DNA of 64,000 nucleotides, from NCBI GenBank assembly GCA_964462535.1, contig CAYWXV010000001.1:165380-229379 (forward strand), written 5' to 3'. The notes beneath the pieces were generated by a model. The model was not told the DNA's origin, did no database searches, and saw nothing but the letters and a program-made list of their open reading frames with translations. The translations under genes and the position numbers were made by a program. Positions 1 to 64,000 of this stretch are shown piece after piece; within the stretch, counting starts at the first letter, position 1, and every line of letters starts with the position of its first letter. This DNA is from an uncultured Alphaproteobacteria bacterium (lineage in GTDB: Bacteria; Bacteroidota; Ignavibacteria; OLB7).

Positions 1-2378
1 GTTTGGGTCGAGTTCGCCGTAGTACGCTTCGGCGCAAATTTCCTTCGGAGACAGTGTTCCCGTGTTCACCTCAACAAGAACATTAACCGTTTGGTCGACC
101 TTCATGACCGTCCGAGCGTGCACATTTGCCTTGACGATCCGAACTGAACCCCATTCGGACTCGACGTGCTGCTTCCAGGCCACAAGCGCTCTTGCCTTCG
201 CGGCGTTATCGCTGTAAAGCGTGCGGAATCGATCGGAGCACGTGAAATAGGCACGCTGCGCGTAGTCTTCCACCATGCGGTCCGATCCGAACCGAGGAAC
301 GATCGTCATGAGCGCCCGCTTCTGCATTTCCACCCACGCGACCGGGATGTCCTCTTCGTTCCGGTCGTAGAACTTTGGAATCACCTCATCTTCCAGTACA
401 CGGTAGAGGAGCCGGGACTCAAACTCATCCTGGAGCTCGGCATCGGCCAGCTCTTCTCCAGAACCGATTGCAAATCCGTTCGTGCAATCGTAAGCCTCAG
501 GCCACCATCCATCCATGATCGAGAGATTCAGAGCCCCATTTATAGCCGCCTTCATCCCACTTGTACCTGATGCCTCGAGTGGACGCCTCGGCGTGTTGAG
601 CCAGACATCACAACCGGCAGTCATCATTCGGGCGACACCAAGATCATAGTCCTCTACGAAGACAATGCGGCTCTCTAGCCCGTTGTCGCGAATGAAGGCG
701 ATGACCTCCTGAAGAAATGCCTTCCCGGGGGTGTCCTGCGGGTGGGCCTTCCCGGCCACAACGAGTTGGATTGGACGTTCAGCATCCGTGAATAACCGTA
801 CTGCGCGCTCTCGGTCCCGGAAGAGGAGGGTGGCTCTCTTGTAGGTAGCGAAGCGACGAGCGAATCCGATTGTAAGGACGGCCGGATCAAGAATACGGGC
901 CACTTCACGTGCGGTGGTTGACCGCGAGAACCACTCGGCTCGCTGTTCGTCGAGGCGCTTGTGTATGTAGTGGATAAGGTCCGAACGGAGGTGGTTCTTC
1001 ACGCGCCAGAGCTCGTCGTTTGGAATGGCATGTACGGCGGACCAGGTCTGCGGGCTGCTGATGGCATCGCCCCAGTGCTTCCCAAGGTATTGATCGAACA
1101 GCCTTCGAATTGGATCGGCAATCCAGGTCTTTGTGTGAACGCCGTTTGTGATGCCGGTGATTGGTGTCTCAGCTGGCGGCGTGTTCGTCCATAGATCCTT
1201 CCACATCTGACGAGATACCTCCCCGTGGAGCTGACTGACACCGTTCCGCTTTGAGGTCATCTTGAGCGCGAGGACCGTCATGGAGAAGTTCTCGAGGTCG
1301 TTGGATGGATCGACTCTTCCGAGCGCCAGAAACTCATGCTTCGACAGACCCAGGCTCTGTCGATACGTCGAGAAGTACTGCTCCATCAACTCGGGTGGGA
1401 ACGCGTCATTGCCGGCAGGGACGGGAGTATGTGTCGTAAAGACAGATCCGGCGGCGGTTAGCTCGGCGGCCTCGGCGAACGAGAGTCCTTGGTTCACCAT
1501 GAACTGTCGCGTCCTTTCGAGCATCAGGAAGGCGCTGTGACCCTCGTTGGAGTGCGTGACGGTCGGCTGAATGTTCATTGCCTGCAAGGCCCGGAGGCCT
1601 CCGATGCCCAGCATGATCTCCTGCATGATGCGCAGCTCCTGATCACCACCATAGAGGTGATCGGCAATGTCCCTGTATTCGGGAATGGTGTTCTCTGCAA
1701 TGTTGGTATCGAGCAGGTAGAGGGGGATTCGCCCGATGTCGAGCCGCCAGATCTTTGCAGTGACCGGCCCGAGTGGGAAATCGACGGTGATCCGGATCGG
1801 TTCACCGCTACTGTCGACAACCTCGCTCAACAGAAGATTCGTTGGGTTGTTGAGATCATAGCTCTCTCGTTGCGCACCGTCCACAGAGAGGCGTTGATGG
1901 AAGTACCCCATCTGATAGAGAAGCCCAACGCACACCATTGGCAGGGCAAGGTCGCTGGATGACTTCGTGTGATCACCGCTCAGGACACCGAGTCCCCCGG
2001 AGTAGAGCGGGATCGATTCGTGCAGCCCATACTCCGCTGAGAGGTAGGCGATCACCTCGCCGGCCGCACTCTCTTCCGAACGGACCTGATGGTACCAGCC
2101 CGGGCTGTTCCTATAGCGATCCAGTTCAGCTACTGCGGCATCGTACCGGTGAAGGAAGCTGTCGTCGCCGGCCTTCCGTTCCAGGTCCTCGGCGGACACG
2201 CCTTCCAGCATATGCACCGGATGATGGTTCGACCGATGCCATCGCTCCGGGTCAATCGCGCGAATTGCCTCTCGAATCTCCGGTTGCCAGGTCCAATAGA
2301 GATTGCGATAGAGTTCGTGAAGTCGGCTGATACGCGGTGGCAGGTTGTTGGCAACAGTAAACGTTGCAATCGGTCGCA
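1..2378 (-). CDS. glgP: Alpha-glucan (glycogen/maltodextrin) phosphorylase, TIGR02094/GlgP-like. The 5' end is complete and the 3' end runs off the window.
   Basis: My reverse-strand translation from the ATG (reverse complement of 2376-2378) gives MRPIATFTVANNLPPRISRLHELYRNLYWTWQPE...SGGLGVLSGDHTKSSSDLALPMVCVGLLYQMGYFHQRL, and later ...RIVFVEDYDLGVARMMTAGCDVWLNTPRRPLEASGTSGMKAAINGALNLSIMDGWW. EASGTSGMK is the PLP-lysine motif of alpha-glucan phosphorylases. The ORF track misses it because no stop codon lies inside the window. Confidence 0.85.
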
Positions 2379-2429
2379 TGGCAGAGGGTAGTCGAGTGAG
2401 GTTGGACAAAATCGCTCGAAGATACCACG

Positions 2430-3458
2430 ATGGGCTGTTGCAGGGTCAGTTGCGTATCTTCGCACCCTCCTAATTCACGAGCTGATACGGTTTCGGCTCC
2501 CTGGCCACGTCTCGATATCCACATTCGTTTGCCGGAACTGATGACGACCTCTGAATTGAACGATGAGATCACCGCCTACGTCCACAATCGCGTGGACGAG
2601 AATGAGTATCGGTTGAAGGCACAGCACGCTGAGAACGAGTGCGCTGACTGCGGCGTGCAATTCGAGGCTGAGGTGGAACGTCGCCTCCAGAGTAGCGTTG
2701 ATGCGGATAAGGGCACGCGTGCTCAGCTGCCTCACGCAGTAGGGGACGGACAGCCTTCCGCCGATTCGGGTGGCCGTGGCCCGTCGTCGAACGGTGTGGA
2801 TCAACCAACGCACGGCCGAACCTGGATAGCTCGATTCGAATCCGATTGGATGTCGTCCGGCGGTGTCGTCATTGCGTTAGCGGCCATCGCCGGTTCACTC
2901 TGGGTACTGGGAGTGTTCACTCCATCAAAAGAGGCGGTCTTGCCTGGACAGGAGTTGGTGGAGGGCGAGGGTGTCACGAAACCCGTGCTGGCGTCGCCGA
3001 TCAACGTGCTGAACCAGACGACCAAGAACCTCCAGGCCGTCAAGAGGGGGGAATTGTCAGTTGAGCATGCAGAGGAAGATCCGGTCGCACTTCGGGAATA
3101 CTTCATGGAAGAGGGGGTAGGCTACGGAACCGATATTCCGAAGGCCAGCCTGCCATTGTCGGGTGGCTTTGTCACCGCACACCTGGACAAGGGGAAGGAG
3201 CGGAAGTTCGCCCACTGGGTGTACACTCGGGAAGATGAACGCATCGTGGTCTTTGCACTTCCGGCCGCGGTATTAGCCGAAGGAACGTTGTTCTATCTGA
3301 CGCCCGACGCTCTGGCCCGCCTCGATTCCGGCGAACGACTTTGGGAGGATTTCGGGGACGGTGGCACCTTGTGTGCGCTTCGGAAGGGTGATGTCGTCTA
3401 CGTTGTTTCGTCAACGCTCGACATGAGTGACCTTCGCTCGTCATACCCCGGGCTTTGA
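2430..3458 (+). CDS. Hypothetical membrane-anchored protein with one predicted TM helix (VVIALAAIAGSLWVLGVF). The true start may be the internal Met near 2541.
   Basis: Long ORF in the coding orientation of its neighbours with GC3-rich codon usage. I recognise no domain. Confidence 0.35.
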   Translation: MGCCRVSCVSSHPPNSRADTVSAPWPRLDIHIRLPELMTTSELNDEITAYVHNRVDENEYRLKAQHAENECADCGVQFEAEVERRLQSSVDADKGTRAQLPHAVGDGQPSADSGGRGPSSNGVDQPTHGRTWIARFESDWMSSGGVVIALAAIAGSLWVLGVFTPSKEAVLPGQELVEGEGVTKPVLASPINVLNQTTKNLQAVKRGELSVEHAEEDPVALREYFMEEGVGYGTDIPKASLPLSGGFVTAHLDKGKERKFAHWVYTREDERIVVFALPAAVLAEGTLFYLTPDALARLDSGERLWEDFGDGGTLCALRKGDVVYVVSSTLDMSDLRSSYPGL

Positions 3459-3470
3459 CACGAACATATC

Positions 3471-4142
3471 ATGACTATGAACTCGATTACCAATTCGCTC
3501 ATTCTACTGCTGGCAGCTGTATCTGCATCACTTGTCTCATGTACCGGGCAGGGCGAGTCGCGCTCCGGTGCCAGCAACACTGTACAGACGGCTACCCCTG
3601 ACAAGCCGTCGACTCCCCCGGCTGCAGCGGAAACCCCAACAGAGGCGCCCGCAAATCCCGACGAGGATCGACGGGGACCAGGCGTGTATACTCTGGCATC
3701 TGTAGACAACGGAACGGCGGCGCCTGGTCAACCGGCGCCCAATTTTTCGTGGAAGGGGAGCGATGGGCGGACGCGATCGCTTGCTGATTACAAGGGGCGA
3801 GTCGTCTTGATCAATTTCTGGGGGACGTGGTGCCCACCGTGCCGGCGGGAGCTTCCCGACATCGTGAGTCTCCGGGAGGAGTACAAGTCCAAGGGATTTG
3901 AAGTCATTGGCATCTGTCTTGAACGATCAGACGATCCCGTGTCTGTCGTCACCGAATTTGCGTCGGCGAACGGTTTGATGTATCCGCTCCTGATTGGCAA
4001 TGAGTACATCGCTTCAGCGTACGGTGGTATTCAGGCAGTCCCGACGACGTTCGTGGTCGACAAGTCAGGGATCGTACGCGAGAGCCTTGTTGGAATGCAG
4101 TCCGCATCGGCCTTCAAGGGGGCCGTCGATCGCGCGATGTAA
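3471..4142 (+). CDS. TlpA/ResA-like thiol:disulfide oxidoreductase, a thioredoxin-fold lipoprotein.
   Basis: Signal peptide plus lipobox (LLLLAAVSASLVSC). WGTWCPPCRRELPDI is the CxxC thioredoxin motif. Pro/Thr-rich linker. Confidence 0.8.
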   Translation: MTMNSITNSLILLLAAVSASLVSCTGQGESRSGASNTVQTATPDKPSTPPAAAETPTEAPANPDEDRRGPGVYTLASVDNGTAAPGQPAPNFSWKGSDGRTRSLADYKGRVVLINFWGTWCPPCRRELPDIVSLREEYKSKGFEVIGICLERSDDPVSVVTEFASANGLMYPLLIGNEYIASAYGGIQAVPTTFVVDKSGIVRESLVGMQSASAFKGAVDRAM

Positions 4143-4153
4143 TCGGGTATGAT

Positions 4154-4903
4154 GTGAAGCCGATGCCGATTAGCCGGTCCCAGGCCACTCTCATCAGAAG
4201 CCTGCACGATCGGAAGGGGCGCCAACGACATGGCGCATATATCGCTGAAGGGGACCGTGCGGTCGCAGAGATCGCTCGGTCGGCCGCCCGTCCCGAACTG
4301 GTATTTGCAATACCCGAAGCCGTGCTGCGTGCGGAGGCAATGCTGCCCGGCGTTCCCATTGCCGTCGTCGGTGATCGGCATCACGGTCTGTTCGCGACAG
4401 AGAATTCTCAGGGAATAGGCGTCGTAGTGGAACTTCCGCACGTCACTCCCGATCTATCGGCCCTGCCGCGCCATCAGCCGCTCGTCCACCTCGAATCAAT
4501 TTCCGATCCTGGCAATCTCGGGACGATCATTCGTACGGCTGACTGGTTTGGTCACGAAGCGATTTCGCTGGGGAGGGGGAGTGCGGATCCGTTCAACCCG
4601 AAGGGAGTCCGCGCAAGCATGGGTGGAATCTTTCGACTCCCGGTCGTTGTCGGTACCACACTCGATGAACTTCTTGCGACTCGGCGTCCATTGTTCGCGC
4701 TCGATCTGCGTGGCGTGGATCTCCGGGAGTCACTTCTGCCGGTCGACGGCATCTACGTCGTCGGTTCCGAGGCACATGGCCTATCCGACGATACCCGTTC
4801 GATGAGCACTCTTCTTTCGATTCAAGGAGGGGGAGGTGGGGATAGTCTGAACGCGGCAATGGCCGCGGCTATTCTGATGTACGAGCTCTCTTGTCGGCGT
4901 TGA
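4154..4903 (+). CDS. SpoU/TrmH-family RNA 2'-O-methyltransferase (RlmB-like).
   Basis: Motifs ESISDPGNLGTIIRTADWFG, IYVVGSEAHGLS and LNAAMAAAILMYEL are typical of the SPOUT TrmH family. Confidence 0.8.
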   Translation: MKPMPISRSQATLIRSLHDRKGRQRHGAYIAEGDRAVAEIARSAARPELVFAIPEAVLRAEAMLPGVPIAVVGDRHHGLFATENSQGIGVVVELPHVTPDLSALPRHQPLVHLESISDPGNLGTIIRTADWFGHEAISLGRGSADPFNPKGVRASMGGIFRLPVVVGTTLDELLATRRPLFALDLRGVDLRESLLPVDGIYVVGSEAHGLSDDTRSMSTLLSIQGGGGGDSLNAAMAAAILMYELSCRR

Positions 4904-4904
4904 G

Positions 4905-6074
4905 TCATTCCGCCGCCACCGACTCTACTCTCCCTGCCACGTCGATCACGAAGGACGTTGCTCCGCCCATCTCCACGGTCCGCCCATCCTCGCCGCCGAC
5001 GAAGTGAATTGTCAACCTCCCTCCGTCGAACCGACCAACGAGGAACCCGCCGATGCTGCGGCCTTCATCGGACTCCAGGGGGTGAGTCCAGATATGGGGA
5101 GGTGACGCATTTCGAACACGGCTTCGTTCAGCGCCGGCGCCGCTGATCGCCATCAAGCGCGGGTGCCTCTCAGGTCCAGCGTCTAGAAACTGAAGACTGT
5201 GATCATGCCCCGCCACTAACAACTGGACGGTGGCGCCGCTCCGCCGGACAATTGCGGTGAGCGAGTCAGAATACGCTCGGTACTTCTCCGCACAGTTGTC
5301 TTGCGAACTGATGAGTTCCTCGACGTACTTGCGAGGATCCATCCCGTCATCGGCACAGTTGCCTACCCACTCGACACGCCGCCGCGATTTGTCCCACCTC
5401 CGCCACCCACCGTGCTCCCCCACGCTTACCGGCGAGTGATGTGCAAGAATGATCCTCCACCGAATACCTGGAGCTGTTGCGGAGAGGCGCAGAAGCTCAC
5501 CCAGGCTGTCCAACACAGGCTTCCACGCTCGCTGATCCGTGGTCAGGAGCAAGGCGGAGTCAAAGAGTATGAACTCGACGGAATCGATCGACCCGGACAT
5601 GACGGATCTCCTGATCGACGTGGGCCATATCATGTGGTAGACCCACCACGGTATTGACATCTCGCGCATGTTCCCCTGGATGCACGTTCCAAGTGGGATG
5701 GGCCCCAGCTCCTCGCAGTAGTAGTCATGGTTGCCTGCTATTCCATGTACATTGTGCCGTCCGAGAAGCTCCATGGCAGGGCGGAAGGGCGCCAGGCATT
5801 CGTTGATCAGCTCGGACTGGCGGTCAGGCGAATGATTCAGGCCAATTGGGTAGAAATTGTCGCCCAGGAAAAACAAGAGACCGAGGCGCTGATCCCCAGT
5901 GGATGACGCGAGATCGGTGATTGCCCGCGCGTTTGCACTGAGGACGTCGCCGGCCTCACCGATATCACCGATGGCGGCGAATGTGAGAGGACCATCGTGC
6001 TGGCCCATCACCGGGCTTCCCCCAAGGCAAATGGTCGCGACGGCGAGTATTATTCCGGCGATGTGAACGTGCAT
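4905..6074 (-). CDS. Secreted metallophosphoesterase (calcineurin-like / purple acid phosphatase-like).
   Basis: N-terminal signal peptide. GDIGE...GDNFY...GNHDYY...AGHDHSLQ are metallophosphoesterase metal-binding motifs. Confidence 0.7.
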   Translation of the reverse strand: MHVHIAGIILAVATICLGGSPVMGQHDGPLTFAAIGDIGEAGDVLSANARAITDLASSTGDQRLGLLFFLGDNFYPIGLNHSPDRQSELINECLAPFRPAMELLGRHNVHGIAGNHDYYCEELGPIPLGTCIQGNMREMSIPWWVYHMIWPTSIRRSVMSGSIDSVEFILFDSALLLTTDQRAWKPVLDSLGELLRLSATAPGIRWRIILAHHSPVSVGEHGGWRRWDKSRRRVEWVGNCADDGMDPRKYVEELISSQDNCAEKYRAYSDSLTAIVRRSGATVQLLVAGHDHSLQFLDAGPERHPRLMAISGAGAERSRVRNASPPHIWTHPLESDEGRSIGGFLVGRFDGGRLTIHFVGGEDGRTVEMGGATSFVIDVAGRVESVAAE

Positions 6075-6098
6075 GGAGGACGGGACTATGAGTTTCCG

Positions 6099-6126
6099 GG
6101 AACCGATCGATCGAAGTCAGCTCTAA
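6099..6126 (+). promoter_or_regulatory. Putative ECF (sigma-E-type) promoter: GGAAC-N18-TCTAA, about 35 nt upstream of the ECF sigma ATG.
   Basis: GGAAC at 6099-6103 and TCTAA at 6122-6126 match the sigma-E/ECF02-like -35/-10 spacing. ECF sigma genes are commonly autoregulated. Confidence 0.35.
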
Positions 6127-6160
6127 ACCTGCAGAGCGCAATTCTGCAAACCCCTCCTCG

Positions 6161-6760
6161 ATGACAACCGCCAGTGATGAAGAACTGATCGAGGCGACCC
6201 TGGCGGGGCGCAGGAATGCGTTTGCGGAACTCGTACGACGCCACGAACGGCGGGTGGAATCGACGATTCGCGGCGTGCTTGGCAATCTGGCCCGGGAGGA
6301 TCTGGCTGATGTTGCACAAGACATCTTTCTCCTCGTTTTTAAGGGACTCGCTTCATTTCGGAGCGAATCGCTCTTTTCGACGTGGGTGACCCGAATCGCA
6401 TTGCGACATTGCTTCCGCGAACAGAAGAGGAGGAAGCGTCGCAGTTCGATCTTTCTCCACGCCCGGACGGACGATGACGGACGTTCGGCTGAAGAGACCA
6501 TTGCTTCGCCGGGAAGCACTGACAGGGCAATCATTGCTGACGAGCGAAAGTCAGCCGTCGTCGACGCACTGTACCGGCTCCCGGAGGAATTCCGAACGGT
6601 GCTCGTTATGCGCATCGTCGAGGAGATGCCTGTCGAAGAGGTCGCCGCAGTGCTCGGCGTATCGACAGGAACGGTGAAGTCAAGACTCCATCGGGCAAAA
6701 GATAAGATGCGCGAGCTACTGCAAGGACAGGACGTGGAATTCGCCCTGGAACCCGGATAG
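6161..6760 (+). CDS. RNA polymerase ECF-subfamily sigma-70 factor.
   Basis: Region 2 (ELVRRHERRVESTIRGVLGN...DIFLLVFKGL) and region 4 HTH (EEVAAVLGVSTGTVKSRLHRAKDKMRELL). Confidence 0.85.
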   Translation: MTTASDEELIEATLAGRRNAFAELVRRHERRVESTIRGVLGNLAREDLADVAQDIFLLVFKGLASFRSESLFSTWVTRIALRHCFREQKRRKRRSSIFLHARTDDDGRSAEETIASPGSTDRAIIADERKSAVVDALYRLPEEFRTVLVMRIVEEMPVEEVAAVLGVSTGTVKSRLHRAKDKMRELLQGQDVEFALEPG

Positions 6761-6776
6761 GGGAGGTTATACATCC

Positions 6777-7091
6777 GTGAGACCAACGTTGGATTCGAAT
6801 GAAGAGAGCGAGCTGTCGCGCCCATCTATCGACAGCATACTGCGATCGGAGATCCCACGCGGACTCCCAATTGGGTTCGCGGAGCGCATGGCCGATCTGG
6901 CGATGTCCGCGCCCGCGCGTGATCGTCTGTCGATTTGGGACCTCCTACTCCAGTTGAGTCCACGGGTTGGCATTGCCGCAGGTGTCATCGCCACTCTCCT
7001 CCTCGTCTTTGCTTTGACCGGCGAAGGTCCGACGATGTTTGAGGCGATGGGGGACTATGCTACCGTGGAGACGATAATCTCAATACCATGA
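6777..7091 (+). CDS. Small single-pass membrane protein; putative cognate anti-sigma factor.
   Basis: Sits directly downstream of the ECF sigma. TM helix VGIAAGVIATLLLVFALTG. ATGA overlap with the next gene. No zinc-anti-sigma HxxxCxxC motif. Confidence 0.35.
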   Translation: MRPTLDSNEESELSRPSIDSILRSEIPRGLPIGFAERMADLAMSAPARDRLSIWDLLLQLSPRVGIAAGVIATLLLVFALTGEGPTMFEAMGDYATVETIISIP

Positions 7092-7969
7092 TGACGACGC
7101 GTCAGAAAGCAATACTCGGACTCGCGGCAGTTTTCGTGATCGGTGGGATTATCGGCGCCGCGATCGTCGGGCTGGTGGTTCGGGAGAACGTCCAGTCAGC
7201 TCGCTCACTTCGGGAGCGTGATGGGTTCCTTCGCTTTGTCGAGCACCGACTTGAATTGACGGAGGCACAACGTGACTCGCTCGCCGACGAACTTGATTCT
7301 CTGTACACCAATCTGGCCAGTCTCCGCAAATCAACCTCCAACGAACTGGCAGCTCTGCTCGACTCGTTTCGCGTTCGCGTGGAACCGCAGCTGACCCCCC
7401 ATCAACGAGAACTCCTGAAGCGACAGGAGGAGTTCATGCGACACGGCCTTCCCCCGGCGAGCGATTCGCGTATGCGCCCGTTTGCGCGCCGTGGCCCCCC
7501 ACCGGGTGGAGGTCCCCCCGGTGAAATGGACGCCCCGCCGCCCCTTCTTGACGATGTTCCTCAAGGGAGGGTGGACACGGGGCGACACGGGACAGCCCCC
7601 CCAAGACCCTACCGGTCAGACACGGCGGCCCCGCCACGAGTAGGATCCGGGCAGGTCGAGTTGGGAGTCGTACCATCGGAAGGCGACTCGCTCGCCGCCG
7701 GACTGCGTCGGTTCCAAACGAAATTGGAGAGGCTTCGGGAACACGTGGCTACGACTCCACAACAAAACGAAGCGATTCGGCAGATAGTGGAGGAGACGCT
7801 TCGTCGTGCTCGCATTGCGCGAGAGGAATTCGCTGGCCAGCCGTTTATCCTGAGACGGACGATGCACCGGCTGATGGGGGAGGCGCGCCGCAAGGTGTTT
7901 GATGTGCTGACACCCGAGCAGAGACGGTCCGTGAGGGAGATGCGCGGGGGGCAAAACTTGGAGGACTAG
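7088..7969 (+). CDS. Periplasmic LTXXQ-motif protein (Spy/CpxP-like envelope stress chaperone family) with a Pro/Gly-rich low-complexity linker.
   Basis: N-terminal TM/signal. Repeated LTxxQ motifs: LELTEAQRDSL, LTPHQRELL, LTPEQRRSV. Third gene of a sigma / anti-sigma / effector operon. Confidence 0.6.
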   Translation: MMTTRQKAILGLAAVFVIGGIIGAAIVGLVVRENVQSARSLRERDGFLRFVEHRLELTEAQRDSLADELDSLYTNLASLRKSTSNELAALLDSFRVRVEPQLTPHQRELLKRQEEFMRHGLPPASDSRMRPFARRGPPPGGGPPGEMDAPPPLLDDVPQGRVDTGRHGTAPPRPYRSDTAAPPRVGSGQVELGVVPSEGDSLAAGLRRFQTKLERLREHVATTPQQNEAIRQIVEETLRRARIAREEFAGQPFILRRTMHRLMGEARRKVFDVLTPEQRRSVREMRGGQNLED

Positions 7970-8013
7970 CTGGGTGGCGACTCGCCCCCTTGTGGAATAC
8001 ACACCACCAGTCC

Positions 8014-8060
8014 GGGAATGGTAAACGAGCGGGGCGCTGTTGCGCTCCGCTCGTTCGTTT
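8014..8060 (+). terminator. Probable intrinsic terminator after the ECF operon.
   Basis: 14-bp stem AAACGAGCGGGGCGC / GCGCTCCGCTCGTT (one mismatch) with loop TGTT, followed by a T-rich tract (CGTTTCC...GTTTGCTTCGTTTC). Lies 45 nt after the stop codon. Confidence 0.5.
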
Positions 8061-8177
8061 CCGGCGTGTTTGCTTCGTTTCGGAAGAATTTGATTCGGAC
8101 CCAGGGTAGGCTATATTCGCCGGCCATCGCCCTCCACAACCAGTGTATCACGCTCCATACGACCATACAGATACGGC

Positions 8178-9518
8178 ATGCATTTCGCTCGAGCAATAGA
8201 GGATTCGCTCCACGGACCCGCGCTCAGGGATCGGCTGTCCGATCTTCTGGACGAAGCACGTTCGCGTACATTCGAGGTGATCGAGCCTCTGGCGGCTGAC
8301 GATCTGTTCCAGCAACATGACCGGCTGATGAGTCCCATCATTTGGGACGTTGGTCACATTGGAAACTTCGAGGAGCTCTGGGGAGTTCGCCCCTTTCACG
8401 ACAACGTGCGTCCGGAATACGACGCGATGTACGATGCGATGAAAGTCCCGCGTGCCATACGCGACAAGTTGCCGCTACCGGCTCTGTCGATCGTGATGGA
8501 GTATCTCTCGACCGTTCGAGGTCGTGTAAGCGAATACCTTCGGCGTGCCGATCTTGATAGCTCGGACCCGTTGGTCCACGACGGATATGTTTGGCAGATG
8601 ATCCTCCAGCACGAGTACCAGCACAACGAGACCATCCTGCAGACACTTCAACTGAAAGGGGGCGAGCCCTACAGCCCAGTTCGGCGCCGCCCGCTACCAA
8701 AGGGGAATGGTGCAGTCACTGGAATGACACGCGTACCGGCAGGAGAGTTCCTCATGGGGACAGACGACCGCAGCGCGGCGTACGACAATGAGCGCGACAG
8801 GCACGCGGTGTACGTGCCGGAGTTCCTCATCGACGTTTCCCCCGTTTCGAATGGCGACTACTTGAAGTTCGTCGAGGCGGGTGGGTACGAGCGCCAGGAG
8901 TTCTGGGACCCGGCTGGTTGGGAGTTTATAACGGGACAAGGAATCCACGCCCCAAAGCACTGGAACCAATCGTTGGACGGAACGTGGACGACTCGCTCCA
9001 TGAATCAGTCGGAACCCCTCAACGAAAGACGCCCGGTTTGCCATGTGTGCTGGTACGAGGCCGATGCCTTTGCACGGTACGTGGGCAAGCGACTTCCCAC
9101 CGAGACGGAGTGGGAGAAGGCGGCCGCCTGGAACCCAATCACGGGAGATTCGCTGGCATATCCTTGGGGCAACGATCCACCAAGCCGCGATCGGGCCAAT
9201 CTCGATCAACGTGGGTGGATGGCCGCCGAGATTGGTGCCTATCCTGCCGGGGTCAGTCCGGTTGGGTGTCACCAGATGATCGGCGATGTGTGGGAGTGGA
9301 CGGCGAGTGATTTTCTTCCCTATCCAGGATTCGCAGCCTTCCCGTACGCGGAGTACTCCGAGGTCTTCTTTGGACCCGAGTACAAGGTCCTGCGAGGCGG
9401 GTCGTGGGCGACTCGACCGGGAGCTATTCGCAACACGTTCCGGAACTGGGACTACCCCATTCGCCGTCAGATCTTTGCTGGCTTTCGCTGTGCCATGGAT
9501 CCCGACACCGGCGATTGA
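8178..9518 (+). CDS. egtB: Ergothioneine biosynthesis sulfoxide synthase EgtB (DinB_2 domain plus FGE-sulfatase domain).
   Basis: N-terminal DinB_2 (SPIIWDVGHIGNFEELW). C-terminal FGE-like region (GEFLMGTDD...NERDRHAVYVPEFLIDVSPVSNGDYLKFV...LRGGSW). Confidence 0.85.
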   Translation: MHFARAIEDSLHGPALRDRLSDLLDEARSRTFEVIEPLAADDLFQQHDRLMSPIIWDVGHIGNFEELWGVRPFHDNVRPEYDAMYDAMKVPRAIRDKLPLPALSIVMEYLSTVRGRVSEYLRRADLDSSDPLVHDGYVWQMILQHEYQHNETILQTLQLKGGEPYSPVRRRPLPKGNGAVTGMTRVPAGEFLMGTDDRSAAYDNERDRHAVYVPEFLIDVSPVSNGDYLKFVEAGGYERQEFWDPAGWEFITGQGIHAPKHWNQSLDGTWTTRSMNQSEPLNERRPVCHVCWYEADAFARYVGKRLPTETEWEKAAAWNPITGDSLAYPWGNDPPSRDRANLDQRGWMAAEIGAYPAGVSPVGCHQMIGDVWEWTASDFLPYPGFAAFPYAEYSEVFFGPEYKVLRGGSWATRPGAIRNTFRNWDYPIRRQIFAGFRCAMDPDTGD

Positions 9519-9549
9519 TAGCGCGCTGAACCAAGACTTCGGAGACCCA

Positions 9550-10536
9550 ATGTCCGCACCTCAATTGTCGGTTCGCGACAACGCCTCGAGCAGCCGCGAA
9601 AACGAACTCATTGCAGATATCCGAACTGGTCTGCTCTGCCGACCCAAAGAGCTGTCCCCCAAGTACTTCTACGACGAACGGGGATCCCGCCTCTTTGAGC
9701 GGATCTGCGAGCTCCCAGAGTACTATCAGACGCGAACCGAACGGGGAATCATTCTGGCGAATAGTGCCGCACTCGTCGACTTGGTTGGGAGCGGGACGGT
9801 TGTGGAACTTGGAGCGGGTAATGCCTCTAAGAGCAGGCTGTTTCTTGAGGCGGCTCACGCTATCGGGAAGACCGTCGACTTTGTTCCGGTCGATATTAGC
9901 TCCGTGATGTTGGAGCAGACCGCTGTGGAACTCCGCGCACGTTATCCATGGGTTGCGGTTCATCCGGTTGCGGCCGATTTCACGAGGCATATTTCAGTGA
10001 GACCCTCGTCCAATCCAAGGCTCATTCTCTTCCTGGGAGGGACTATCGGGAACTTTGGTGAGGCGGAGGGAGCCGAGCTGCTCGCGCGAATCGCGTCGGC
10101 GATGAACACGTCCGATCGCTTCGTTCTTGGAATTGATCTCGTTAAGGATCCTGCTATCCTCCACGCGGCCTACAACGACGCTGACGGAGTAACGGCCGAC
10201 TTTAACCTCAATGTTCTTCGCGTCCTGAATCGAGAGGCTGGTGCTGCATTCAACCTCACCAAATTCCGCCACTACGCATTCTACAACCCGCACGCGGAGC
10301 AGATCGAGATGCACCTCGCGAGCGTGGAATCCCAGACCGTTCCCATCTCCGCCCTCAACGCCTCCGTGGAGTTTGAACGGGGGGAGACGATCCGTACAGA
10401 GATTTCTCGAAAGTTCTCCAGGGGAAGTGTCGAACGGCTGCTGGAGCTGGGAGGTATGCAACTCGAGCAATTTCTGGTTGATGACCACGAGTTGTTCGCC
10501 CTTTGCGTGGCCCGCCGAATCAACGGGGTCAACTGA
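9550..10536 (+). CDS. egtD: L-histidine N-alpha-methyltransferase EgtD.
   Basis: PKYFYDERGSRLFERICELPEYYQTRTE...VELGAGNASKSRLFLEA...LGGTIGNF is the TIGR03438-like pattern. A GGAG box sits 5 nt upstream of the ATG at 9550. The ORF-track start at 9286 is an upstream in-frame extension. Confidence 0.85.
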   Translation: MSAPQLSVRDNASSSRENELIADIRTGLLCRPKELSPKYFYDERGSRLFERICELPEYYQTRTERGIILANSAALVDLVGSGTVVELGAGNASKSRLFLEAAHAIGKTVDFVPVDISSVMLEQTAVELRARYPWVAVHPVAADFTRHISVRPSSNPRLILFLGGTIGNFGEAEGAELLARIASAMNTSDRFVLGIDLVKDPAILHAAYNDADGVTADFNLNVLRVLNREAGAAFNLTKFRHYAFYNPHAEQIEMHLASVESQTVPISALNASVEFERGETIRTEISRKFSRGSVERLLELGGMQLEQFLVDDHELFALCVARRINGVN

Positions 10537-10537
10537 T

Positions 10538-11749
10538 ATGCCACCCGCAATACTCCCACCTCGCTCATCGTTCGTCCACGCGATCGTTGCCGATGAACTT
10601 TTCGCCCTCTCCCCGAGCGACAGAGTGGGATTGGAGGTTGAGGTCTTCATCGTTTCCGACAGCGGTCACAGACATTTCCCCGAAGACGAGCGCGTGAATT
10701 TCTACAGGGCCCTTGCACGCGAGTTTGATGGCGAGTTTTCGTTTGGAGCGGAGGGGGAGCCGGTCGTCGCGCTGCGGAATGGTGGAAAGATTACGTTCGA
10801 GCCCGCGGGGCAGCTGGAGTACAGCGGTCCGCCATTCGACAGTTCGCTCGATGCGTCGGTGGATGCGGTCGAGTTTGTGACGCGACTGCAACGTGTAGCC
10901 CGATCGGTGCGAATGGATGTCGTGATGAAGGGCTTCGACGATCGTTTTGAAGAACCACCTCTGGTGGTGGCCAAATCGCGGTACGTCGCAATGGATAACT
11001 ACTTCGGGCGTATCGGTGACTACGGACGGATGATGATGCGCCGAACGTGCGCGCTGCAGGTCAACCTCGACTTCGGTGGCTTGGGGACCAACCAGGAGCG
11101 CTGGCGGCTGGCGAACATGATAGCCCCCGCGCTGAACGCGCTGTTCGCGAACTCTCCTGCTACTCGAAACGAACGAGCGTATCGGAGCTTCCGGTACGAG
11201 ATTTGGAAACATGCTGATCCGACACGAGCCGGGCGCCTCTTTGATCGTCCGGACCTGGACCCGGTCGCCGACTATGTTCGCTTCGCACTTGACGCAAGGG
11301 TCATGTTCGTGCGACTCGATGACGGCAGGCACGTTGTTCCCACGCCCGAACTGACGTTCAGACGATGGATGTCGGTTGGTTGGGAGGGGCGTCTCCCGAC
11401 ATCGTCCGACTGGCGCCGCCACCTCACCACCCTGTTTCCCGATGTCCGGCCACGCGGCTGGATGGAGGTTCGATCGATCGATGCGCAGCCGGTAGAGATG
11501 ATTGGTGTTGTCGCGTCTGTTGTGGCCGCTGCGCTGTACGATGAAGCGTGCAGGCGTGACCTACTTCGGATGCTGGAGAATCGTGACCGGGTCGCGATTG
11601 ACGATGGGGAGCACGATGGGTGCTTGGTCTCGGATCTGCAGGCCGGGATCGAGATCGCCCGCGTCGTCGCCGATCGTCTACCACTCCCGGCCTGGCGAGA
11701 CCAGCTCGATCGGCATGTGGCGATGCTCCTCTCAAACGTGCGAGCGTAG
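10538..11749 (+). CDS. egtA: GCS2-family glutamate--cysteine ligase (EgtA-like gamma-glutamylcysteine synthetase).
   Basis: VGLEVEVFIV...GQLEYSGPP...RRTCALQVNLDF are GCS2 / carboxylate-amine ligase motifs. The ATG is coupled to the egtD stop (TGATATG). Confidence 0.7.
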   Translation: MPPAILPPRSSFVHAIVADELFALSPSDRVGLEVEVFIVSDSGHRHFPEDERVNFYRALAREFDGEFSFGAEGEPVVALRNGGKITFEPAGQLEYSGPPFDSSLDASVDAVEFVTRLQRVARSVRMDVVMKGFDDRFEEPPLVVAKSRYVAMDNYFGRIGDYGRMMMRRTCALQVNLDFGGLGTNQERWRLANMIAPALNALFANSPATRNERAYRSFRYEIWKHADPTRAGRLFDRPDLDPVADYVRFALDARVMFVRLDDGRHVVPTPELTFRRWMSVGWEGRLPTSSDWRRHLTTLFPDVRPRGWMEVRSIDAQPVEMIGVVASVVAAALYDEACRRDLLRMLENRDRVAIDDGEHDGCLVSDLQAGIEIARVVADRLPLPAWRDQLDRHVAMLLSNVRA

Positions 11750-11871
11750 ATTCGGTTCCTCCACCCGCACCGCCGGTTCCCAATCTGTAACACTTCCCCG
11801 GACGTGTTTTGCACGGCGTGGCTTCTCCCTAACTTTGCCCCCCTTCAATCAACCATCCGAACTGTACTATC

Positions 11872-13278
11872 ATGGCAGAGAAGAACTTCGACTGTATCGT
11901 CATTGGAAGCGGGCCGGGAGGATACATAGCTGCAATCCGTGCTCATCAACTTGGGTTGAAGACGGCGATCGTTGAGCGCGATCGGCTTGGTGGCGTCTGC
12001 TTGAACTGGGGTTGCATTCCCACAAAGGCCCTTCTGAAGAATGCCGAGTACATGCACTTTCTGAATCACGCGGGCGACTTCGGATTCACCGTTGGTGAGG
12101 TTGCGGTCGACTTCAAGAAGGTCATCTCGCGCAGCCGCGACGTCGCTGACGCCAACTCGTCTGGAGTCAACTTCCTGATGAAGAAGAATAGCGTCGAAGT
12201 CTTCAATGGATCCGGATTTGTGCCCCGGGCAGGCGTCGTCGAAGTGCGGAACAGTGATGGCAAGGTCTCAGATACGCTGACGGCCTCGAAGGGAATCATC
12301 GTAGCAACCGGAGCTCGTGCCCGTCTCTTCCCCGGATTCGAGGTCGATCGGAAGCGTGTCATCACCTCAACGGAGGCCATGCTTTTGGACGAGGCTCCTG
12401 CCTCGATGATCGTTATAGGAGGGGGTGCAATTGGCGTTGAGTTCGCGTACTTCTACAATGCCTTCGGTACCAAAGTCACCATCATCGAGATGATGCCGGC
12501 GATTCTCCCTGTCGAGGACGAAGAGTCGTCCAAGGAGGTGGCGCGCGCGTTCAAAAAGAAGAAGGTGGACATTCTGACGGAGACCCGGGTGTTGTCTGTC
12601 AAGACTGTCGGCGAGGGTGTCGAGGTCGTGATCGAGGACAAGAAGGGAGTGCAGAAGACGTTGAATGCGGACTACGCGTTGAACGCCGTGGGCGTGACTG
12701 GGAACGTTGAGAACCTTGGACTTGAACAACTAGGCGTCACGATCGAGCGTGGTCACATCAAGGTCGATACGTTCATGCAGACTAACGTGGCCGGCATTTA
12801 CGCGATAGGCGATGTCGTAGGAGCACCATGGCTCGCGCATGTCGCATCGCATGAGGGACTGGTGGCGGTTGAGCACATGGCGGGGCACCATACGGACGGG
12901 ATGCACTATGACAATATTCCGGGCTGCACGTACTGTCAGCCGCAGGTTGCCTCCGTTGGGCTAACGGAGAAGAAGGCACGCGAGATGGGGTACGACGTGA
13001 AGGTTGGGCGTTTCCCGTTCAAGGCGAGTGGAAAGGCTCGGGCCATTGGGGAGACCGATGGATTTGTCAAGCTCGTTATCGACGCGAAGTATGGCGAGAT
13101 TCTAGGTGGGCACATCGTTGGCGCGGAGGCAACTGAAATGATCGCCGAGATCGTGACCGCCCGTGCCGCGGACGCCACGGCTGAGACGCTGTTCAAGACG
13201 ATCCATGCACACCCGACGCTCTCCGAGGGGGTTATGGAGGCCGCGGCCGACGCGTACGGAGAGGCGCTCAACATCTAA
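11872..13278 (+). CDS. lpdA: Dihydrolipoyl dehydrogenase (E3).
   Basis: FAD fingerprint DCIVIGSGPGGYIAA. Redox-active disulfide GGVCLNWGCIPTKALL. C-terminal HAHPTLSE. Confidence 0.9.
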   Translation: MAEKNFDCIVIGSGPGGYIAAIRAHQLGLKTAIVERDRLGGVCLNWGCIPTKALLKNAEYMHFLNHAGDFGFTVGEVAVDFKKVISRSRDVADANSSGVNFLMKKNSVEVFNGSGFVPRAGVVEVRNSDGKVSDTLTASKGIIVATGARARLFPGFEVDRKRVITSTEAMLLDEAPASMIVIGGGAIGVEFAYFYNAFGTKVTIIEMMPAILPVEDEESSKEVARAFKKKKVDILTETRVLSVKTVGEGVEVVIEDKKGVQKTLNADYALNAVGVTGNVENLGLEQLGVTIERGHIKVDTFMQTNVAGIYAIGDVVGAPWLAHVASHEGLVAVEHMAGHHTDGMHYDNIPGCTYCQPQVASVGLTEKKAREMGYDVKVGRFPFKASGKARAIGETDGFVKLVIDAKYGEILGGHIVGAEATEMIAEIVTARAADATAETLFKTIHAHPTLSEGVMEAAADAYGEALNI

Positions 13279-13314
13279 TTCCCCCTCTGCACGCTTTCAC
13301 GGAAAGGTCTCCCG

Positions 13315-13815
13315 ATGACTCTGGCGGAACAGCTCGTCGATACGTGGCGCATCAGTGCCGAAATCAACCTCTATTTGCTGAGTGCGATACCGGATGAGGG
13401 GTTGGCCGCTTCCTCCGCAACCGGGGGCCGAACGGTCGGGGAGGTGTTCGCCCATCTCCACAACGTCCGCTTGATGTGGATCAAGGTGGCCGATCCCGGA
13501 CTGGCGGCGACGCTCGTCAAGATTGAGCGCGATCGGGCAAGCGATCGCCCTTTGCTTGTTTCCTCCCTCGAAGCATCCTCGGCAGGAATTGCCGCTCTTC
13601 TGCGGACCGGTGCGGATTCCGGGACAATCAAGGGGTTCAAGCCACACGCCTCTGCGTTCCTCGGATACATCATTTCGCACGAGAGTCATCATCGAGGGCA
13701 GGTGCTCGTCGCACTGAAGGGGGCGGGGTTTGGCGTCCCGAAGACGGTGGCCTACGGATTATGGGAGTGGGGCTCACGTGCGAAAGAACTTCACGATCGT
13801 CAGGGGACGGCGTAA
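13315..13815 (+). CDS. DinB/YfiT-superfamily protein (DinB_2-like four-helix-bundle putative metalloenzyme), 166 aa.
   Basis: Spaced His residues (VFAHLHN...ISHESHHRG) and size typical of the DinB_2 family. Embedded between egtA/lpdA and lipB/egtC. Confidence 0.55.
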   Translation: MTLAEQLVDTWRISAEINLYLLSAIPDEGLAASSATGGRTVGEVFAHLHNVRLMWIKVADPGLAATLVKIERDRASDRPLLVSSLEASSAGIAALLRTGADSGTIKGFKPHASAFLGYIISHESHHRGQVLVALKGAGFGVPKTVAYGLWEWGSRAKELHDRQGTA

Positions 13816-14453
13816 TGCCGATTGACGTCGAGTGGCTGGGGAGAGTCCCGTACGGGGAAGCCTGGGAACTCCAGCGGCGCGTCTTCGCCGAAGTCGTATC
13901 CGGTTCCGGCCCAAACCGCTTCCTCCTCTGCGAACATCCCGACGTCCTGACTCTGGGGAGGAATGCCCGCACGGATGAGAACCTCCTTATGGATCGCGAC
14001 GCGCTTCGTGCGGCGGGATACGAGGTGTACGACGTTGATCGAGGTGGCGACGTTACCTATCACGGTCCCGGTCAGCTCGTTGGCTATCCGATTATCCGAC
14101 TTGCGGACTATCGGGAGGATCTGGGTTGGTACATGCGATCTCTGGAGGACTTGATCATCATGATGATCGCGGACGATGGGTTGAACGGAGGGAGGAAAGA
14201 GGGAATGACCGGTGTCTGGGTTGACGACCGCAAGATCTGCGCGATCGGCGTGCGCGCTTCTCGATGGACTACCATGCACGGGTTCGCGCTGAACGTAACG
14301 ACGGACCTGGCCAGATTCGACGCGATCATTCCCTGCGGCATTCGGGAGTATGAGGTGACGTCCATCGAACGCGAAACGGCGACAGCTGTCCCGTTGGACG
14401 AGATGGCAAGACGTGCGGCTGCCTACTGGGACGTGGCCATGAATCCTTCCTGA
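13815..14453 (+). CDS. lipB: Octanoyl-[ACP]:protein N-octanoyltransferase LipB.
   Basis: FLLCEHPDVLTLGRNA...RGGDVTYHGPGQLVGYPI...KICAIGV is conserved across LipB proteins. The start overlaps the previous stop (TAATG). Confidence 0.85.
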   Translation: MPIDVEWLGRVPYGEAWELQRRVFAEVVSGSGPNRFLLCEHPDVLTLGRNARTDENLLMDRDALRAAGYEVYDVDRGGDVTYHGPGQLVGYPIIRLADYREDLGWYMRSLEDLIIMMIADDGLNGGRKEGMTGVWVDDRKICAIGVRASRWTTMHGFALNVTTDLARFDAIIPCGIREYEVTSIERETATAVPLDEMARRAAAYWDVAMNPS

Positions 14454-14564
14454 CGTTCGATTCTCGGCAAATCGTGCCCCATTTGGCCCCCCTGTGTATA
14501 TTCGCGGGCTATTCGACGTGGCGTTGAGGTGAAGAGGGGAACCATGATCACCGATTGAGTACCT

Positions 14565-15458
14565 ATGTGTCGATTCCTGGCATACATCGGCAAACCGGTT
14601 CTTGCTGACGACCTTCTTTACCGTCCGCAGCACTCGCTCATTGAACGGCAGTCGCTGGGGGCGCAGGAAATGTCGATACCGATTAATGGCGATGGATTCG
14701 GCATCAGTTGGTACGACTATCGCCTTGATCCGGAGCCGTGCCGATTCCGGTCTGTCCATCCTTCCTGGAGCGATGAGAACCTTCGATTCCTCGCCAAGAA
14801 GGTGCAGACGCCACTCCTCTTCGCTCACGTTCGTGCGGCGACCCCCGGATCTACTGTCGAGGAGATCAACTGCCATCCGTTTGTGCACGGCCGTATGACC
14901 TGGATGCACAACGGTATGGTACAGGACTTCCGAAAGATCCGTCGTTCACTCCTCCGCGAGTTGAAGGACGAGGCGTACGACTCTGTCCTCGGTTCAACCG
15001 ACAGCGAGCATCTCTTCGGCCTCTTTCTGAACAACCTGCGTAATCCGTCCGGCGACGTATCGACAGAAGAGATGGTGGAAGCGATGTTCAGCATGCTCGA
15101 CGACTTTAATCGCCTGCTGTTCGAGAGTGACGTCCGCGAGCATTCGTACCTCAACATCTGTCTCTCGAATGGACGCTCTCTGATTGCTACCCGGTACACA
15201 ACCAATCCTCGTGTGCAGCCGGCCAGTCTCTATTACATGTTTGGGAAGGAGTATGTCGCAACCGACGGTCGGTGCTTCATGATTCCGGATGACGGTGCCT
15301 CCGAGGCCGTCGTGATTTCCAGCGAGCCATTCACGTCAAACAAGTCCGATTGGGTCAAGGTCACACGGAACTCGATGATCATCATCGACGAAGATCTCTC
15401 GATCCGCTTTGCCGACATCGAACTCCCGTTCGAGAAAGCGACCTTTGTCTACCAATAG
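14565..15458 (+). CDS. egtC: Class-II (Ntn) glutamine amidotransferase, EgtC-like ergothioneine biosynthesis amidohydrolase.
   Basis: Starts MCRFLAYIGKPV with a Cys2 nucleophile, as in EgtC (MCRH...). About 297 aa, GATase_2/EgtC-like. Confidence 0.7.
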   Translation: MCRFLAYIGKPVLADDLLYRPQHSLIERQSLGAQEMSIPINGDGFGISWYDYRLDPEPCRFRSVHPSWSDENLRFLAKKVQTPLLFAHVRAATPGSTVEEINCHPFVHGRMTWMHNGMVQDFRKIRRSLLRELKDEAYDSVLGSTDSEHLFGLFLNNLRNPSGDVSTEEMVEAMFSMLDDFNRLLFESDVREHSYLNICLSNGRSLIATRYTTNPRVQPASLYYMFGKEYVATDGRCFMIPDDGASEAVVISSEPFTSNKSDWVKVTRNSMIIIDEDLSIRFADIELPFEKATFVYQ

Positions 15459-15548
15459 TCCCCGTCCCCGCGCCTCCCACCGTGGAGCGCGCTCTTCCTC
15501 CGCGCGGACCTCTGCGCACGTAATCCGAGCACGATACAAGTCGCGCGA

Positions 15549-17495
15549 ATGATTCCAACGCTACTTCCGATTATTCTCCTTCTTCCGCTCGTGGGGTTCC
15601 TGATCAACGGACTCTTGGGCTCCCGCATCAAGTCGGAGAAGGTCGTGGGGGCGATCGGCACTGCCATGATCGCCATCCCGTTTGCCCTGGCCGTCTTCGT
15701 GCTCGTCGAGCTGGTTGGCGCTCCCGTTGAGGAGCGTACGATCCACGTTCGACTCCTCGAGTGGATTGCAGCAGGGAACTTCTCCGTCGACTTCGCCTAC
15801 ATGGTCGATCCGCTGTCGATGGTATTCCTCCTCATCATCACCGGCGTAGGCTCCCTGATTCACATCTACTCGATTGGCTACATGCATGGCGATCGAGGAT
15901 TCGCACGGTTCTTCGCCTATCTGAACCTGTTCATCTTCATGATGTTGAACCTGGTTCTGGCGGACAACTACCTGGTGACCTTTCTGGGGTGGGAGGGGGT
16001 TGGTCTCTGTTCGTATCTCCTGATCGGGTTCTGGTACGATCAGGAATTCGAGGGAGTAGGGATTCACTGGACTGGCGATGCCGCGAAGAAGGCGTTCGTG
16101 ATGAATCGAATCGGCGACCTGGGAATGCTTGTCGGGATGTTCATCCTGTTCTGGCAGTTCGGAACGCTCCAGTATTCGGGTGTCGAAGCCGCGGTTGCAC
16201 AGGGAGTATCATCGTCGAAAGAGACGCTGATCACAATCGCGACACTGGCTCTTTTCCTTGGGGCGTGCGGGAAGTCGGCACAACTTCCGCTAAGCGTGTG
16301 GCTTCCCGATGCCATGGCGGGCCCCACGCCTGTCTCGGCATTGATCCACGCCGCGACAATGGTAACCGCTGGAATCTTCCTTGTGGCGCGGAATGCGACC
16401 CTATTCTCCATGTCGCATACCACGATGACCGTTGTAACCGTGGTTGCCGCAGCAACCGCACTCATTGCCGCCACCATCGGTATCGTGCAGAACGACATCA
16501 AGAAGGTTCTCGCCTACTCTACCGTCTCACAGCTCGGGTTCATGTTCATCGCCCTCGGTGTTGGTGCCTGGACGACGGCAGTCTTCCACGTAATGACGCA
16601 CGCGTTCTTCAAGGCGCTCCTCTTCCTGGGATCCGGCTCCGTCATCCATGGGATGCACCACGAACAGAACATGCAGAAGATGGGTGGGCTCAAGTCGCAC
16701 ATGCCGTCGACATACCGGACGTATGTGATCGGAGCGCTTGCGATCAGCGGCATTCCGATATTCTCCGGCTTCTTTTCCAAGGACGAGATTCTGCTGAACG
16801 CCTTTGTCAACGGCGGGCCGATACTGTGGGGTATCGGCGCGGTAGCGGCATTCTGCACCGCGTTCTACATGTTCCGCTCCGTTCACCTGACGTTTGATGG
16901 CACGGAGCGATTCGATACGCATCACACACATCCTCACGAGGTGGGTCTGATGACTGCACCGTTGTGGGTTCTTGCCTTCCTGTCGGTCTTTGGCGGGTTC
17001 CTTGGACTCCCCGCACTCCTCGGTGAACATGTCAACATCCTCGAATCATGGCTCGAACCGGTGTTTGCAACGGCAAATGCCAACCTCCATCATGGACATC
17101 CGGGCGCAACGCTTGAGATGGTTTTGATGGGCGTGTCGATCGGCGTGGCTTTATCCGCGATCGTGCTTGCACGTTACGTGTACATCAAGCATCCCGAGGT
17201 GGCGGTGCGCACAGCGACCCGTTTCAAATCGATCCACGCGCTCTTGTGGAATAAGTGGTACATCGACAACATCTACGAAACTCTGGTTGTCGGACCTACG
17301 ACCTGGCTGTCGCGTGCGTTTCTTCTCCGCGTGGTCGATCAGGGTATGATCGATGGCACGTTGAACGGCTCGGGAAGGCTTACAGCCGCGCTCGGTGCGA
17401 CGATTCGAAGAATGCAAACAGGGGTGGCGCAGAACTACGCCGCCGTGGTTGTCGCAGGCATCGTCGTGATGCTGGCATTCATCCTTCTGCGCTGA
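15549..17495 (+). CDS. nuoL: NADH-quinone oxidoreductase subunit L.
   Basis: 648 aa polytopic antiporter-like subunit with conserved WLPDAMAGPTPVSALIHAATMVTAG and a C-terminal long horizontal helix region. Confidence 0.9.
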   Translation: MIPTLLPIILLLPLVGFLINGLLGSRIKSEKVVGAIGTAMIAIPFALAVFVLVELVGAPVEERTIHVRLLEWIAAGNFSVDFAYMVDPLSMVFLLIITGVGSLIHIYSIGYMHGDRGFARFFAYLNLFIFMMLNLVLADNYLVTFLGWEGVGLCSYLLIGFWYDQEFEGVGIHWTGDAAKKAFVMNRIGDLGMLVGMFILFWQFGTLQYSGVEAAVAQGVSSSKETLITIATLALFLGACGKSAQLPLSVWLPDAMAGPTPVSALIHAATMVTAGIFLVARNATLFSMSHTTMTVVTVVAAATALIAATIGIVQNDIKKVLAYSTVSQLGFMFIALGVGAWTTAVFHVMTHAFFKALLFLGSGSVIHGMHHEQNMQKMGGLKSHMPSTYRTYVIGALAISGIPIFSGFFSKDEILLNAFVNGGPILWGIGAVAAFCTAFYMFRSVHLTFDGTERFDTHHTHPHEVGLMTAPLWVLAFLSVFGGFLGLPALLGEHVNILESWLEPVFATANANLHHGHPGATLEMVLMGVSIGVALSAIVLARYVYIKHPEVAVRTATRFKSIHALLWNKWYIDNIYETLVVGPTTWLSRAFLLRVVDQGMIDGTLNGSGRLTAALGATIRRMQTGVAQNYAAVVVAGIVVMLAFILLR

Positions 17496-17517
17496 ACCTG
17501 AACTAGAGACATTAGAC

Positions 17518-19131
17518 GTGATCTTTTTACTCCTGACGCTCCTGATCCCTCTGGCGACGTCCGCAGTCATGATGCTTCTCCCGGCCAATCGTCATGCGGC
17601 ACACCGCTCACTTGCACTGATTGGATCGCTGGCATCGCTGGTTACATCGCTCGTCGTCTGGTTTAACTTCGATCACACGACTCCAGTCTTTCAGTTCCTA
17701 ACCGATATCACTTGGATTTCATCGCTTGATGTCGGATTCCGGTTCGGCGTGGACGGGATGTCCTTGTTGATGATTGCGCTGACCACGGTCATTATGCCGA
17801 TAGCGATCGTGTCGAGTTGGGAGCCGGTAGGGGATCGTGTCAAACTCTACTACATCATGCTGATGATTCTGGAGTTTGGTTTGATCGGTGTGTTTGCGTC
17901 GCTCGATACGTTTGTCTTTTACGTTTTCTGGGAAGTCATTCTGATCCCGATGTACTTCCTGATCGGCATCTGGGGTGGGAAGGATCGCATCTACGCTGCG
18001 ATGAAGTTCTTTCTCTACACAATGGCTGGATCGCTTCTCATGCTGGTGGCCATCGTGTATGTCGGACTCCACGCGCAGGCGGTCAACGGACATTTCACTA
18101 CCGATCTTCGAAAGCTCCTGCTTATCGCCCCCGGTATCGAGGCCGGCGTGCAGCACTGGCTCTTCCTGGCTTTCGCCGTCTCTTTCCTCATCAAGGTTCC
18201 CGCGTTCCCGTTTCACACCTGGCTTCCCGACGCACACACGCAGGCGCCAACGGCGGGCTCCGTCATTCTTGCAGCCGTGATGCTGAAGATGGGGACGTAC
18301 GGCCTGATTCGCTTCTGCCTTGGCTTGTTCCCGCAGTCGTCCCTCTATTTCGCTGACGCCATTGCCGTCCTTGCCGTCATCGGCATTATCTATGGCGCGC
18401 TGCTGGCAATGGTTCAGACCGACATCAAGAAGCTGGTCGCCTACTCGTCGATCGCGCACCTCGGATTCGTTACGCTCGGCATCTTCTCCATGACGGCTGA
18501 AGGCATGCAGGGGGCCATCCTGCAAAACGTGAATCACGGGCTGTCGACCGGGATGCTCTTCCTGCTGGTTGGCTTTATTTACGAGAGACGTCATACCCGA
18601 GAGATGGCCGAATTCGGAGGTATCGCCCGTTCGATGCCCGTATATGCGACGTTCTTTCTGATAGCAGTCCTCTCATCAGTTGGCCTCCCTGGGCTCAATG
18701 GATTCGTTGGGGAGTACCTTACGTTGATAGGGGCGTTCGTCAGCGATTACTTCGCAACCAAGTGGTTTGCCATCATTGCTGCGTCGGGAGTGATCCTCGC
18801 AGCCGTGTACCTCCTTGTACTCTACCAGCGAATCTTCTTCGGGAAGCTCGACAACCCGGCCAACGCCCGGCTCAAGGACCTGTCACGGACGGAGATCGCC
18901 CTGCTTGTTCCGATGGTGGTCCTCTGCGTTTGGATTGGCATCCAGCCCGGAACGTTCCTTACCGTGTCTGAGGTTACCTCGCGTGCGATCGTCGGACGCG
19001 TGACATCGATAAAGGGGCCGCAGCGGTATGCGGCGGAAGCAGCGTTGTTCAATCAGAGTCTCGGGCTGGCGAAGCCGGGCTCCGCGCCTTCTCACACACC
19101 TCCGCCAAGCGTGGTGGCACCAGCGAAGTAG
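17518..19131 (+). CDS. nuoM: NADH-quinone oxidoreductase subunit M (GTG start).
   Basis: FPFHTWLPDAHTQAPTAGSVILAAVMLKMGTYG motif. About 537 aa with roughly 14 TM helices. Confidence 0.9.
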   Translation: MIFLLLTLLIPLATSAVMMLLPANRHAAHRSLALIGSLASLVTSLVVWFNFDHTTPVFQFLTDITWISSLDVGFRFGVDGMSLLMIALTTVIMPIAIVSSWEPVGDRVKLYYIMLMILEFGLIGVFASLDTFVFYVFWEVILIPMYFLIGIWGGKDRIYAAMKFFLYTMAGSLLMLVAIVYVGLHAQAVNGHFTTDLRKLLLIAPGIEAGVQHWLFLAFAVSFLIKVPAFPFHTWLPDAHTQAPTAGSVILAAVMLKMGTYGLIRFCLGLFPQSSLYFADAIAVLAVIGIIYGALLAMVQTDIKKLVAYSSIAHLGFVTLGIFSMTAEGMQGAILQNVNHGLSTGMLFLLVGFIYERRHTREMAEFGGIARSMPVYATFFLIAVLSSVGLPGLNGFVGEYLTLIGAFVSDYFATKWFAIIAASGVILAAVYLLVLYQRIFFGKLDNPANARLKDLSRTEIALLVPMVVLCVWIGIQPGTFLTVSEVTSRAIVGRVTSIKGPQRYAAEAALFNQSLGLAKPGSAPSHTPPPSVVAPAK

Positions 19132-19175
19132 TGTATGCTCGTATCCCGACCTCTTCACACTAACGCTTCGATAGC

Positions 19176-20609
19176 ATGACCGAAAACGACTTTCTGACTG
19201 CGCTGCCGATCGAGATAGTGTCGGTAATGGCGCTGTTGATCATGCTGGTCGACTCGTTCGTTCCCCGCTCCAGTCGCCTGCTCTCTGTCCTGTCCATTGT
19301 CGGGCTCGGAGGGGGAATCGTTGGCGCATGTGTCACGCTGCTTCAGCGCGAGATGCTGGGATTCGGAGGGCTGATTGCCGCCGGTGCATGGCGAAACGTT
19401 TTCGACATCATATTCTGCACCGCTGGAATTCTTACGGTTCTGCTTGCGCGTGATTACCTGCGGCGCGTGGGGGCAATGTTTGACGAATTCTATACGCTGT
19501 TGACGATGTCGGTCGTTGGCATGATGTTGATGGCTCATGCCAACGACTTCATGATCCTGTTCGTTGGTCTGGAGGTGATGTCTATTGCCTTCTACGTGAT
19601 GGCGGGTCTCATGCGGCGTTCGCTTTCATCGAACGAGGCGTCGATGAAGTACTTCCTGCTCGGGGCATTCGCCTCAGGATTTCTGCTGTACGGAATCGCC
19701 CTCATATATGGTGCGACCGGCGGGACGGGATACAGCGCTCTGGCCAAGGGTGTCGCGGATACGGGGTTCCCGGTCCTCCTTTGGGGTGGCGTGGCCTTGC
19801 TGATCGTCGGATTTGGATTCAAGGTTGCGGCCTTTCCATTTCATCAGTGGGCTCCGGATGTCTATCACGGCTCTCCGACGGTTGTGACGGGATTTATGAG
19901 CACGGCAGGGAAAGCCGCGGCGTTCGCCGGCTTCGTGGGAGCGATGGCTCCGATCCTGGCCTCCGGTGTGGCCGAAGCAGCATCAGTCCGGACAGTGTTG
20001 GGTGTCATCGCCGCCGCATCGATGTTAGTTGGAAACGTGGTGGCGATTGCACAGACCAACATCAAACGGATGCTTGCCTACTCGTCGATCGCCCACGCGG
20101 GGTACATGATGATCGGCCTGGCATCCGGCACGCTGACGGGGTACACGGGTATCATGTACTACCTGGCCGCCTATCTCTTCATGCAGATCGGAGCCTTCGC
20201 TGTCGTTGGCATGCTGGAGAAGGAGAATGGCGGAATGCTCTCTATCGAAGACTATAGGGGCCTTGGTCGTCGACGTCCAGGCCTTGCGATGGCGATGGCA
20301 GTGTTCATGTTCTCGTTGACCGGTATGCCTCCGTTTGCCGGCTTCTTCGGGAAGTACATGCTCTTTACTGCCGCAGTCTCGTCGAACATGACGTGGCTGG
20401 CGATCATTGGAGTCCTCGCCTCCGTGATCAGCGCATGGTTCTATCTCGGTCTGATCGTTACCATGTTTTTCCGGGAGCCTTCGGGCGACTCGGACGTAGA
20501 AGGCCTCACCTTCGGTACAGCCGTCGCCGGGGCTTTGGCAATCGCAATTGTCGGGGCGCTTGTCGTCGGATTCATACCGGATCAAATCATGCGACTGGGA
20601 GGCTACTGA
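19176..20609 (+). CDS. nuoN: NADH-quinone oxidoreductase subunit N.
   Basis: FPFHQWAPDVYHGSPTVVTGFMSTAGKAAAF motif. 477 aa polytopic. Confidence 0.9.
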   Translation: MTENDFLTALPIEIVSVMALLIMLVDSFVPRSSRLLSVLSIVGLGGGIVGACVTLLQREMLGFGGLIAAGAWRNVFDIIFCTAGILTVLLARDYLRRVGAMFDEFYTLLTMSVVGMMLMAHANDFMILFVGLEVMSIAFYVMAGLMRRSLSSNEASMKYFLLGAFASGFLLYGIALIYGATGGTGYSALAKGVADTGFPVLLWGGVALLIVGFGFKVAAFPFHQWAPDVYHGSPTVVTGFMSTAGKAAAFAGFVGAMAPILASGVAEAASVRTVLGVIAAASMLVGNVVAIAQTNIKRMLAYSSIAHAGYMMIGLASGTLTGYTGIMYYLAAYLFMQIGAFAVVGMLEKENGGMLSIEDYRGLGRRRPGLAMAMAVFMFSLTGMPPFAGFFGKYMLFTAAVSSNMTWLAIIGVLASVISAWFYLGLIVTMFFREPSGDSDVEGLTFGTAVAGALAIAIVGALVVGFIPDQIMRLGGY

Positions 20610-20679
20610 GAGGGAGCCTTTACATGACCGGGAGTTGGATGAAATGCGCGAACGGCGCATCTTGATCGTCGTACCTGAT

Positions 20680-20710
20680 CGGGGCCTGAACATCGGGCCC
20701 CGTTGCATTC
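20680..20710 (+). terminator. GC-rich hairpin (CGGGGCC-N9-GGCCCCG) followed by TTGCATT; a possible weak terminator between nuoN and hrcA.
   Basis: Perfect 7-bp GC stem. The U-tract is poor, so this is low confidence. Confidence 0.3.
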
Positions 20711-20716
20711 CCCCGA

Positions 20717-21799
20717 ATGCCTGAACTGGCAATGGTGGTTTCCCATCGACATACCGACAATCACGCGCACGGGCTGACGGAACGAGAGGAGTTGGTCCTC
20801 CGCTCGATCGTGCAGCATTACATTCTTACGGCCAATCCGGTAGGCTCGCGCTTTATTTCGAAGCGCCTAGAGGAAGAGTCCATCTCCGCCGCGACGATAC
20901 GGAATACGATGGCCGACCTGGAGGAAAAGGGGTTGATTTCCCATCCTCATACGTCGGCCGGCAGGGTGCCTACGGATCGCGGTTATCGATTGTACGTCGA
21001 CGCATTAATGGGTGAAGGGGGACTCACCGACGCCGAGCGGGCCACGATTAGACGAAACATCGACGCCACCCAGCCCACGCCAACGATGATGCGCGATGTG
21101 GCCCGTCTGGTGGCACATATATCAAGCCAGCTCGGAATTGTCACCGCGCCTGAAATTCTGGACTCGATCCTCGCGCGGATTGAGTTCGTTCCGCTGTCAA
21201 GCGTGCGGCTGCTGGTCGTCCTTGCCCTGGAACGCTCGCTGATACGAACGGTCACGTTGGAGGTACACGAGGAGTATGATCGCGAGGGACTCGATACGTT
21301 GGCCGCCGTCCTGAACGAACGTCTGACCGGCCTGTCACTCCGTGAAATCCGCAGTACTGTGGCCAATCGCCTATGTGACGTCGTCGATCTCGATGGCCTC
21401 GTGCGCCTTCTGGTGGATCGCTCGAATACGATCTTCGCTCAGCCGGAGGATATAGATCGAGTGCAGATGTCGCCGTCGGGCTCCATTTTCGATCAACCCG
21501 AGTTCGCTAACCGTGAACAGATGCGGGGCATTGTGGAGCTTATTGAGAACGAAGAGATGGTTATTCACTTGTTGGAGCGACGCCCGGGGGACGATGAGAC
21601 GGGTGTGGAGATTTCCATCGGATCGGAGATTGGTGATCAGCGCCTGACTGACTACAGTCTGGTTACGACCAGATACATGATCGGGTCAACAACGGGGACG
21701 ATCGGTTTGATCGGTCCGAAGCGAATGGACTATTCGAGGATGCGAACGGTCGTTGACTACATTGCGCGCACCATCACGAAAAATTTTCAGGGGCGGTGA
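20717..21799 (+). CDS. hrcA: Heat-inducible transcription repressor HrcA.
   Basis: LTEREELVLRSIVQHYILTANPVGSRFISKR is the N-terminal wHTH. The C-terminal part is HrcA-like. The exact start is uncertain. Confidence 0.85.
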   Translation: MPELAMVVSHRHTDNHAHGLTEREELVLRSIVQHYILTANPVGSRFISKRLEEESISAATIRNTMADLEEKGLISHPHTSAGRVPTDRGYRLYVDALMGEGGLTDAERATIRRNIDATQPTPTMMRDVARLVAHISSQLGIVTAPEILDSILARIEFVPLSSVRLLVVLALERSLIRTVTLEVHEEYDREGLDTLAAVLNERLTGLSLREIRSTVANRLCDVVDLDGLVRLLVDRSNTIFAQPEDIDRVQMSPSGSIFDQPEFANREQMRGIVELIENEEMVIHLLERRPGDDETGVEISIGSEIGDQRLTDYSLVTTRYMIGSTTGTIGLIGPKRMDYSRMRTVVDYIARTITKNFQGR

Positions 21800-21917
21800 G
21801 CGTCTCCTCGCCGCCGCAGTGCGATGCTGGCTGGAGCGCAACCTTTGCTGGTGATCTCTCGCTAGCCGAACCTTGAACGAAGTGGATCGTGTGATCCGTG
21901 ACTGAATCAGCAACACT

Positions 21918-22484
21918 ATGGACGAGATGTTCGGAAAGAAGAATACTGCCGAAGAACCAGAAGAAGTCGAACGTGATGAGACGAGCGAAGCGGGGGAAGA
22001 TCAGAACACCGATGCAGCCGAGCTTGCCCGTCTCAGGGAAGAGAATGTGAAGCTGCGCGACCAGGCACTCCGGTCACTGGCAGAGGTCGAGAATGTACGG
22101 CGTCGCTCCGCAGCCGAGCGCGAGTCGGTGATTCAATATGCCAATGAGGGATTGCTCCGCGAGCTACTCCCTATTGTCGATGATTTCCGGCGGTCTGTCG
22201 AGAGTGGTGAAAAGGCGCGTGACTTCGAGCCATTCTTCCAGGGCATATCAATGATCAACGACAAGTTCAGCAGGCTCCTGGAGCAACGCGACGTCAAGCG
22301 AATCACAACGGTGGGGGAGGAGTTCAACGTCGAACTTCATGAGGCGCTAATGAGACAGCCTAGCGACGCGCCGGAAGGAACCATCGTTGGTGAGATTGAG
22401 CCTGGCTACACGTACGGAGGGAAAGTCATTCGGCACGCGCGGGTAATCGTGTCGGCCGGGTCGCCCGCGGAGAGCGCGGAGTAG
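21918..22484 (+). CDS. grpE: Nucleotide exchange factor GrpE.
   Basis: Acidic N-terminus, coiled-coil region, and a C-terminal ...EALMRQPSDAPEGTIVGEIEPGYTYGGKVIRHARV motif. Confidence 0.85.
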   Translation: MDEMFGKKNTAEEPEEVERDETSEAGEDQNTDAAELARLREENVKLRDQALRSLAEVENVRRRSAAERESVIQYANEGLLRELLPIVDDFRRSVESGEKARDFEPFFQGISMINDKFSRLLEQRDVKRITTVGEEFNVELHEALMRQPSDAPEGTIVGEIEPGYTYGGKVIRHARVIVSAGSPAESAE

Positions 22485-22537
22485 TGCTCGTACGAGTGAC
22501 GAGCGCGAACATGTTCGGTTGATCTGTTCGAGGAGAA

Positions 22538-23698
22538 ATGGAAAAACGGGATTACTACGAAGTACTTGGTGTCACTCGTGATGCCGCGCAATCGGAGATC
22601 AAGAGTGCGTACCGAAAGCTGGCGCTGAAGTACCATCCGGATCACAACCCGGACACTCCCGATGCGGAGGATCGATTCAAGGAGGCTGCCGAGGCCTACG
22701 AAGTCCTTTCGGACGCAGATAGACGCGCCCGATACGATCGTTTCGGTCACTCTGGCATCCGCAGCGGACAGGATTACCACAACTTCTCGAACATCAGCGA
22801 CATCTTCTCAGCGTTCGGGGGATCGATTTTCAGTGATCTCTTTGGTGGCGGTCGTGGTGCTCAAGGACAAGGGCCGACATTCGGCCAGCCGGGTGGCGAT
22901 CTCAGGATCCGGTTACCACTGACCCTTGAGGAGATTGCCTCCGGTGCCGAAAAGACCATCACTATCCGCCGACTAGTAACGTGCGACGATTGCACCGGGA
23001 AGGGCTACAGAAGCTCTAATGCGCTTCGTCCCTGCGCCGTCTGTGGAGGAAGCGGGGAGGTCCGGCAGGTAAGTCGATCGTTTTTCGGTCAGTTCATAAA
23101 CGTTGGTCCATGCCAGTCATGCGGTGGTGAAGGGCAGGTCATCACCGACCCCTGTCCTACGTGCAATGGCGAAGGGCGTTTTCAGGGGGAAGCCAGGGAG
23201 CGCGTCGACGTTCCAGCAGGCGTGTCCGATGGAAACTACATACCGATTCGTGGTCGCGGGAACGCCGGGCGGCACGGCGGACCAGCAGGTGATTTGATCG
23301 TCCTGATTGAGGAGCGCGAGCATCCGCTGTTCGTCAGAAATGGCGACGATGTCATTCACGACCTGAAGGTGACGTTCCCGCAGGCAGCGCTCGGAGCCGA
23401 GATCGACGTCCCCACGCTGGATGGCACATCGGTTATCAAGGTTGAGGCGGGCACGCAGCCGGGGACGCTTCTGCGGATGCGCGAGAAGGGTATTCCCCAC
23501 CTGCATAGCAGCAAACGTGGCGACCAGATCGTCCGCATCGGCATTCACGTGCCAACAAAGCTTACGGAGGAGGAAGAAGAGACGCTCCGTCGGCTTTCGG
23601 ACATGCCGAACATTACTCCGACTTCGCGACAGGAAGGGAATGGTGGAAAGGGGGGATTCTTCTCACGCATGAAAGAGGTGTTCGGTTCGGCAGGCTGA
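22538..23698 (+). CDS. dnaJ: Chaperone DnaJ.
   Basis: J domain (DYYEVLGV...KYHPDHNPD). G/F region. Four CxxCxG zinc-finger repeats ([32 protein letters not shown]). Confidence 0.9.
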
Positions 23699-23720
23699 CA
23701 GCCGCCACGCCATACTGCCC

Positions 23721-25493
23721 ATGAAGGAACTCCGTCGGCTCTGGCCATATATCAAGCGTTATCGCGCCCGTCTCTATTGGGGATTGGCCGCGATTACGTT
23801 GTCGAACGTGTTCTCGGTTGCAATTCCGAGAATCATTGGACCGACGATCAACCTTGTCAATGAGGCTAGCCACGATCCGGCGCTGGCAGCAACACTTACA
23901 ACCGGGTATCTACTCCGGCAGGCCGGCATCATCGTCCTGCTCTCGATCGGGTCAGGCGTCTTTCTATACCTGACACGTCAGGCCATAATCGTCATGTCGC
24001 GGCTGATCGAGCGCGACCTGCGCAATGATTTTCTCCGCCACGTTCAACACCTGCCGACGTCACACTTCACGGCAACGCCGACCGGCGACATCATGGCGCT
24101 GGCAACGAATGACATCGGAGCCGTGCGCGAGTTCGTTGGCCCGGCATTGATGTACAGTGCCAACACGATCACCACGTTTGCGTTCGCACTGACAATGATG
24201 CTGACGTTGTCGGTGAAGATCACGCTTCTCGCGCTTATACCTCTACCGCTTGTTAGCTGGTCCGTCTACCGGCTGGGGAAGAAGATCCACTCCCTGTTCA
24301 CCGATGTTCAGGCGCAGTTCGCCGACATGACGTCATTTGCGCAGGAGAACCTGTCGGGTGTCCGCGTGGTGCGCGCCTACGTGAGAGAGACGTTTCAGGT
24401 GAGCGCGTTCGCAGCGATGAGCTCACTATACAAGACGCGCAACATGAAGCTTGTTCGGGTGCAGGCTTTGATGATGCCGGCCATGATGGCGCTAATCGGT
24501 GTTTCGCAGTTGATCGTGCTGCTGGTCGGGGGGATGGAGGTTGGCGCCGGAAGGTCCAACATCGGCGACATAACGCAGTTCTTTGCCTACATCTCCCAGC
24601 TCATCTGGCCAGTAATAGCGATTGGCTGGGTTACCAACCTCGTACAACGTGGTGCGGCGTCGATGGCGCGGCTCAACGTAGTGTTTGATTATCCGTCCGA
24701 GCCGCAAACGCCCGCTGCGTCGGAAAGCAAGCGGCCCTCCATCAGAGGCGATATCGAATTCAGGGATGTCACCTTCAGGTATCGGGATGACCTGCCGCCG
24801 GCGCTCGACCACGTCTCGTTCAATGTTCCGGCCGGGGGTACCCTTGCCATTATTGGAACGACGGGAGCAGGAAAGAGCACCATCTGCTCGCTTGTTGCAA
24901 GGTTGTACGACGTAACCTCCGGAGAAATTCTGCTGGATGGCCGTCCAGTAACGACCTACGGCCTGGACGATCTGCGATCCGCAATAGGCGTGGTTACACA
25001 GGAGACCTTTCTCTTCTCCGACTCGTTGTCAGGCAATATTCGTTTCGGCAATAGGGGCGCTACCGATGAAGAGGTTCTCGGTGCCGCTGACGATGCAGGT
25101 CTCACCGAGGCCATCGAGAGATTTCCCAAGGGGTTTGACACGATGGTTGGGGAGCGAGGAATCACGCTTAGTGGTGGGCAAAAGCAACGTACCTCAATTG
25201 CAAGAGCGCTTCTCCGCCAGCCGGCAATATTGATGCTGGACGACGCGCTCTCTGCTGTGGACACGGAGACGGAGGAGCGAATTCTCCAGCGACTAAGACA
25301 CCAGATGAAGGGGCGTACGAGCATCTTGATAGCCCACCGGATATCGACGGTAAAGGATGCCGATCAAATCCTCTTCATGGACAGCGGTCGAATTGTGGAG
25401 CAGGGCACACACGAGGAATTGTTGGCGCTCCGGGGCGAATATGCCCGCGTCTACGAACGTCAGCTCCTCGAGGCCGAGCTGGACGCATTGTAA
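23721..25493 (+). CDS. ABC transporter, fused permease/ATPase (MsbA/multidrug exporter type).
   Basis: Six-TM N-terminal domain. Walker A GTTGAGKST, signature LSGGQKQR, Walker B ILMLDDALSAVD. Confidence 0.8.
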   Translation: MKELRRLWPYIKRYRARLYWGLAAITLSNVFSVAIPRIIGPTINLVNEASHDPALAATLTTGYLLRQAGIIVLLSIGSGVFLYLTRQAIIVMSRLIERDLRNDFLRHVQHLPTSHFTATPTGDIMALATNDIGAVREFVGPALMYSANTITTFAFALTMMLTLSVKITLLALIPLPLVSWSVYRLGKKIHSLFTDVQAQFADMTSFAQENLSGVRVVRAYVRETFQVSAFAAMSSLYKTRNMKLVRVQALMMPAMMALIGVSQLIVLLVGGMEVGAGRSNIGDITQFFAYISQLIWPVIAIGWVTNLVQRGAASMARLNVVFDYPSEPQTPAASESKRPSIRGDIEFRDVTFRYRDDLPPALDHVSFNVPAGGTLAIIGTTGAGKSTICSLVARLYDVTSGEILLDGRPVTTYGLDDLRSAIGVVTQETFLFSDSLSGNIRFGNRGATDEEVLGAADDAGLTEAIERFPKGFDTMVGERGITLSGGQKQRTSIARALLRQPAILMLDDALSAVDTETEERILQRLRHQMKGRTSILIAHRISTVKDADQILFMDSGRIVEQGTHEELLALRGEYARVYERQLLEAELDAL

Positions 25494-25609
25494 CCCCGCA
25501 CGACCCCCAACCCAGCGACTCAAGCGCTCCCGACGAACCCGATTGAATCGGTATATTCACGCTTCGCCCGGATCAGAACGGGCACAGGCAGCAACTGCAC
25601 AACAACAAC

Positions 25610-28600
25610 ATGCTCAAGCTCCTTGAACGGTTCCTGGGGTCCAAACGCCAGAAGGACGTCGAATTGCTCCTCCCCATCGTGGAGGAAATCAACCACTACT
25701 TCGACGAATATCAGTCTCTGAGCGACGACGAATTACGCGGCAAGACCGCGGAGTTCCGCGCGCGCATCAAGGAACGAACAGGCGAGGCAGAGGATCATAT
25801 AGTCGAGTTGCGCGAGCGGCTGAAGAACGTCACAAATGGTGCTGAGCGGAACGAGATCTACGACGAGCTGGCTCGACTCGAAAACGAGGTCTATGCCTCG
25901 GAACAGGAAATGCTCATCGAACTCCTCCCGGAGGCCTTCGCGGTCGTTAAGGAGACCTGTCGTCGTCACGTCGGCGAGACGTGGGAGGCAGGTGGGGGGA
26001 TCGTTTCGTGGGAGATGGTTCATTACGATGTGCAGCTCATTGGCGGCATCGTTCTGCACCAGGGTAAGATTGCTGAAATGGCGACAGGAGAGGGAAAGAC
26101 ACTCGTCGCAACGCTCCCAACCTACCTTAATGCCCTCCCAGGGAAGGGTGTCCATATCATCACGGTCAATGACTACCTCGCAAAACGTGATGCAGAATGG
26201 ATGGGCCCCATCTACAAGTGGCTGGGGTTGACGGTCGGCTGCATCCAGTCGGCCATGCTACCCCAGCAACGCTTGCCTCACTACCAGTGCGACATCACGT
26301 TCGGAACCAACAACGAGTTCGGCTTCGATTACCTGCGCGACAACATGGCCGGCAACGTTGCCGACCTCGTGCAACGTGGGCACAACTACGCCATCGTGGA
26401 CGAGGTCGACTCCGTCCTGATTGACGAGGCCCGAACGCCGCTGATCATATCCGGGCCGGTCGGCACCGAAAGCGACCAGTCCTTCTCGATCATGAAGCCA
26501 CGTGTCGAGCGGCTCGTGAAGCTCCAGGCGTCGGAAGTAACGAAGATGGTGGCCGAGGCCGAGCGACTTCTCGCCACGGGAGACGCCGCAGCGCGCACGG
26601 AGGCAGGCGTCCATTTGCTCCGCGCGTATCGGGGACTCCCGAAGCACAACCGCCTGACGAAGCTCCTACAGGATCCGATGACGAAGAAACTTCAGCAGGA
26701 TACAGAGCTGGAGTATCTCCGCGACAAGGGAGCGCGGATGCAGGAAATCGATCAGGAACTCTATTACGCGGTCGACGAGAAGAACCACTCAATCGACATG
26801 ACCGAAAAGGGGCGAAGCACGATTGCGGCTTCGGGGGAAGATCCGGATGTGTTCCTGATTCCCGACCTCGCATCGGCATTGAGCGAAATCGATGGCTCGG
26901 ATATGTCGCCGGACGACAAGGCCACCGCGCGCGACAAGGCGATGCATTTGTTTGCGGAGCGGTCGGATCGCATCCACACCGTCTCGCAACTCCTCAGGGC
27001 GTACACGCTTTATGAGAAGGACGACGAGTACGTTGTCGATCAGGGGAAGATTAAGATCGTCGATTCCTTTACCGGGAGAACACTCGAAGGTCGGCGCTAC
27101 TCTGAAGGTCTGCATCAGGCCATCGAGGCCAAGGAAGGGGTGACTGTCGAGGCCGACACACAGACGTTTGCAACGGTCACAATCCAGAACTACTTCCGCC
27201 TCTACCGCAAGCTTGCCGGGATGACCGGTACCGCCGAAACGGAGGAGACGGAGTTCAATCAGATCTACAAACTCGACGTCGTAGTCATCCCGACGAATCG
27301 TCCCGTGGTTCGTGACGATCGGAACGATTTGATCTACAGGACCAAGCGGGCCAAGTACAACGCTGTCGTTGTCGAGGTAGAGCGATTGCGCGGGATAGGT
27401 CGCCCGGTGTTGGTCGGTACGACCAGCGTTGAGGTTTCCGAAACGCTAAGCCGAATGCTCCAGCGTGCGAAGATCCCTCACTCGGTTCTTAACGCGAAGC
27501 AACATGCGCGCGAGGCAGAGATTGTCACCGGCGCCGGCCAGAAAGGGGCTGTGACTATCGCCACAAACATGGCAGGACGCGGCACCGACATCAAACTTGG
27601 GCCAGGCGTCAAAGACCTGGGTGGACTTGCGATCATCGGAACCGAGCGACACGAATCGCGGCGAATCGACCGTCAGCTCCGTGGGCGATCGGGTCGTCAA
27701 GGCGATCCCGGGTCATCGCAGTTCTTCATCTCGATGGAAGACGACCTGATGCGCCTCTTTGGTGGCGACACGCTCACGCGATACATGGATCGTCTGAAGG
27801 TAGGCCCGGACGAGGTGCTGGAACACTCGCTCCTGACGAAGTCGGTTGAGCGAGCGCAGAAGAAGGTGGAGGAGAACAACTTCTCCATTCGCAAGAACCT
27901 CCTCGAGTACGACGACGTGATGAATCAGCAGCGCGAGGTGGTGTACGATCGCCGGCGGCATGCGCTTCACGGAGAACGACTAAAGGCCGAGGTCCTCGAA
28001 TACGCCGAGGAGTTTGTGTCTACGACGGTGCAGGCTTGCTTTCCCGAGGCTATCCAGACGATTGTGACCGAGGTGCAGACGAAGCTCGTGACGCCGATTG
28101 AGTTGAGTCCCGAGCGTGCCGCAGAGTTGGGACCTGATCTCCTTGTCGAGAAGATCATGGAGGCCGTCGACGACGTGTATGCCAGAAAGGAGGGTCGATA
28201 CGGAGCGGAGTTCATGGGTAACCTGGAACGCTACGCTGTCCTGACCGTCATTGACGACAAATGGCGACAGCACCTCCGCGACATGGACGATCTGAAACAG
28301 GGTATCCGGCTCCGCAGTTATGCCCAGCGTGACCCGCTGGTTGAGTACAAGCGAGAGGCGTTCGAGCTGTTCACGCAGATGTTGGGAGAGATCAACGCCG
28401 ACGTCGCATCGTTCGTGCTTCGCTACAATCCTGATCCGACCGCGGTTCGCCAGGCCGATGATCGAGGTCAACGCACCCGCCAGACGCCATCGAGGCGTGG
28501 AGCGGCTGATGCCGAAGGAGGTCTACCGGAGCGATCGAACACGTCATCTTCACGTCGCCTTCGATTCTCACACGCCACGTCCACAGGACTCGGACTTGGT

Positions 28601-28759
28601 TCGAATCCTGACGCAGCGATTTCGGAGGCCGAGGGTGGAGCAAAATCTGACATTGACGAGCCCGTGACGCAGGTGATCCGAGACGAGAAAAAGGTGGGAC
28701 GGAATGATCCCTGTTATTGCGGAAGCGGGAAGAAGTTCAAGCACTGCCATGGTCGCTAG
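25610..28759 (+). CDS. secA: Preprotein translocase ATPase SecA.
   Basis: Walker A MATGEGKTLVATLP and a DEVDSVLIDEARTPLIISG motif. 1049 aa. C-terminal zinc-binding tail CYCGSGKKFKHCHG. Confidence 0.95.
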   Translation: MLKLLERFLGSKRQKDVELLLPIVEEINHYFDEYQSLSDDELRGKTAEFRARIKERTGEAEDHIVELRERLKNVTNGAERNEIYDELARLENEVYASEQEMLIELLPEAFAVVKETCRRHVGETWEAGGGIVSWEMVHYDVQLIGGIVLHQGKIAEMATGEGKTLVATLPTYLNALPGKGVHIITVNDYLAKRDAEWMGPIYKWLGLTVGCIQSAMLPQQRLPHYQCDITFGTNNEFGFDYLRDNMAGNVADLVQRGHNYAIVDEVDSVLIDEARTPLIISGPVGTESDQSFSIMKPRVERLVKLQASEVTKMVAEAERLLATGDAAARTEAGVHLLRAYRGLPKHNRLTKLLQDPMTKKLQQDTELEYLRDKGARMQEIDQELYYAVDEKNHSIDMTEKGRSTIAASGEDPDVFLIPDLASALSEIDGSDMSPDDKATARDKAMHLFAERSDRIHTVSQLLRAYTLYEKDDEYVVDQGKIKIVDSFTGRTLEGRRYSEGLHQAIEAKEGVTVEADTQTFATVTIQNYFRLYRKLAGMTGTAETEETEFNQIYKLDVVVIPTNRPVVRDDRNDLIYRTKRAKYNAVVVEVERLRGIGRPVLVGTTSVEVSETLSRMLQRAKIPHSVLNAKQHAREAEIVTGAGQKGAVTIATNMAGRGTDIKLGPGVKDLGGLAIIGTERHESRRIDRQLRGRSGRQGDPGSSQFFISMEDDLMRLFGGDTLTRYMDRLKVGPDEVLEHSLLTKSVERAQKKVEENNFSIRKNLLEYDDVMNQQREVVYDRRRHALHGERLKAEVLEYAEEFVSTTVQACFPEAIQTIVTEVQTKLVTPIELSPERAAELGPDLLVEKIMEAVDDVYARKEGRYGAEFMGNLERYAVLTVIDDKWRQHLRDMDDLKQGIRLRSYAQRDPLVEYKREAFELFTQMLGEINADVASFVLRYNPDPTAVRQADDRGQRTRQTPSRRGAADAEGGLPERSNTSSSRRLRFSHATSTGLGLGSNPDAAISEAEGGAKSDIDEPVTQVIRDEKKVGRNDPCYCGSGKKFKHCHGR

Positions 28760-29309
28760 GCTCGAGGTCGGCGCTGCTCGGTCCGGCTCGTTACGACGGG
28801 CCACCTTCCTGCTTGTCGTCGTGGCCTGGTTGGTTTCATCTCCAGACCTGACGGCGCAGACGGACACGGCGACTTTGTCACTCCCGTCCGGGGATATCGG
28901 ATCGTTCTACGATTACAGCGGGCTTGGCGGAATCCCGATGTACGTGAACGTGTGGGGATTCGTCCGGAGTCCCGGTCGGTACAAGGTGCCAAGCTCAACT
29001 ACCCTTGCGGATCTAATTTCGCTCGCCGGCGGACCCACCGAGGGGGCGTTTGTCGATCGCATCACCGTCACGCGAGATCCGGACGTCGATTCGTCCCTCC
29101 GCGGCTCTCTCGTAGTGTCGTACGACCTCAAGCGATTCCTCGAAACCGGCGCCAAGACCGACAACCCCATTCTCTTTCCGAGCTCGACGATATACGTTCC
29201 CGGCGACAGCAGTCCCACAGACTTCCAGGACACGTTGACCATCGTCGCGAGCGCGGCTACAATTGTTCTTTCCGTCGTCGGCATTTTTGTTGCCATCCGA
29301 CAGAACTGA
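28749..29309 (+). CDS. SLBB-domain (polysaccharide-export/Wza-like soluble-ligand-binding beta-grasp) protein with a C-terminal TM anchor.
   Basis: Signal peptide. GIPMYVNVWGFVRSPGRYKVPSSTTLADLISLAGGPTE is the SLBB signature. The start overlaps the secA 3' end by 11 nt, and the start choice is tentative. Confidence 0.5.
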   Translation: MVARLEVGAARSGSLRRATFLLVVVAWLVSSPDLTAQTDTATLSLPSGDIGSFYDYSGLGGIPMYVNVWGFVRSPGRYKVPSSTTLADLISLAGGPTEGAFVDRITVTRDPDVDSSLRGSLVVSYDLKRFLETGAKTDNPILFPSSTIYVPGDSSPTDFQDTLTIVASAATIVLSVVGIFVAIRQN

Positions 29310-29327
29310 CCTTCTGAACTCCGTTTC

Positions 29328-30614
29328 ATGAATCCATTCCCATTACCCTCTGCCACAAGGGCGCTTGCGCTCGTGGCGTTGTCGCTATCTGCAATCATCT
29401 TCGCGTCATGCGGTGAATCATCGGATGACGGTGCAGCGGGGAAGACCACTATCTCATTCTGGCACTTCCAGTCGGAGCCTGGTCAGAAGAAGGCCCTCGA
29501 GGGACGGATCGCGGAGTTTGAGAAGGCGAACCCCGATGTTCATGTCGAGCTTCAGGATCTGACGTGGAAGCAGGGACGCGAGAAGCTGATGGCGGCGTTC
29601 AGTTCCGGACAGGCACCGGACGTAGTTGAACTCGGTAGCGATTGGGTTGCCCAGTACAGTGCGGCCGGAGTGCTGGCCGATCAGGCCGTAATGAAGGGTG
29701 ATTCGCTCGGACGATTTGCTGACTACCTGACGGCGCCTGGAAAATGGAAGGATGGTGTGTACGCGTGGCCGTGGACGGCTGATACACGCGTTCTCTTCGT
29801 CAATACGGGGCTGCTGGCGGGTGCCGGAATGGACACAACCGTGGTGGATACGCTTTGGTCAGACGTGCTGGTGAAAGCAGAGCGATTGCTTAAGCCACCA
29901 ACCGTATTTGGTTTTGGCGCCAATGGGTCCGACAAGCACAGACTATATAAGAAGATCCTTCCGTTCTTCTGGTCAAACGGAGGCGAGCTGCTGTCAACCG
30001 ACGGTCACCCCGTTATCAATTCTCCCGCAAATGTCGCTGCGTTGAGCGCGTACGTTGATCTATCGCGAGCAGGATTTGTTGACAATCAAATGGGCTTGGA
30101 TCAGATGTTCGTGGCAGGGAAGATCGGATACTGGATCAGCGGGCCATGGCTGGTGGACAGAATTGCGAAGGAGAATCCGGCTCTTGCCTATCGCGTGACG
30201 ATGCTCCCTGGTTTTCAGGGTCGCCCCGGCGAATCGTTTGCGGGTGGTGAGTACCTGGCAATCAGCACTCAGTCTAAGTCAAAGGAAGCCGCCAAGAGGC
30301 TGATTACCTTTCTGACGTCTCCTGCTCAGGCACTTCAATTCGCAAAGGAACTTCCAGGAGGGACGACGCCGGCCGACCTTAGCGTTGCGTCCGATCCGTT
30401 CCTTCAGAGTGCAGCGCGCAGGGTATTTACCGAGCAGTTGCACCATGCACGTATGACGCCGGTTCATCCCAAATGGCTTGAGCTGGAAGAGATCATCGAG
30501 TACGAGAGCGCGGCCGCGATTCTTGGGGAGAAAAGCCCCCAGGAAGCACTCGATGCAGCGCAGCTGAAGACGATGCAGCTGCTCGGGTTGGCAGCGGATG
30601 AACCAGCCTCCTAG
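29328..30614 (+). CDS. ABC transporter sugar-binding lipoprotein (extracellular solute-binding family 1).
   Basis: Lipobox LSAIIFASCGES. Pattern typical of maltose/oligosaccharide binding proteins. No permease or ATPase genes are adjacent. Confidence 0.7.
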   Translation: MNPFPLPSATRALALVALSLSAIIFASCGESSDDGAAGKTTISFWHFQSEPGQKKALEGRIAEFEKANPDVHVELQDLTWKQGREKLMAAFSSGQAPDVVELGSDWVAQYSAAGVLADQAVMKGDSLGRFADYLTAPGKWKDGVYAWPWTADTRVLFVNTGLLAGAGMDTTVVDTLWSDVLVKAERLLKPPTVFGFGANGSDKHRLYKKILPFFWSNGGELLSTDGHPVINSPANVAALSAYVDLSRAGFVDNQMGLDQMFVAGKIGYWISGPWLVDRIAKENPALAYRVTMLPGFQGRPGESFAGGEYLAISTQSKSKEAAKRLITFLTSPAQALQFAKELPGGTTPADLSVASDPFLQSAARRVFTEQLHHARMTPVHPKWLELEEIIEYESAAAILGEKSPQEALDAAQLKTMQLLGLAADEPAS

Positions 30615-30664
30615 GACGTTGTTGAAATACACGCTATCTCTGCGTTGCGCTCCTCATCGCTCAC

Positions 30665-30696
30665 TCCGGCGTACCTCCGGCGTACCTCCGGTACGC
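30665..30696 (+). repeat. Short tandem repeat (TCCGGCGTACC about 2.9 times) in the leader of the trans-sulfuration gene.
   Basis: Directly visible: tccggcgtacc tccggcgtacc tccggtacgc. Confidence 0.4.
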
Positions 30697-30798
30697 ATCG
30701 TTCTCTCCGCGTCGCGCGGCTTCACCCCACGCGATCTGAACAGCCTCATTGTTGAGTGAGATCTAACAGTCTTCCAGGGCATTGTTGAAGGAAACAGA

Positions 30799-31953
30799 TT
30801 GAGGGAAATGGATAAGGGCTTCTCGACCAGAGCGATTCACTCTGGACAGGATCCAGAACCGGTCACGGGTGCCGTCAACGTCCCGATATTTCAGACCTCC
30901 ACGTATGCGCAAGAGGGCATTGGTCGTCACAAGGGGTACGAGTATGCCCGCACCGGGAATCCAACCAGAACGGCCCTGGAAGCCTGCGTAGCCGACCTGG
31001 AGGGGGGCATGTTCGGGCTTGCCTTCTCAAGTGGTCTGTCCGCTATTGATACGGTAATGAGGTTGCTCGGGCCTGGAGCGCACGTGGTGGCTGGAGACGA
31101 CATGTACGGTGGAACGTACAGGCTTTTCGAGCGGGTCGCGAGCAAGTCGGGGATAGCATTCTCGTACGTCGACTTGCGTGATATGGAAGCGCTGTCGGCG
31201 GCAGTTACGCCATCGACGCGCATGATATACGTCGAGACCCCCACGAATCCGATGATGAGGCTCTGTGACCTGACGGCGGTTGCAGAAGTCGCCAGGGGGA
31301 TCAACTCCCATCTGGTCGTCGACAACACGTTTGCCAGCCCATACCTGCAGCAGCCTCTTAGACTCGGTGCGACTATCGTCGTCCATTCGTCGACAAAGTA
31401 CATTGGTGGTCACAGCGATCTCGTGGGTGGGTTGGTCGTGAGCAACGACCCGGAAGCGAGCGAGCAGATGCGATTTCTGCAAAATGCCGTCGGGGCGGTT
31501 CCGGGTCCGATGGATTGCTACCTGACTCTCCGGTCGTTGAAGACGCTATCAATCCGGATGGATCGGCATTGCGCAAATGCACGCCGTCTTGCCCTCCATC
31601 TGGTGTCGACTGGACGCTTCGTAGACGTCCATTACCCCGGGTTGCCGAACTTTCCCCAGCGTGATCTTGCCGTGAAACAGATGCGGGATTTCGGCGGGAT
31701 GATTTCGGCGGATCTTGGATCGCTTGAGTCCGCCAGGCGCTTCTGCGAGTCGGTTCGACTTTTCACGTTTGCTGAGTCTTTGGGTGGTGTGGAGTCATTG
31801 CTCTGTCATCCGGTTTCTATGACGCATGGTTCGGTCCCACCGCAGACGCGCGCACGCCTTGGCATCACCGACGGCCTCGTAAGGTTCTCAGTTGGAATTG
31901 AGGACGTTGAGGACCTGATCGCCGACGTTGATCGTGCACTCGCTGCCACGTAA
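30799..31953 (+). CDS. PLP-dependent Cys/Met-metabolism enzyme (cystathionine gamma-synthase / beta-lyase / gamma-lyase family).
   Basis: PLP-lysine motif SSTKYIGGHSDLVGG. N-terminal FSTRAIHSGQ. About 384 aa. Confidence 0.8.
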   Translation: MREMDKGFSTRAIHSGQDPEPVTGAVNVPIFQTSTYAQEGIGRHKGYEYARTGNPTRTALEACVADLEGGMFGLAFSSGLSAIDTVMRLLGPGAHVVAGDDMYGGTYRLFERVASKSGIAFSYVDLRDMEALSAAVTPSTRMIYVETPTNPMMRLCDLTAVAEVARGINSHLVVDNTFASPYLQQPLRLGATIVVHSSTKYIGGHSDLVGGLVVSNDPEASEQMRFLQNAVGAVPGPMDCYLTLRSLKTLSIRMDRHCANARRLALHLVSTGRFVDVHYPGLPNFPQRDLAVKQMRDFGGMISADLGSLESARRFCESVRLFTFAESLGGVESLLCHPVSMTHGSVPPQTRARLGITDGLVRFSVGIEDVEDLIADVDRALAAT

Positions 31954-32016
31954 TCCCCTCTCTCACACCAGTTCCAGACTAACCTCGTTGTCAGGAATCC
32001 GCTGCATACATCGAGT

Positions 32017-32784
32017 TTGCGCATGACCGATCCGTCGTTGCCATGGAAGAAGGTTATCGTGGTGGGTGGTTCGACGGGGATCGGCGCCGCCGTAACGCGC
32101 AGGCTCGCCGCCAATGGATCGCGGATAGCCGTCGTCGCGCGGCGCTCGGATGCACTCCACGCTCTCGCAGGGGAGTTGAACGCAATCGTTGGGGAGGGGA
32201 CGGTGCTCCCCTACGAACACGACGTCCGCAATTGGGAGGAAGCATCGGCCCTGTTTCAGGACATTGCGAGCCAACTGGGCGGGATTGATCTTGTGGTGTA
32301 CGCCGCCGCATTTCAGCCCGATGTACGCCCCGACGAGTACGACACAGGCCAGGACGTTGCCATCATTCAAACCAACCTGGTCGGGTGTATCGCATGGTTG
32401 AACCCGGCAGCTGCTCGATTTGGAGCGCTGAAGGAGGGGACAATCGTTGCCGTCTCGTCGATCGCGGGTGATCGTGGGAGGCGTGGCGCCCCGGTGTACG
32501 GTGCTTCGAAAGGGGGGCTGACCGTCTACATGGAGTCATTGCGAAATCGTTTGTCCCAACACGGTGTGGTTGTGACGACGGTGAAGCCCGGATTTGTCGA
32601 CACACGACTTACGCGGGGAAAGGAGGGCCTGTTCTGGGTCATATCACCCGAGCGGGCGGCCGAGTTGATTCTGCGCGCAGCGCGACGTAGACGATCGACA
32701 GCATACGTTCCCGCACGGTGGCGACTTGTCGCTACCATCGTCAGATCCATCCCGTCTATCTTGTTCCGCAGGTTGAGTTTCTAG
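32017..32784 (+). CDS. DprE2-like short-chain dehydrogenase (decaprenylphospho-2'-keto-ribose reductase family).
   Basis: Rossmann VIVVGGSTGIGAAV. YGASKGGL catalytic Tyr/Lys. The C-terminal ...IVRSIPSILFRRLSF closely matches the DprE2 C-terminus (HIPRSIFRKLPI). Confidence 0.7.
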   Translation: MRMTDPSLPWKKVIVVGGSTGIGAAVTRRLAANGSRIAVVARRSDALHALAGELNAIVGEGTVLPYEHDVRNWEEASALFQDIASQLGGIDLVVYAAAFQPDVRPDEYDTGQDVAIIQTNLVGCIAWLNPAAARFGALKEGTIVAVSSIAGDRGRRGAPVYGASKGGLTVYMESLRNRLSQHGVVVTTVKPGFVDTRLTRGKEGLFWVISPERAAELILRAARRRRSTAYVPARWRLVATIVRSIPSILFRRLSF

Positions 32785-34262
32785 TGCCCGCACCTTCCCG
32801 TCCACACGCCACCCAATCTCGCGATATCCGACCACGCGAGTCACTCCCACCGGACCGGCTCGAAATCGTACAGGGGTTCGGTCAGAGCAGTCGAAGCGTC
32901 GGTTACGTATATCGCCCATCGGGCCTGGAGGACCTTGAGGAGGTCTTCTACGTGGCGCGTCGCTCGGGCAGGACAATCGGGCTTCGCGGCGCTGGTAGAA
33001 GCTATGGCGACGCTGCCCAGAACAATGAAGAGATCGTAGTCGACACGTCGCGGCTCCGACGCGTAATCGAATGGGACCCGCGTTCGGGCGTTGTCACAGT
33101 CGAACCCGGCGTGACGATCGAAGACCTGTGGTCGACGGTGTTGCCGGATGGATGGTGGCCGCCGGTGGTACCGGGGACGATGTTCCCCACGATTGGTGGG
33201 TGCGTGGCGATGAACGTCCATGGGAAGAACAACTTCCGCGCCGGACCGTTCGGCGATCACGTGCTCTCGTTTGACTTCCTGGCGCCAACCGGTGATCGAG
33301 TGTCCGTTTCACGAACCTCGGATCCGGAGTTGTTTCATGCTGCCATCGGCGGCTTCGGCATGCTCGGTTGCTTTCTGTCAATCAGGTTGCAAATGAAGCG
33401 TGTTCACTCCGGGCTCCTGGATGTCGTCGGGTTGTCCACGCCTGGACTAGACGATTCGATCGCACGTTTTGCGGAACACTGCGAGCACGCCGATTACATG
33501 GTAGGGTGGATAGACGCCTTCGCGAGTGGGACGGCTAGCGGGAGGGGGGTACTGCACTACGCCCGCCATCTTGACCCGGGGATTGACCCGTCCCCTGTGA
33601 AAACTTTGTCTCGAGAGAGTCAGCACGTCCCGAACGTCCTGTTCGGTGTGGTGCCCACTTCGATCATGTGGGTACTGTTGCGTCCGCTGATGAACAACCT
33701 GGGTATGCGTACGATCAACGCACTTCGGTATCGTTCGGGGCGAGTCTTCGACGGCTCCGCTCGGGGTTTCCGACAATCACTCGTGGCATTCTCGTTCCTC
33801 CTGGACTACATACCGGAATGGCGGAGGGCGTACGGAAACCACGGGTTCATTCAGTTCCAGAGCTTTATCCCAGCCGCCACCGCCTCGGACGTACTAAAAG
33901 AGCAGCTCCGGTTGGCGCGAGCCGCTCGTCATCCGGCCTACCTGGCTGTGCTCAAGCGACACCGAAAGGACGGCTATCTGATGTCACACGGGGTTGACGG
34001 CTACTCGCTCGCGATGGACTTCCCATTGGCCCGCTATCGAGATGAGGTCGTCAGCGTTTCCCGTCGTCTTGCCGAAGTTGCGCTGCAGGCGGGAGGCAGG
34101 TTCTACTTTGCGAAGGACAGCACGCTGACGCCAGAGACCGCCCGTGCCTCCATCGGGTCAGACGTCCTGACGAAATTCCGCACCCTTCGGAAGAAGTACG
34201 ATCCGGACGGTATTCTGCGCACCGACTTGTATGACCGTTTGTTCAACGACTGTGCGTATTGA
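32784..34262 (+). CDS. DprE1-like FAD-dependent oxidoreductase (decaprenylphosphoryl-beta-D-ribose oxidase family).
   Basis: GLRGAGRSYGD. VVPGTMFPTIGGCVAMNVHGKNNF...FGDHVLSFDFLAPTGD...ELFHAAIGGFGMLG. C-terminal GGRFYFAKDS...KYDPDGILRTDLYDRL. I start at the GTG overlapping the upstream stop; the ORF track extends to 32718. Confidence 0.75.
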   Translation: MPAPSRPHATQSRDIRPRESLPPDRLEIVQGFGQSSRSVGYVYRPSGLEDLEEVFYVARRSGRTIGLRGAGRSYGDAAQNNEEIVVDTSRLRRVIEWDPRSGVVTVEPGVTIEDLWSTVLPDGWWPPVVPGTMFPTIGGCVAMNVHGKNNFRAGPFGDHVLSFDFLAPTGDRVSVSRTSDPELFHAAIGGFGMLGCFLSIRLQMKRVHSGLLDVVGLSTPGLDDSIARFAEHCEHADYMVGWIDAFASGTASGRGVLHYARHLDPGIDPSPVKTLSRESQHVPNVLFGVVPTSIMWVLLRPLMNNLGMRTINALRYRSGRVFDGSARGFRQSLVAFSFLLDYIPEWRRAYGNHGFIQFQSFIPAATASDVLKEQLRLARAARHPAYLAVLKRHRKDGYLMSHGVDGYSLAMDFPLARYRDEVVSVSRRLAEVALQAGGRFYFAKDSTLTPETARASIGSDVLTKFRTLRKKYDPDGILRTDLYDRLFNDCAY

Positions 34263-34282
34263 CGGAGCACAAACGGGCCGCC

Positions 34283-35047
34283 CTAGCGGCCGTTTAGTGT
34301 CCAGTCATACTCCAGGTACTTGACGTTTACGCCACCGCCAGCAATTGCGGACTTCATCTGAGCGGTACCGTATTGGCCCACGAATTTCATCGTTCCCGTC
34401 GTCCCACCAAAGTCGCCCGCATACCATTCGAAGATCTTGGACAGCCACAGCGTCTTGGTCCCAACATCGAAGCGGTTGCTGTTTGAGGCGAGGTAGCGAG
34501 TCGCATTCTGGCGCAGAGTCTGCCGCACGTTGGTCCCCGTGTATGCCTTGTTGACAAGCGGAGGACAACTCCGTGCGGCGCACACTAGCCCGAAATGGAT
34601 CAGGGGCTCTTTGAACGTCGGTCGAATGATGTCGTTCTCGATGTTGTTGAGAGTGACGAGGCGACCGGCAACTCTGAACTTGGTGGCGTCGAAGAACCCG
34701 GTGATGTCCGTTGGCTTCTTCATGCCGGGATGATCAAGCACATTCTTGATCACGCACGCGTTGTACGCGTTTATCCAGAACGCCAGCTGTTCGTCACGCG
34801 TCAAGCCGGCTACCTTTGCACCTTCGAGAGAGGTGAGGTAGGCGCCGAACGACGCATTGTTTCGAAACGCGGAGTAGTTCACTCGGCCGTTTGATACAGC
34901 TGTCGCAAGGAGCGAATTGAAGTTGGAGTGGTCAAACGTCGCTCCCATCGCCGTTCCGCACGACACGGCGACAAACGCGTATGCAAACACAACTACACGC
35001 CGCCAACGTGAGCTGAGTCGAATCGTTTGACATGACGTCTGAGTCAT
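34283..35047 (-). CDS. DUF547-family secreted protein.
   Basis: Signal peptide. LAFWINAYNACVIKNVLD...IHFGLVCAARSCPPL...YDWTLNGR are the DUF547 hallmark motifs. Confidence 0.7.
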   Translation of the reverse strand: MTQTSCQTIRLSSRWRRVVVFAYAFVAVSCGTAMGATFDHSNFNSLLATAVSNGRVNYSAFRNNASFGAYLTSLEGAKVAGLTRDEQLAFWINAYNACVIKNVLDHPGMKKPTDITGFFDATKFRVAGRLVTLNNIENDIIRPTFKEPLIHFGLVCAARSCPPLVNKAYTGTNVRQTLRQNATRYLASNSNRFDVGTKTLWLSKIFEWYAGDFGGTTGTMKFVGQYGTAQMKSAIAGGGVNVKYLEYDWTLNGR

Positions 35048-35138
35048 AACGGTATCCTTATCTTGATCGCTTCTTTGAGATTAATGCTGGGTCGCACAAG
35101 CGACGCGGCGGTTTCATCAATAGTGGAAAAAATACGGT

Positions 35139-35633
35139 ATGCCAGCGAAGTTTGAGGGGACACTCAATGCGGAAGGGCTGCGAATTGCAATCGTGGCCAC
35201 CCGTTGGAACGAGTTTGTCGTCGATCGTCTTACGCAAGGAGCTCTCGACTGCATACGCATGCACGGGGGTGGCGACCCCGCGCCTGAGATTGCCCGATGT
35301 CCTGGCGCGTTTGAGGTTCCGCTTGTCGTCAAGACACTCGCTGCGTCGGGACGATACGACGCCATCGTCGCACTGGGGGCGGTGATTCGTGGATCAACGC
35401 CGCACTTTGAGTATGTGGCCGGGGCCGCGAGCAATGGGATTGCGCAGACTGCACTAGAGACAGGCGTCCCAGTCGGGTTCGGTATTCTGACGGTGGACAC
35501 GATCGAGCAGGCGATCGAGCGTGCTGGGACCAAGGCAGGGAACAAGGGGTGGGAGGCAGCTCTGGCCGCTATTGAGACAGCACGGTTGATCGCCAGAATC
35601 AACCGCGGGGAGGAGGAGTCCCGGAATGGTTGA
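35139..35633 (+). CDS. ribH: 6,7-dimethyl-8-ribityllumazine synthase.
   Basis: GLRIAIVATRWNEFVVDRL...GAFEVPLV...DAIVALGAVIRGSTPHFEYV is the canonical RibH pattern. Confidence 0.9.
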   Translation: MPAKFEGTLNAEGLRIAIVATRWNEFVVDRLTQGALDCIRMHGGGDPAPEIARCPGAFEVPLVVKTLAASGRYDAIVALGAVIRGSTPHFEYVAGAASNGIAQTALETGVPVGFGILTVDTIEQAIERAGTKAGNKGWEAALAAIETARLIARINRGEEESRNG

Positions 35634-35710
35634 AGTCCCTTGACTAACACACCCCTCTCGTTGTTTCTTTTACTTCGTCAGAAAACCCCTCGGCACCCAC
35701 ACATCCTGGA

Positions 35711-38005
35711 ATGCACCCTCGACATGTTCTAGCCATTGCATTTCTGCTCGTGACCACCTTTGGTTTGGTCGCGGGACAGACAAGTGCGAAGTACACATGG
35801 ACAGTGTTCAGCGCACTGAACGCTGCGCAGGACGTTGCATTCGATCCCGATGGGCGACTGTGGATCGCCACGACCGGGGGCGTTGTCGGCTCACGCGTAA
35901 ATGACTCCGGTGTTGTGTTTCGAACGTCCGATGGCCTCCTGTCATTGAACTCCACCGCTATCGACATAGACCCCTTGTCGGGTGACATGTACGTCGGGGG
36001 GCAGGATGGAACCATCAGCATTCGCAGGGCCGATGGACGGTGGACGTATTCAACCGAGATTGCTGCCTTGTCTGAACGCCCCGCGAGACGAATAAACGAT
36101 TTCGAGTTCGGCGCTCGGGGTGTCTACGTGGCAACGTCGTTTGGGGTCGGATTGTACGATCCACACGACTCCGTCTTTCGGGAGTCATACCTGCGATTCG
36201 ACCCGTGGCCCTCAAACACCGGCGTAAACGCCGTTGCCGTGGTCAACGGTCGAATCTGGCTCGCAACCGACATGGGATTGACCTTCGCCTCCGTCGACGA
36301 CCCATCGCTTGCGTCTCCTACGGCGTGGACGGCCGTCCCCGAGCTGAATGGGGACACGGTGACGTCAGCAACTCCGTTTGAGGGTGGGCTGTATGTGGGG
36401 ACGACTCACGGCGTTTTCGTTGTCGACGCCGGTGGTGTCACACGACTGACAGATCTCCCGGACGCACGGACAATGGTCCGCGCATCCCGAACCGTATGCG
36501 TTGTTGCGACGGGTGGCTCGCTCTTCGAGAAGAGGGTCGGAGCTTCTTCCTTTACGGAGGTGAGCAGCGGCATGGAGAACATAACGGCCGTTGCGCCTGA
36601 CGAGCAGGGGCGAATTGGCCTGGGCTTGACGACCGGCGGTTTCGGGATCTTCGCAAACGGTGAGTTCGTTGGCGAACTACCGGATGCCCCCGTGTCAAAC
36701 AGATTTACTGACCTCGCGCTTGGAAGCGATGGGGCCGTCTGGGCTGCCTCGGCGGATCGTGAGGTGGACGGCGCTGGCATTTCGCGTCTTTTCAACGGCA
36801 GCTGGTCGCGATTCTCCACTTCAAGCCTGCCGCAGCTGAAGTCGAACAAGGTATGGAACGTCGGAACCGGAACAAACGGGGCCGTATGGGCTGGGACGTT
36901 CGGTGGAGGGGCAACGGAGTTGCGCGTGGGCGCAGACGGGAGTGCAATGGCGGTTGCGTATGACACATCCAATTCGGCCCTGCTCGGCATCAGCGCGAAC
37001 CCTGCGTTCATACTGGTCGGGAAGGCCGTTACCGATTTCCGCGGACGTGTGTGGATGACGAATTGGGACGAAGGGGGTACGAGCGGCCCGATACTCGTGG
37101 TGAAGCTCGCCGACGGAGAAACAGGTTCCACTGGCAAGGGGTGGGAGGGCTTCTCGCATCCCACGTTTCGCCAGCGCCCGTACAAATGGCTGGCAATTGA
37201 TGACTTTGGTACAAAATGGGTGGGAGCCGATCAATCGCTGGGGGCACACCCCGGCCTTGTCTATATCAACGATAATGGTACTCCTTCGGTCAAGAGCGAT
37301 GACAAGTCGGGGACGATAACGTCTTCTTCGGGAGGATTGCTGAGCGACCGACAAACCGCTCTTCTCGTCGATCATGACGGGGAACTCTGGATTGGAACTC
37401 CATCCGGCATTTCGGTACTTGTCAATCCCGGGTCCGTCGCGTCAAGTGGAGCACGACCAGTCTTTCGAACGATCAGCGCCGTGCGGGATCAGTTCATTCG
37501 AGCAATCGCGGTCGATGCCCTGAATCGCAAATGGGTTGGCACTGAGAATGGGGTTCTTGTGCTGTCGTTCGACGGCGTCGACGTGCTCGAAACGTTTACG
37601 ACGGCTAACTCCCCATTAGTGAGCAATGACGTCCTCTCGTTGCTCGCCGTCGAAGCCACCGGAGATGTTTATATTGGCACGGTCAATGGCCTTAGCCGAG
37701 TAACCACAGAGGCCGTTGCCGGAAAGAGCGACGCTGCCGATCTCCGCATCACACCCCAGCCGTTGCGACTCCCGTCGACCGATGGCGTTCGTATCGAAGG
37801 GCTCCCCGAGAATGCAATCGTCAAGGTTCTGACCCCATCCGGTGCGGTCATCCGAGAATTCATATCCCCGGGGGGAGCTATTGCCTACTGGGACGGCCTG
37901 GACAACGATGGGCGCCCGGTTCGTTCTGGTGTGTACATTGTCGCCGCTGCCTCGCCACAGGGAGACATTGGCGCCGTCGGCAAGGTTGCGGTCATTGCAC
38001 CGTGA
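35711..38005 (+). CDS. Secreted beta-propeller protein with two-component-regulator-propeller-like repeats and a T9SS-type C-terminal sorting (FlgD-Ig/Por_Secre_tail-like) domain.
   Basis: Signal peptide MHPRHVLAIAFLLVTTFGLVAGQTSA. At least ten xW[IV][AG]T..G[LV] repeats. C-terminal ...IVKVLTPSGAVIREF...AYWDGLDNDGRPVRSGVYIVAA...GKVAVI. Confidence 0.6.
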   Translation: MHPRHVLAIAFLLVTTFGLVAGQTSAKYTWTVFSALNAAQDVAFDPDGRLWIATTGGVVGSRVNDSGVVFRTSDGLLSLNSTAIDIDPLSGDMYVGGQDGTISIRRADGRWTYSTEIAALSERPARRINDFEFGARGVYVATSFGVGLYDPHDSVFRESYLRFDPWPSNTGVNAVAVVNGRIWLATDMGLTFASVDDPSLASPTAWTAVPELNGDTVTSATPFEGGLYVGTTHGVFVVDAGGVTRLTDLPDARTMVRASRTVCVVATGGSLFEKRVGASSFTEVSSGMENITAVAPDEQGRIGLGLTTGGFGIFANGEFVGELPDAPVSNRFTDLALGSDGAVWAASADREVDGAGISRLFNGSWSRFSTSSLPQLKSNKVWNVGTGTNGAVWAGTFGGGATELRVGADGSAMAVAYDTSNSALLGISANPAFILVGKAVTDFRGRVWMTNWDEGGTSGPILVVKLADGETGSTGKGWEGFSHPTFRQRPYKWLAIDDFGTKWVGADQSLGAHPGLVYINDNGTPSVKSDDKSGTITSSSGGLLSDRQTALLVDHDGELWIGTPSGISVLVNPGSVASSGARPVFRTISAVRDQFIRAIAVDALNRKWVGTENGVLVLSFDGVDVLETFTTANSPLVSNDVLSLLAVEATGDVYIGTVNGLSRVTTEAVAGKSDAADLRITPQPLRLPSTDGVRIEGLPENAIVKVLTPSGAVIREFISPGGAIAYWDGLDNDGRPVRSGVYIVAAASPQGDIGAVGKVAVIAP

Positions 38006-38047
38006 TGGATCCCTCAACCGTATCACAATCATCATCGAGGCTGACTC

Positions 38048-38332
38048 GTGGAAAACAATCGTGACGAAGTTTTTTCGCGCAGAGTGAGAGCAGGGAAGCG
38101 AACCTACTACATCGACGTGCGCGCCACCAGGTCCGGGAACGACTACTATCTGACGATTACCGAAAGCAAGCGCAGCGGAGAGTCGGAGCGTGAGAAGTTC
38201 AAGATCTTTCTCTACAAGGAAGATTTCGAGAAGTTCAGAGAAGCCCTCAATGAGTCGCTCACGTTTATTTACGGTGAGCTCGCGAAAATCAACGCGCTCC
38301 CGCGCGATCGGAATTACGAGGAAAACGAATAG
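38048..38332 (+). CDS. DUF3276 (bacterial Pur-alpha-like nucleic-acid-binding) protein.
   Basis: GKRTYYIDVRATRSGNDYYLTITESKR...KFKIFLYKEDFEKFREALNE matches the family pattern as I recall it. Confidence 0.6.
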   Translation: MENNRDEVFSRRVRAGKRTYYIDVRATRSGNDYYLTITESKRSGESEREKFKIFLYKEDFEKFREALNESLTFIYGELAKINALPRDRNYEENE

Positions 38333-38453
38333 CGATTCCACGATACACTTTTTCGTGAAACGTCCCGGTATGTAGAATAACTCCACACTCTATTTGGGTG
38401 TGGAGTTTCCATTTCTGTGCCAAGCCCGCGAAATTCACTCGCCTCTTTCCTGC

Positions 38454-39191
38454 ATGAAACGAATCTGCATTCTCGGCTCCGTAGCGCTGGCCGAACCACT
38501 TATCAACGAGATAACCGGCAGCCACGAGATTTACGTCGTCTCGGAAGAGTACACCCACTCGGACCAAGGTCGTTTTCGTGTTATTCCAGCGACGGACAAC
38601 ATCTCCGTACCGATAGATCTCGTCATTGATCTCATTCAGGAATTCGGTGACCAATGGACCACGCCTGAAATGTATTCGGAGGGATCTTGCGTACTCGTAA
38701 ACAGTGTCCAGACGACAGCAACAAGGGTCGCTGGGACCAACACCCATCTGGTGGAGCGGGGTGTTGGATTCGCCGCTCTCTCGTATCTGACCGGGATCTT
38801 CGAGACAAGTACATCGTTTGAAATCTCGATCGCGCGACAATGCACAGATTCTTCGGGCATCGCGGACCTGCTCAACCAGATCTTCTCGTCCAGATCGATA
38901 GAACTCGTGGAGGACAGCATCGGGCATGTTTCTCCCAGAATTGTCGCAACGGTAATAAACGAGGCGGCGTTCGCGGTGATGGAAGGTGTTGCCTCGCCGA
39001 TCGATATCGACGCGGCGATGAAGCTCGGCGTGAATTACCCGGAGGGGCCCCTCAAATGGGCCGACAGAATAGGAGCGACGAACGTCACACGGTTGCTCGA
39101 TCTCCTTTGGGAAGAGTATCACGACGAACGCTACCGGGTCGCCCGGATTCTTCGTGACCATGCCATCTCCGGCGCGACATTCCTTTCATAG
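38454..39191 (+). CDS. 3-hydroxyacyl-CoA dehydrogenase homologue with a degenerate NAD-binding motif and catalytic site (putative pseudoenzyme).
   Basis: The C-terminal domain is conserved (IVATVINEAAFAVMEGVASPIDIDAAMKLGVNYPEGPLKWADRIGATNV). The N-terminal GxGxxG is replaced by ILGSVALAEP, and the His-Glu catalytic region (HFFNP) is not recognisable. I start at Met 38454; the ORF track extends to 38394. Confidence 0.55.
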   Translation: MKRICILGSVALAEPLINEITGSHEIYVVSEEYTHSDQGRFRVIPATDNISVPIDLVIDLIQEFGDQWTTPEMYSEGSCVLVNSVQTTATRVAGTNTHLVERGVGFAALSYLTGIFETSTSFEISIARQCTDSSGIADLLNQIFSSRSIELVEDSIGHVSPRIVATVINEAAFAVMEGVASPIDIDAAMKLGVNYPEGPLKWADRIGATNVTRLLDLLWEEYHDERYRVARILRDHAISGATFLS

Positions 39192-39200
39192 AACCCATCC

Positions 39201-40412
39201 GTGCCCATGACAAGCGCATACATCGTATCCCCTCTTCGAACACCGATTGGCCGCTATGGCGGAGCCCTTTCGTCAGTCCGTGCCGATGACCTGGCATCGT
39301 ATGTCATGCGAGCCGTCATGGAAAGAACGGGAGTCCCTGGTGAGTCGATCGACGACGTCATGATAGGATGCGCCAACCAGGCGGGAGAGGACAACCGCAA
39401 TGTCGCCCGGATGGCAGTTCTGCTCGCGGGCTTGCCATACTCGGTTCCGGCGACTACGGTGAATAGACTCTGCGGATCGGCCCTGGATGCTGTCATCATG
39501 GGCGTCAGAGCCATACAGAGTGGCGAGGGAGACCTAGTTGTGGCTGGGGGTGTCGAGGTAATGTCGCGCGCGCCCTACGTGATTCCGAAGAACGTGTCCG
39601 GAGCAGCGCTCTTTGGTAACCTCACAGCATACGACACCGCGCTTGGCTGGCGATTCCCAAATCCGAGAATGGAAGCGCTTATTCCGCTCGAACAAATGGG
39701 TGAGACAGCGGAGAATGTCGCCGAGAAGTACTCCATCTCGCGAGAGGAGCAGGACACGTTTGCGCTGCGATCCCACCAGCTTTCCGTCAAGGCATGGGAC
39801 AGCGGCTTCTACGACAATCATGTCGTGCCGGTAGAAGTCAAGAGCCGGAAGGGGGAGACGAATGAGGTCTCAAGGGACGAGGGACCGAGGGGAGATACGT
39901 CTCTCGAGAAGCTTTCCGCACTGCGGCCTGTATTTCGCAAGGGCGGATCCGTCACGCCGGGCAATTCTTCCAGTCTCAATGACGGTGCATCGGCCATGCT
40001 GATAGCAAGCGAGAATGCTGTCGATAGGTATGGACTGACACCCGTCTTGAGGTTCGTCTCCAGCGGTGTCGCGGGTGTCGATCCCCGATTCATGGGAGTT
40101 GGACCCGTTCCGGCCACGGAGATGGCCTTGAAGCGGGCGGGGCTCTCCGTTCGGGATCTCGGTGTGGTTGAATTGAATGAGGCGTTTGCCTCACAGTCGC
40201 TTGCGGTGATTCGTGACCTGGGCTTGAACCCTGACATCGTGAATCCAAATGGCGGTGCCATCGCGCTGGGGCACCCGTTGGGGATGTCGGGTGGACGATT
40301 GGTTGCCTCCCTTGCGGCTGAACTGGCGAGTCGTGGTGAAGGATCGTTCGGACTGGCAACGATGTGCATCGGCGTGGGTCAGGGGATCAGTGCCGTGTTT
40401 CAGCGAGTCTGA
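39201..40412 (+). CDS. Acetyl-CoA C-acetyltransferase (thiolase II).
   Basis: NRLCGSALDAV (active Cys). NEAFASQ. GHPLGMSGGR. C-terminal CIGVGQGIS. Confidence 0.9.
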   Translation: MPMTSAYIVSPLRTPIGRYGGALSSVRADDLASYVMRAVMERTGVPGESIDDVMIGCANQAGEDNRNVARMAVLLAGLPYSVPATTVNRLCGSALDAVIMGVRAIQSGEGDLVVAGGVEVMSRAPYVIPKNVSGAALFGNLTAYDTALGWRFPNPRMEALIPLEQMGETAENVAEKYSISREEQDTFALRSHQLSVKAWDSGFYDNHVVPVEVKSRKGETNEVSRDEGPRGDTSLEKLSALRPVFRKGGSVTPGNSSSLNDGASAMLIASENAVDRYGLTPVLRFVSSGVAGVDPRFMGVGPVPATEMALKRAGLSVRDLGVVELNEAFASQSLAVIRDLGLNPDIVNPNGGAIALGHPLGMSGGRLVASLAAELASRGEGSFGLATMCIGVGQGISAVFQRV

Positions 40413-40441
40413 CGATTCTGGCACCAAGCCTCGCCGGGGAA

Positions 40442-41518
40442 CTACTCGTCCGTCGAGCGTCGGTACTGGTCATCCTCAATCGTGAGCATCACGGATATCC
40501 GGTGTGTTGCTCCGAACCCGCTCAGATCGTTGTTCTCCTGCGTGAACGCATAGTCGATGTTGAGCTTCGGAAGACGGACGCCCGCACCCATAGTCACCTG
40601 TCGCAGTTCCGAAACTCCAGCGCGCAAGAAGACTCGGTCACGGTACGAGTACTCCAATCCTCCGGCAACATCGAGGCTGGCAACATCGAGATCGCCGAAC
40701 GTAGTCTCGTGTCGCCCCTCAAATCGAAAGATTCCATCGACAACTGGTGTCACGGCATGATCGGACGTGAGGGCCAGGCGATACGCTCCCCCGACGCGAA
40801 GCGATGGAACGATGAACTCCTGCGTACCCGTGTCCCAGATCAGTAGCGACTTTGTCGCATCGCCCAGCGTCGCTCCAACGGTCAGACCATCGACCGGACG
40901 ATAACTCGCGGCCAGGTCGACGCCGATACCCCACGCCGAGTGCTCAAGAATAGACTTGTAGAGGAACTTCACGTTGCCGCCCACCGACAGGTCCGGCGAC
41001 AGGCTTCGCGCGTATGAGCCGAGAATTGCCCAGTTGGACGATCCCCCCAGCGTGATACGCGAACTGTCGATACGATCGCCTTCGTCGAGTCGTCCGTTGG
41101 CGTTGAGGTCAACGAGCGCGTTTCTCGAGTCTTTAATACCGTCGAGCCCAAGCCGTATGGCCGTCAGCCCGAGGGTCTGCGTTGCGTCATACGGCCACAC
41201 GATGCCGAGGTAATCGTAGTTGATTTGCCCTGAGAAACGGGACTCGTGCAACAATGCCCCTTGCGGGTACATAACGAGTGCCAGGGCGGCCGGGTTGAAG
41301 TAACCGGCTGTCACGTCGAGCGCAGATCCAGTTCCGGCACCCCCAAGAGCAGCAGAGCGACCGCCAACTCCAAAGCCCAGAAACTCTCCTGCATACTTGG
41401 CATTCACGAAGCCCTGACCCGAAGCAGCGCTTGCGCACAGAATGAGAAGGAGAAAGGTAATCCAACGGACGGGTGTGGTCACGTGATTCACAATGGGGAT
41501 TCGGTGAGACATGTACAT
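40442..41518 (-). CDS. Outer-membrane beta-barrel protein, PorV/PorQ-like (FadL-like family; possible T9SS component).
   Basis: Signal peptide. N-terminal GGRSAALGGAGTGSALDVTAGYFNPAALA motif. About 355 aa with a beta-strand-rich alternating pattern. The start is chosen at the internal Met preceding the signal peptide. Confidence 0.45.
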   Translation of the reverse strand: MYMSHRIPIVNHVTTPVRWITFLLLILCASAASGQGFVNAKYAGEFLGFGVGGRSAALGGAGTGSALDVTAGYFNPAALALVMYPQGALLHESRFSGQINYDYLGIVWPYDATQTLGLTAIRLGLDGIKDSRNALVDLNANGRLDEGDRIDSSRITLGGSSNWAILGSYARSLSPDLSVGGNVKFLYKSILEHSAWGIGVDLAASYRPVDGLTVGATLGDATKSLLIWDTGTQEFIVPSLRVGGAYRLALTSDHAVTPVVDGIFRFEGRHETTFGDLDVASLDVAGGLEYSYRDRVFLRAGVSELRQVTMGAGVRLPKLNIDYAFTQENNDLSGFGATHRISVMLTIEDDQYRRSTDE

Positions 41519-41615
41519 TCTGCCATAATATTCTCTTTTCTTCGAGAGTTGCAATGGCAACCGTGCTGCATTATCTTTGTCGCGCCCAAAACCACAGGGT
41601 GGGGCATTCATCACT

Positions 41616-41688
<73 letters not shown>

Positions 41689-41723
41689 CATATCTGGAAC
41701 CCAACGGGTTCGTACGAATAGGT

Positions 41724-41768
41724 CATCCTGTCATTGCGCCCGCTCAATGACAGGATGTCTTTTTTTGC
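41724..41768 (+). terminator. Intrinsic terminator after tRNA-Gly.
   Basis: Perfect 13-bp stem CATCCTGTCATTG / CAATGACAGGATG with loop CGCCCGCT, followed by TCTTTTTTTGC. Confidence 0.8.
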
Positions 41769-41787
41769 TCCACGTTCAACAGGACAC

Positions 41788-42798
41788 ATGGCGAAGGTAG
41801 TCTTCATCTCAGGGGATGGTATCGGTCCCGATATCATGCAGGCGACACGCGCGATCATTGACGCCAGTGGCGCCGACATCACGTGGGTGGAAGCGTATGC
41901 CGGACTGGGGGCGTTTGAGCAAACTGGGAACCCTCTGCCACCGGAGACGGTTGAAATGATACGCGAGGTTGGCGTCGTCCTGAAGGGACCACTAACAACA
42001 CCGGTTGGAACTGGGTTCCGGAGCATCAATGTGGCACTCCGAAAGGAGTTCGATCTCTATATCAATCTTCGGCCGACCAGGTCGTTTGAGGGCGTCCCGA
42101 CACGATTCTCGCACGTTGATCTCGTAATCTTTCGCGAGAATACGGAGGGACTCTATACGGGGAACGAGCGGTATGTCGGTGACGAACGGGCCGTGGCGGA
42201 ATCCGTCGCAGTCGTGACGAAGGTGGGGTCGGAGAGGATCATTCGGGCCGCGTTTGAGTATGCCCGCCGCTACGGCCGTCGTCGCGTCACGATTGTGCAC
42301 AAAGCAAACATCCTGAAATTCACCTCCGGCATGTTCCTCCGGATCGGCCAGGATATAGCTCGCGAGTATCCGGACGTACCGAGTGACGACAAGATCATTG
42401 ACAACATGGCGATGCAGCTGGTGATGCGACCAGAGGAATTCGACATCATCGTCACGACCAACCTGTTTGGTGATATCCTGTCAGACTTGGCTAGTGGCCT
42501 TGTTGGTGGCCTGGGGCTTGCGCCGGGGGCGAACATCGGTGACTCCGCAGCCATTTTCGAGGCGGTGCATGGATCAGCGCCGGACATTGCGGGACGAAAT
42601 CTCGCCAATCCTGCCGCCCTCCTGTTGGGAGGGACAATGATGCTTCGACATGTGGGAAAGGTCTCGCAGGCTGATAGGATAGAGACGGCCTTGGAGGCAG
42701 TGTTGCGTGACGGAAGGTTGGTCACGCGTGACCTCAATCCCAACGGGGTCGGCACCACGGCAATGCGGGATGCAATCATTGATCGTTTGCAGTCCTGA
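41788..42798 (+). CDS. Isocitrate/isopropylmalate dehydrogenase-family enzyme, probably an NAD-dependent isocitrate or homoisocitrate dehydrogenase type.
   Basis: VVFISGDGIGPDI...TPVGTGFRSINVALRKEFDLYINLRP...NLFGDILSDLASGLVGGLGLAPGANIG. I start at ATG 41788; the ORF track starts at 41734, inside the terminator hairpin. Confidence 0.8.
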   Translation: MAKVVFISGDGIGPDIMQATRAIIDASGADITWVEAYAGLGAFEQTGNPLPPETVEMIREVGVVLKGPLTTPVGTGFRSINVALRKEFDLYINLRPTRSFEGVPTRFSHVDLVIFRENTEGLYTGNERYVGDERAVAESVAVVTKVGSERIIRAAFEYARRYGRRRVTIVHKANILKFTSGMFLRIGQDIAREYPDVPSDDKIIDNMAMQLVMRPEEFDIIVTTNLFGDILSDLASGLVGGLGLAPGANIGDSAAIFEAVHGSAPDIAGRNLANPAALLLGGTMMLRHVGKVSQADRIETALEAVLRDGRLVTRDLNPNGVGTTAMRDAIIDRLQS

Positions 42799-42837
42799 GC
42801 AGAACAGAGTACACCTCACGGAAGACAGTCTTGATCG

Positions 42838-43461
42838 ATGTTCCGCTACGTCGTTAGCTCCCTGGTCGTTCTGGCCCTTGCAACGTGGATAGGGTCGCTC
42901 ATCTTCTTCGGGGCGGTTGTCGCTCCCGTTGTTTTCGATGCAACGGTGGTCGCCTCGCGCACCGAGGCAGGTGCCATCAATGCGGCCGTTCTTACCCGTC
43001 TTGGCTTGATTGAGGCCGTCGTATCCGTGATTGTAGCGGGTGGCGCCATATACGGAGTCTACCGAACCGGATCGTGGCTGAGCTGGGGTGTGTTGGTGCT
43101 GGCGATAGGAATGGGGATTACGTCGTACTACTACAACAACGTCCTGTTCCCCCGCGTGAACGAACTCCGTGTCGCGATCGGTTCCTTCGACGCCATGCCG
43201 AGCGAAAAGAAATCATTGAAGACAGAGTTCGATAGCGGGCATGCTCGATACTCCATGCTCGTAAAGCTTGTCCTGGCGGCAGGGGTGCTCGCACTCGTCC
43301 TTCATAGTTCGTCTCTCATGCACTATCGACTTCGGACCGATAGGCTGCAATGGCTCGCAGACACTGGACCATTCAAGGACCACGTTGACGACGGAGAAAC
43401 ACCTCCCGTGAAGAAGCCTCCAACGGCGTCACGCTCCCTTGCGTCTAAGGGGGAGGGCTAG
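42838..43461 (+). CDS. Integral membrane protein with four predicted TM helices, DUF4149-like.
   Basis: Hydrophobic segments. The family assignment is tentative. Confidence 0.35.
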   Translation: MFRYVVSSLVVLALATWIGSLIFFGAVVAPVVFDATVVASRTEAGAINAAVLTRLGLIEAVVSVIVAGGAIYGVYRTGSWLSWGVLVLAIGMGITSYYYNNVLFPRVNELRVAIGSFDAMPSEKKSLKTEFDSGHARYSMLVKLVLAAGVLALVLHSSSLMHYRLRTDRLQWLADTGPFKDHVDDGETPPVKKPPTASRSLASKGEG

Positions 43462-43506
43462 GTATATTCGCGGCGTCGGGGCCATTTGCGATCGGTTTCG
43501 ACCTCC

Positions 43507-43599
43507 GGAAAGATGCAGGAGTGGTTTAACTGGAACGCCTGGAAAGCGTTTGTACGGTTTATCGCCGTACCGAGGGTTCGAATCCCTCTCTTTCCGCCA
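43507..43599 (+). tRNA. tRNA-Ser (anticodon GGA) with a long variable arm and encoded CCA.
   Basis: Acceptor GGAAAGA/TCTTTCC. 3-bp D stem with a long D loop. Anticodon loop CTGGAAA. 6-bp variable-arm hairpin GTACGG/CCGTAC. T arm GAGGG-TTCGAAT-CCCTC. Discriminator G plus CCA. Confidence 0.85.
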
Positions 43600-43655
43600 A
43601 GACGTTCCCCGTGTGTATAGAGGACGCGGGCGCCGAACGAACGTCAATCGTGGAA

Positions 43656-43691
43656 GGCGTGGTGACCCAGTGTCACCACGCCTTTTTCATT
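43656..43691 (+). terminator. Intrinsic terminator after tRNA-Ser.
   Basis: Perfect 11-bp stem GGCGTGGTGAC / GTCACCACGCC with loop CCAGT, followed by TTTTTCATT. Confidence 0.8.
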
Positions 43692-43728
43692 GTCAGGCCT
43701 CCTCGACACGAACAGCCCTTCCGATACA

Positions 43729-44952
43729 ATGTCGACCATCTGTCTCTTCGAGGATACCTGCGTTTCGAACTTCTATCCACTCACGGACACGAGGCACGTT
43801 GCGGAGCTACGATCGGGTTGCTTCACGTTCGTTGATCGCACGCGCAGAGTCCTCGCGCCCGATCTAGTCGTTCTCAGCTCTTCGAGACCGGTAGCCAGGC
43901 ATTTCCGCTCCGTCGTAACCTCCCCGTCGCTGGACGGCTCGAGCGAGGTTCTGCTGGTGAATGCATTGGCCTATGTCGACTCTCGCCTTGCCGAACGTCT
44001 TCGCAATGAAGGGACATGGGTGATCCTGGCCTCCGGAAGGGTGGTTGCCGCACGAGTACCGATTGCTGAGGTGCGGGAAGTACTGGCAGATACAACTCGT
44101 TGGTTGGATATGGTGGCGGAGTCGATGTCGGACGTCCGCCACGACGACTCAGTCAAACTGTTCGCAAGTATCTGGGACCTCATTGCCTCGAACGGAGACA
44201 CGATTTCGGCGGATGCCGAGCTTCGGTCGATGGACCGAGAGGGTGTCGTAGACCCCTCCGCCCGACTGCTGAATGAGATGGCCATCCATCTTGGTCGCGG
44301 CTCGAGCGTCGGTGCAGGCTGCGTACTGGATGCCTCCAATGGACCGATTGTCGTAGAGTCGGGAGCCAGGATCATGCACGGCGCGGTACTGCTCGGACCG
44401 GTGGTGGTTGGCGAGAACACCGTGATAAAGATTGGCGCGAAGGTCTACCCAGGGACGACCATCGGACCGCATTGCAAGGTCGGGGGTGAGGTTGAAGATT
44501 CCATTCTGCTGGGGTACAGCAACAAGCAGCACGACGGTTTTTTGGGACACAGCTACCTTGGGGAATGGGTGAATCTTGGAGCCGATACGAACACGTCCGA
44601 CTTGAAGAACAACTATGGCTCTATTCGCATCAATCTTGATGGGCGTGAGGTTGACACGGGTGTTATGTTTCTTGGTTCGCTGATTGGCGATCACGTGAAG
44701 ACGGGAATCAACACCATGCTGAACACGGGCACGGTCATTGGCGTAGGGGCCAACGTGTTTGGTGCGGGGTTCCCCCCGAAGGCCATAGACCGGTTCGCCT
44801 GGGGGACCGATGGGGAACGATTCGACGTTGATCGCGCGGTCGATCTGGCACGTGTAGTCATGGCGCGAAGAAGCGTGCAATTGAAGCCCGAGGATGAAAC
44901 GTTGTTACGGTATCTCCATAGCCCGGGGGGTAACTTCCCATCCTCGCAATAG
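43729..44952 (+). CDS. Sugar-phosphate nucleotidyltransferase-like protein with a C-terminal left-handed beta-helix (hexapeptide-repeat acyltransferase-like) domain; GlmU-like architecture.
   Basis: N-terminus ICLFEDTCVSNFYPLTDTRHVAELRSG. C-terminus has multiple [LIV]G-x4 hexapeptide repeats (GAGCVLDASNGPIVVESGARIMHGAVLLGPVVVGENTVIKIGAKV...). I start at ATG 43729 because the track's TTG start lies in the terminator T-tract. Confidence 0.55.
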   Translation: MSTICLFEDTCVSNFYPLTDTRHVAELRSGCFTFVDRTRRVLAPDLVVLSSSRPVARHFRSVVTSPSLDGSSEVLLVNALAYVDSRLAERLRNEGTWVILASGRVVAARVPIAEVREVLADTTRWLDMVAESMSDVRHDDSVKLFASIWDLIASNGDTISADAELRSMDREGVVDPSARLLNEMAIHLGRGSSVGAGCVLDASNGPIVVESGARIMHGAVLLGPVVVGENTVIKIGAKVYPGTTIGPHCKVGGEVEDSILLGYSNKQHDGFLGHSYLGEWVNLGADTNTSDLKNNYGSIRINLDGREVDTGVMFLGSLIGDHVKTGINTMLNTGTVIGVGANVFGAGFPPKAIDRFAWGTDGERFDVDRAVDLARVVMARRSVQLKPEDETLLRYLHSPGGNFPSSQ

Positions 44953-44989
44953 GCTCCGCAATCCATCTTTTCGGTAGGTTTCCTCGATT

Positions 44990-45643
44990 ATGCCATCTCG
45001 AATGAACAGAGCTTTCCTGGCGTTTTCTTTTGCTTTGCCCCTGGCGCTGATCGCCGGTTGTGGAGGGAGCCGGGGTATTGTTGTTGACGGGTACGGACCA
45101 GAACTTCTGAACGGGAAGCGTGTCGTTATGATCCTCCCGCAACCGGCCGACATCAAGCTGACCGATCCTGCCGCATTCGCTGCGGCACGCGGGGTCGCAC
45201 CCGTTTCGGCCGTCGATATGGTTGAAAATGAGATTCGAACGACTCTAAACCCGTTTGTCGACCAAGCACTCGATTCAAACGAAGTCTCGTTGTACGTAGA
45301 GCTTCCTGCGGGTCAGATGGTACCTCTGTCGGCTACGGCCGACATGTCTGAATCGGCACCGCGGAGCTGGGAGAAGTTTGCGCGAGGGGCGCGCCAGGGG
45401 GGTATCGACTACATGATTGTGGTCACTTCGATGACAATCGATTCCAAAATGAACGAACAAAGGGGCGAGGAGGGTGCGACTGTAACGTATTCTCTCCTGG
45501 ACCCGATCAGATCTCGGGTCATGACTACAGGGACGTTCACGCTGGATCGTGTTCCCTTGATGGCACCCCCTGAAGCGTATCGCCGAATCTCCGACGCCCT
45601 CGTGAATCGCCTTCCGTTCCATATCCGCGAGTCTGATCACTAA
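44990..45643 (+). CDS. Hypothetical lipoprotein.
   Basis: Signal peptide plus lipobox (LALIAGCGGS). No recognised domain. Confidence 0.4.
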   Translation: MPSRMNRAFLAFSFALPLALIAGCGGSRGIVVDGYGPELLNGKRVVMILPQPADIKLTDPAAFAAARGVAPVSAVDMVENEIRTTLNPFVDQALDSNEVSLYVELPAGQMVPLSATADMSESAPRSWEKFARGARQGGIDYMIVVTSMTIDSKMNEQRGEEGATVTYSLLDPIRSRVMTTGTFTLDRVPLMAPPEAYRRISDALVNRLPFHIRESDH

Positions 45644-45697
45644 GGGCCCGCCGGCTGCAGAGATCGCACTTCCCCCACGCGTTGACCTCTTACTCAT

Positions 45698-47932
45698 TTG
45701 ATGCTGGAACTCCCGTTCCCTCGCATCGCTTCGAACAGGAATCAAGCTATGGCCTCACGCACACGAAAGAGCCCCGCTGGGGGTGAGAAGACCGTCCGAT
45801 CGGCCTCCCTCTCCTCCGCCGGGTCAAAGGTCGATCGCGATGTCGAGCGCACCCTGTCCGATCCAAAAGGGGCGGGCGAAGTTCAGCTTTCGCACAATGG
45901 TTCCGCTTCGAGTCCATCACACACGGACGCCGGATTGAGCACTGAAGATCTGCTCTGGTCACTCCGCATGATGATGACAGCGCGGCGCACTGATGAAAAG
46001 CACCTCATGCTCCTTAAGCAGGGAAAGAGTTTTTTCCACATCGGTGTGTCCGGACACGAGGCGATTCAGGTGGGTATCGGTCGCTCGTTGAAGGCGGAGA
46101 AGGACTGGGCCTGGACGTACTACCGCGATCTGGCAATGGCGTACATGTTTGGCCACACGCCAAAGGACCATTTCCTCGGGGCCTTCGCGAAGGCAGACGA
46201 TCCCGCAAGTGGCGGGCGCCAGATGCCGTGTCACCACGGCAATCGCAATCTCCATCTGCCAACTCAGTCTTCTCCCACCGGGACGCAGTTCCTGAACGCC
46301 GTGGGATGTGCGCTTGCATCGAAGATGAAGGGGACCGATGAAGTAACCTATGTGGCTGCCGGGGAGGGGACGACGAGCCAGGGCGAATTCTACGAGGCCG
46401 TTAATTGGGCGTCGCGCGAGAGGCTCCCGGTCGTGTTCGTCGTCCAGGATAACGGGTATGCGATTTCGGTCCCGGCCTCCAGTCAAACGGCTGGTGGGCG
46501 CGTCGGCGAACTCTTCGCGAATCACCCGAATCTCGAGGTGGTCTTCGTCGATGGAACCGATTTGATGGCGAGTGTGGTGGCGGGGCGTAAGGCGGTGGAG
46601 CGTGCCCGCCGCGGTGACGGACCAACCCTGATCCACGCCAGTGTCATCCGTCTACTGGCTCACTCAAGCTCAGACGATCAGCGCAAGTATCGTCCGGAGC
46701 AGGAGTTGGAGGAGGAATCGCACCGGGATCCGATCCAACGTCTATCGAGGTACCTGATCGAGAACGAGCTGGCGACGTCGCAGGAGATCGACACACTGCG
46801 AAACGACGTCTACCGTGAGATTGACGATGCAGCGGATTGGGCAATCGGAGAGGCTGATCCGGACCCTTCAACGAGCACGCTGTACAACCTTTCGCCACGC
46901 GGATGGGGTGATCTGACATTTGAAACGTCGACGCCGTCCGGTGAGAAAGTGATGCTCGTCGATGCCATCAATCATGCGATGCATGAGGAGATGGCGAAGA
47001 GCGACAGCATCGTGATCTTCGGCGAAGACGTAGCCGGAAGCAAAGGGGGAGTATTCACGGCCACGCGCGGCCTGACGGAGGCTTTTGGTGAGCAACGTGT
47101 CTTCAACTCTCCGCTTGCTGAGGCATCAATCGTCGGGGTTGCTCTTGGTCTTGCTATGCGTGGAATCAAACCATGCGTCGAGATTCAGTTTGGCGACTAC
47201 ATCTGGCCGGCGTTCATGCAAATCCGGGACGAGGTTGCAACGCTCCGCTACCGCTCGAACAACGGGTTCTCATGCCCGATGGTGATTCGAGTCGCGGTCG
47301 GGGGGTACATTCATGGAGGGCTTTACCACTCGCAGAACATCGAAGCGTTCTTCTCCCACATACCGGGACTGCTGATCGCCTACCCTTCCACAGCGGCCGA
47401 CGCCAAAGGACTTCTCAAGGCGGCGCTACGCATGGATGACCCCGTCATATTCTGCGAGCACAAGGGACTGTACCGCAGTTCCTATTCTGCCTCGCCCGAG
47501 CCCGACGCAGACTACCTCGTTGAATTCGGCAAGGGGAGAATCGCTCGACAGGGAACAGACCTTACGGTTGTCACGTACGGCGCGATGGTTAAAGATTCGC
47601 TGAACGCGGCAAAGCGCATAGAAAGCGAAACCGGGAAGAGCGTGGAAGTCATCGACCTTCGCACAATTGTTCCTTGGGATCGTGACCTGGTACTATCGTC
47701 GATCATGAAGACCGGGCGCGCCCTGGTCGTTCACGAGGATTCGATGTCGATGGGCTTCGGGGCCGAGATTGCTGCGGTCATTGCACGGGACGCGTTCCAA
47801 CATCTCGATGCACCCGTCGAGCGACTTGCGTCTAAGGACTCGCACGTCCCCTATAGCCCCATCCTCGAAGATGACGTGCTTCCCAGCGAGGAGAAGATTC
47901 GTGGTGCAATGATGCACCAGTTACTGTTCTGA
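45698..47932 (+). CDS. Fused E1 alpha/beta 2-oxoacid dehydrogenase (pyruvate or branched-chain 2-oxoacid dehydrogenase E1 component) with a disordered N-terminal extension.
   Basis: The N-terminal half resembles the E1 alpha ThDP-binding domain (GEGTTSQGEFYEAVNWA...PVVFVVQDNGYAIS). The C-terminal half resembles E1 beta/transketolase-like (FGEDVAGSKGGVF...RVFNSPLAE...GIKPCVEIQFGDY...PMVIRV). The start may be Met 45749. Confidence 0.75.
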   Translation: MMLELPFPRIASNRNQAMASRTRKSPAGGEKTVRSASLSSAGSKVDRDVERTLSDPKGAGEVQLSHNGSASSPSHTDAGLSTEDLLWSLRMMMTARRTDEKHLMLLKQGKSFFHIGVSGHEAIQVGIGRSLKAEKDWAWTYYRDLAMAYMFGHTPKDHFLGAFAKADDPASGGRQMPCHHGNRNLHLPTQSSPTGTQFLNAVGCALASKMKGTDEVTYVAAGEGTTSQGEFYEAVNWASRERLPVVFVVQDNGYAISVPASSQTAGGRVGELFANHPNLEVVFVDGTDLMASVVAGRKAVERARRGDGPTLIHASVIRLLAHSSSDDQRKYRPEQELEEESHRDPIQRLSRYLIENELATSQEIDTLRNDVYREIDDAADWAIGEADPDPSTSTLYNLSPRGWGDLTFETSTPSGEKVMLVDAINHAMHEEMAKSDSIVIFGEDVAGSKGGVFTATRGLTEAFGEQRVFNSPLAEASIVGVALGLAMRGIKPCVEIQFGDYIWPAFMQIRDEVATLRYRSNNGFSCPMVIRVAVGGYIHGGLYHSQNIEAFFSHIPGLLIAYPSTAADAKGLLKAALRMDDPVIFCEHKGLYRSSYSASPEPDADYLVEFGKGRIARQGTDLTVVTYGAMVKDSLNAAKRIESETGKSVEVIDLRTIVPWDRDLVLSSIMKTGRALVVHEDSMSMGFGAEIAAVIARDAFQHLDAPVERLASKDSHVPYSPILEDDVLPSEEKIRGAMMHQLLF

Positions 47933-47936
47933 CATC

Positions 47937-49505
47937 GTGAAGCTGCGTGGAGTCTCAATAATGCGGGCACTCGTTGTGCTCGCATTTGTTTTGCAGATCG
48001 GCTTGCTTTTCCGCCCGCTCTCGTCTTTCGTCGTCCGCCCCTTTTTCGAGGACACCTTCTATAGCCTGTCAGTATCGTATTGGATGGCTGAAGGGAAGGG
48101 CATGAGCATCGACGGCGTCCACCATACCAACGGCGTTCAACCACTCATCTGCTTTCTTTACCTCCCGTCCTACTGGCTCACGGGGGGTGATCGGCTCGAG
48201 GCGCTCGTCCCCGTCTTGGCAACACAGATTGTTCTGTTCATGGGGGCCGTGTTTGCGATTGCCTCCTGCGTGGCCGGGTGGTCGCGCGAGCCAGGCATCC
48301 GCAAGGATGTGTTCTGGCTGGTTGCTATGCTCGCATCATGGAGTGTCCCGATGCGCCACCATATGCTGAACGGACTTGAGACAGGGCTGGCGGTCGGCGT
48401 CACGTTCGCTTCTGTGGCGTTCTACAACAGGCTGGTGGAACACGGCGACAACAGATGGTGGAGGTGGGGGACACTGGGTGGAGTTCTTGGGATTGGTGTC
48501 CTGACCAGAATCGACATTGGTTTTCTCGTTGGAGCAATCTGCGTCTGGCACTGGCTACGCCCCTCTCATCGCACCCTACGGCACCTGCGACAAGCGGTGT
48601 ATGTCGGCTTGATGGCCGCGATAGTGAGCCTTCCGTGGTGGGTGTACAACGTGTCTGAGTTTGGAAGTCTGATGCCAATAAGTGGTCAGGCGCAGATAGC
48701 AATCGTGGGCGATCGCGCTACCGTCGTCCGTATGTCGATCGCAGTTCTCGTTGACGCGTTCGTGCTGACATTCCATACGCCCGCCAACATTGTGTACCGC
48801 CACCCGTGGGTCAGTCTGCTCGTGTTCCTGCTCGCGGTTGGCGGGCCCATCGTCATTGGCAAGTCGCTAAGAATGTGCGCAACGGGATGGAGGCGTTGGC
48901 GCAGCGCATGGGAACTCTCGCGCGCCGTTCCGCTGGTCGCATTTGCCGGGATGCTGATCGGGTACTACACGTTCATCTTCGGGTCGCCCCATTTCAACAG
49001 TCGTTATTTGTTGCCCGAGCGGATCCTGGTAGGCGTCTTGATCGTGACCCTCACATATGAGATCTACAAACTTTCCACTGTGCTGACACGTGGACTATTG
49101 GTGGGGGCGGTTGGGCTCAGCGTGATACTGACGGGCTACTACACATCGTGGGACTACACCGGGAGGGACGGGAACGCGACGATTTGCAGAGTCGAGTGGA
49201 TCGAGCGTAACTGTACGAAGGAGGACCGCATCGCAATGTTCCAGAGCGGGACGGCCGGGTACTTGTGCGCGAACGTGACAAATCTCGACGGGAAGGTGAA
49301 CGAAACGGCTTTGCGCGCGATTCAGAATGGGACTATGTCCGACTACTTGATTGGGCAACGCTTCGACGTCCTCATGGATTGGGGCGTGCTGATGGACCCT
49401 GTATTCAAGGACACTCGACTTTCAGCAATGTATACGCGGGTAGATCGTTTGAAAGATATGAGCGATGTCTATCGCCTTCGAGCGGAGTATCGGAAACGCA
49501 ACTGA
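47937..49505 (+). CDS. Polytopic membrane protein, putative GT-C-fold glycosyltransferase (ArnT/PMT-like).
   Basis: About 12 TM helices. N-terminal acidic motif FFEDTFYSL in the first loop, resembling the DE motif of GT-C enzymes. The assignment is tentative. Confidence 0.35.
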   Translation: MKLRGVSIMRALVVLAFVLQIGLLFRPLSSFVVRPFFEDTFYSLSVSYWMAEGKGMSIDGVHHTNGVQPLICFLYLPSYWLTGGDRLEALVPVLATQIVLFMGAVFAIASCVAGWSREPGIRKDVFWLVAMLASWSVPMRHHMLNGLETGLAVGVTFASVAFYNRLVEHGDNRWWRWGTLGGVLGIGVLTRIDIGFLVGAICVWHWLRPSHRTLRHLRQAVYVGLMAAIVSLPWWVYNVSEFGSLMPISGQAQIAIVGDRATVVRMSIAVLVDAFVLTFHTPANIVYRHPWVSLLVFLLAVGGPIVIGKSLRMCATGWRRWRSAWELSRAVPLVAFAGMLIGYYTFIFGSPHFNSRYLLPERILVGVLIVTLTYEIYKLSTVLTRGLLVGAVGLSVILTGYYTSWDYTGRDGNATICRVEWIERNCTKEDRIAMFQSGTAGYLCANVTNLDGKVNETALRAIQNGTMSDYLIGQRFDVLMDWGVLMDPVFKDTRLSAMYTRVDRLKDMSDVYRLRAEYRKRN

Positions 49506-49574
49506 TCGGCGTTGGCTACGTCGGCTGTTCGCAATACCTTGTCCAATCGCTTCTGGGGGACGAACCCGCAATAG

Positions 49575-50966
49575 GTGATAGCCATGCTCCGGTTACTCGT
49601 TCTCGTTTTCATTCTTCCATTCTGCGTCGTCTTTCCGTCATCTGCTCAACCCCTGGGTGCCGATGCCGCGATCGTCGTCAACATTGATGGAGAGATCGAC
49701 CTCTCGACAGCGGCCTATGTGCGCAGAGCCATTGACGAGGCAACCTCACGAAATGCCCGACTGGTTCTCTTCAGGATCAATACGTTTGGGGGCCGCGTCG
49801 ATGCCGCGACACAGATTCGGGACGCAATTTTCGAGTGCCCGCTGCCAACCATCGCATTCGTCGATGATAGAGCCATCAGTGCCGGAGCCCTCATCGCCCT
49901 CTCGTGCCAGAAGGTTGGGATGACCGCAGGCGCCACGATAGGGGCCGTGACGCCTGTCAATAGCGAAGGGGAGAAGGCGCCCGAGAAAATCGTCAGCTAT
50001 GTGCGTGGGGAAATGCGAGCCATCGCAGAGAGGCGGGGGCGCAACCCCAGGATAGCGGAAGCAATGGTCGACGAGACGGTGCAGCTATCCGACACAACGT
50101 TGAAATCGAGTGGCAAACTTCTCACGCTGACTACGAAGGAAGCTCTTGCGGTCGGTTACTGTGACGTCGAGGCCAACGATGCGAGAGGGGTACTTGCCCG
50201 CCTTGGGTACGCTGATGTTCCCACACAGTCGGTTGAGATGTCATGGGCTGAGTACGCGGTTCACTTCCTGACGAGTCCGTTTGTGGCCTCGTTGCTGATT
50301 ATCATCGGGCTCGGTGGGATCTTTTACACGATCAAGACGGGGCACATGGGTCTCGCCACGACCGCCGGTGTCCTCGCAATGGTTCTGTTCTTCGGCGCCC
50401 AGTATATCGCAGATCTTGCAACGGCTCTCGAGGTAGGGCTCTTCATCGTGGGCGTTGTGTTGTTGATGCTCGAGATCTTCGTCATCCCTGGGTTCGGTGT
50501 TGCTGGAGTTTCGGGCATCCTCATGATTGTGGCCGGTCTGTTCCTGTCGCTCGTTGGGTCGTTTGACAACATCACGTTCGAATCCTTGACACAACCGCTT
50601 TATACGCTGGCCGGTGCGTTCGTCGGACTGGCCGTGATACTCTACCTGATGTTCAGGTACCTTCCGGATACAGGGGCGTTTCGAAAGTTCGTTCTTGACG
50701 AGTCGGAAACTGCGCAGAAAGGATATCGCTCTCAGCCCGACTATGCCGAGTTGATCGGTGCGAACGGTACGGCACTGACTACGCTTAGACCTGCAGGCGT
50801 CGTCGACTTGGATGGGGACCGATACGACGTTGTCACCGGTGGCGAGTTCATTACGGCAGGCGAGCCCGTCGTCGTTGTTCATGTGGAGGGTCGAAAGATT
50901 GTCGTGCAGCGCTTCGAGGACGTTGAGACTCATGGAAATCAGTCATCAACAGACATGAACGCTTGA
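49575..50966 (+). CDS. NfeD-family membrane-bound ClpP-class serine protease with a C-terminal OB-fold.
   Basis: Signal peptide. VVNIDGEIDLSTAAYVRRAIDEA...LVLFRINTFGGRVDAATQIRDAIF...FVDDRAISAGALIAL. Central TM segments. C-terminal NfeD beta-barrel (VDLDGDRYDVVTGGEFITAGEPVVVVHVEG). Confidence 0.75.
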   Translation: MIAMLRLLVLVFILPFCVVFPSSAQPLGADAAIVVNIDGEIDLSTAAYVRRAIDEATSRNARLVLFRINTFGGRVDAATQIRDAIFECPLPTIAFVDDRAISAGALIALSCQKVGMTAGATIGAVTPVNSEGEKAPEKIVSYVRGEMRAIAERRGRNPRIAEAMVDETVQLSDTTLKSSGKLLTLTTKEALAVGYCDVEANDARGVLARLGYADVPTQSVEMSWAEYAVHFLTSPFVASLLIIIGLGGIFYTIKTGHMGLATTAGVLAMVLFFGAQYIADLATALEVGLFIVGVVLLMLEIFVIPGFGVAGVSGILMIVAGLFLSLVGSFDNITFESLTQPLYTLAGAFVGLAVILYLMFRYLPDTGAFRKFVLDESETAQKGYRSQPDYAELIGANGTALTTLRPAGVVDLDGDRYDVVTGGEFITAGEPVVVVHVEGRKIVVQRFEDVETHGNQSSTDMNA

Positions 50967-52600
50967 GATCGGCATCGTTCAGTATTTGCTTGCTCGTAGT
51001 GGTCGCCGTCAGTAGCTCGATCGGGCAGACCCCGGAGCCTCCGACCGGCTCTTTTGTGGTTGATTCAGTCTCTACAAAGGCCCTGGATCTTTTCGAAGGG
51101 GAGACGCCGTGGCCGATTGTCGGTCCGGTCATGGATTTCTTTCACGCCCGAACTCGAGGCGGTATCCTTCAGGAAGAGATCTGGATCAGGCCGGGCGATA
51201 CGATAACGCCACACGACATCAACGAGATCCAAAACAGGCTTCGCGGGTTGGGAGCATTCGCGGAAATCCGGACATCTTTCGACACCACCAGCCAGGTGCA
51301 CGAAGATTTGCCGGAAGGAACACTGTTGGTACGAACACGCGATACGTGGTCAATACTGCTGTATGCGACGTATGCCCGCTCCCAGGATGAAACTACCTAC
51401 GCGTTATCCCTCACCGACTACAACCTGCTTGGAACCGTCAACAGGCTCGGAATTGGAACAGACTACTCATCTCTGGGAACGCGCGGGCACCGGTACTACG
51501 GGACGTACAGGAACGGGAATCTCTTCGGAACATTTCATTCGCTCGATGCATCTGCTGTTGTTGGCGACCACGAGACGTCGTTTTTCGGACAGATTGCACT
51601 CCCCGTTTTTACCGATCGCTTTCGAAATGCCTACGCGATCGCAGCCTCGTCGTTTGATGGAGCTCGTGTAGCCTTCCCGCATGGCTTTCGAGGAACGAGG
51701 AGCATAGACGTGCCGGTAACGACTACGGACGGCAGTGCCTGGTTCAGTCGCACCAATGGAGCGCGAGGTGACGTCTTCCGTTGGTCGTTGAGTACTCAGT
51801 TTGATCGCACGCGTCGAGATACGTTGCCGGAATTCGCACGTGCATTCGAGAATACGGTCGGTCTTTTTGCAGGAATTGCATCGCACCGTCGGCGTTACGT
51901 GTACGTCCGGGATGCTGATTTCAATGGTGAGCGACAGATCCCGATTGGGGCGTATGGGAGTGTGTCGGTGGGTAAGATCTCGCCACACAACAACGGCAAG
52001 GAGAACCTGATCTATATCGGATTCGATGCCGGGAAGTCGATCATCTCACGCGACATCTACGCAAATGCCGATGTCGCCGCAGGCACTGGGTTTCGAGATC
52101 GGTCAACAGCGTTTACAACGCTCCGATGGGCTCTGTCGGGTGCCTGGATGACCCACCCAGGCGCGCTGGCGGTCCGAGTTGACCAGTCAACCGTGTGGAA
52201 CTGGCCAAGGTACCTGGCTGCGTTCGAGAGCGGTGGTCTCCTGCGTGGATACGATCGTGAGAATATTTCCTCTGACAACAAGCTTGTCACCGCCTTGGAG
52301 TATAGACTGAATCCGATTCTCAGGATTCTTGCGTTTGACCTTGGTGCGGTTGCGTTTGCGGAAACGGGTGGGTACTGGAGTCAAGGGGAAAGGTTCGGTG
52401 CGACTCGTTTTCATAGCGCAGCCGGAATAGGGTTGCGAGTCGGCTACGCGGGAAGCGACTTCGGCAAGGGACTCTTGCGCGTTGACCTGGCATGGAACTT
52501 TGACGAGCAGCGCTGGTCGAAAATTCTGATTGGAACGGAAGAGGCGTTTGACGTGTTTGGGACGCTTGCATTCCGTCCTCCTGGTCCATACACCTATTAG
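50963..52600 (+). CDS. Omp85/BamA-TamA-like outer-membrane beta-barrel protein (putative).
   Basis: Signal peptide. POTRA-like stretch (TITPHDINEIQNRLRGLGAFAEI). The C-terminal surface-antigen-like pattern (AAGIGLRVGYAGSDFGKGLLRVDLAW) is typical of the Omp85 C-terminus. Starts at an ATGA overlap with nfeD. Confidence 0.4.
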   Translation: MRSASFSICLLVVVAVSSSIGQTPEPPTGSFVVDSVSTKALDLFEGETPWPIVGPVMDFFHARTRGGILQEEIWIRPGDTITPHDINEIQNRLRGLGAFAEIRTSFDTTSQVHEDLPEGTLLVRTRDTWSILLYATYARSQDETTYALSLTDYNLLGTVNRLGIGTDYSSLGTRGHRYYGTYRNGNLFGTFHSLDASAVVGDHETSFFGQIALPVFTDRFRNAYAIAASSFDGARVAFPHGFRGTRSIDVPVTTTDGSAWFSRTNGARGDVFRWSLSTQFDRTRRDTLPEFARAFENTVGLFAGIASHRRRYVYVRDADFNGERQIPIGAYGSVSVGKISPHNNGKENLIYIGFDAGKSIISRDIYANADVAAGTGFRDRSTAFTTLRWALSGAWMTHPGALAVRVDQSTVWNWPRYLAAFESGGLLRGYDRENISSDNKLVTALEYRLNPILRILAFDLGAVAFAETGGYWSQGERFGATRFHSAAGIGLRVGYAGSDFGKGLLRVDLAWNFDEQRWSKILIGTEEAFDVFGTLAFRPPGPYTY

Positions 52601-52655
52601 GGTCACTACGCGGTCGTCAATCGTATATCACACATTAGCAACACAACATAGAGCC

Positions 52656-53787
52656 ATGTTCGAAAACGCTTCAACCAGACTCCAGAAACACGTCGAGCGC
52701 ATCGATGAACTACGGAGGTGTCTTTGACCTCGATCGCAAAGAACGAGAGATAGATGAACTCGAGTCGCGGACTCAGGAGAATGATTTTTGGAATGACAAT
52801 GTTGCCGCACAGGGAGTTATGCGCGAGATCGCCACGCGGCGCGAGTGGGTTGATGCGTGGCAGGCCGCCCGGCGCAGAGCTGATGATGCCTCCGCACTGA
52901 TAGATCTGGCTCGTGAAGCTCAGGATGAGTCGATGGAAACGGACATCGAGGCCGAATTGACGGAAGTCGACAACCTCGTTGCGGACCTGGAGTTCCGGAA
53001 CATGCTCTCGGACCCTGACGACGTACGTGACGCCATTCTCAAGGTACAGGCCGGGGCAGGGGGGACGGAGGCGCAGGACTGGGCAGAGATGCTCCTCCGC
53101 ATGTACATGCGATGGGCCGAGCGGAAGGGATATTCCATCGCCCTTCTTGACGAGCAGGAAGGAGATCAGGCCGGGATCAAATCCGCATCCATTGAGATTG
53201 CCGGAGCCTATGCCTTTGGCAATCTCAAGTCCGAGAACGGCGTGCACCGCCTGGTTCGCATTTCACCGTACGACTCCAATGCGAGACGTCATACGTCGTT
53301 CGCTTCGATTTTCGTCTATCCGGTCGTCGACGATGATGTCAACATCGAGGTGAATCCTGCAGACGTTGAGTTGGAAACATTTCGGTCGGGGGGGAAGGGG
53401 GGACAGAACGTGAACAAGGTGGAGACCGCGGTCAGGCTCCGTTACACGTTCGTTTCACCCCGCGGAGATAGCCATCAGATTATCGTGAGCTGCCAGGAGG
53501 AGCGCTCTCAGCTCCAGAACAGGGAGCGGGCAATGAAGATGCTCAAGTCGGAGATCTACGAAGTCCTCCGGAGAGAAGAGGCGGAACGGAAGGCGGCGAT
53601 CGAAGGATCAAAGAAGAAGATCGAGTGGGGAAGCCAGGTCCGGAACTACGTCTTTCAGCCCTACACACTGGTCAAGGACACCCGAACGGGGCACGAGACC
53701 GGCGATGTGCAGCGGGTGATGGATGGTGAGATTGATGACTTCATCAAGTCGTACCTGATGGAGTTTGCACAAGCGGACGCGACGTAG
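52656..53787 (+). CDS. prfB: Peptide chain release factor 2 with a programmed +1 ribosomal frameshift (join 52656..52724, 52726..53787).
   Basis: Frame 0 reads MFENASTRLQKHVERIDELRRCL then TGA. Site GGAGGTGT CTT TGA C, with an internal SD (GGAGG 52714-52718) 3 nt before the CTT. The +1 frame continues DLDRKEREIDELE...SPF-like...GGQNVNKVETAVRL (GGQ motif). Confidence 0.9.
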
Positions 53788-53806
53788 CCGCCTCGCAATT
53801 GCGTAC

Positions 53807-55342
53807 TCACGGTCGCTTCCTGCGAAAAAGATCGGCGATCATTCTGACGGCGCGTCGGAGGAGTGAAAGGAGGGCGCGCAATGCGGAGCCACCCTTCGAC
53901 TGAGTGCTCCGCAGCATCATCTTAAGGTCGTGGCGATCTACGCGGGACACCTGATTCATTGGACTTGGCCCGTCCATTCCCTGACCGGTGACATCCCCCA
54001 GCAGTTGTTCCAATCGATTCTTGATCTCCTCCAACTGGCGGAGTTGCTCAGGGTCACCCCCCTGGTCAAGGAGCATTCTCACGTGTTCCAGTAGTAGGGC
54101 CGCCTCTCGCAACGTATCGGCGTCAATTCCGTCCCGAAAGTCGGCCTCAACAGCGGACATCAGATCGTGGAGTTCGTCAATCTCGCTCTGCCGCAACGTG
54201 AAGATTGCGTCGGACGAAATATCGTCGACCTGTACGAAGACGTTGGAGAGTTCCTCGATCTCCCTGCCATAGCGGGCACCGATCTTCCCAATCAGTTCCG
54301 CGCGCAATCGATTCGTCCGTTCGACCAATCCAGAGATCTGCGAGCGGAGCAATCCCGAACGGGAGTCCCGCCCTGTCAGATTAGCCTGCCTCCGAAGTTC
54401 CTCCAACTCCTTCTCCATCGCCGCAAGTGTCCGCGACTCAGGCGAAGATCCTCGTGTCGCGAGTTCCGCCAGAAGGCGGTCATCGGCAAAGACCTCCGCG
54501 TTGCCAATTTTGATAGCGTTGATCTTGATGTTCTCGCCAAGTGCATCGGAAATAGCGCCAATGTCCAGATGACTGGCACCATCCGTCACCATCAGAATCT
54601 CGGCACCTGATAGGCTCGACACGCTTCGGATGTCCTCCGCAGCCTGCAGAATCGCCTTCTGCATCACTGTTCCGTTCCCGAGCCGTGTGAGCCTCATCGT
54701 ATAGTGAATCAGACGGCGGAGAGATGCATCGTCTGTAGCCACTTGGAGGGGTCCCAAGTCGGTGTCGAACGTCCGCATGAAGACCTGTCCGAGTTCTCTA
54801 AGATTCCTTTTCAGAAAGACATAGACCACCGCCTTTGCCATCTGGAATCGGTGGTGAGACGTCATTGACGTTGACGTGTCCAGGAGAAGATAGACCTTCT
54901 GCTTAAAGATGTCCGGCGAGTACTCGCTTCCCGAGCTTCCAAACGGAACTATGACGGGCGTGACCGGGATGTTGATCCAAAGCGATCGCTGAGAGAGGCG
55001 ACGCATGAAGACTTCTTCGGGGAGCAGATACTGGTGGGGAAGGATTCTCTTCAGGTCATTGAGGGAGCGCATCAAGGCGGCCTCGTACTCCTCACCCTGA
55101 TGTACGAAACGGTTGGGTAGCCAGTCGTACGAACGGGGTACGGATTCTTCTGCAAAGACAGTCGATACGGCGAGTGCGGGGGCCAGGTGCATCGCTAGCT
55201 CACTCTCCGGATCCTCGAGCACTCGGGCGATTTCAAATACCGCGGAGAACTCGGGAGGCAGGTGTTCCTCGAGGTCACGGAGGTATCCGAACTCCTCCAT
55301 GTGCTCAAAGAATGTGCTGTGTGTCAGAGCACGGTGTGCCAT
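53807..55342 (-). CDS. von Willebrand factor A (VWA) domain protein with N- and C-terminal helical/coiled-coil regions; partner of the upstream AAA+ ATPase.
   Basis: MIDAS motif in VYLLLDTSTSMTS (DxSxS), with downstream ...VTDGAS. The C-terminal 200 aa are rich in heptad-like L/E/R repeats. Confidence 0.7.
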   Translation of the reverse strand: MAHRALTHSTFFEHMEEFGYLRDLEEHLPPEFSAVFEIARVLEDPESELAMHLAPALAVSTVFAEESVPRSYDWLPNRFVHQGEEYEAALMRSLNDLKRILPHQYLLPEEVFMRRLSQRSLWINIPVTPVIVPFGSSGSEYSPDIFKQKVYLLLDTSTSMTSHHRFQMAKAVVYVFLKRNLRELGQVFMRTFDTDLGPLQVATDDASLRRLIHYTMRLTRLGNGTVMQKAILQAAEDIRSVSSLSGAEILMVTDGASHLDIGAISDALGENIKINAIKIGNAEVFADDRLLAELATRGSSPESRTLAAMEKELEELRRQANLTGRDSRSGLLRSQISGLVERTNRLRAELIGKIGARYGREIEELSNVFVQVDDISSDAIFTLRQSEIDELHDLMSAVEADFRDGIDADTLREAALLLEHVRMLLDQGGDPEQLRQLEEIKNRLEQLLGDVTGQGMDGPSPMNQVSRVDRHDLKMMLRSTQSKGGSALRALLSLLRRAVRMIADLFRRKRP

Positions 55343-55360
55343 AGGGGAAGCTGACCCGGA

Positions 55361-56737
55361 CTATTGGAGCGGTGTCTCGACGGATATACCCGCCGTGAAG
55401 AGGACGTGCAGGTCATGCTTCAACCGATTGCGGAGATCTCGTATCTCGTCGCTCGCGGGTTGAAAGCGCTCCAGATACTCGGACATCAATCGCCGATTGT
55501 GATCTGCCTTGACGTCTCCAATTCCCAACACGTCCCGCGCCCATTCGCGCAGCGTTCGCTTGATCGGAGTCGACTCGACTGCAGTAATCGCAGACTGAAG
55601 AAGGTCCGGCTCCCGCTTGATGCGATCGATCAACGCCTTGAATTCCAGCAGCGTACGGAGCTGCTCCAACGCGTTACCGGCACCGAACTGATGACCGAGC
55701 GCCGTCGTGGCCTTGTGCCACAAGGCACGCTCATCGTCAATGCCGACGGTTGTGAACAGAACGTAGAGCTTGTCGACGTCGGACGTCGTTACGGTTGTCC
55801 GTCCGTGCATGAAGGCAATGGCCCTGAGCAGATCGAACGCCTTTACCTGTCTGCGGGGGGAGATGTAGTAATCCCGTTGCGGCGTGCCGTTTCGAGCGGC
55901 AGCAAGTGCGCGGTTCCTCAACTCCTCGTAGTACCGGATCACGAGGTTGGTGTAGTAGAGTATCTCGTGCGGAACATCGATCTGGATCAGCGCGCTTGTA
56001 CCATTACAGATCCGCGTTACCTCCCGGAGCGTCGAATAGGCAATCGTCTTTGGCGGGTCGGCCGCCCCGCCGCCATGCTGCAGGTATTGGCGTGCGATGC
56101 GATACTGGTCATACGGGTCCTTGTCGGGGAAGACGACGGATTGGTAGGTAAATCGATCAAGGAGGGCCTCGGTAATCTCGGTAACGCGTAGATAGTTCGT
56201 TGCGGCGACAACCGTATGGATCGAGGCTCGCTGCCGCTGCACACCCAGGACAAGTTCGCGTTCATTGAGGAGGGTCAGGAGCGCACGGAGGGTGAAGTCA
56301 TTTGCGTCGAAGATTTCGTCAATGAAACCGAACTCACTTTCGACAAGGGAGCCTGACGTGTTGTGAATGATCAGCCCCTTCTTCAGCTCCTCAATGTCCA
56401 GGCCACCGAAGTAGGTGTCGGGTTGCTGTTCCTTGGAGGCCTGCACCTTGAAGTACCGGGCCCCCTTGAACATGCGGAAGATCTGTTCGGTCATCAGCGA
56501 CTTGCCGACGCCCGTCCGCGATTGGATCAGCGCATGTTCGCCGGTCAGAATTGCGCAGAAGATCTGTTCAACGACATCCGTTCGATTGATCATTCGTGCG
56601 TTGACGAATTCCAGCGCATCCTGCAGATCCAGAATGATCTGCTGAATGTCTAGTCGCTCGGGATGTTCACGAAGCTGTTCCGTCATGAGCATTTCCGTTT
56701 GGATTCGGATCGAACCATCCTCGGATGATCCCACCAC
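55361..56737 (-). CDS. MoxR-family AAA+ ATPase (the start may be the internal Met at about 56692 or 56686).
   Basis: Walker [10 protein letters not shown]. Walker [13 protein letters not shown]. Sensor/arginine-finger region VVAATNYL...LLDRF. Sits immediately upstream of the VWA partner. The 5' end overlaps the mnmA 3' end. Confidence 0.7.
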
Positions 56738-57803
56738 CGACTACCTCGTCACCGTCGTAAAGAACCACACTTTGGCCCCTCGTAATTGCTCGACGAGGCT
56801 CGTCAAAGAGAACATGAAGGAGCCCGTCGTCCGATATGTGGCATGTTGCCGCGGCCCCCGGATCCTTATAGCGAATCCGTGCCGTAAGTCGCATGGGTTC
56901 AGGTAGCCCGTCAAGGCCAATCAGATTCACGTGATCGGCATGCAGGCCTGCGTGGAGCAATTCGTCGGACGTTCCGACGTGGACGCGATTCGCGGACGCG
57001 TCGATATCTATCACGTACAACGGTTCGGGATTGGCAACCCCAAGCCCACGGCGCTGACCAACCGTATAGAAGGGATATCCGTCATGCTGGCCAATCACTT
57101 CACCGCCTCGGACGATCTCGCCTCCGCTGACCGCTTGCTCAAGACCAGGTTCTGCATCGCGCAAAAATCGCGTGTAGTCGTTATCGGGAATGAAGCAGAT
57201 CTCGTACGATTCGCGCTTCCCTGCAATCGGCAGATGTCGCTCGCGCGCTAGTTGGCGCGTCTCGCTCTTCTGAAGGTCCCCAAGGGGAAAGAGGGTTCGT
57301 TGCAAATGGGAAGACCGTACTCCCCAAAGCGCATACGACTGATCCTTTGAGGCGTCCACCCCACGGTGTAGTCGAACGCGCGACCCATCTCGGTCCCGGG
57401 TCAGACGCGCATAGTGCCCGGTCGCGACGTAGGCAGCTCCAAGCGCGTCCGCGTGATGAAGCACTTGTGCCCACTTGATCGATCGATTGCAAAGAACACA
57501 GGGGTTGGGAGTATTACCGGTCAGGTATGATTGCACGAAGGGATCGATGATCTCCCGCCTGAAGACATCTGAAAGATCGTACACATAGTGGGGTATTCCC
57601 AGGTGGGCGGCGACGCGGCGCGCGTCCATGACGCCATCCACGGAACAACAGCTCGTGTCTTTGACCTCGTTCCCACCAACGTCCTCGTATCGATACGTCT
57701 TGATCGTAATACCAATGACGTCGTAGCCCTGCTCAACAAGGAGCGCGGCCGCAACGGACGAATCGAGGCCCCCTGACATTCCTATGACAACTCGTTCGTT
57801 CAC
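56667..57803 (-). CDS. mnmA: tRNA-specific 2-thiouridylase MnmA.
   Basis: PP-loop [15 protein letters not shown]. Catalytic Cys motifs (NPCVLCN...). C-terminal domain conserved. Confidence 0.9.
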
Positions 57804-57885
57804 TGGATCATGGTCTCAATAGCTGACGTGCCTTTCGTTCGTCGATGACGTATGGGGTCTTCCATACCGATCGACCAGGGAGTGA

Positions 57886-60489
57886 TTACTCAGCGGCCGT
57901 TGCGGGATGGAGTCGCGTCGTTGAAGATATTCCGGGTCCGGAAGGGGCACTCCTCTGCAGCGCAACGTATCCATTGCTCGTCCACAGTATCGTCTGGTTG
58001 GAGTAGAACTCGTTTAATGGTTGACCACTTGCACCCGAGGTTACGACACTCCGCACAAACGCCGTAGAGTCACCGAAGTCGACAATCTGCCGCATGGTCG
58101 GTCCCACCCGCACATCGTAGGGGCGGGCAAAGTCCCACTCACCATTGTTGATGGTGCCGTTTGCACCACCAACCTCGTAGGGTCCGATGTTGACAATGTT
58201 TCTGAGCTTCTCATTTGATGAGAATGGATGCCTGAATGTCAGCTGGTGGATCGCACCGTAGCTCCACCTGTCGATCGCCCACGTATCGAAACGACGGTGA
58301 AGGGTATCGAGCGCTGCACCCAAGGACCGACGCAAGATATCGTCACGGCGCTCGACCCTGTCAGTCGTCGACACGTCGTCAAACCATCTGCTATCGAGCA
58401 TGACGTGATATCGAAGGGCACGCATTGGATGTAGGGCCAGGAAGACCCAGCGGTCAAATAGCTCGGGTCCCATCTCGTCCCTGTATGTCGCCTGTATCAC
58501 GGTCTGGAGCCATACTGCGGCAATCGCACCCTCCGGACCCCCATCGCGCATACCTGCATCCCAGTTCTTCAAACGAGTCAAAGCGTCGCGCACGGCCGAA
58601 CCCTGTCGGGCACTGTCGGGAAATGCTCGCAATAGATAGCCGATCAGAAAGCGCATGTGTGGGGAGACCACGTCAGCCTGTATTTGCCCGAAGTCGGTCA
58701 CGTTGAATCCGTTCCCTTCCTTCAGCAACTCTCCCAGACGAATGGCGCGTGAGGGATCTTCCCATAGCTCACTAATTGTGTACGATGTCGCATTGGCCAC
58801 CTTGTTGTTGGCCGCTGCGACGTACCCTTCGGGGGGGCTGGTAAGCGAAGGAAGGCGATCCATGGGCACAAGCCCGTGCCAGTCCGATTGCGACTCCCAT
58901 CCCCGCCGCGGGACCGGACTCCACTCTCGTTGTGGAATGGAGGCAGTCGGTACGTAGGCGATCGTGCCTGCCGAGTCGGCGTAGACAACCGATATCCCTG
59001 GAACACCCCCTTTGCGTGCCCCCGTCGTGAACGTCTTCAGGTCGCGTGATTCGTTCAGTTCCTGAAGGGCGGTCAGCTCATTCGTGGGTTGAGCGCCAAC
59101 CCACTGCATGGAAATCACGGTGTCCCTTGAGGTTCCCCATGAAGAAGCGTTCATTCGGTCTTTTCCGATCCAGGGATCCACGTCCGAGATCACGGGGCCA
59201 TGCCGCGTGATGCGCACAACTATCGGAACTGACGCTGAGTCCTTGACATCGATGGTGTCGCGCAGCTGACGCAGGGACTCCCACCGACCGTCTCGCAAGA
59301 CTTTTCGACGATCGGCCGAATCGAGCACCTCGACGAAGAAGTCGGTCTGGTCCGCCATCATTGCTGTGACTCCCCACGCAACGTTATCGTTCCGCCCCGA
59401 GATGACGAACGGTATCCCCGGAAGGGTCACCCCGGCTAGATGCCGCCCACCGTAGGCGACAACTGCCTGATACCATCGACATGGAGCGGAATGAGGAAGA
59501 TGGGGGTCATTGGCGAGCATCGGGCGCCCGCTCTCAGTTCGGTTTCCGGACAAGGCCCACGCGTTAGATCCGATCTGGGGTCCATCCAACCCGATCTCCT
59601 GCCGGTATTCGCGTTCCATGTCCATGATGCGTCCCACGCCTCGAAGGGTGGTGGCGGTGCGCGTGGTATCGATTCCTTGGAGTGAATCTGACACCTCCGG
59701 GGCCCCGTGCCGAATCGAGTCAGTGCGCACGTTGGCGTCCACTCCCTGAAGAAGGGGCTCGGGGCGTTGTCCCCCAGGTACTATTGTGGGGCCGTCGGTC
59801 GGATAATAGGGAAGGATCTCCTGGAAGCGGACTGAGTCGACTCGTGAGGAGATGTCGGCATACACGATATCACTCCACATCGACAGATTCAGTTCCCATC
59901 CGAGCATGCGGACTACCAGAACGGAATGAAGCGGAGTCCATTCATCCGGCTCGTAACCCAGGGCGTCGAACTCTATCGGGAGGCGTCCGTGATGATCGCG
60001 TATACATGCATTCACCCCGCGAGCGTAGGCATCGAGGATCTGGCGCGTCTTTCTGGGCATTTGCGCGAGGATTGCTTCGGCGGTTCTAGTGAATCCGACC
60101 GTCCGCATGAAGGCGTCGAAACCGAGAGCGCGTCGGCCGAATATCTCGGACAGACGTCCCTCCGCAGCTCGCCTGGTGAGGTCCATTTGCCACAATCGAT
60201 CTTGTGCGTGTGCATAGCCCAGCGCGGCCCACGCATCGGCTGAATTCGATGCCGAGATATAGGGGATACCATAGGCATCTCGCACGATGTCGACATCGGC
60301 ATGAAGCCCGATAACGTCGGCGTCTGTTTCTCCGTCAGCAATGAAGGATCGGCCAATGAGTTCAACGCCGAGCCAGGTAAGTGCAAGAATGACGGTTCCG
60401 AAGACTACGATCGTCCCAGTCAGTGAAAAACGACGCATCGGCGAGTGGGAGGGGGGAATGTGCGAGCGACTGCCGCACGCTCCAAGCAA
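57886..60489 (-). CDS. Penicillin-acylase-family (S45 Ntn-hydrolase) protein, of the acyl-homoserine-lactone or beta-lactam acylase type; secreted or membrane-anchored.
   Basis: N-terminal TM/signal. The Ntn nucleophile context IGSNAWALSGNRTESGRPMLANDPHL is the S45 hallmark. 867 aa. Confidence 0.8.
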   Translation of the reverse strand: MLGACGSRSHIPPSHSPMRRFSLTGTIVVFGTVILALTWLGVELIGRSFIADGETDADVIGLHADVDIVRDAYGIPYISASNSADAWAALGYAHAQDRLWQMDLTRRAAEGRLSEIFGRRALGFDAFMRTVGFTRTAEAILAQMPRKTRQILDAYARGVNACIRDHHGRLPIEFDALGYEPDEWTPLHSVLVVRMLGWELNLSMWSDIVYADISSRVDSVRFQEILPYYPTDGPTIVPGGQRPEPLLQGVDANVRTDSIRHGAPEVSDSLQGIDTTRTATTLRGVGRIMDMEREYRQEIGLDGPQIGSNAWALSGNRTESGRPMLANDPHLPHSAPCRWYQAVVAYGGRHLAGVTLPGIPFVISGRNDNVAWGVTAMMADQTDFFVEVLDSADRRKVLRDGRWESLRQLRDTIDVKDSASVPIVVRITRHGPVISDVDPWIGKDRMNASSWGTSRDTVISMQWVGAQPTNELTALQELNESRDLKTFTTGARKGGVPGISVVYADSAGTIAYVPTASIPQREWSPVPRRGWESQSDWHGLVPMDRLPSLTSPPEGYVAAANNKVANATSYTISELWEDPSRAIRLGELLKEGNGFNVTDFGQIQADVVSPHMRFLIGYLLRAFPDSARQGSAVRDALTRLKNWDAGMRDGGPEGAIAAVWLQTVIQATYRDEMGPELFDRWVFLALHPMRALRYHVMLDSRWFDDVSTTDRVERRDDILRRSLGAALDTLHRRFDTWAIDRWSYGAIHQLTFRHPFSSNEKLRNIVNIGPYEVGGANGTINNGEWDFARPYDVRVGPTMRQIVDFGDSTAFVRSVVTSGASGQPLNEFYSNQTILWTSNGYVALQRSAPSGPGISSTTRLHPATAAE

Positions 60490-60539
60490 GCGTGCGGCAG
60501 TCGATTATGCAACGTGCAATGATACGATACCGGATGAAT

Positions 60540-61973
60540 TCAACGGGAGATTTCCCGCGCAGCGATCCTCATGATTTCGGCCCCCGTGTCGATCTCCTCA
60601 GCTGTGATCGTCAATGGTGGTCGGAAGCGAATTGAATGGGACCCGCAAGGGATGATAATCAGCCCATGATCATAGCAATGGCGTCTGAAATCGTCCCTTT
60701 GTTCCATTGTTGGAAGATCAAACGCGCAGAGTAGACCCCTCCCTCTAGCGTTCGTCAGAAGGCTGGGGAACTCCGTGTCGATCTCGTCGATCTTCTTGAG
60801 CAAATGCGCGCCAACGGTCGCCGCATTCTCCACCAGGCCATCAGCCTCGATGATCTCCAGGAGTCGCGTGAATCGAACCATGTCGACAAGGTTGCCTCCC
60901 CACGTCGAATTGATACGGCTATGTGTATGGAAGACGTTGTTGGGGACGTCATCGACGCGATTGGTGACGAGGATGCCGCACACCTGTGTCTTCTTCCCAA
61001 AGACCATGATGTCTGGGACCACACCCAGCGCCTGGTGCGCCCACATGCTCCCTGTCAGTCCAATGCCGGTCTGCACTTCATCGAAAATCAACAGCGCGTC
61101 GAACTCGTCACAGAGAGCGCGAAGACCTGCCAGATACTCTGGGCGGAAATGGTTGTCGCCCCCCTCCGCTTGAATCGGCTCGATGATGACGCAGGCAATC
61201 TCATCCCTGTTGTCAATGAAAGCCTGCCGCACGGCGGCCAGGGATTGTTCCTCGTCGGCCACGGTTGCGTCGAGATTTCCACCTTCAAGAGGAAACCTGG
61301 CAATGGCCGGCTCTATTCGTGGCCAATCGTTGAACTTCGGGAAGTAGTCGGTCTTTGCCGGATCGGTGTTGGTCAACGAGAGCGTGTACCCGCTTCTTCC
61401 GTGGAACGCATGTCTGAAATGGAGGACCTTGTGGCCAACCTCGGTTGCGTAGCCCTTCGTGAAGTTCTTCCTCACCTTCCAGTCGAACGACACCTTCAGC
61501 GCGTTTTCAACGGCTGCAGCCCCACCCTCGATATAGAACGAGTAACGGAAATGGTCTGGGACCGCAACACGAAAAAACGTCTTCACGAACTCCGCCAGTT
61601 CTACCGTATAGATGTCGGAATTTGAAGGTTTGTGGAGAGCAACCCGCCCGATTCGCTCTATGAACTCCGGAGTACGGATTCCGGGGTGGTTCATCCCAAT
61701 GGGGTTGGAGGCGAAGAAGGAGAAGAAATCGAGGAACTCGCGGTCGTGCGCCGAGTCGTAGAGCCAGACACCGTGACTTCTGTCCAGGTCCAGTACCAGA
61801 TCGTATCCGTCGGCGAACATGTGCCTGCCAAGGATGTCGTGGACATCTGATGGTGCCGTTTTGGACGGCACCGGGGCCGCGACACGGTCCGCATCGGGTT
61901 CGATCGTTCTATGTATTGACATTGGAAATCTCCCTGTTGAATGATCATTCACTCGTTTCCGTATGGCTGACAT
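60540..61973 (-). CDS. lat: Class-III aminotransferase, L-lysine 6-transaminase (LAT)-like.
   Basis: KVLHFRHAFHGRSGYTLSLTNTDP and the PLP-lysine context MVFGKKTQVCG match lysine-epsilon aminotransferases as I recall them. Confidence 0.65.
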   Translation of the reverse strand: MSAIRKRVNDHSTGRFPMSIHRTIEPDADRVAAPVPSKTAPSDVHDILGRHMFADGYDLVLDLDRSHGVWLYDSAHDREFLDFFSFFASNPIGMNHPGIRTPEFIERIGRVALHKPSNSDIYTVELAEFVKTFFRVAVPDHFRYSFYIEGGAAAVENALKVSFDWKVRKNFTKGYATEVGHKVLHFRHAFHGRSGYTLSLTNTDPAKTDYFPKFNDWPRIEPAIARFPLEGGNLDATVADEEQSLAAVRQAFIDNRDEIACVIIEPIQAEGGDNHFRPEYLAGLRALCDEFDALLIFDEVQTGIGLTGSMWAHQALGVVPDIMVFGKKTQVCGILVTNRVDDVPNNVFHTHSRINSTWGGNLVDMVRFTRLLEIIEADGLVENAATVGAHLLKKIDEIDTEFPSLLTNARGRGLLCAFDLPTMEQRDDFRRHCYDHGLIIIPCGSHSIRFRPPLTITAEEIDTGAEIMRIAAREISR

Positions 61974-62320
61974 ACGGATTCAGCAATCCGCACGACGGCC
62001 CCCGCGCCCGTGTTCCACGGGTTATCAGACGACGACGGAGGGAGATGGAGGTAGGGTGATGAGGCTACGCCAGCGAAGGAGGCGCTTCTGACAGCGCGCA
62101 TGCGAAATGAACGATCCTCCGCGGATCGTACCTCGCATTGAGAGGGCGCCGGTGCTGTGTAGAGTAAGGATTCGCATGGAAGGTCATGGACCCGAGACTC
62201 AATATAGCAGCGGCGCCTCGGAGATTTCAACGCTTGCGGGGGACGGATTCACCTCGCAACGATTTGGTGAACCCGATTGGGACTAACTTCCGGGTCAATC
62301 CAAAATAGAGGACTGTAGAA

Positions 62321-64000
62321 TTGCCACGCAAAGTCAGTCTGCCAACAGCGGCTGCACCGGTCACCAAGACCACAAGCCCCCCCACAAAGCGGGTGCGAAA
62401 GAAGAAGGAGGTGCCCGAATCACCTGCCAATGGACCCGCGAGCAGCCCCTTGTCCCCACCGCCCAAGCATGACACCACTCGGCTGGTGGTGCGCGGAGCG
62501 CGACTACACAATCTGAAGAACGTATCGATCGACCTTCCGCGAAATCGACTGATCGTGTTTACGGGGGTGTCAGGGTCTGGTAAGTCAAGCCTCGCCTTCA
62601 ACACCATCTACGCTGAAGGCCAGCGTCGGTACGTTGAATCGCTGTCCGCATATGCTCGACAGTTCCTGGCCCGCATGGCGAAGCCCGATGTGGATTCGAT
62701 CTCCGGTCTTGCCCCTGCGATCGCAATCGAGCAGAGGACGATTTCGAAGAACCCTCGCTCCACCGTCGGAACCACGGCCGAGGTGTATGATTACATGCGC
62801 CTTCTCTACGCCCGCATAGGGAAGACGAGTTGCCATCGATGTGGGAAAGAAGTGACCAAGGCCACGCCGCACCAGATACGCGAGTGGTCTTCATCGCTGG
62901 ACGAAGGCTCCAGGCTGATTGTGATGTTCCCACTCCCGGATCGAGACGATAGAACCCAGGTGCAGGCGTTCGACACGCTGCGCGAGCGGGGTTTCTTCCG
63001 CGTGATCGTTGGCGAAGGCACGGACATAGTCGATCTCAACGACGGGTATCCGAAGACCGCTCGTACTGACGAAGTGTTTGTGGTTGCTGATCGAGTGGTC
63101 GTCCGCCACGAGCGTGCGGCCGAAGGACGCGTGGCCGACGCTGCCGAAACGGCCCTTCGCGAGGGGGACGGCCGTGTTGTGATCCATGTGATAGACACCG
63201 GAGATCGCGTCCGCTACAGTTCTCGCTTCGAATGCGCGGACTGCGATATCCGCTACGAGGAACCGCAACCCAAGCTCTTCAGCTTCAACAATCCCTTCGG
63301 AGCCTGCCCTGACTGCCAGGGATTCGGACGGGCTATTGGCGTCGATCTCGATCTGATCATTCCGGACCGAACACGGTCGCTAAGATCGGGCGCGATCGCT
63401 CCGTTCGCGACACCGAAGCACGCTGAGCACTATCGGAAGCTGATGGCCGTGGCACGTTCGGCAGGTCTGAACGTCGACAAGCCAGTGTCGGAACTGAGCG
63501 CCGATGAGTGGAAGATTGTAATGAAGGGGAGCGGTGACTATATCGGTGTCGACCGGTTCTTCAAGTGGGTCGAGGAGCAGACCTACAAAATGCACTACCG
63601 GGTCTTCCTCTCACGGTATAGGGGCTACACAACCTGCGCACGCTGCCGTGGATCGCGCCTGAGGACATCGGCGATGCAGGTGTTCGTCCACGGGATGTCG
63701 ATCCCGGACCTTGTCCAGCTGACGATCGCGGAGGCAAACGCCTGGTTTAACTCACTGCAACTATCCGAGTACGAGGAGGCAGTCGCCAAGCGAATTCTCA
63801 CGGAGATCCGGAAGAGGATTCGCTATCTGGACGAAGTGGGCCTGGGCTACCTTCGTCTCGACCGGTTGAGTCACACGTTGTCCGGTGGCGAATCGCAGCG
63901 GATTTCATTGGCCACGTCGATAGGATCCGCACTTGTCGGAGCAATGTATATCCTCGATGAACCCTCCATTGGGCTGCATCCGCGGGACACTTCGCGCCTT
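62321..64000 (+). CDS. uvrA: Excinuclease ABC subunit A (the 3' end runs off the window). The TTG start at 62321 has a good SD (GAGGA); an alternative GTG at about 62486 would give a canonical N-terminus.
   Basis: VRGARLHNLKNVSIDLPRNRLIVFTGVSGSGKSSLAFNTIYAEGQRRYVESLSAYARQFL. Zinc-finger Cys pairs (CHRCGK...). Absent from the ORF track because no stop lies in the window. Confidence 0.9.
   Translation, partial: MPRKVSLPTAAAPVTKTTSPPTKRVRKKKEVPESPANGPASSPLSPPPKHDTTRLVVRGARLHNLKNVSIDLPRNRLIVFTGVSGSGKSSLAFNTIYAEGQRRYVESLSAYARQFLARMAKPDVDSISGLAPAIAIEQRTISKNPRSTVGTTAEVYDYMRLLYARIGKTSCHRCGKEVTKATPHQIREWSSSLDEGSRLIVMFPLPDRDDRTQVQAFDTLRERGFFRVIVGEGTDIVDLNDGYPKTARTDEVFVVADRVVVRHERAAEGRVADAAETALREGDGRVVIHVIDTGDRVRYSSRFECADCDIRYEEPQPKLFSFNNPFGACPDCQGFGRAIGVDLDLIIPDRTRSLRSGAIAPFATPKHAEHYRKLMAVARSAGLNVDKPVSELSADEWKIVMKGSGDYIGVDRFFKWVEEQTYKMHYRVFLSRYRGYTTCARCRGSRLRTSAMQVFVHGMSIPDLVQLTIAEANAWFNSLQLSEYEEAVAKRILTEIRKRIRYLDEVGLGYLRLDRLSHTLSGGESQRISLATSIGSALVGAMYILDEPSIGLHPRDTSRL

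Follow-up and report, generated by a model that had tools for sequence, protein, structure and literature searches.

A linked egtB-egtD-glutamate-cysteine ligase module beside a nuoL-associated amidohydrolase in a Kapaibacterium-like genome

Do the genes at positions 8178-15458 of the stretch analysed here (the window, 64,000 nucleotides) make up a complete mycobacterial-type pathway to ergothioneine, an antioxidant? The sequence-only reading proposed that they do, with egtB, egtD and an egtA-like ligase split from egtC by lipoate and redox genes. The genes it named are all present where it placed them and, from egtB through nuoN, all lie on the + strand. The interpretation we favour, with a probability of roughly 70%, is that two independent units stand side by side, an egtB-egtD-ligase module and a backbone containing the amidohydrolase and nuoLMN. 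The first unit would have its own promoter-like element with a terminator-like hairpin upstream; the second would be chromosomal backbone, lpdA-DinB-lipB followed by a separate amidohydrolase-nuoL-nuoM-nuoN unit. The module of the original proposal is thus retained, while the EgtC assignment and the redox island are not. The host genome is Kapaibacterium-like (FCB group, Bacteroidota).

The products of egtB (8178-9518; TIGR03440, 423 bits, cut-off 360) and egtD (9550-10536; TIGR03438, 352 bits, cut-off 291; PF10017) both exceed the NCBIfam cut-offs. EgtD, the histidine N-alpha-trimethyltransferase of hercynine formation, has 328 residues, a length backed by gene calls on independent contigs. 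EgtB, the hercynine sulfoxide synthase, combines a DinB_2 domain with an FGE-sulfatase one and its best solved structure is M. thermoresistibile EgtB (PDB: 4x8b, 346 bits), compared with 202 bits for the Chloracidobacterium type II enzyme. The iron, catalytic and gamma-glutamylcysteine/hercynine-binding positions (PMC4768315) are retained in full (10/10: His51, His134, His138, Tyr377, Arg87, Arg90, Tyr380, Trp415, Asp416 and Arg420), whereas type II EgtB has Phe, Phe and Ala at the positions of Trp415, Asp416 and Arg420. The window EgtB is on these grounds assigned to the mycobacterial type I, the gamma-glutamylcysteine kind, not to type II. Across phyla, all EgtBs linked to the ligase keep the ten residues (45 complete sequences and 5 truncated by the contig).

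The proposal of a complete EgtA/B/C/D set depends on the gene at 14565-15458, 2815 nt downstream of the ligase (the 2.8 kb given earlier), which would be egtC, with lpdA, the DinB-family gene and lipB forming a co-regulated thiol/redox island. The encoded protein, a Cys2 Ntn amidohydrolase (GATase_4, YafJ/3mdn-like), is the sole EgtC-like one in the 64 kb; its best family is TIGR03442 EgtC, and its 191 bits, below the cut-off of 218.65, equal those of amidohydrolases inside canonical egtA-B-C-D clusters (193-194 bits). It carries Cys2 together with oxyanion and glutamyl-binding motifs (HNG, STDSE) and is predicted to be a competent-looking gamma-glutamyl/glutamine Ntn hydrolase. However, identity is 58-69% inside its own subfamily but falls to 26-34% against EgtCs from within egt clusters, relative to which it has an extra insertion and a C-terminal tail. 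Six egt-cluster-associated EgtCs, M. smegmatis EgtC included, have in common Q[SA][YW]AP plus N[AV]DG[WTY]G; in the motif comparison this signature is absent from the nuoL-linked group and from PDB 3mdn. Among solved structures the latter, a class-II glutamine amidotransferase domain protein, comes closest to the window protein [148 bits, ~40% identity] and shares with it NGDGFG, NCHPF and the Cys nucleophile, although the window protein, like the nuoL-linked proteins related to it, has an insertion of 13-16 residues and is extended at the C-terminus; other YafJ-like GATase_4 proteins group here. M. smegmatis EgtC (PDB: 4zfj) is alike in Ntn-hydrolase fold family, Cys2 and predicted gamma-glutamyl amide hydrolysis, but its match covers the first 120 residues and reaches just 49 bits, and the genomic partner of the window amidohydrolase is nuoL, not egtB or egtD.

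This partnership is seen in all 42 testable metagenomic loci (at least 56% identity to the amidohydrolase, readable downstream DNA). Egt genes are near the amidohydrolase in only two of them (L135, L136); about 40 of the 42 have none in the available sequence within 8 kb, and four further lineages have the amidohydrolase-nuoL pair with no egt genes in the available sequence within 10 kb. The view around each homologue covers 8-10 kb, and these genomes may carry egt genes elsewhere. On shared contigs the amidohydrolase is 89-92% identical and the ligase just 49-56%, and the amidohydrolase evolves at a much lower rate than the egt genes. The protein belongs to a distinct nuoL-linked subfamily and is not an orthologous EgtC; for the EgtC step it can be no more than an unproven candidate. 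A type I EgtB requires a deglutamylating enzyme. Because of this need, and because the window has no other EgtC-like gene and this one scores as bona fide cluster-embedded EgtCs do, the amidohydrolase may moonlight in the EgtC step or have been recruited to it.

The intervening genes argue against an island in the same way. lpdA (dihydrolipoyl dehydrogenase, 11872-13278; TIGR01350, 571 bits, cut-off 409), the DinB-family gene (13315-13815; PF05163), lipB (octanoyltransferase, 13815-14453; NF010925, 207 bits, cut-off 155; PF21948), the amidohydrolase and the nuo genes at 15549-20609 (nuoL 15549-17495, nuoM 17518-19131, nuoN 19176-20609) are conserved chromosomal backbone of the lineage. Locus L137 has the order lpdA-DinB-lipB-amidohydrolase-nuoLMN-hrcA with RarA and other genes upstream, and the 5.2 kb upstream of the backbone hold no egt genes; conversely, the egt trio stands without the backbone in L003 and L005. 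lpdA is conserved in relatives at 72-84% identity, L137 included, and the DinB-family gene occupies the same position in L007, L008, L135 and L137. In favour of a functional link, the window gene order is repeated in L004, L090, L135 and L136, and a flavoprotein disulfide reductase also adjoins egtB in seven Gemmatimonadales loci.

Transcription signals, from which the units are predicted, bear on both sides. Between the ECF-sigma/anti-sigma/LTXXQ genes and egtB, a GC-rich terminator-like hairpin (8010-8066, + strand; -41.9 kcal/mol, z = -5.8, none of 200 shuffles as stable) is the likely 5' boundary of the egt unit and is followed by a promoter-like element (8090-8119, + strand; TTGATT-16-TATATT, extended to TATATTCG; 9/12 matches). 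The exact 8-mer TATATTCG occurs only three times in the 64 kb, and all three copies precede a gene: egtB, the amidohydrolase and tRNA-Ser. The amidohydrolase has a promoter-like element of its own, GTATATTCGCGGGCT (14493-14511, + strand), which is kept ahead of the same gene in L137, L090, L135 and L134. A hairpin follows nuoN (z = -2.4), and the amidohydrolase-nuoL gap holds no significant one. The block is nevertheless on one strand throughout, and since no terminator was found in the ligase-lpdA gap or in the lipB-amidohydrolase gap, the whole block may be co-transcribed by read-through. Taking both sides together, we regard a complete set with a co-regulated island as unlikely and return to the reading of two adjacent units.

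Within the egt unit, the GCS2 ligase (10538-11749) has TIGR03444 EgtA as its best family but scores 211 bits, far below the cut-off of 371. This cut-off is uninformative because a ligase from inside a canonical egtA-B-C-D cluster of an actinobacterium (L012) also falls below it, with 208 bits. A threshold check proposed with the sequence-only reading is accordingly passed by EgtB and EgtD and failed by the ligase and the amidohydrolase, but does not discriminate, as canonical-cluster ligase and amidohydrolases fail alike. The best solved relative of the ligase is plant glutamate-cysteine ligase (PDB: 2gwc), with which it has in common EP.GQ.E, RTC..QVNLDF and HLTT.FP.VR. This resemblance, together with the low score, the 21 of 80 homologous loci that have no egt neighbour and the lack of an adjacent EgtC in most egtB-egtD-ligase trios, would suit a general enzyme of the gamma-glutamylcysteine/glutathione pathway beside an EgtB that takes free cysteine and needs no EgtC step. 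Linkage and residue conservation make this improbable. In loci retrieved with the ligase alone, egtB and/or egtD lie beside it in 59/80 and both in 50/80, so the association is far beyond chance, and every one of the closest relatives, at 40-72% identity, is egt-linked. The window EgtB keeps Asp416 and Arg420 and resembles type I far more than the type II enzyme that uses cysteine, and all ligase-linked EgtBs retain the full residue set. The coupling claimed for the three genes stands for egtD and the ligase, whose 1-nt spacing (TGA-T-ATG) indicates one operon, but not for egtB and egtD, which are separated by 31 nt containing GGAG, without overlap; within the interval, genes truly overlap only where the DinB stop runs into the lipB start (TAATG). 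Conserved linkage supports the adjacent ligase as an EgtA-type partner, and egtB, egtD and ligase (8178-11749) form one genuine ergothioneine module, a conclusion we consider solid. That the module instead makes selenoneine or ovothiol, a different selenol or thiol derived from histidine, is most improbable: EgtB does give 357 bits with SenA and 142 bits with the OvoA N-terminal model, but these scores lie below the cut-offs (420 and 400) while that of TIGR03440 is passed, no senB- or senC-like genes were seen adjoining the module, and EgtB conserves the Arg87/Asp416 pair that SenA proteins replace by His and Phe/Tyr (bioRxiv 10.1101/2022.04.13.486033).

Gene identities, residue conservation and synteny statistics, read against established knowledge of the mycobacterial pathway, suggest the following chemistry for the egtB-egtD-ligase unit. 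EgtD would trimethylate histidine to hercynine, the ligase would supply gamma-glutamylcysteine, and type I EgtB would use O2 and iron to join the two into gamma-glutamyl-hercynylcysteine sulfoxide; glutamate removal and C-S cleavage would fall to genes outside the module. The specificities of EgtB and ligase are predicted from residues and linkage, and we infer substrate use and ergothioneine production by the organism on this basis.

Set against the closest systems, the locus extends a known pathway modestly, and the supposed fourth gene belongs with the neighbouring respiratory genes. Mycobacterial egtABCDE (M. smegmatis, M. thermoresistibile) is alike in EgtB type (metal, catalytic and substrate residues), EgtD and linked GCS2 ligase, but the window order is B-D-A instead of A-B-C-D-E, the window has no orthologous egtC, and the host belongs to Bacteroidota/FCB group and is not an actinobacterium. 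An EgtA-type set had been taken as characteristic of Actinobacteria, yet most trio loci are from Gemmatimonadota, where the trio is common, and Kapaibacteriota, with others in Chloroflexota and Acidimicrobiia. In Gemmatimonadota and Kapaibacteriota trios (L001-L005, L017, L022 and others) the three genes, their order and their strand are the same as in the window, EgtB is 55-70% identical with the same ten residues, and most likewise have no adjacent EgtC; downstream genes vary by lineage. Unlike the window, a small number of Gemmatimonadota (L045, L064) carry an EgtC-type gene with the motif directly after the ligase. Type II systems (Chloracidobacterium thermophilum, PDB: 6o6l/6qki; Methylobacterium egtB-egtD) share the egtB-egtD adjacency outside Actinobacteria, but their EgtB uses cysteine, and EgtA and EgtC are not needed. 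As the sequence-only reading had noted, egtE is absent among the ORFs tested in the window, with no class V aminotransferase; the PLP genes present encode a MetB-like enzyme (30799-31953) and, on the - strand, a class III aminotransferase (60540-61973).

The seven genes between 8178 and 15458 all lie on the + strand in the arrangement that the sequence-only reading had described, and the gene calls match those on independent contigs. The egt trio comprises egtB (8178-9518), egtD (9550-10536) and a GCS2-family ligase gene (10538-11749), with a 31-nt gap that contains GGAG at the first junction and a 1-nt gap at the second. A gap of 122 nt leads to lpdA (11872-13278) and one of 36 nt to a DinB-family gene (13315-13815), whose stop codon overlaps the start of lipB (13815-14453) in TAATG (13813-13817); the DinB and lipB genes appear translationally coupled. 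The gene for a Cys2 class-II amidotransferase-like protein (14565-15458, here called the amidohydrolase) follows after 111 nt, and 90 nt separate it from nuoL, which starts at 15549. For both the ligase and the amidohydrolase, the nearest relatives that bear a name come from metagenome-derived genomes of Candidatus Kapaibacterium/Kapaibacteriota, 'Chlorobi' and Ignavibacteria; in the NCBI taxonomy Kapaibacterium belongs to the Bacteroidota (FCB group). The 3.2-Mb genome of a relative (L090) and the window are collinear between glgP and grpE, sharing the order glgP ... ECF sigma factor, egtB, egtD, ligase, lpdA, lipB, amidohydrolase, nuoLMN, hrcA, grpE.

EgtB combines PF12867 (DinB_2) with PF03781 (FGE-sulfatase) and scores 423 bits against TIGR03440, above the cut-off of 360. 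Among solved structures it matches the type I EgtB of M. thermoresistibile [PDB: 4x8b] with 346 bits, as against 202 bits for the type II enzyme of Chloracidobacterium. In the alignment with 4x8b the window protein keeps all ten residues described for EgtB (PMC4768315): the iron ligands His51, His134 and His138, the catalytic Tyr377 and the substrate-binding Arg87, Arg90, Tyr380, Trp415, Asp416 and Arg420. At positions 415, 416 and 420 the type II enzyme carries Phe, Phe and Ala instead, and the type I set is present in all 50 ligase-linked EgtBs. The proposal that this EgtB is of the γ-glutamylcysteine type and outside the type II clade is thus borne out by score and by residues, on which the protein is a predicted type I, γ-glutamylcysteine-dependent enzyme. 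Its score against the SenA model lies under the SenA cut-off, and the aligned Arg87/Asp416 pair argues against a putative SenA-type selenoneine enzyme. EgtD scores 352 bits against TIGR03438 (cut-off 291) and 348 bits against PF10017 (Methyltransf_33).

The best family for the ligase is TIGR03444 (EgtA), at 211 bits under a cut-off of 371. The protein aligns over 316 residues with the plant glutamate-cysteine ligase [PDB: 2gwc], and the core motifs of glutamate-cysteine ligases are invariant across 21 homologues. Alignment of ligase homologues gave 80 genomic loci, in each of which the window proteins were then located. The ligase is egt-linked in 59 of these, accompanied by both egtB and egtD in 50, by egtD in eight and by egtB in one; it stands alone in the other 21. 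Ligases at least 40% identical to the window protein are egt-linked without exception in this set. On account of this linkage and the conserved catalytic core the ligase is accepted as EgtA-like. Trios occur mainly in Gemmatimonadota and also in Kapaibacteriota, in Acidimicrobiia and, with the order A-B-D, in Chloroflexota; lone ligases belong to Holophagae, SAR324, deltaproteobacteria and some further lineages, part of these contigs being truncated. In two Nitriliruptoria loci (L012 and L042) the core genes run ligase-egtB-amidohydrolase, as in Actinobacteria, with egtD after the core in L012 and upstream of it in L042. Three metagenome genomes of Chlorobiota, Kapaibacterium and Ignavibacteria (L006, L007 and L008; 48-50% GC) show hemB-egtD-ligase-lpdA-(DinB)-amidohydrolase-nuoL, with no egtB in the 3-8 kb of available upstream sequence; either egtB lies elsewhere in these genomes or another sulphur-insertion enzyme, such as one of the EanB type, takes its place.

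The amidohydrolase likewise finds its best family in EgtC (TIGR03442) and, with 191 bits, misses the cut-off of 218.65. The sequence-only reading had made the EgtA and EgtC assignments depend on these two thresholds. Both proteins do fall below them, but the shortfall is uninformative, because ligases and amidohydrolases embedded in canonical clusters score below as well. For TIGR03444 the ligase of the canonical egtA-B-C-D cluster in L012 reaches 208 bits, that of a Gemmatimonadales locus (L017) 209 and that of a Chloroflexia locus (L029) 248. For TIGR03442 the cluster-embedded EgtCs span 178-194 bits (194 and 193 in the canonical clusters L012 and L042, 194 in the Isosphaeraceae locus L013, 178 and 185 beside the ligase in Gemmatimonadota L045 and L064), and nuoL-linked homologues that have no egt neighbours span 188-196 (196 and 188 for P0226 and P0185). 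The cut-offs therefore do not discriminate and were dropped as a decisive test. Away from the mycobacterial neighbourhood, genuine members of egt clusters fail the NCBIfam thresholds for EgtA and EgtC, and a protein whose best hit is EgtC may be another enzyme, linked to nuoL; this calls for caution in pathway calls made from best hits.

The reading of 14565-15458 as the gene for the EgtC of this pathway has some arguments on its side. A type I EgtB requires a deglutamylation step, the amidohydrolase is the only EgtC-like gene within the 64-kb window, and it bears the N-terminal Cys nucleophile (MCRF...) and the HNG and GSTDSE motifs of class-II amidotransferases; its predicted Cys2 Ntn γ-glutamyl hydrolase chemistry would suit the EgtC step. 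Among solved structures, however, it is closest to 3mdn (148 bits), a class-II glutamine amidotransferase domain protein from structural genomics, and M. smegmatis EgtC reaches 49 bits over 120 residues. Identity is 58-69% among the nuoL-linked homologues, 38-41% between them and 3mdn, and 26-34% between them and five EgtCs embedded in clusters. Six EgtCs from egt clusters, that of M. smegmatis included, have Q[SA][YW]AP[RQG][ER] and N[AV]DG[WTY]G in common, a signature derived here from those six proteins rather than a published definition; the window amidohydrolase lacks it and has RQSLGAQE..NGDGFG like 3mdn, with which it additionally shares NCHPF. The nuoL-linked proteins also carry an insertion and a C-terminal tail. 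With the signature absent, nuoL as neighbour and such low identity to cluster-embedded EgtCs, the earlier assignment as pathway EgtC does not stand, and an EgtC role for this protein is unlikely. Among the 80 loci, most trios in other phyla have no adjacent EgtC, so that one would ordinarily expect an EgtC to lie unlinked at another place in the genome.

The amidohydrolase instead keeps company with nuoL. A metagenome scan found 46 amidohydrolase loci at 56% identity or more, 42 of which have nuoL, usually as nuoL-M-N, next to the gene; the contigs of the remaining four end about 250 nt or less after it, so that adjacency holds in 42 of 42 testable loci. Only two of the metagenomic loci scanned (L135 and L136) contain egt genes. 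Homologues 58-63% identical precede nuoL directly or at a distance of one to two genes; the genes upstream of them are unrelated, and the available sequence within 10 kb shows no egt genes. In L137 (amidohydrolase and LpdA both 84% identical) RarA and other genes without relation to egt stand before lpdA-DinB-lipB-amidohydrolase-nuoLMN-hrcA; the reverse case is seen in L003 and L005, which have the egt trio with its ECF-side genes but not the lpdA-nuoLMN backbone. The two parts also change at different rates: on contigs that carry both, identity is 92% and 89% for the amidohydrolase, against 56% and 49% for the ligase. An extended motif, GTATATTCGCGGGCT, is kept before the amidohydrolase in relatives, the amidohydrolase-nuoL gap contains no significant hairpin and a hairpin follows nuoN. 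Similarity, synteny, rate of change and transcription signals together set the amidohydrolase apart from the egt module and mark amidohydrolase-nuoLMN as the conserved entity, and the egt module adjoins this unrelated unit.

The unit spans 14565-20609 in the window and recurs in L081-L087, L092, L093, L098-L142 and L154. Separately retrieved contigs of Ignavibacteria- and Kapaibacterium-like lineages also show the amidohydrolase upstream of nuoL, with varying upstream genes, and in lower-GC lineages a conserved promoter-like motif, TTTCGTATTTT(TG), precedes the nuoL-linked gene. We found no explanation for the strict adjacency in the literature, and a literature search on YafJ-type amidotransferases gave nothing relevant on function. 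It is a speculative and rather doubtful suggestion that this YafJ/3mdn-type Ntn amidohydrolase is something new, either a recruited, non-orthologous EgtC replacement in Kapaibacterium-like bacteria or a γ-glutamyl hydrolase tied to NuoL/M/N across Ignavibacteria- and Kapaibacterium-like lineages of Bacteroidota/Chlorobiota. Homologues 34-40% identical from a plasmid collection (Legionella, Sinorhizobium, Streptomyces) have no egtB or egtD nearby and indicate no function. On one of these plasmids, from Streptomyces sp. NBC_01426 (L097, NZ_CP109501.1), a glutamate-cysteine ligase gene adjoins one for a class II glutamine amidotransferase that shares 36% identity with the amidohydrolase, and the 12.8 kb inspected carry no annotated egtB or egtD; this is a ligase and amidohydrolase pair outside ergothioneine clusters.

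The genes between the egt trio and the amidohydrolase are bona fide lipoate-related genes: LpdA scores 571 bits against TIGR01350 (cut-off 409), LipB 207 bits against NF010925 (cut-off 155), and the 13315-13815 product is a Pfam DinB-family protein. The sequence-only reading had seen a possible redox-stress island here. All three are 70-84% identical in relatives, whether the egt trio stands beside them or not, which makes a dedicated island unnecessary, and that interpretation is set aside. DinB-family proteins are often thiol-dependent transferases, and the DinB-family gene stays with lpdA and lipB even in L137, where egt genes are not adjacent. As a weak counterpoint, an association of egt modules with disulphide reductases may recur. 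The egtB of the trio is adjoined by a class I flavoprotein disulphide reductase in seven Gemmatimonadales loci (L037, L061, L065, L071, L072, L075 and L078), 28-32% identical to the window LpdA; the three that were scored (L037, L061 and L075) match PRK06370, RclA and MerA best, all below cut-off. Such a reductase might act on the disulphide of γ-glutamylcysteine or ergothioneine.

Insertion of the egt genes into a nuo operon fails, as the genes upstream of egtB (6161-7969) are not nuoJ/K but code for an ECF sigma factor, for a small protein that by position only is a putative anti-sigma factor, and for a periplasmic LTXXQ (Spy/CpxP-like) protein. L003, L004 and L090 likewise have an ECF sigma gene some kb before egtB, and in L003, where the lpdA-nuoL genes are missing, the other genes upstream of egtB are collinear with the window too. 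Between the LTXXQ gene and egtB a very stable hairpin at 8010-8066 (-41.9 kcal/mol, z = -5.8) probably terminates the ECF-sigma operon and explains the only Rfam match in 7800-15700, a sub-threshold chance match to Rubella_3 at 8024-8095. A TTGATT-16-TATATT element precedes egtB, in scans for sigma-70 promoters and intrinsic terminators that are weak and not designed for Bacteroidota promoters. The exact 8-mer TATATTCG has three copies in 64 kb (0.6 expected), each of them in an intergenic stretch of the + strand. They lie 66 nt ahead of the start of egtB (8112-8119), 68 nt ahead of that of the amidohydrolase (14497-14504) and 37 nt ahead of tRNA-Ser (43463-43470). A regulatory motif specific to egtB and the amidohydrolase was rejected because of the tRNA-Ser copy, which makes TATATTCG look general; it is probably the organism's -10-type promoter element. 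The Bacteroidota -7 motif TAnnTTTG is not enriched (six found, 8.2 expected), and its copy at 11830, before lpdA, is only suggestive.

No EgtE-type (class V aminotransferase) gene was found among the window ORFs tested. The PLP genes found are 30799-31953, for a MetB-like enzyme, and 60540-61973 (- strand), for a class III aminotransferase, in agreement with the earlier remark that no egtE is visible in the window. The gene after egtD in the Nitriliruptoria cluster (L012, 9866-11338), tried as an EgtE probe, had no match in the window and was rejected as such; judged from the translated sequence alone it looks like an S-adenosylhomocysteine hydrolase, which would be a fitting enzyme to clear the by-product that EgtD releases in its three methylations.

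The window thus places a pathway of known type, with EgtB (type I), EgtD and EgtA, in a little-studied lineage. Reviews of a 2014 survey (PMC5790434) give clustered egtABCDE for actinomycetes only and limit egtA almost wholly to Actinobacteria and Proteobacteria. The compact egtB(type I)-egtD-egtA module is common in Gemmatimonadota, for which a literature search found no published link to egt genes, and is present in Kapaibacterium-like Bacteroidota, so the γ-glutamylcysteine route is probably broader than these reviews state. Neither this wider range nor the caution over cut-offs alters the understanding of the pathway. Elsewhere in the window, at 53807-56737 on the - strand, a MoxR-type AAA ATPase (Pfam bpMoxR, 'MoxR-vWA-beta-propeller ternary system' domain) adjoins a von Willebrand A-domain protein.

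Follow-up and report, generated by a model that had tools for sequence, protein, structure and literature searches.

Gene organization of the locus

Three adjacent genes on the minus strand of a 64-kb stretch of bacterial DNA, referred to below as the window, raise the question of whether MnmA, a MoxR-like AAA+ ATPase and a VWA protein make up one functional module, as proposed in a sequence-only reading, or whether the conserved unit is a different one. All three genes are present as open reading frames, at 56667-57803, 55361-56737 and 53807-55342, and their identities are borne out by Pfam and NCBIfam matches. The GC content of the ATPase-VWA pair is that of the rest of the window.

The first gene (56667..57803, 378 aa) encodes a tRNA 2-thiouridine(34) synthase, with scores of 408.9 bits against NCBIfam NF001138 (cut-off 284) and 326 against TIGR00420 (cut-off 237), and with the Pfam tRNA_Me_trans, M and C domains. 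It carries the PP-loop SGGLDS at residues 10-15 and cysteines CC52-53, C102xxC105 and C203, the features that define MnmA; by its cysteine motif it falls into the C-type class (PMC7025502).

For the ATPase, the longest open reading frame (55361-56737) corresponds to the 458 aa first proposed, with possible starts at a GTG at 56737 and an ATG at 56692. The consensus start, however, is an ATG at 56686, which yields 441 aa (55361..56686) and is probably the true one, since both the database protein P0001, 100% identical to the window ATPase, and the public gene calls have this length; motifs are numbered accordingly. Read from the sequence, the stop of mnmA and the start of the ATPase gene share 20 nt (56667..56686, minus strand), in agreement with the public calls in L113 (mnmA 1908-3020, ATPase 3001-4326), and an overlap of 71 nt is obtained solely with the longest frame. 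The 20-nt overlap makes it very probable that mnmA and the pair are co-transcribed in this genome, as had been suggested. The gene of the VWA/MIDAS partner (53807..55342, 511 aa) follows directly on that of the MoxR-type ATPase, as described earlier, after an intergenic gap of 18 nt.

A RavA-like ATPase without a LARA domain

The ATPase belongs to the MoxR family of AAA+ proteins, having the full motif set, matches to MoxR-type Pfam models and a lid. It scores above the cut-offs with bpMoxR (PF20030, 101 bits), AAA_5 (52 bits) and AAA_lid_8 (30 bits), the best match being PF20030, described as the "MoxR domain in the MoxR-vWA-beta-propeller ternary systems". Walker A (GVGKS, residues 59-63, 56498..56512, minus strand), with G59, K62 and S63, and Walker B (D123-E124, 56315..56320, minus strand), inside an invariant stretch, are invariant in all 14 diverse homologues of alignment A1, as are sensor-1 N164, R178 and the SPRR of the sensor-2 region (276-279).

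E. coli RavA is the top PDB sequence match (phmmer E 1.9e-18), with 27% identity over residues 32-304, and the top Foldseek matches of the predicted model are the RavA structures 4upb and 3nbx (E 1e-13); in this comparison of PDB structures RavA ranks above the MRP-type structure 2r44 by both sequence and fold, which makes the ATPase a candidate member of the RavA subfamily in the broad sense of the Snider and Houry classification. The AlphaFold2 model (m53d985900d46) shows nothing but helices after the lid: residues 317-431 (55394..55738, minus strand) are predicted, with pLDDT of about 80-90, to form an all-helical C-terminal domain in place of the triple-helical and LARA region of RavA. Parts of the AAA+ core are of low confidence in this model (pLDDT below 50 at residues 84-117 and elsewhere). 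Neither the LARA domain (PF20265) nor the RavA C-terminal domain (PF12592) was matched by the ATPase at E <=0.1, whereas E. coli RavA, searched against the same library, scores 135.5 and 82.7 bits, respectively.

Assignment to the RavA equivalog and to the CGN and MRP subfamilies was rejected. On the RavA equivalog model (NCBIfam PRK13531) the ATPase reaches 72.6 bits where 681 are required, the match covering just residues 47-196, and the domains just mentioned are missing. Membership of the CGN subfamily (CbbQ/GvpN/NorQ) is contradicted by the size, 441 aa against about 270-300 aa, and by the lack of a CbbQ_C match; no cbb, nor or gvp client genes were seen in the window or the loci surveyed. 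AAA_3 (PF07726) is the signature of the MRP subfamily, that is MoxR proper and the Bat operons, and its score of 21.9 bits is below the cut-off of 27; at the surveyed loci no DUF58-type neighbor gene was seen.

The VWA partner

The partner matches VWA_2, VWA_3 and VWA over residues 148-300 (54443..54901, minus strand). This core contains a complete MIDAS, made of D155, S157, S159, T225 and D254, with the DTSTS motif at 155-159; all five residues are invariant across 43 homologues, and the DxSxS...T...D motif lies on a VWA (Rossmann-like) fold, for which fold matches were found. VWA_CoxE is not matched by the window protein, while precomputed PF05762 matches exist for some homologues.

Outside the core, the fold search gave no structural match. 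An N-terminal domain (residues 1-147, 54902..55342, minus strand), helical with two short strands, has conserved blocks at 21-40 and 101-120 and invariant L28, P29, E37, R40, P108 and F112. In the AlphaFold2 topology, an inserted helical hairpin (helices 301-323 and 328-357; 54272..54442, minus strand) separates VWA helix alpha5 from the last strand, 368-372, and a C-terminal helical bundle spans residues 385-508 (53819..54190, minus strand). What was described earlier as "coiled-coil arms" flanking the VWA domain appears in this confident model as long helices. The hairpin may correspond to the "finger" that MoxR-associated VWA domains insert into the pore (PMC9976466); the equivalence, suggested by the model and by analogy, is uncertain, because the hairpin is helical and poorly conserved in sequence, while the NorD finger is described as stabilized by a beta-sheet (PMC9976466).

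At the C-terminus, charge and hydrophobic moment define a cationic amphipathic helix (residues about 485-511, 53810..53890, minus strand). The tail is net positive in each of the 43 homologues (+2 to +19 over the last 40 residues) and its hydrophobic moment is high, its sequence not being conserved. Such a tail may bind membranes or polyanions; given its basic character, nucleic acid is a possible ligand instead of lipid.

The partner is not ViaA: BLASTP against the E. coli protein aligns just 45 residues, at the MIDAS strand (E 0.032), which is not significant, and the VWA domain is central and not C-terminal.

Conservation and genomic context

The ATPase is 50-75% identical across all 80 species-level relatives. 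The VWA gene lies directly downstream in 39 of these species, often with an ORF spacing of -4 to +15 nt, and on the same strand, 1.3-5.6 kb from the ATPase gene, in 9 more. In 26 of the 80, the downstream side of the ATPase gene, followed for up to 8 kb, contains no VWA gene; there, therefore, either the two proteins pair in trans or the ATPase acts alone. When the search was seeded with the VWA protein, the ATPase was immediately upstream in 22 of 31 metagenome loci. The ATPase thus displays the genetic pairing with a VWA protein that is expected of MoxR proteins. The neighbors of the pair are housekeeping genes, and no conserved third gene or effector was found in the 80 and 31 loci. The conserved unit is a chromosomal two-gene ATPase-VWA operon, common to Kapabacteria and Ignavibacteria.

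Two further features of the neighborhoods were recorded. In one clade a calcineurin-like metallophosphoesterase with N-terminal transmembrane segments is encoded between the ATPase and VWA genes, and a TonB/ExbBD/TPR cluster recurrently adjoins the pair.

The gene mnmA stands outside the conserved unit. It is found upstream of the ATPase in 9 of the 80 species-level loci, all of them in the window's own subclade (ATPase identity at least 68%), where penicillin amidase, mnmA, ATPase, VWA and prfB form a synteny block. Among the 31 metagenome loci, only L082, a close relative, shows the adjacency, which is tight. In 5 of the 9 mnmA-bearing loci the two genes are 1.1-1.9 kb apart; the spacer is an opposite-strand gene in L002, L003, L004 and L006, and a short same-strand ORF alone in L007. 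Synteny with mnmA in related genomes, proposed earlier as a check, is hence not conserved, and the three-gene functional module is not upheld: mnmA is an incidental upstream neighbor in one subclade.

Genes for ATP synthase lie at most 8 kb from the ATPase in 21-23 of the 80 species, in four classes of arrangement. In 12 loci the pair immediately precedes atpZ-I-B-E-F-H-A-G on the same strand, and in 6 it is divergent from this operon. In the third class atpD-atpC is the next upstream neighbor, in divergent orientation, in L015 and L045, and is found about 6 kb off in L046, and in the fourth atpA-G-D-C or atpD-C is convergent downstream (L026, L065).

Alternative explanations

The reading that we favor, and consider rather probable, is that a LARA-less RavA-like MoxR ATPase and its dedicated VWA/MIDAS adaptor form a vertically inherited chromosomal housekeeping pair of Kapabacteria and Ignavibacteria, next to which mnmA is incidental. 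It has to be weighed against a partnership with MnmA, in which the two proteins would take part in insertion or repair of a [4Fe-4S] cluster, or in some other control of tRNA s2U34 formation. Several observations are in keeping with this: the 20-nt overlap in the window, which makes co-transcription likely, the short mnmA-ATPase gaps in L008-L011 (37-162 nt) and L082, and the CC...CxxC...C motif of the window MnmA, which marks it as Fe-S-dependent. MoxR/VWA pairs are, moreover, known metal-cofactor insertion factors (PMC9976466), and RavA-ViaA is genetically linked to Isc Fe-S biogenesis (PMC3893208). The adjacency, however, is confined to one subclade, whose whole block is syntenic as shared ancestry alone would give; it is interrupted in more than half of its instances, mostly by an opposite-strand gene, and the 71 species with mnmA elsewhere conserve the pair just as well. 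We thus judge a role in tRNA thiolation to be very unlikely. An anti-phage function, also raised in the sequence-only reading, fares no better. Under this reading the pair would be a MoxR-vWA conflict system, the two proteins together serving to trigger an effector once a threshold is passed; it could draw on the best Pfam match, PF20030, and on the inserted phosphoesterase, a domain class found among the effectors of such systems. The ternary systems described by Kaur, Burroughs, Iyer and Aravind (2020, PMC7159879), which likewise contain a MoxR-vWA couple, are, however, defined by a third component (VMAP, iSTAND, FtsH-type or beta-propeller) with variable effector domains, and since no third gene is conserved in the 80 and 31 loci, membership was rejected: the pair has neither such a component nor a variable effector, and it sits in housekeeping neighborhoods. 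The phosphoesterase is limited to one clade and has transmembrane segments at its N-terminus. As to PF20030, it is generic for the RavA clade, and the match marks this clade alone, because E. coli RavA scores 191 bits on it. PADLOC (PADLOC-DB 2.0) gave no match passing its threshold, the ATPase having a sub-threshold mad8 hit (E 0.0048, 14.5 bits) and the VWA protein no hit at all; a search of 2.9 million viral contigs turned up no relatives, and plasmids yielded no full-length or close match, the distant ones (at most 31% identity) being other AAA ATPases. No evidence for mobility thus emerged. Defense genes are patchily distributed and evolve fast; the pair, very highly conserved and present throughout the clade, shows the reverse. 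The chance that the pair is a conflict system appears to us slight in the extreme.

A third alternative concerns the client. The pair might be an assembly or regulatory chaperone of the F1Fo ATP synthase, or of another membrane energy-transducing complex, specific to Ignavibacteria and Kapabacteria. The recurrent adjacency to atp genes, which involves both atp sub-operons, is a weak lead in this direction; the putative membrane-binding tail of the VWA protein is consistent with it, as is the action of RavA-ViaA on the respiratory complexes Nuo and Frd and at the inner membrane (PMC3893208, PMC10585395, PMC9489729). Yet atp genes are absent from the 64-kb window, from the window's own clade and from the 31 VWA-seeded metagenome loci, the VWA-atpZ gap of 143-206 nt leaves room for a separate promoter, and one ancestral linkage followed by inversions could yield all the arrangements. 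The TonB/ExbBD/TPR cluster, besides, recurs next to the pair in a like manner, which argues for regional synteny and not for a specific functional link. On balance we hold this explanation to be unlikely.

Relation to known MoxR/VWA systems

RavA-ViaA is the closest known system. Both are two-gene operons with the ATPase gene followed by that of the VWA protein, and their products are similar in size (441 and 511 aa here, 498 and 483 aa for RavA and ViaA), both ATPases carry the bpMoxR and AAA_lid_8 signature and a helical domain after the lid, both VWA partners have an intact MIDAS, and RavA is the best match to the ATPase in sequence and fold, the 27% identity extending over the whole AAA+ module. 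The membrane may be the site of action of both pairs. Unlike RavA, the ATPase described here is devoid of LARA and of the RavA C-terminal domain; its partner has a central VWA domain (148-300 and 368-372) followed by a helical bundle, whereas that of ViaA is C-terminal (320-457), and the host belongs to the FCB group and not to the Gammaproteobacteria. The pair thus falls outside this characterized system, as the sequence-only reading had allowed, given 72.6 against 681 bits, no LARA and no significant ViaA similarity. The statement that both partners are larger than canonical holds against MRP- and CbbQ-type MoxR proteins; it does not extend to RavA and ViaA.

With NorQ-NorD and CbbQ-CbbO the pair would share the plan of an AAA+ ring with a single VWA adaptor whose MIDAS binds client carboxylates, and its VWA domain likewise carries an extra protruding element. 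The ATPase is not of the CGN type, having 441 aa with a C-terminal helical domain and in AAA_5 a generic match; the VWA domain order differs, the element is a helical hairpin in contrast to a beta-stabilized finger, and no nor or cbb genes are nearby. The MRP-type MoxR and Bat/DUF58/VWA operons of Bacteroidota come from the same superphylum, and there too a MoxR ATPase goes together with VWA proteins, often near a large TPR gene. Here, however, the AAA_3 score is below its cut-off and no DUF58 gene is present, the single VWA partner is cytoplasmic whereas BatA and BatB are membrane proteins, and the TPR gene lies on the opposite strand in an inconsistent linkage.

Proposed function

By analogy with these systems, the housekeeping pair is most likely a MoxR/VWA remodeling chaperone. 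Mechanistic precedent for an AAA+ ring with a VWA adaptor is available (PMC9976466), and from NorQ/NorD, CbbQ/CbbO and RavA/ViaA we infer that the ATPase would form a hexameric ring, on which one VWA protein would dock. A protruding element of the latter, probably the hairpin 301-357, would lie in or near the central pore, and its conserved N-terminal domain would touch the ring or the client. The MIDAS, with a divalent cation, would grip an acidic side chain of the client, and ATP hydrolysis, relayed via the VWA domain, would remodel it, so that, for example, a cofactor could be inserted or the client assembled or released. The inner membrane is where RavA and ViaA act (PMC9489729); from the C-terminal tail of its VWA protein, the present pair, too, may work at the membrane, on the cytoplasmic side, and its client is possibly membrane-associated. 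If the unlikely link to the ATP synthase or another membrane energy-transducing complex were true, the client would be of a class so far undescribed among MoxR/VWA systems, served by a VWA protein that a cationic amphipathic tail would anchor to the membrane and that would use a helical hairpin as its pore "finger".

Gene organization and classification of the ATPase

The two genes considered here encode a previously uncharacterised pair, composed of a RavA-like MoxR ATPase and a dedicated VWA partner. ORF calling confirmed the three minus-strand genes that the sequence-only reading had joined into one module: mnmA (56667-57803, 378 aa; NCBIfam NF001138 408.9 bits vs a cut-off of 284, and matches to each of the three Pfam MnmA domains), the MoxR-type AAA+ ATPase (55361-56737 as longest ORF; Pfam bpMoxR 101 bits, AAA_5 52 bits, AAA_lid_8 30 bits) and the VWA protein (53807-55342, 511 aa; VWA_2, VWA_3 and VWA matches at residues 148-300). 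The Walker A (GVGKS), Walker B (DE) and MIDAS (DTSTS) motifs quoted in that reading were all located. Its 458-aa ATPase corresponds to a real ORF, but the length is probably 441 aa, the form used for residue numbering here, since public gene calls and the database protein P0001, which is 100% identical, both start at ATG 56686. With this start, the mnmA stop and the ATPase start overlap by 20 nt, while 18 nt lie between the ATPase and VWA genes; the GC content equals that of the remainder of the window. A promoter and terminator scan of 53500-58200, whose scope excludes Bacteroidota-type promoters, returned fewer matches than shuffled sequence.

Among solved structures, sequence search with the ATPase retrieved E. 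coli RavA entries only (E 1.9e-18), the BLASTP alignment covering residues 32-304, i.e. the complete AAA+ module and lid, at 27% identity. Foldseek, run with an AF2 model of the ATPase (pLDDT 71, pTM 0.75), similarly ranked RavA at the top (E 1e-13 to 1e-12), followed by the MRP-type MoxR 2r44 and by MCM proteins. RavA proper is nevertheless ruled out: the equivalog score is 72.6 bits vs a cut-off of 681, and Pfam search found in the ATPase neither the LARA nor the RavA C-terminal domain, both of which the same library detects in E. coli RavA, at 135.5 and 82.7 bits, respectively. The post-lid region (residues 317-431) is modelled as helices only. The pair is real and, its partner not being ViaA-like either, appears to fall outside the characterised subfamilies.

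In an alignment of 14 diverse homologues of the ATPase, mean column identity is 64% and more than 100 residues are invariant, including Walker A, Walker B ([10 protein letters not shown]), sensor-1 N164, R178, the SPRR sensor-2 region and a further segment, [14 protein letters not shown]. Within a library of 1.84 billion representatives of 50% identity clusters, the orthologous group is a single full-length representative (471 bits), followed by a gradation of full-length relatives with identities of 30-37%; 64 representatives were found at E <=1e-30 and 2072 at E <=1e-10.

The VWA partner

Full-length homologues of the VWA protein, about 500 aa long, number 114. The MIDAS residues D155, S157, S159, T225 and D254 are all invariant in a 43-sequence alignment. 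In a confident AF2 model (pLDDT 81.4, pTM 0.72), the protein opens with an N-terminal part made of helices (residues 3-57) and two short strands. Residues 148-300 form a canonical VWA core, the last sheet strand of which (368-372) is preceded by an inserted hairpin of two helices (301-323 and 328-357), and residues 385-508 form a C-terminal helical bundle. Conservation peaks in the core and in the N-terminal blocks 21-40 and 101-120, and is minimal in the hairpin. The C-terminal helix, variable in sequence, is nonetheless cationic and amphipathic in all 43 homologues, whose last 40 residues have net charges between +2 and +19.

BLASTP against ViaA was non-significant, so that homology to ViaA was rejected, and the sole match among PDB sequences, to the VWA of CLCA1, was marginal. 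This architecture, in which the VWA domain is central and carries a helical insertion and the tail is basic and amphipathic, is unlike those of ViaA, NorD and CbbO.

Conservation of the two-gene unit and of its neighbours

A GTDB scan, with one genome per species, identified 181 species carrying a relative. The best 80 loci, which by record title are mostly Kapabacteria, Ignavibacteria or Chlorobi-group MAGs, were analysed, calling neighbouring ORFs with a conservation-weighted caller and cross-checking them by tblastn; none of these loci has an ATPase less than 50% identical. Among cultured members, Ignavibacterium album and Melioribacter roseus possess orthologues of this type. The ATPase is followed directly by the VWA gene in 39 of the 80 species, and the two ORFs are then often -4 to +15 nt apart; in 9 the VWA gene is found on the same strand 1.3-5.6 kb downstream, and in one it is divergent. 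No VWA gene was found up to 8 kb downstream in 26 species, and five more loci are too short for a call. Starting from the VWA protein, 31 metagenome loci were collected, with the ATPase immediately upstream in 22 and not in the other 9. Counts from both sides indicate an operon in most lineages, with the genes separated in some. More distant pairs (ATPase 26-39%, VWA protein 24-32% identical) keep the same two-gene architecture and the central position of the VWA domain, and are surrounded by housekeeping genes.

No universal third gene was found across the loci examined. Neighbours are lineage-specific, and include the F-ATP synthase operon, a TonB/ExbB/ExbD/outer-membrane-protein/TPR cluster, a membrane metallophosphoesterase, uvrC/ugd, rpoN/pyrD, dnaN/recF and, in one lineage of distant relatives, a PAS histidine kinase upstream of the pair. 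The kinase, about 533 aa, precedes the pair on the same strand in six low-GC metagenome contigs (L102, L104, L105, L107, L108, L109; ATPase 33-36% identical), along with a small ORF of about 114-135 aa, absent from L105. The metallophosphoesterase, a membrane-anchored, calcineurin-like protein of about 395 aa (Pfam Metallophos), lies inside the pair, separating its two genes and sharing their orientation, in one clade (L030, L047, L053, L054, L057, L068, L077, L080, L095; e.g. L030:9354-10553). The TonB cluster, with its outer-membrane protein and 1000-aa TPR protein, recurs beside the pair in two orientations (L014, L021-L023, L039, L044, L059, L060, L075; L040, L063, L072, L078; L087, L090, L099, L101), and looks like a Tol/Ton-type envelope system.

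Other observations concern the window itself and the source records. On the plus strand, prfB (RF2, 52657-53787) features a classic programmed +1 frameshift at 52722-52728: a short ORF runs from ATG 52657 to CTT TGA C, and the main frame is a 360-aa ORF (52705-53787). A 545-aa ORF (50963-52600, plus strand), with a signal-peptide-like N-terminus and no Pfam match, lies downstream of an NfeD-type membrane protease gene (49575-50966), which it overlaps by 4 nt. Eleven MAGs (L007, L008, L024, L026, L028, L040, L059, L063, L065, L066, L075) are labelled Alphaproteobacteria, Armatimonadota, Planctomycetota, Chromatiales, Hyphomicrobiales or Patescibacteria, despite carrying orthologues 50-73% identical; these labels look like taxonomic mis-assignment or mis-binning.

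Linkage to mnmA

Same-strand, upstream mnmA is present in 9 of the 80 loci (L002-L004, L006-L011), all belonging to a single clade, which includes the window and in which ATPase identity is at least 68%. Through most of this clade, penicillin amidase, mnmA, ATPase, VWA and prfB form a syntenic block. In four of these loci mnmA and the ATPase are 37-162 nt apart, and in the other five 1.15-1.9 kb. In the other 71 species no mnmA was found within 8 kb, although the ATPase is still 50-65% identical, which marks the adjacency as a synteny inherited locally. The proposal that mnmA belongs to the module does not survive the comparison of the 80 GTDB and 31 metagenome loci, and synteny lends no support to connecting a MoxR chaperone with tRNA thiolation. 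Its most generous version would tie the pair to an Fe-S-dependent enzyme: by its cysteines (CC52-53, C102xxC105, C203) the MnmA of the window is C-type, a type that depends on Fe-S and binds a [4Fe-4S] cluster in Thermus (PMC7025502), and RavA-ViaA has a genetic link to Fe-S biogenesis (PMC3893208). Synteny data, however, do not support this version either.

In the closest relatives of the window, the position directly upstream of the ATPase is taken by an opposite-strand gene (L001-L004, L006; e.g. L002:6917-8065, minus strand), the product of which is about 300-400 aa long, contains a P-loop-like GGKST motif and matches no Pfam family. Where mnmA is retained this gene sits between the two, filling the intervening space in L002, L003, L004 and L006; the window lacks it. 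As for MnmA itself, public gene calls start 8 codons late (370 aa), which would cut the strand ahead of the PP-loop, and GTG 57803 gives a better HMM fit.

Alternative roles: ATP synthase and defence

A functional tie to ATP synthase is a lead, which we consider improbable. Genes of the atp group lie within 8 kb in 21-23 of the 80 loci, more frequently than expected for a random locus, in several clades of the ATPase tree and in four arrangement classes, with both sub-operons, atpBEFHAG and atpDC, found beside the pair. Twelve loci have the pair co-directional with, and directly upstream of, atpZ-I-B-E-F-H-A-G (L014, L020, L023, L028, L035, L038, L039, L041, L043, L044, L060, L075), and in six it is divergent from this operon (L047, L053, L054, L068, L077, L080); atpD-atpC is immediately upstream in L015 and L045 and about 6 kb off in L046, while atpA-G-D-C or atpD-C is convergent and downstream in L026 and L065. 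Yet a single ancestral linkage followed by inversions could yield every arrangement, the gap between VWA and atpZ is 143-206 nt, and the TonB/TPR cluster behaves alike beside the pair. No atp genes were found in the 64-kb window, in its clade, or in any of the 31 VWA-seeded metagenome loci. In E. coli K-12 (L081, NC_000913.3, 3913000-3936000), ravA-viaA lies beside oriC, with the atp operon about 6 kb away and rsmG and mnmG in between; mnmG encodes the other tRNA U34-modifying enzyme. One Ignavibacteria clade has the pair between the atp operon and dnaN-recF. The likeness may be a coincidence or a very old origin-proximal synteny.

The anti-phage function also suggested for the pair found no backing: PADLOC gave no match above threshold, no relative was present in 2.9 million viral contigs, and a plasmid search returned just other AAA ATPases, at 31% identity or less. 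MoxR-vWA ternary conflict systems are defined by a third component (PMC7159879), none of which was found at the loci examined. The match to PF20030 ('bpMoxR') was rejected as evidence for such systems, since E. coli RavA itself scores higher on this model (191 bits), the name of which is thus a marker of the RavA clade and no sign of conflict. Strong conservation and clade-wide presence point instead to a housekeeping role.

Possible mechanism and significance

The mechanism that can be envisaged for the pair is modelled, at every step, on established MoxR/VWA systems. In NorQ/NorD, a single VWA protein sits on a hexameric ring, and its MIDAS site, needed for client activation and dispensable for ring binding, binds carboxylates of the client; a 'finger' jutting from the VWA domain has been proposed to enter the ring pore and relay ATP-driven movement, a mechanism that the authors extend to MoxR/VWA couples generally (PMC9976466). 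By analogy, the ATPase would be a catalytically complete AAA+ ring subunit, and the intact MIDAS of its partner could grip a client as in NorD. The helical hairpin, an extra element predicted to protrude from the VWA domain, might take a finger-like role, and the conserved flanking domains could provide ring docking and client specificity. The pair would in this way possess all the elements for a NorQ/NorD-type logic, sharing with that system the AAA+ ring, the MIDAS and a protruding VWA element. Given its basic amphipathic tail, the VWA protein may work at the membrane, where RavA and ViaA have been shown to act (PMC9489729), their clients being respiratory complexes (PMC3893208; PMC10585395).

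The novel-looking element of the sequence-only reading, joining a MoxR chaperone to tRNA thiolation, failed testing; what remains is a strongly conserved family and a testable lead. MoxR/VWA pairs are abundant, and to our knowledge clients are known for a handful only: Rubisco, cNOR, CO dehydrogenase, methanol dehydrogenase and Nuo/Frd. The present pair is conserved to an unusual degree through one entire, little-studied branch of the FCB group, and the conservation of its ATPase implies an important constitutive client. Identifying this client would enlarge the small set of understood MoxR chaperones by one, and the odd architecture of the partner could be used to probe how general the proposed mechanism of a VWA finger in the AAA+ pore is.
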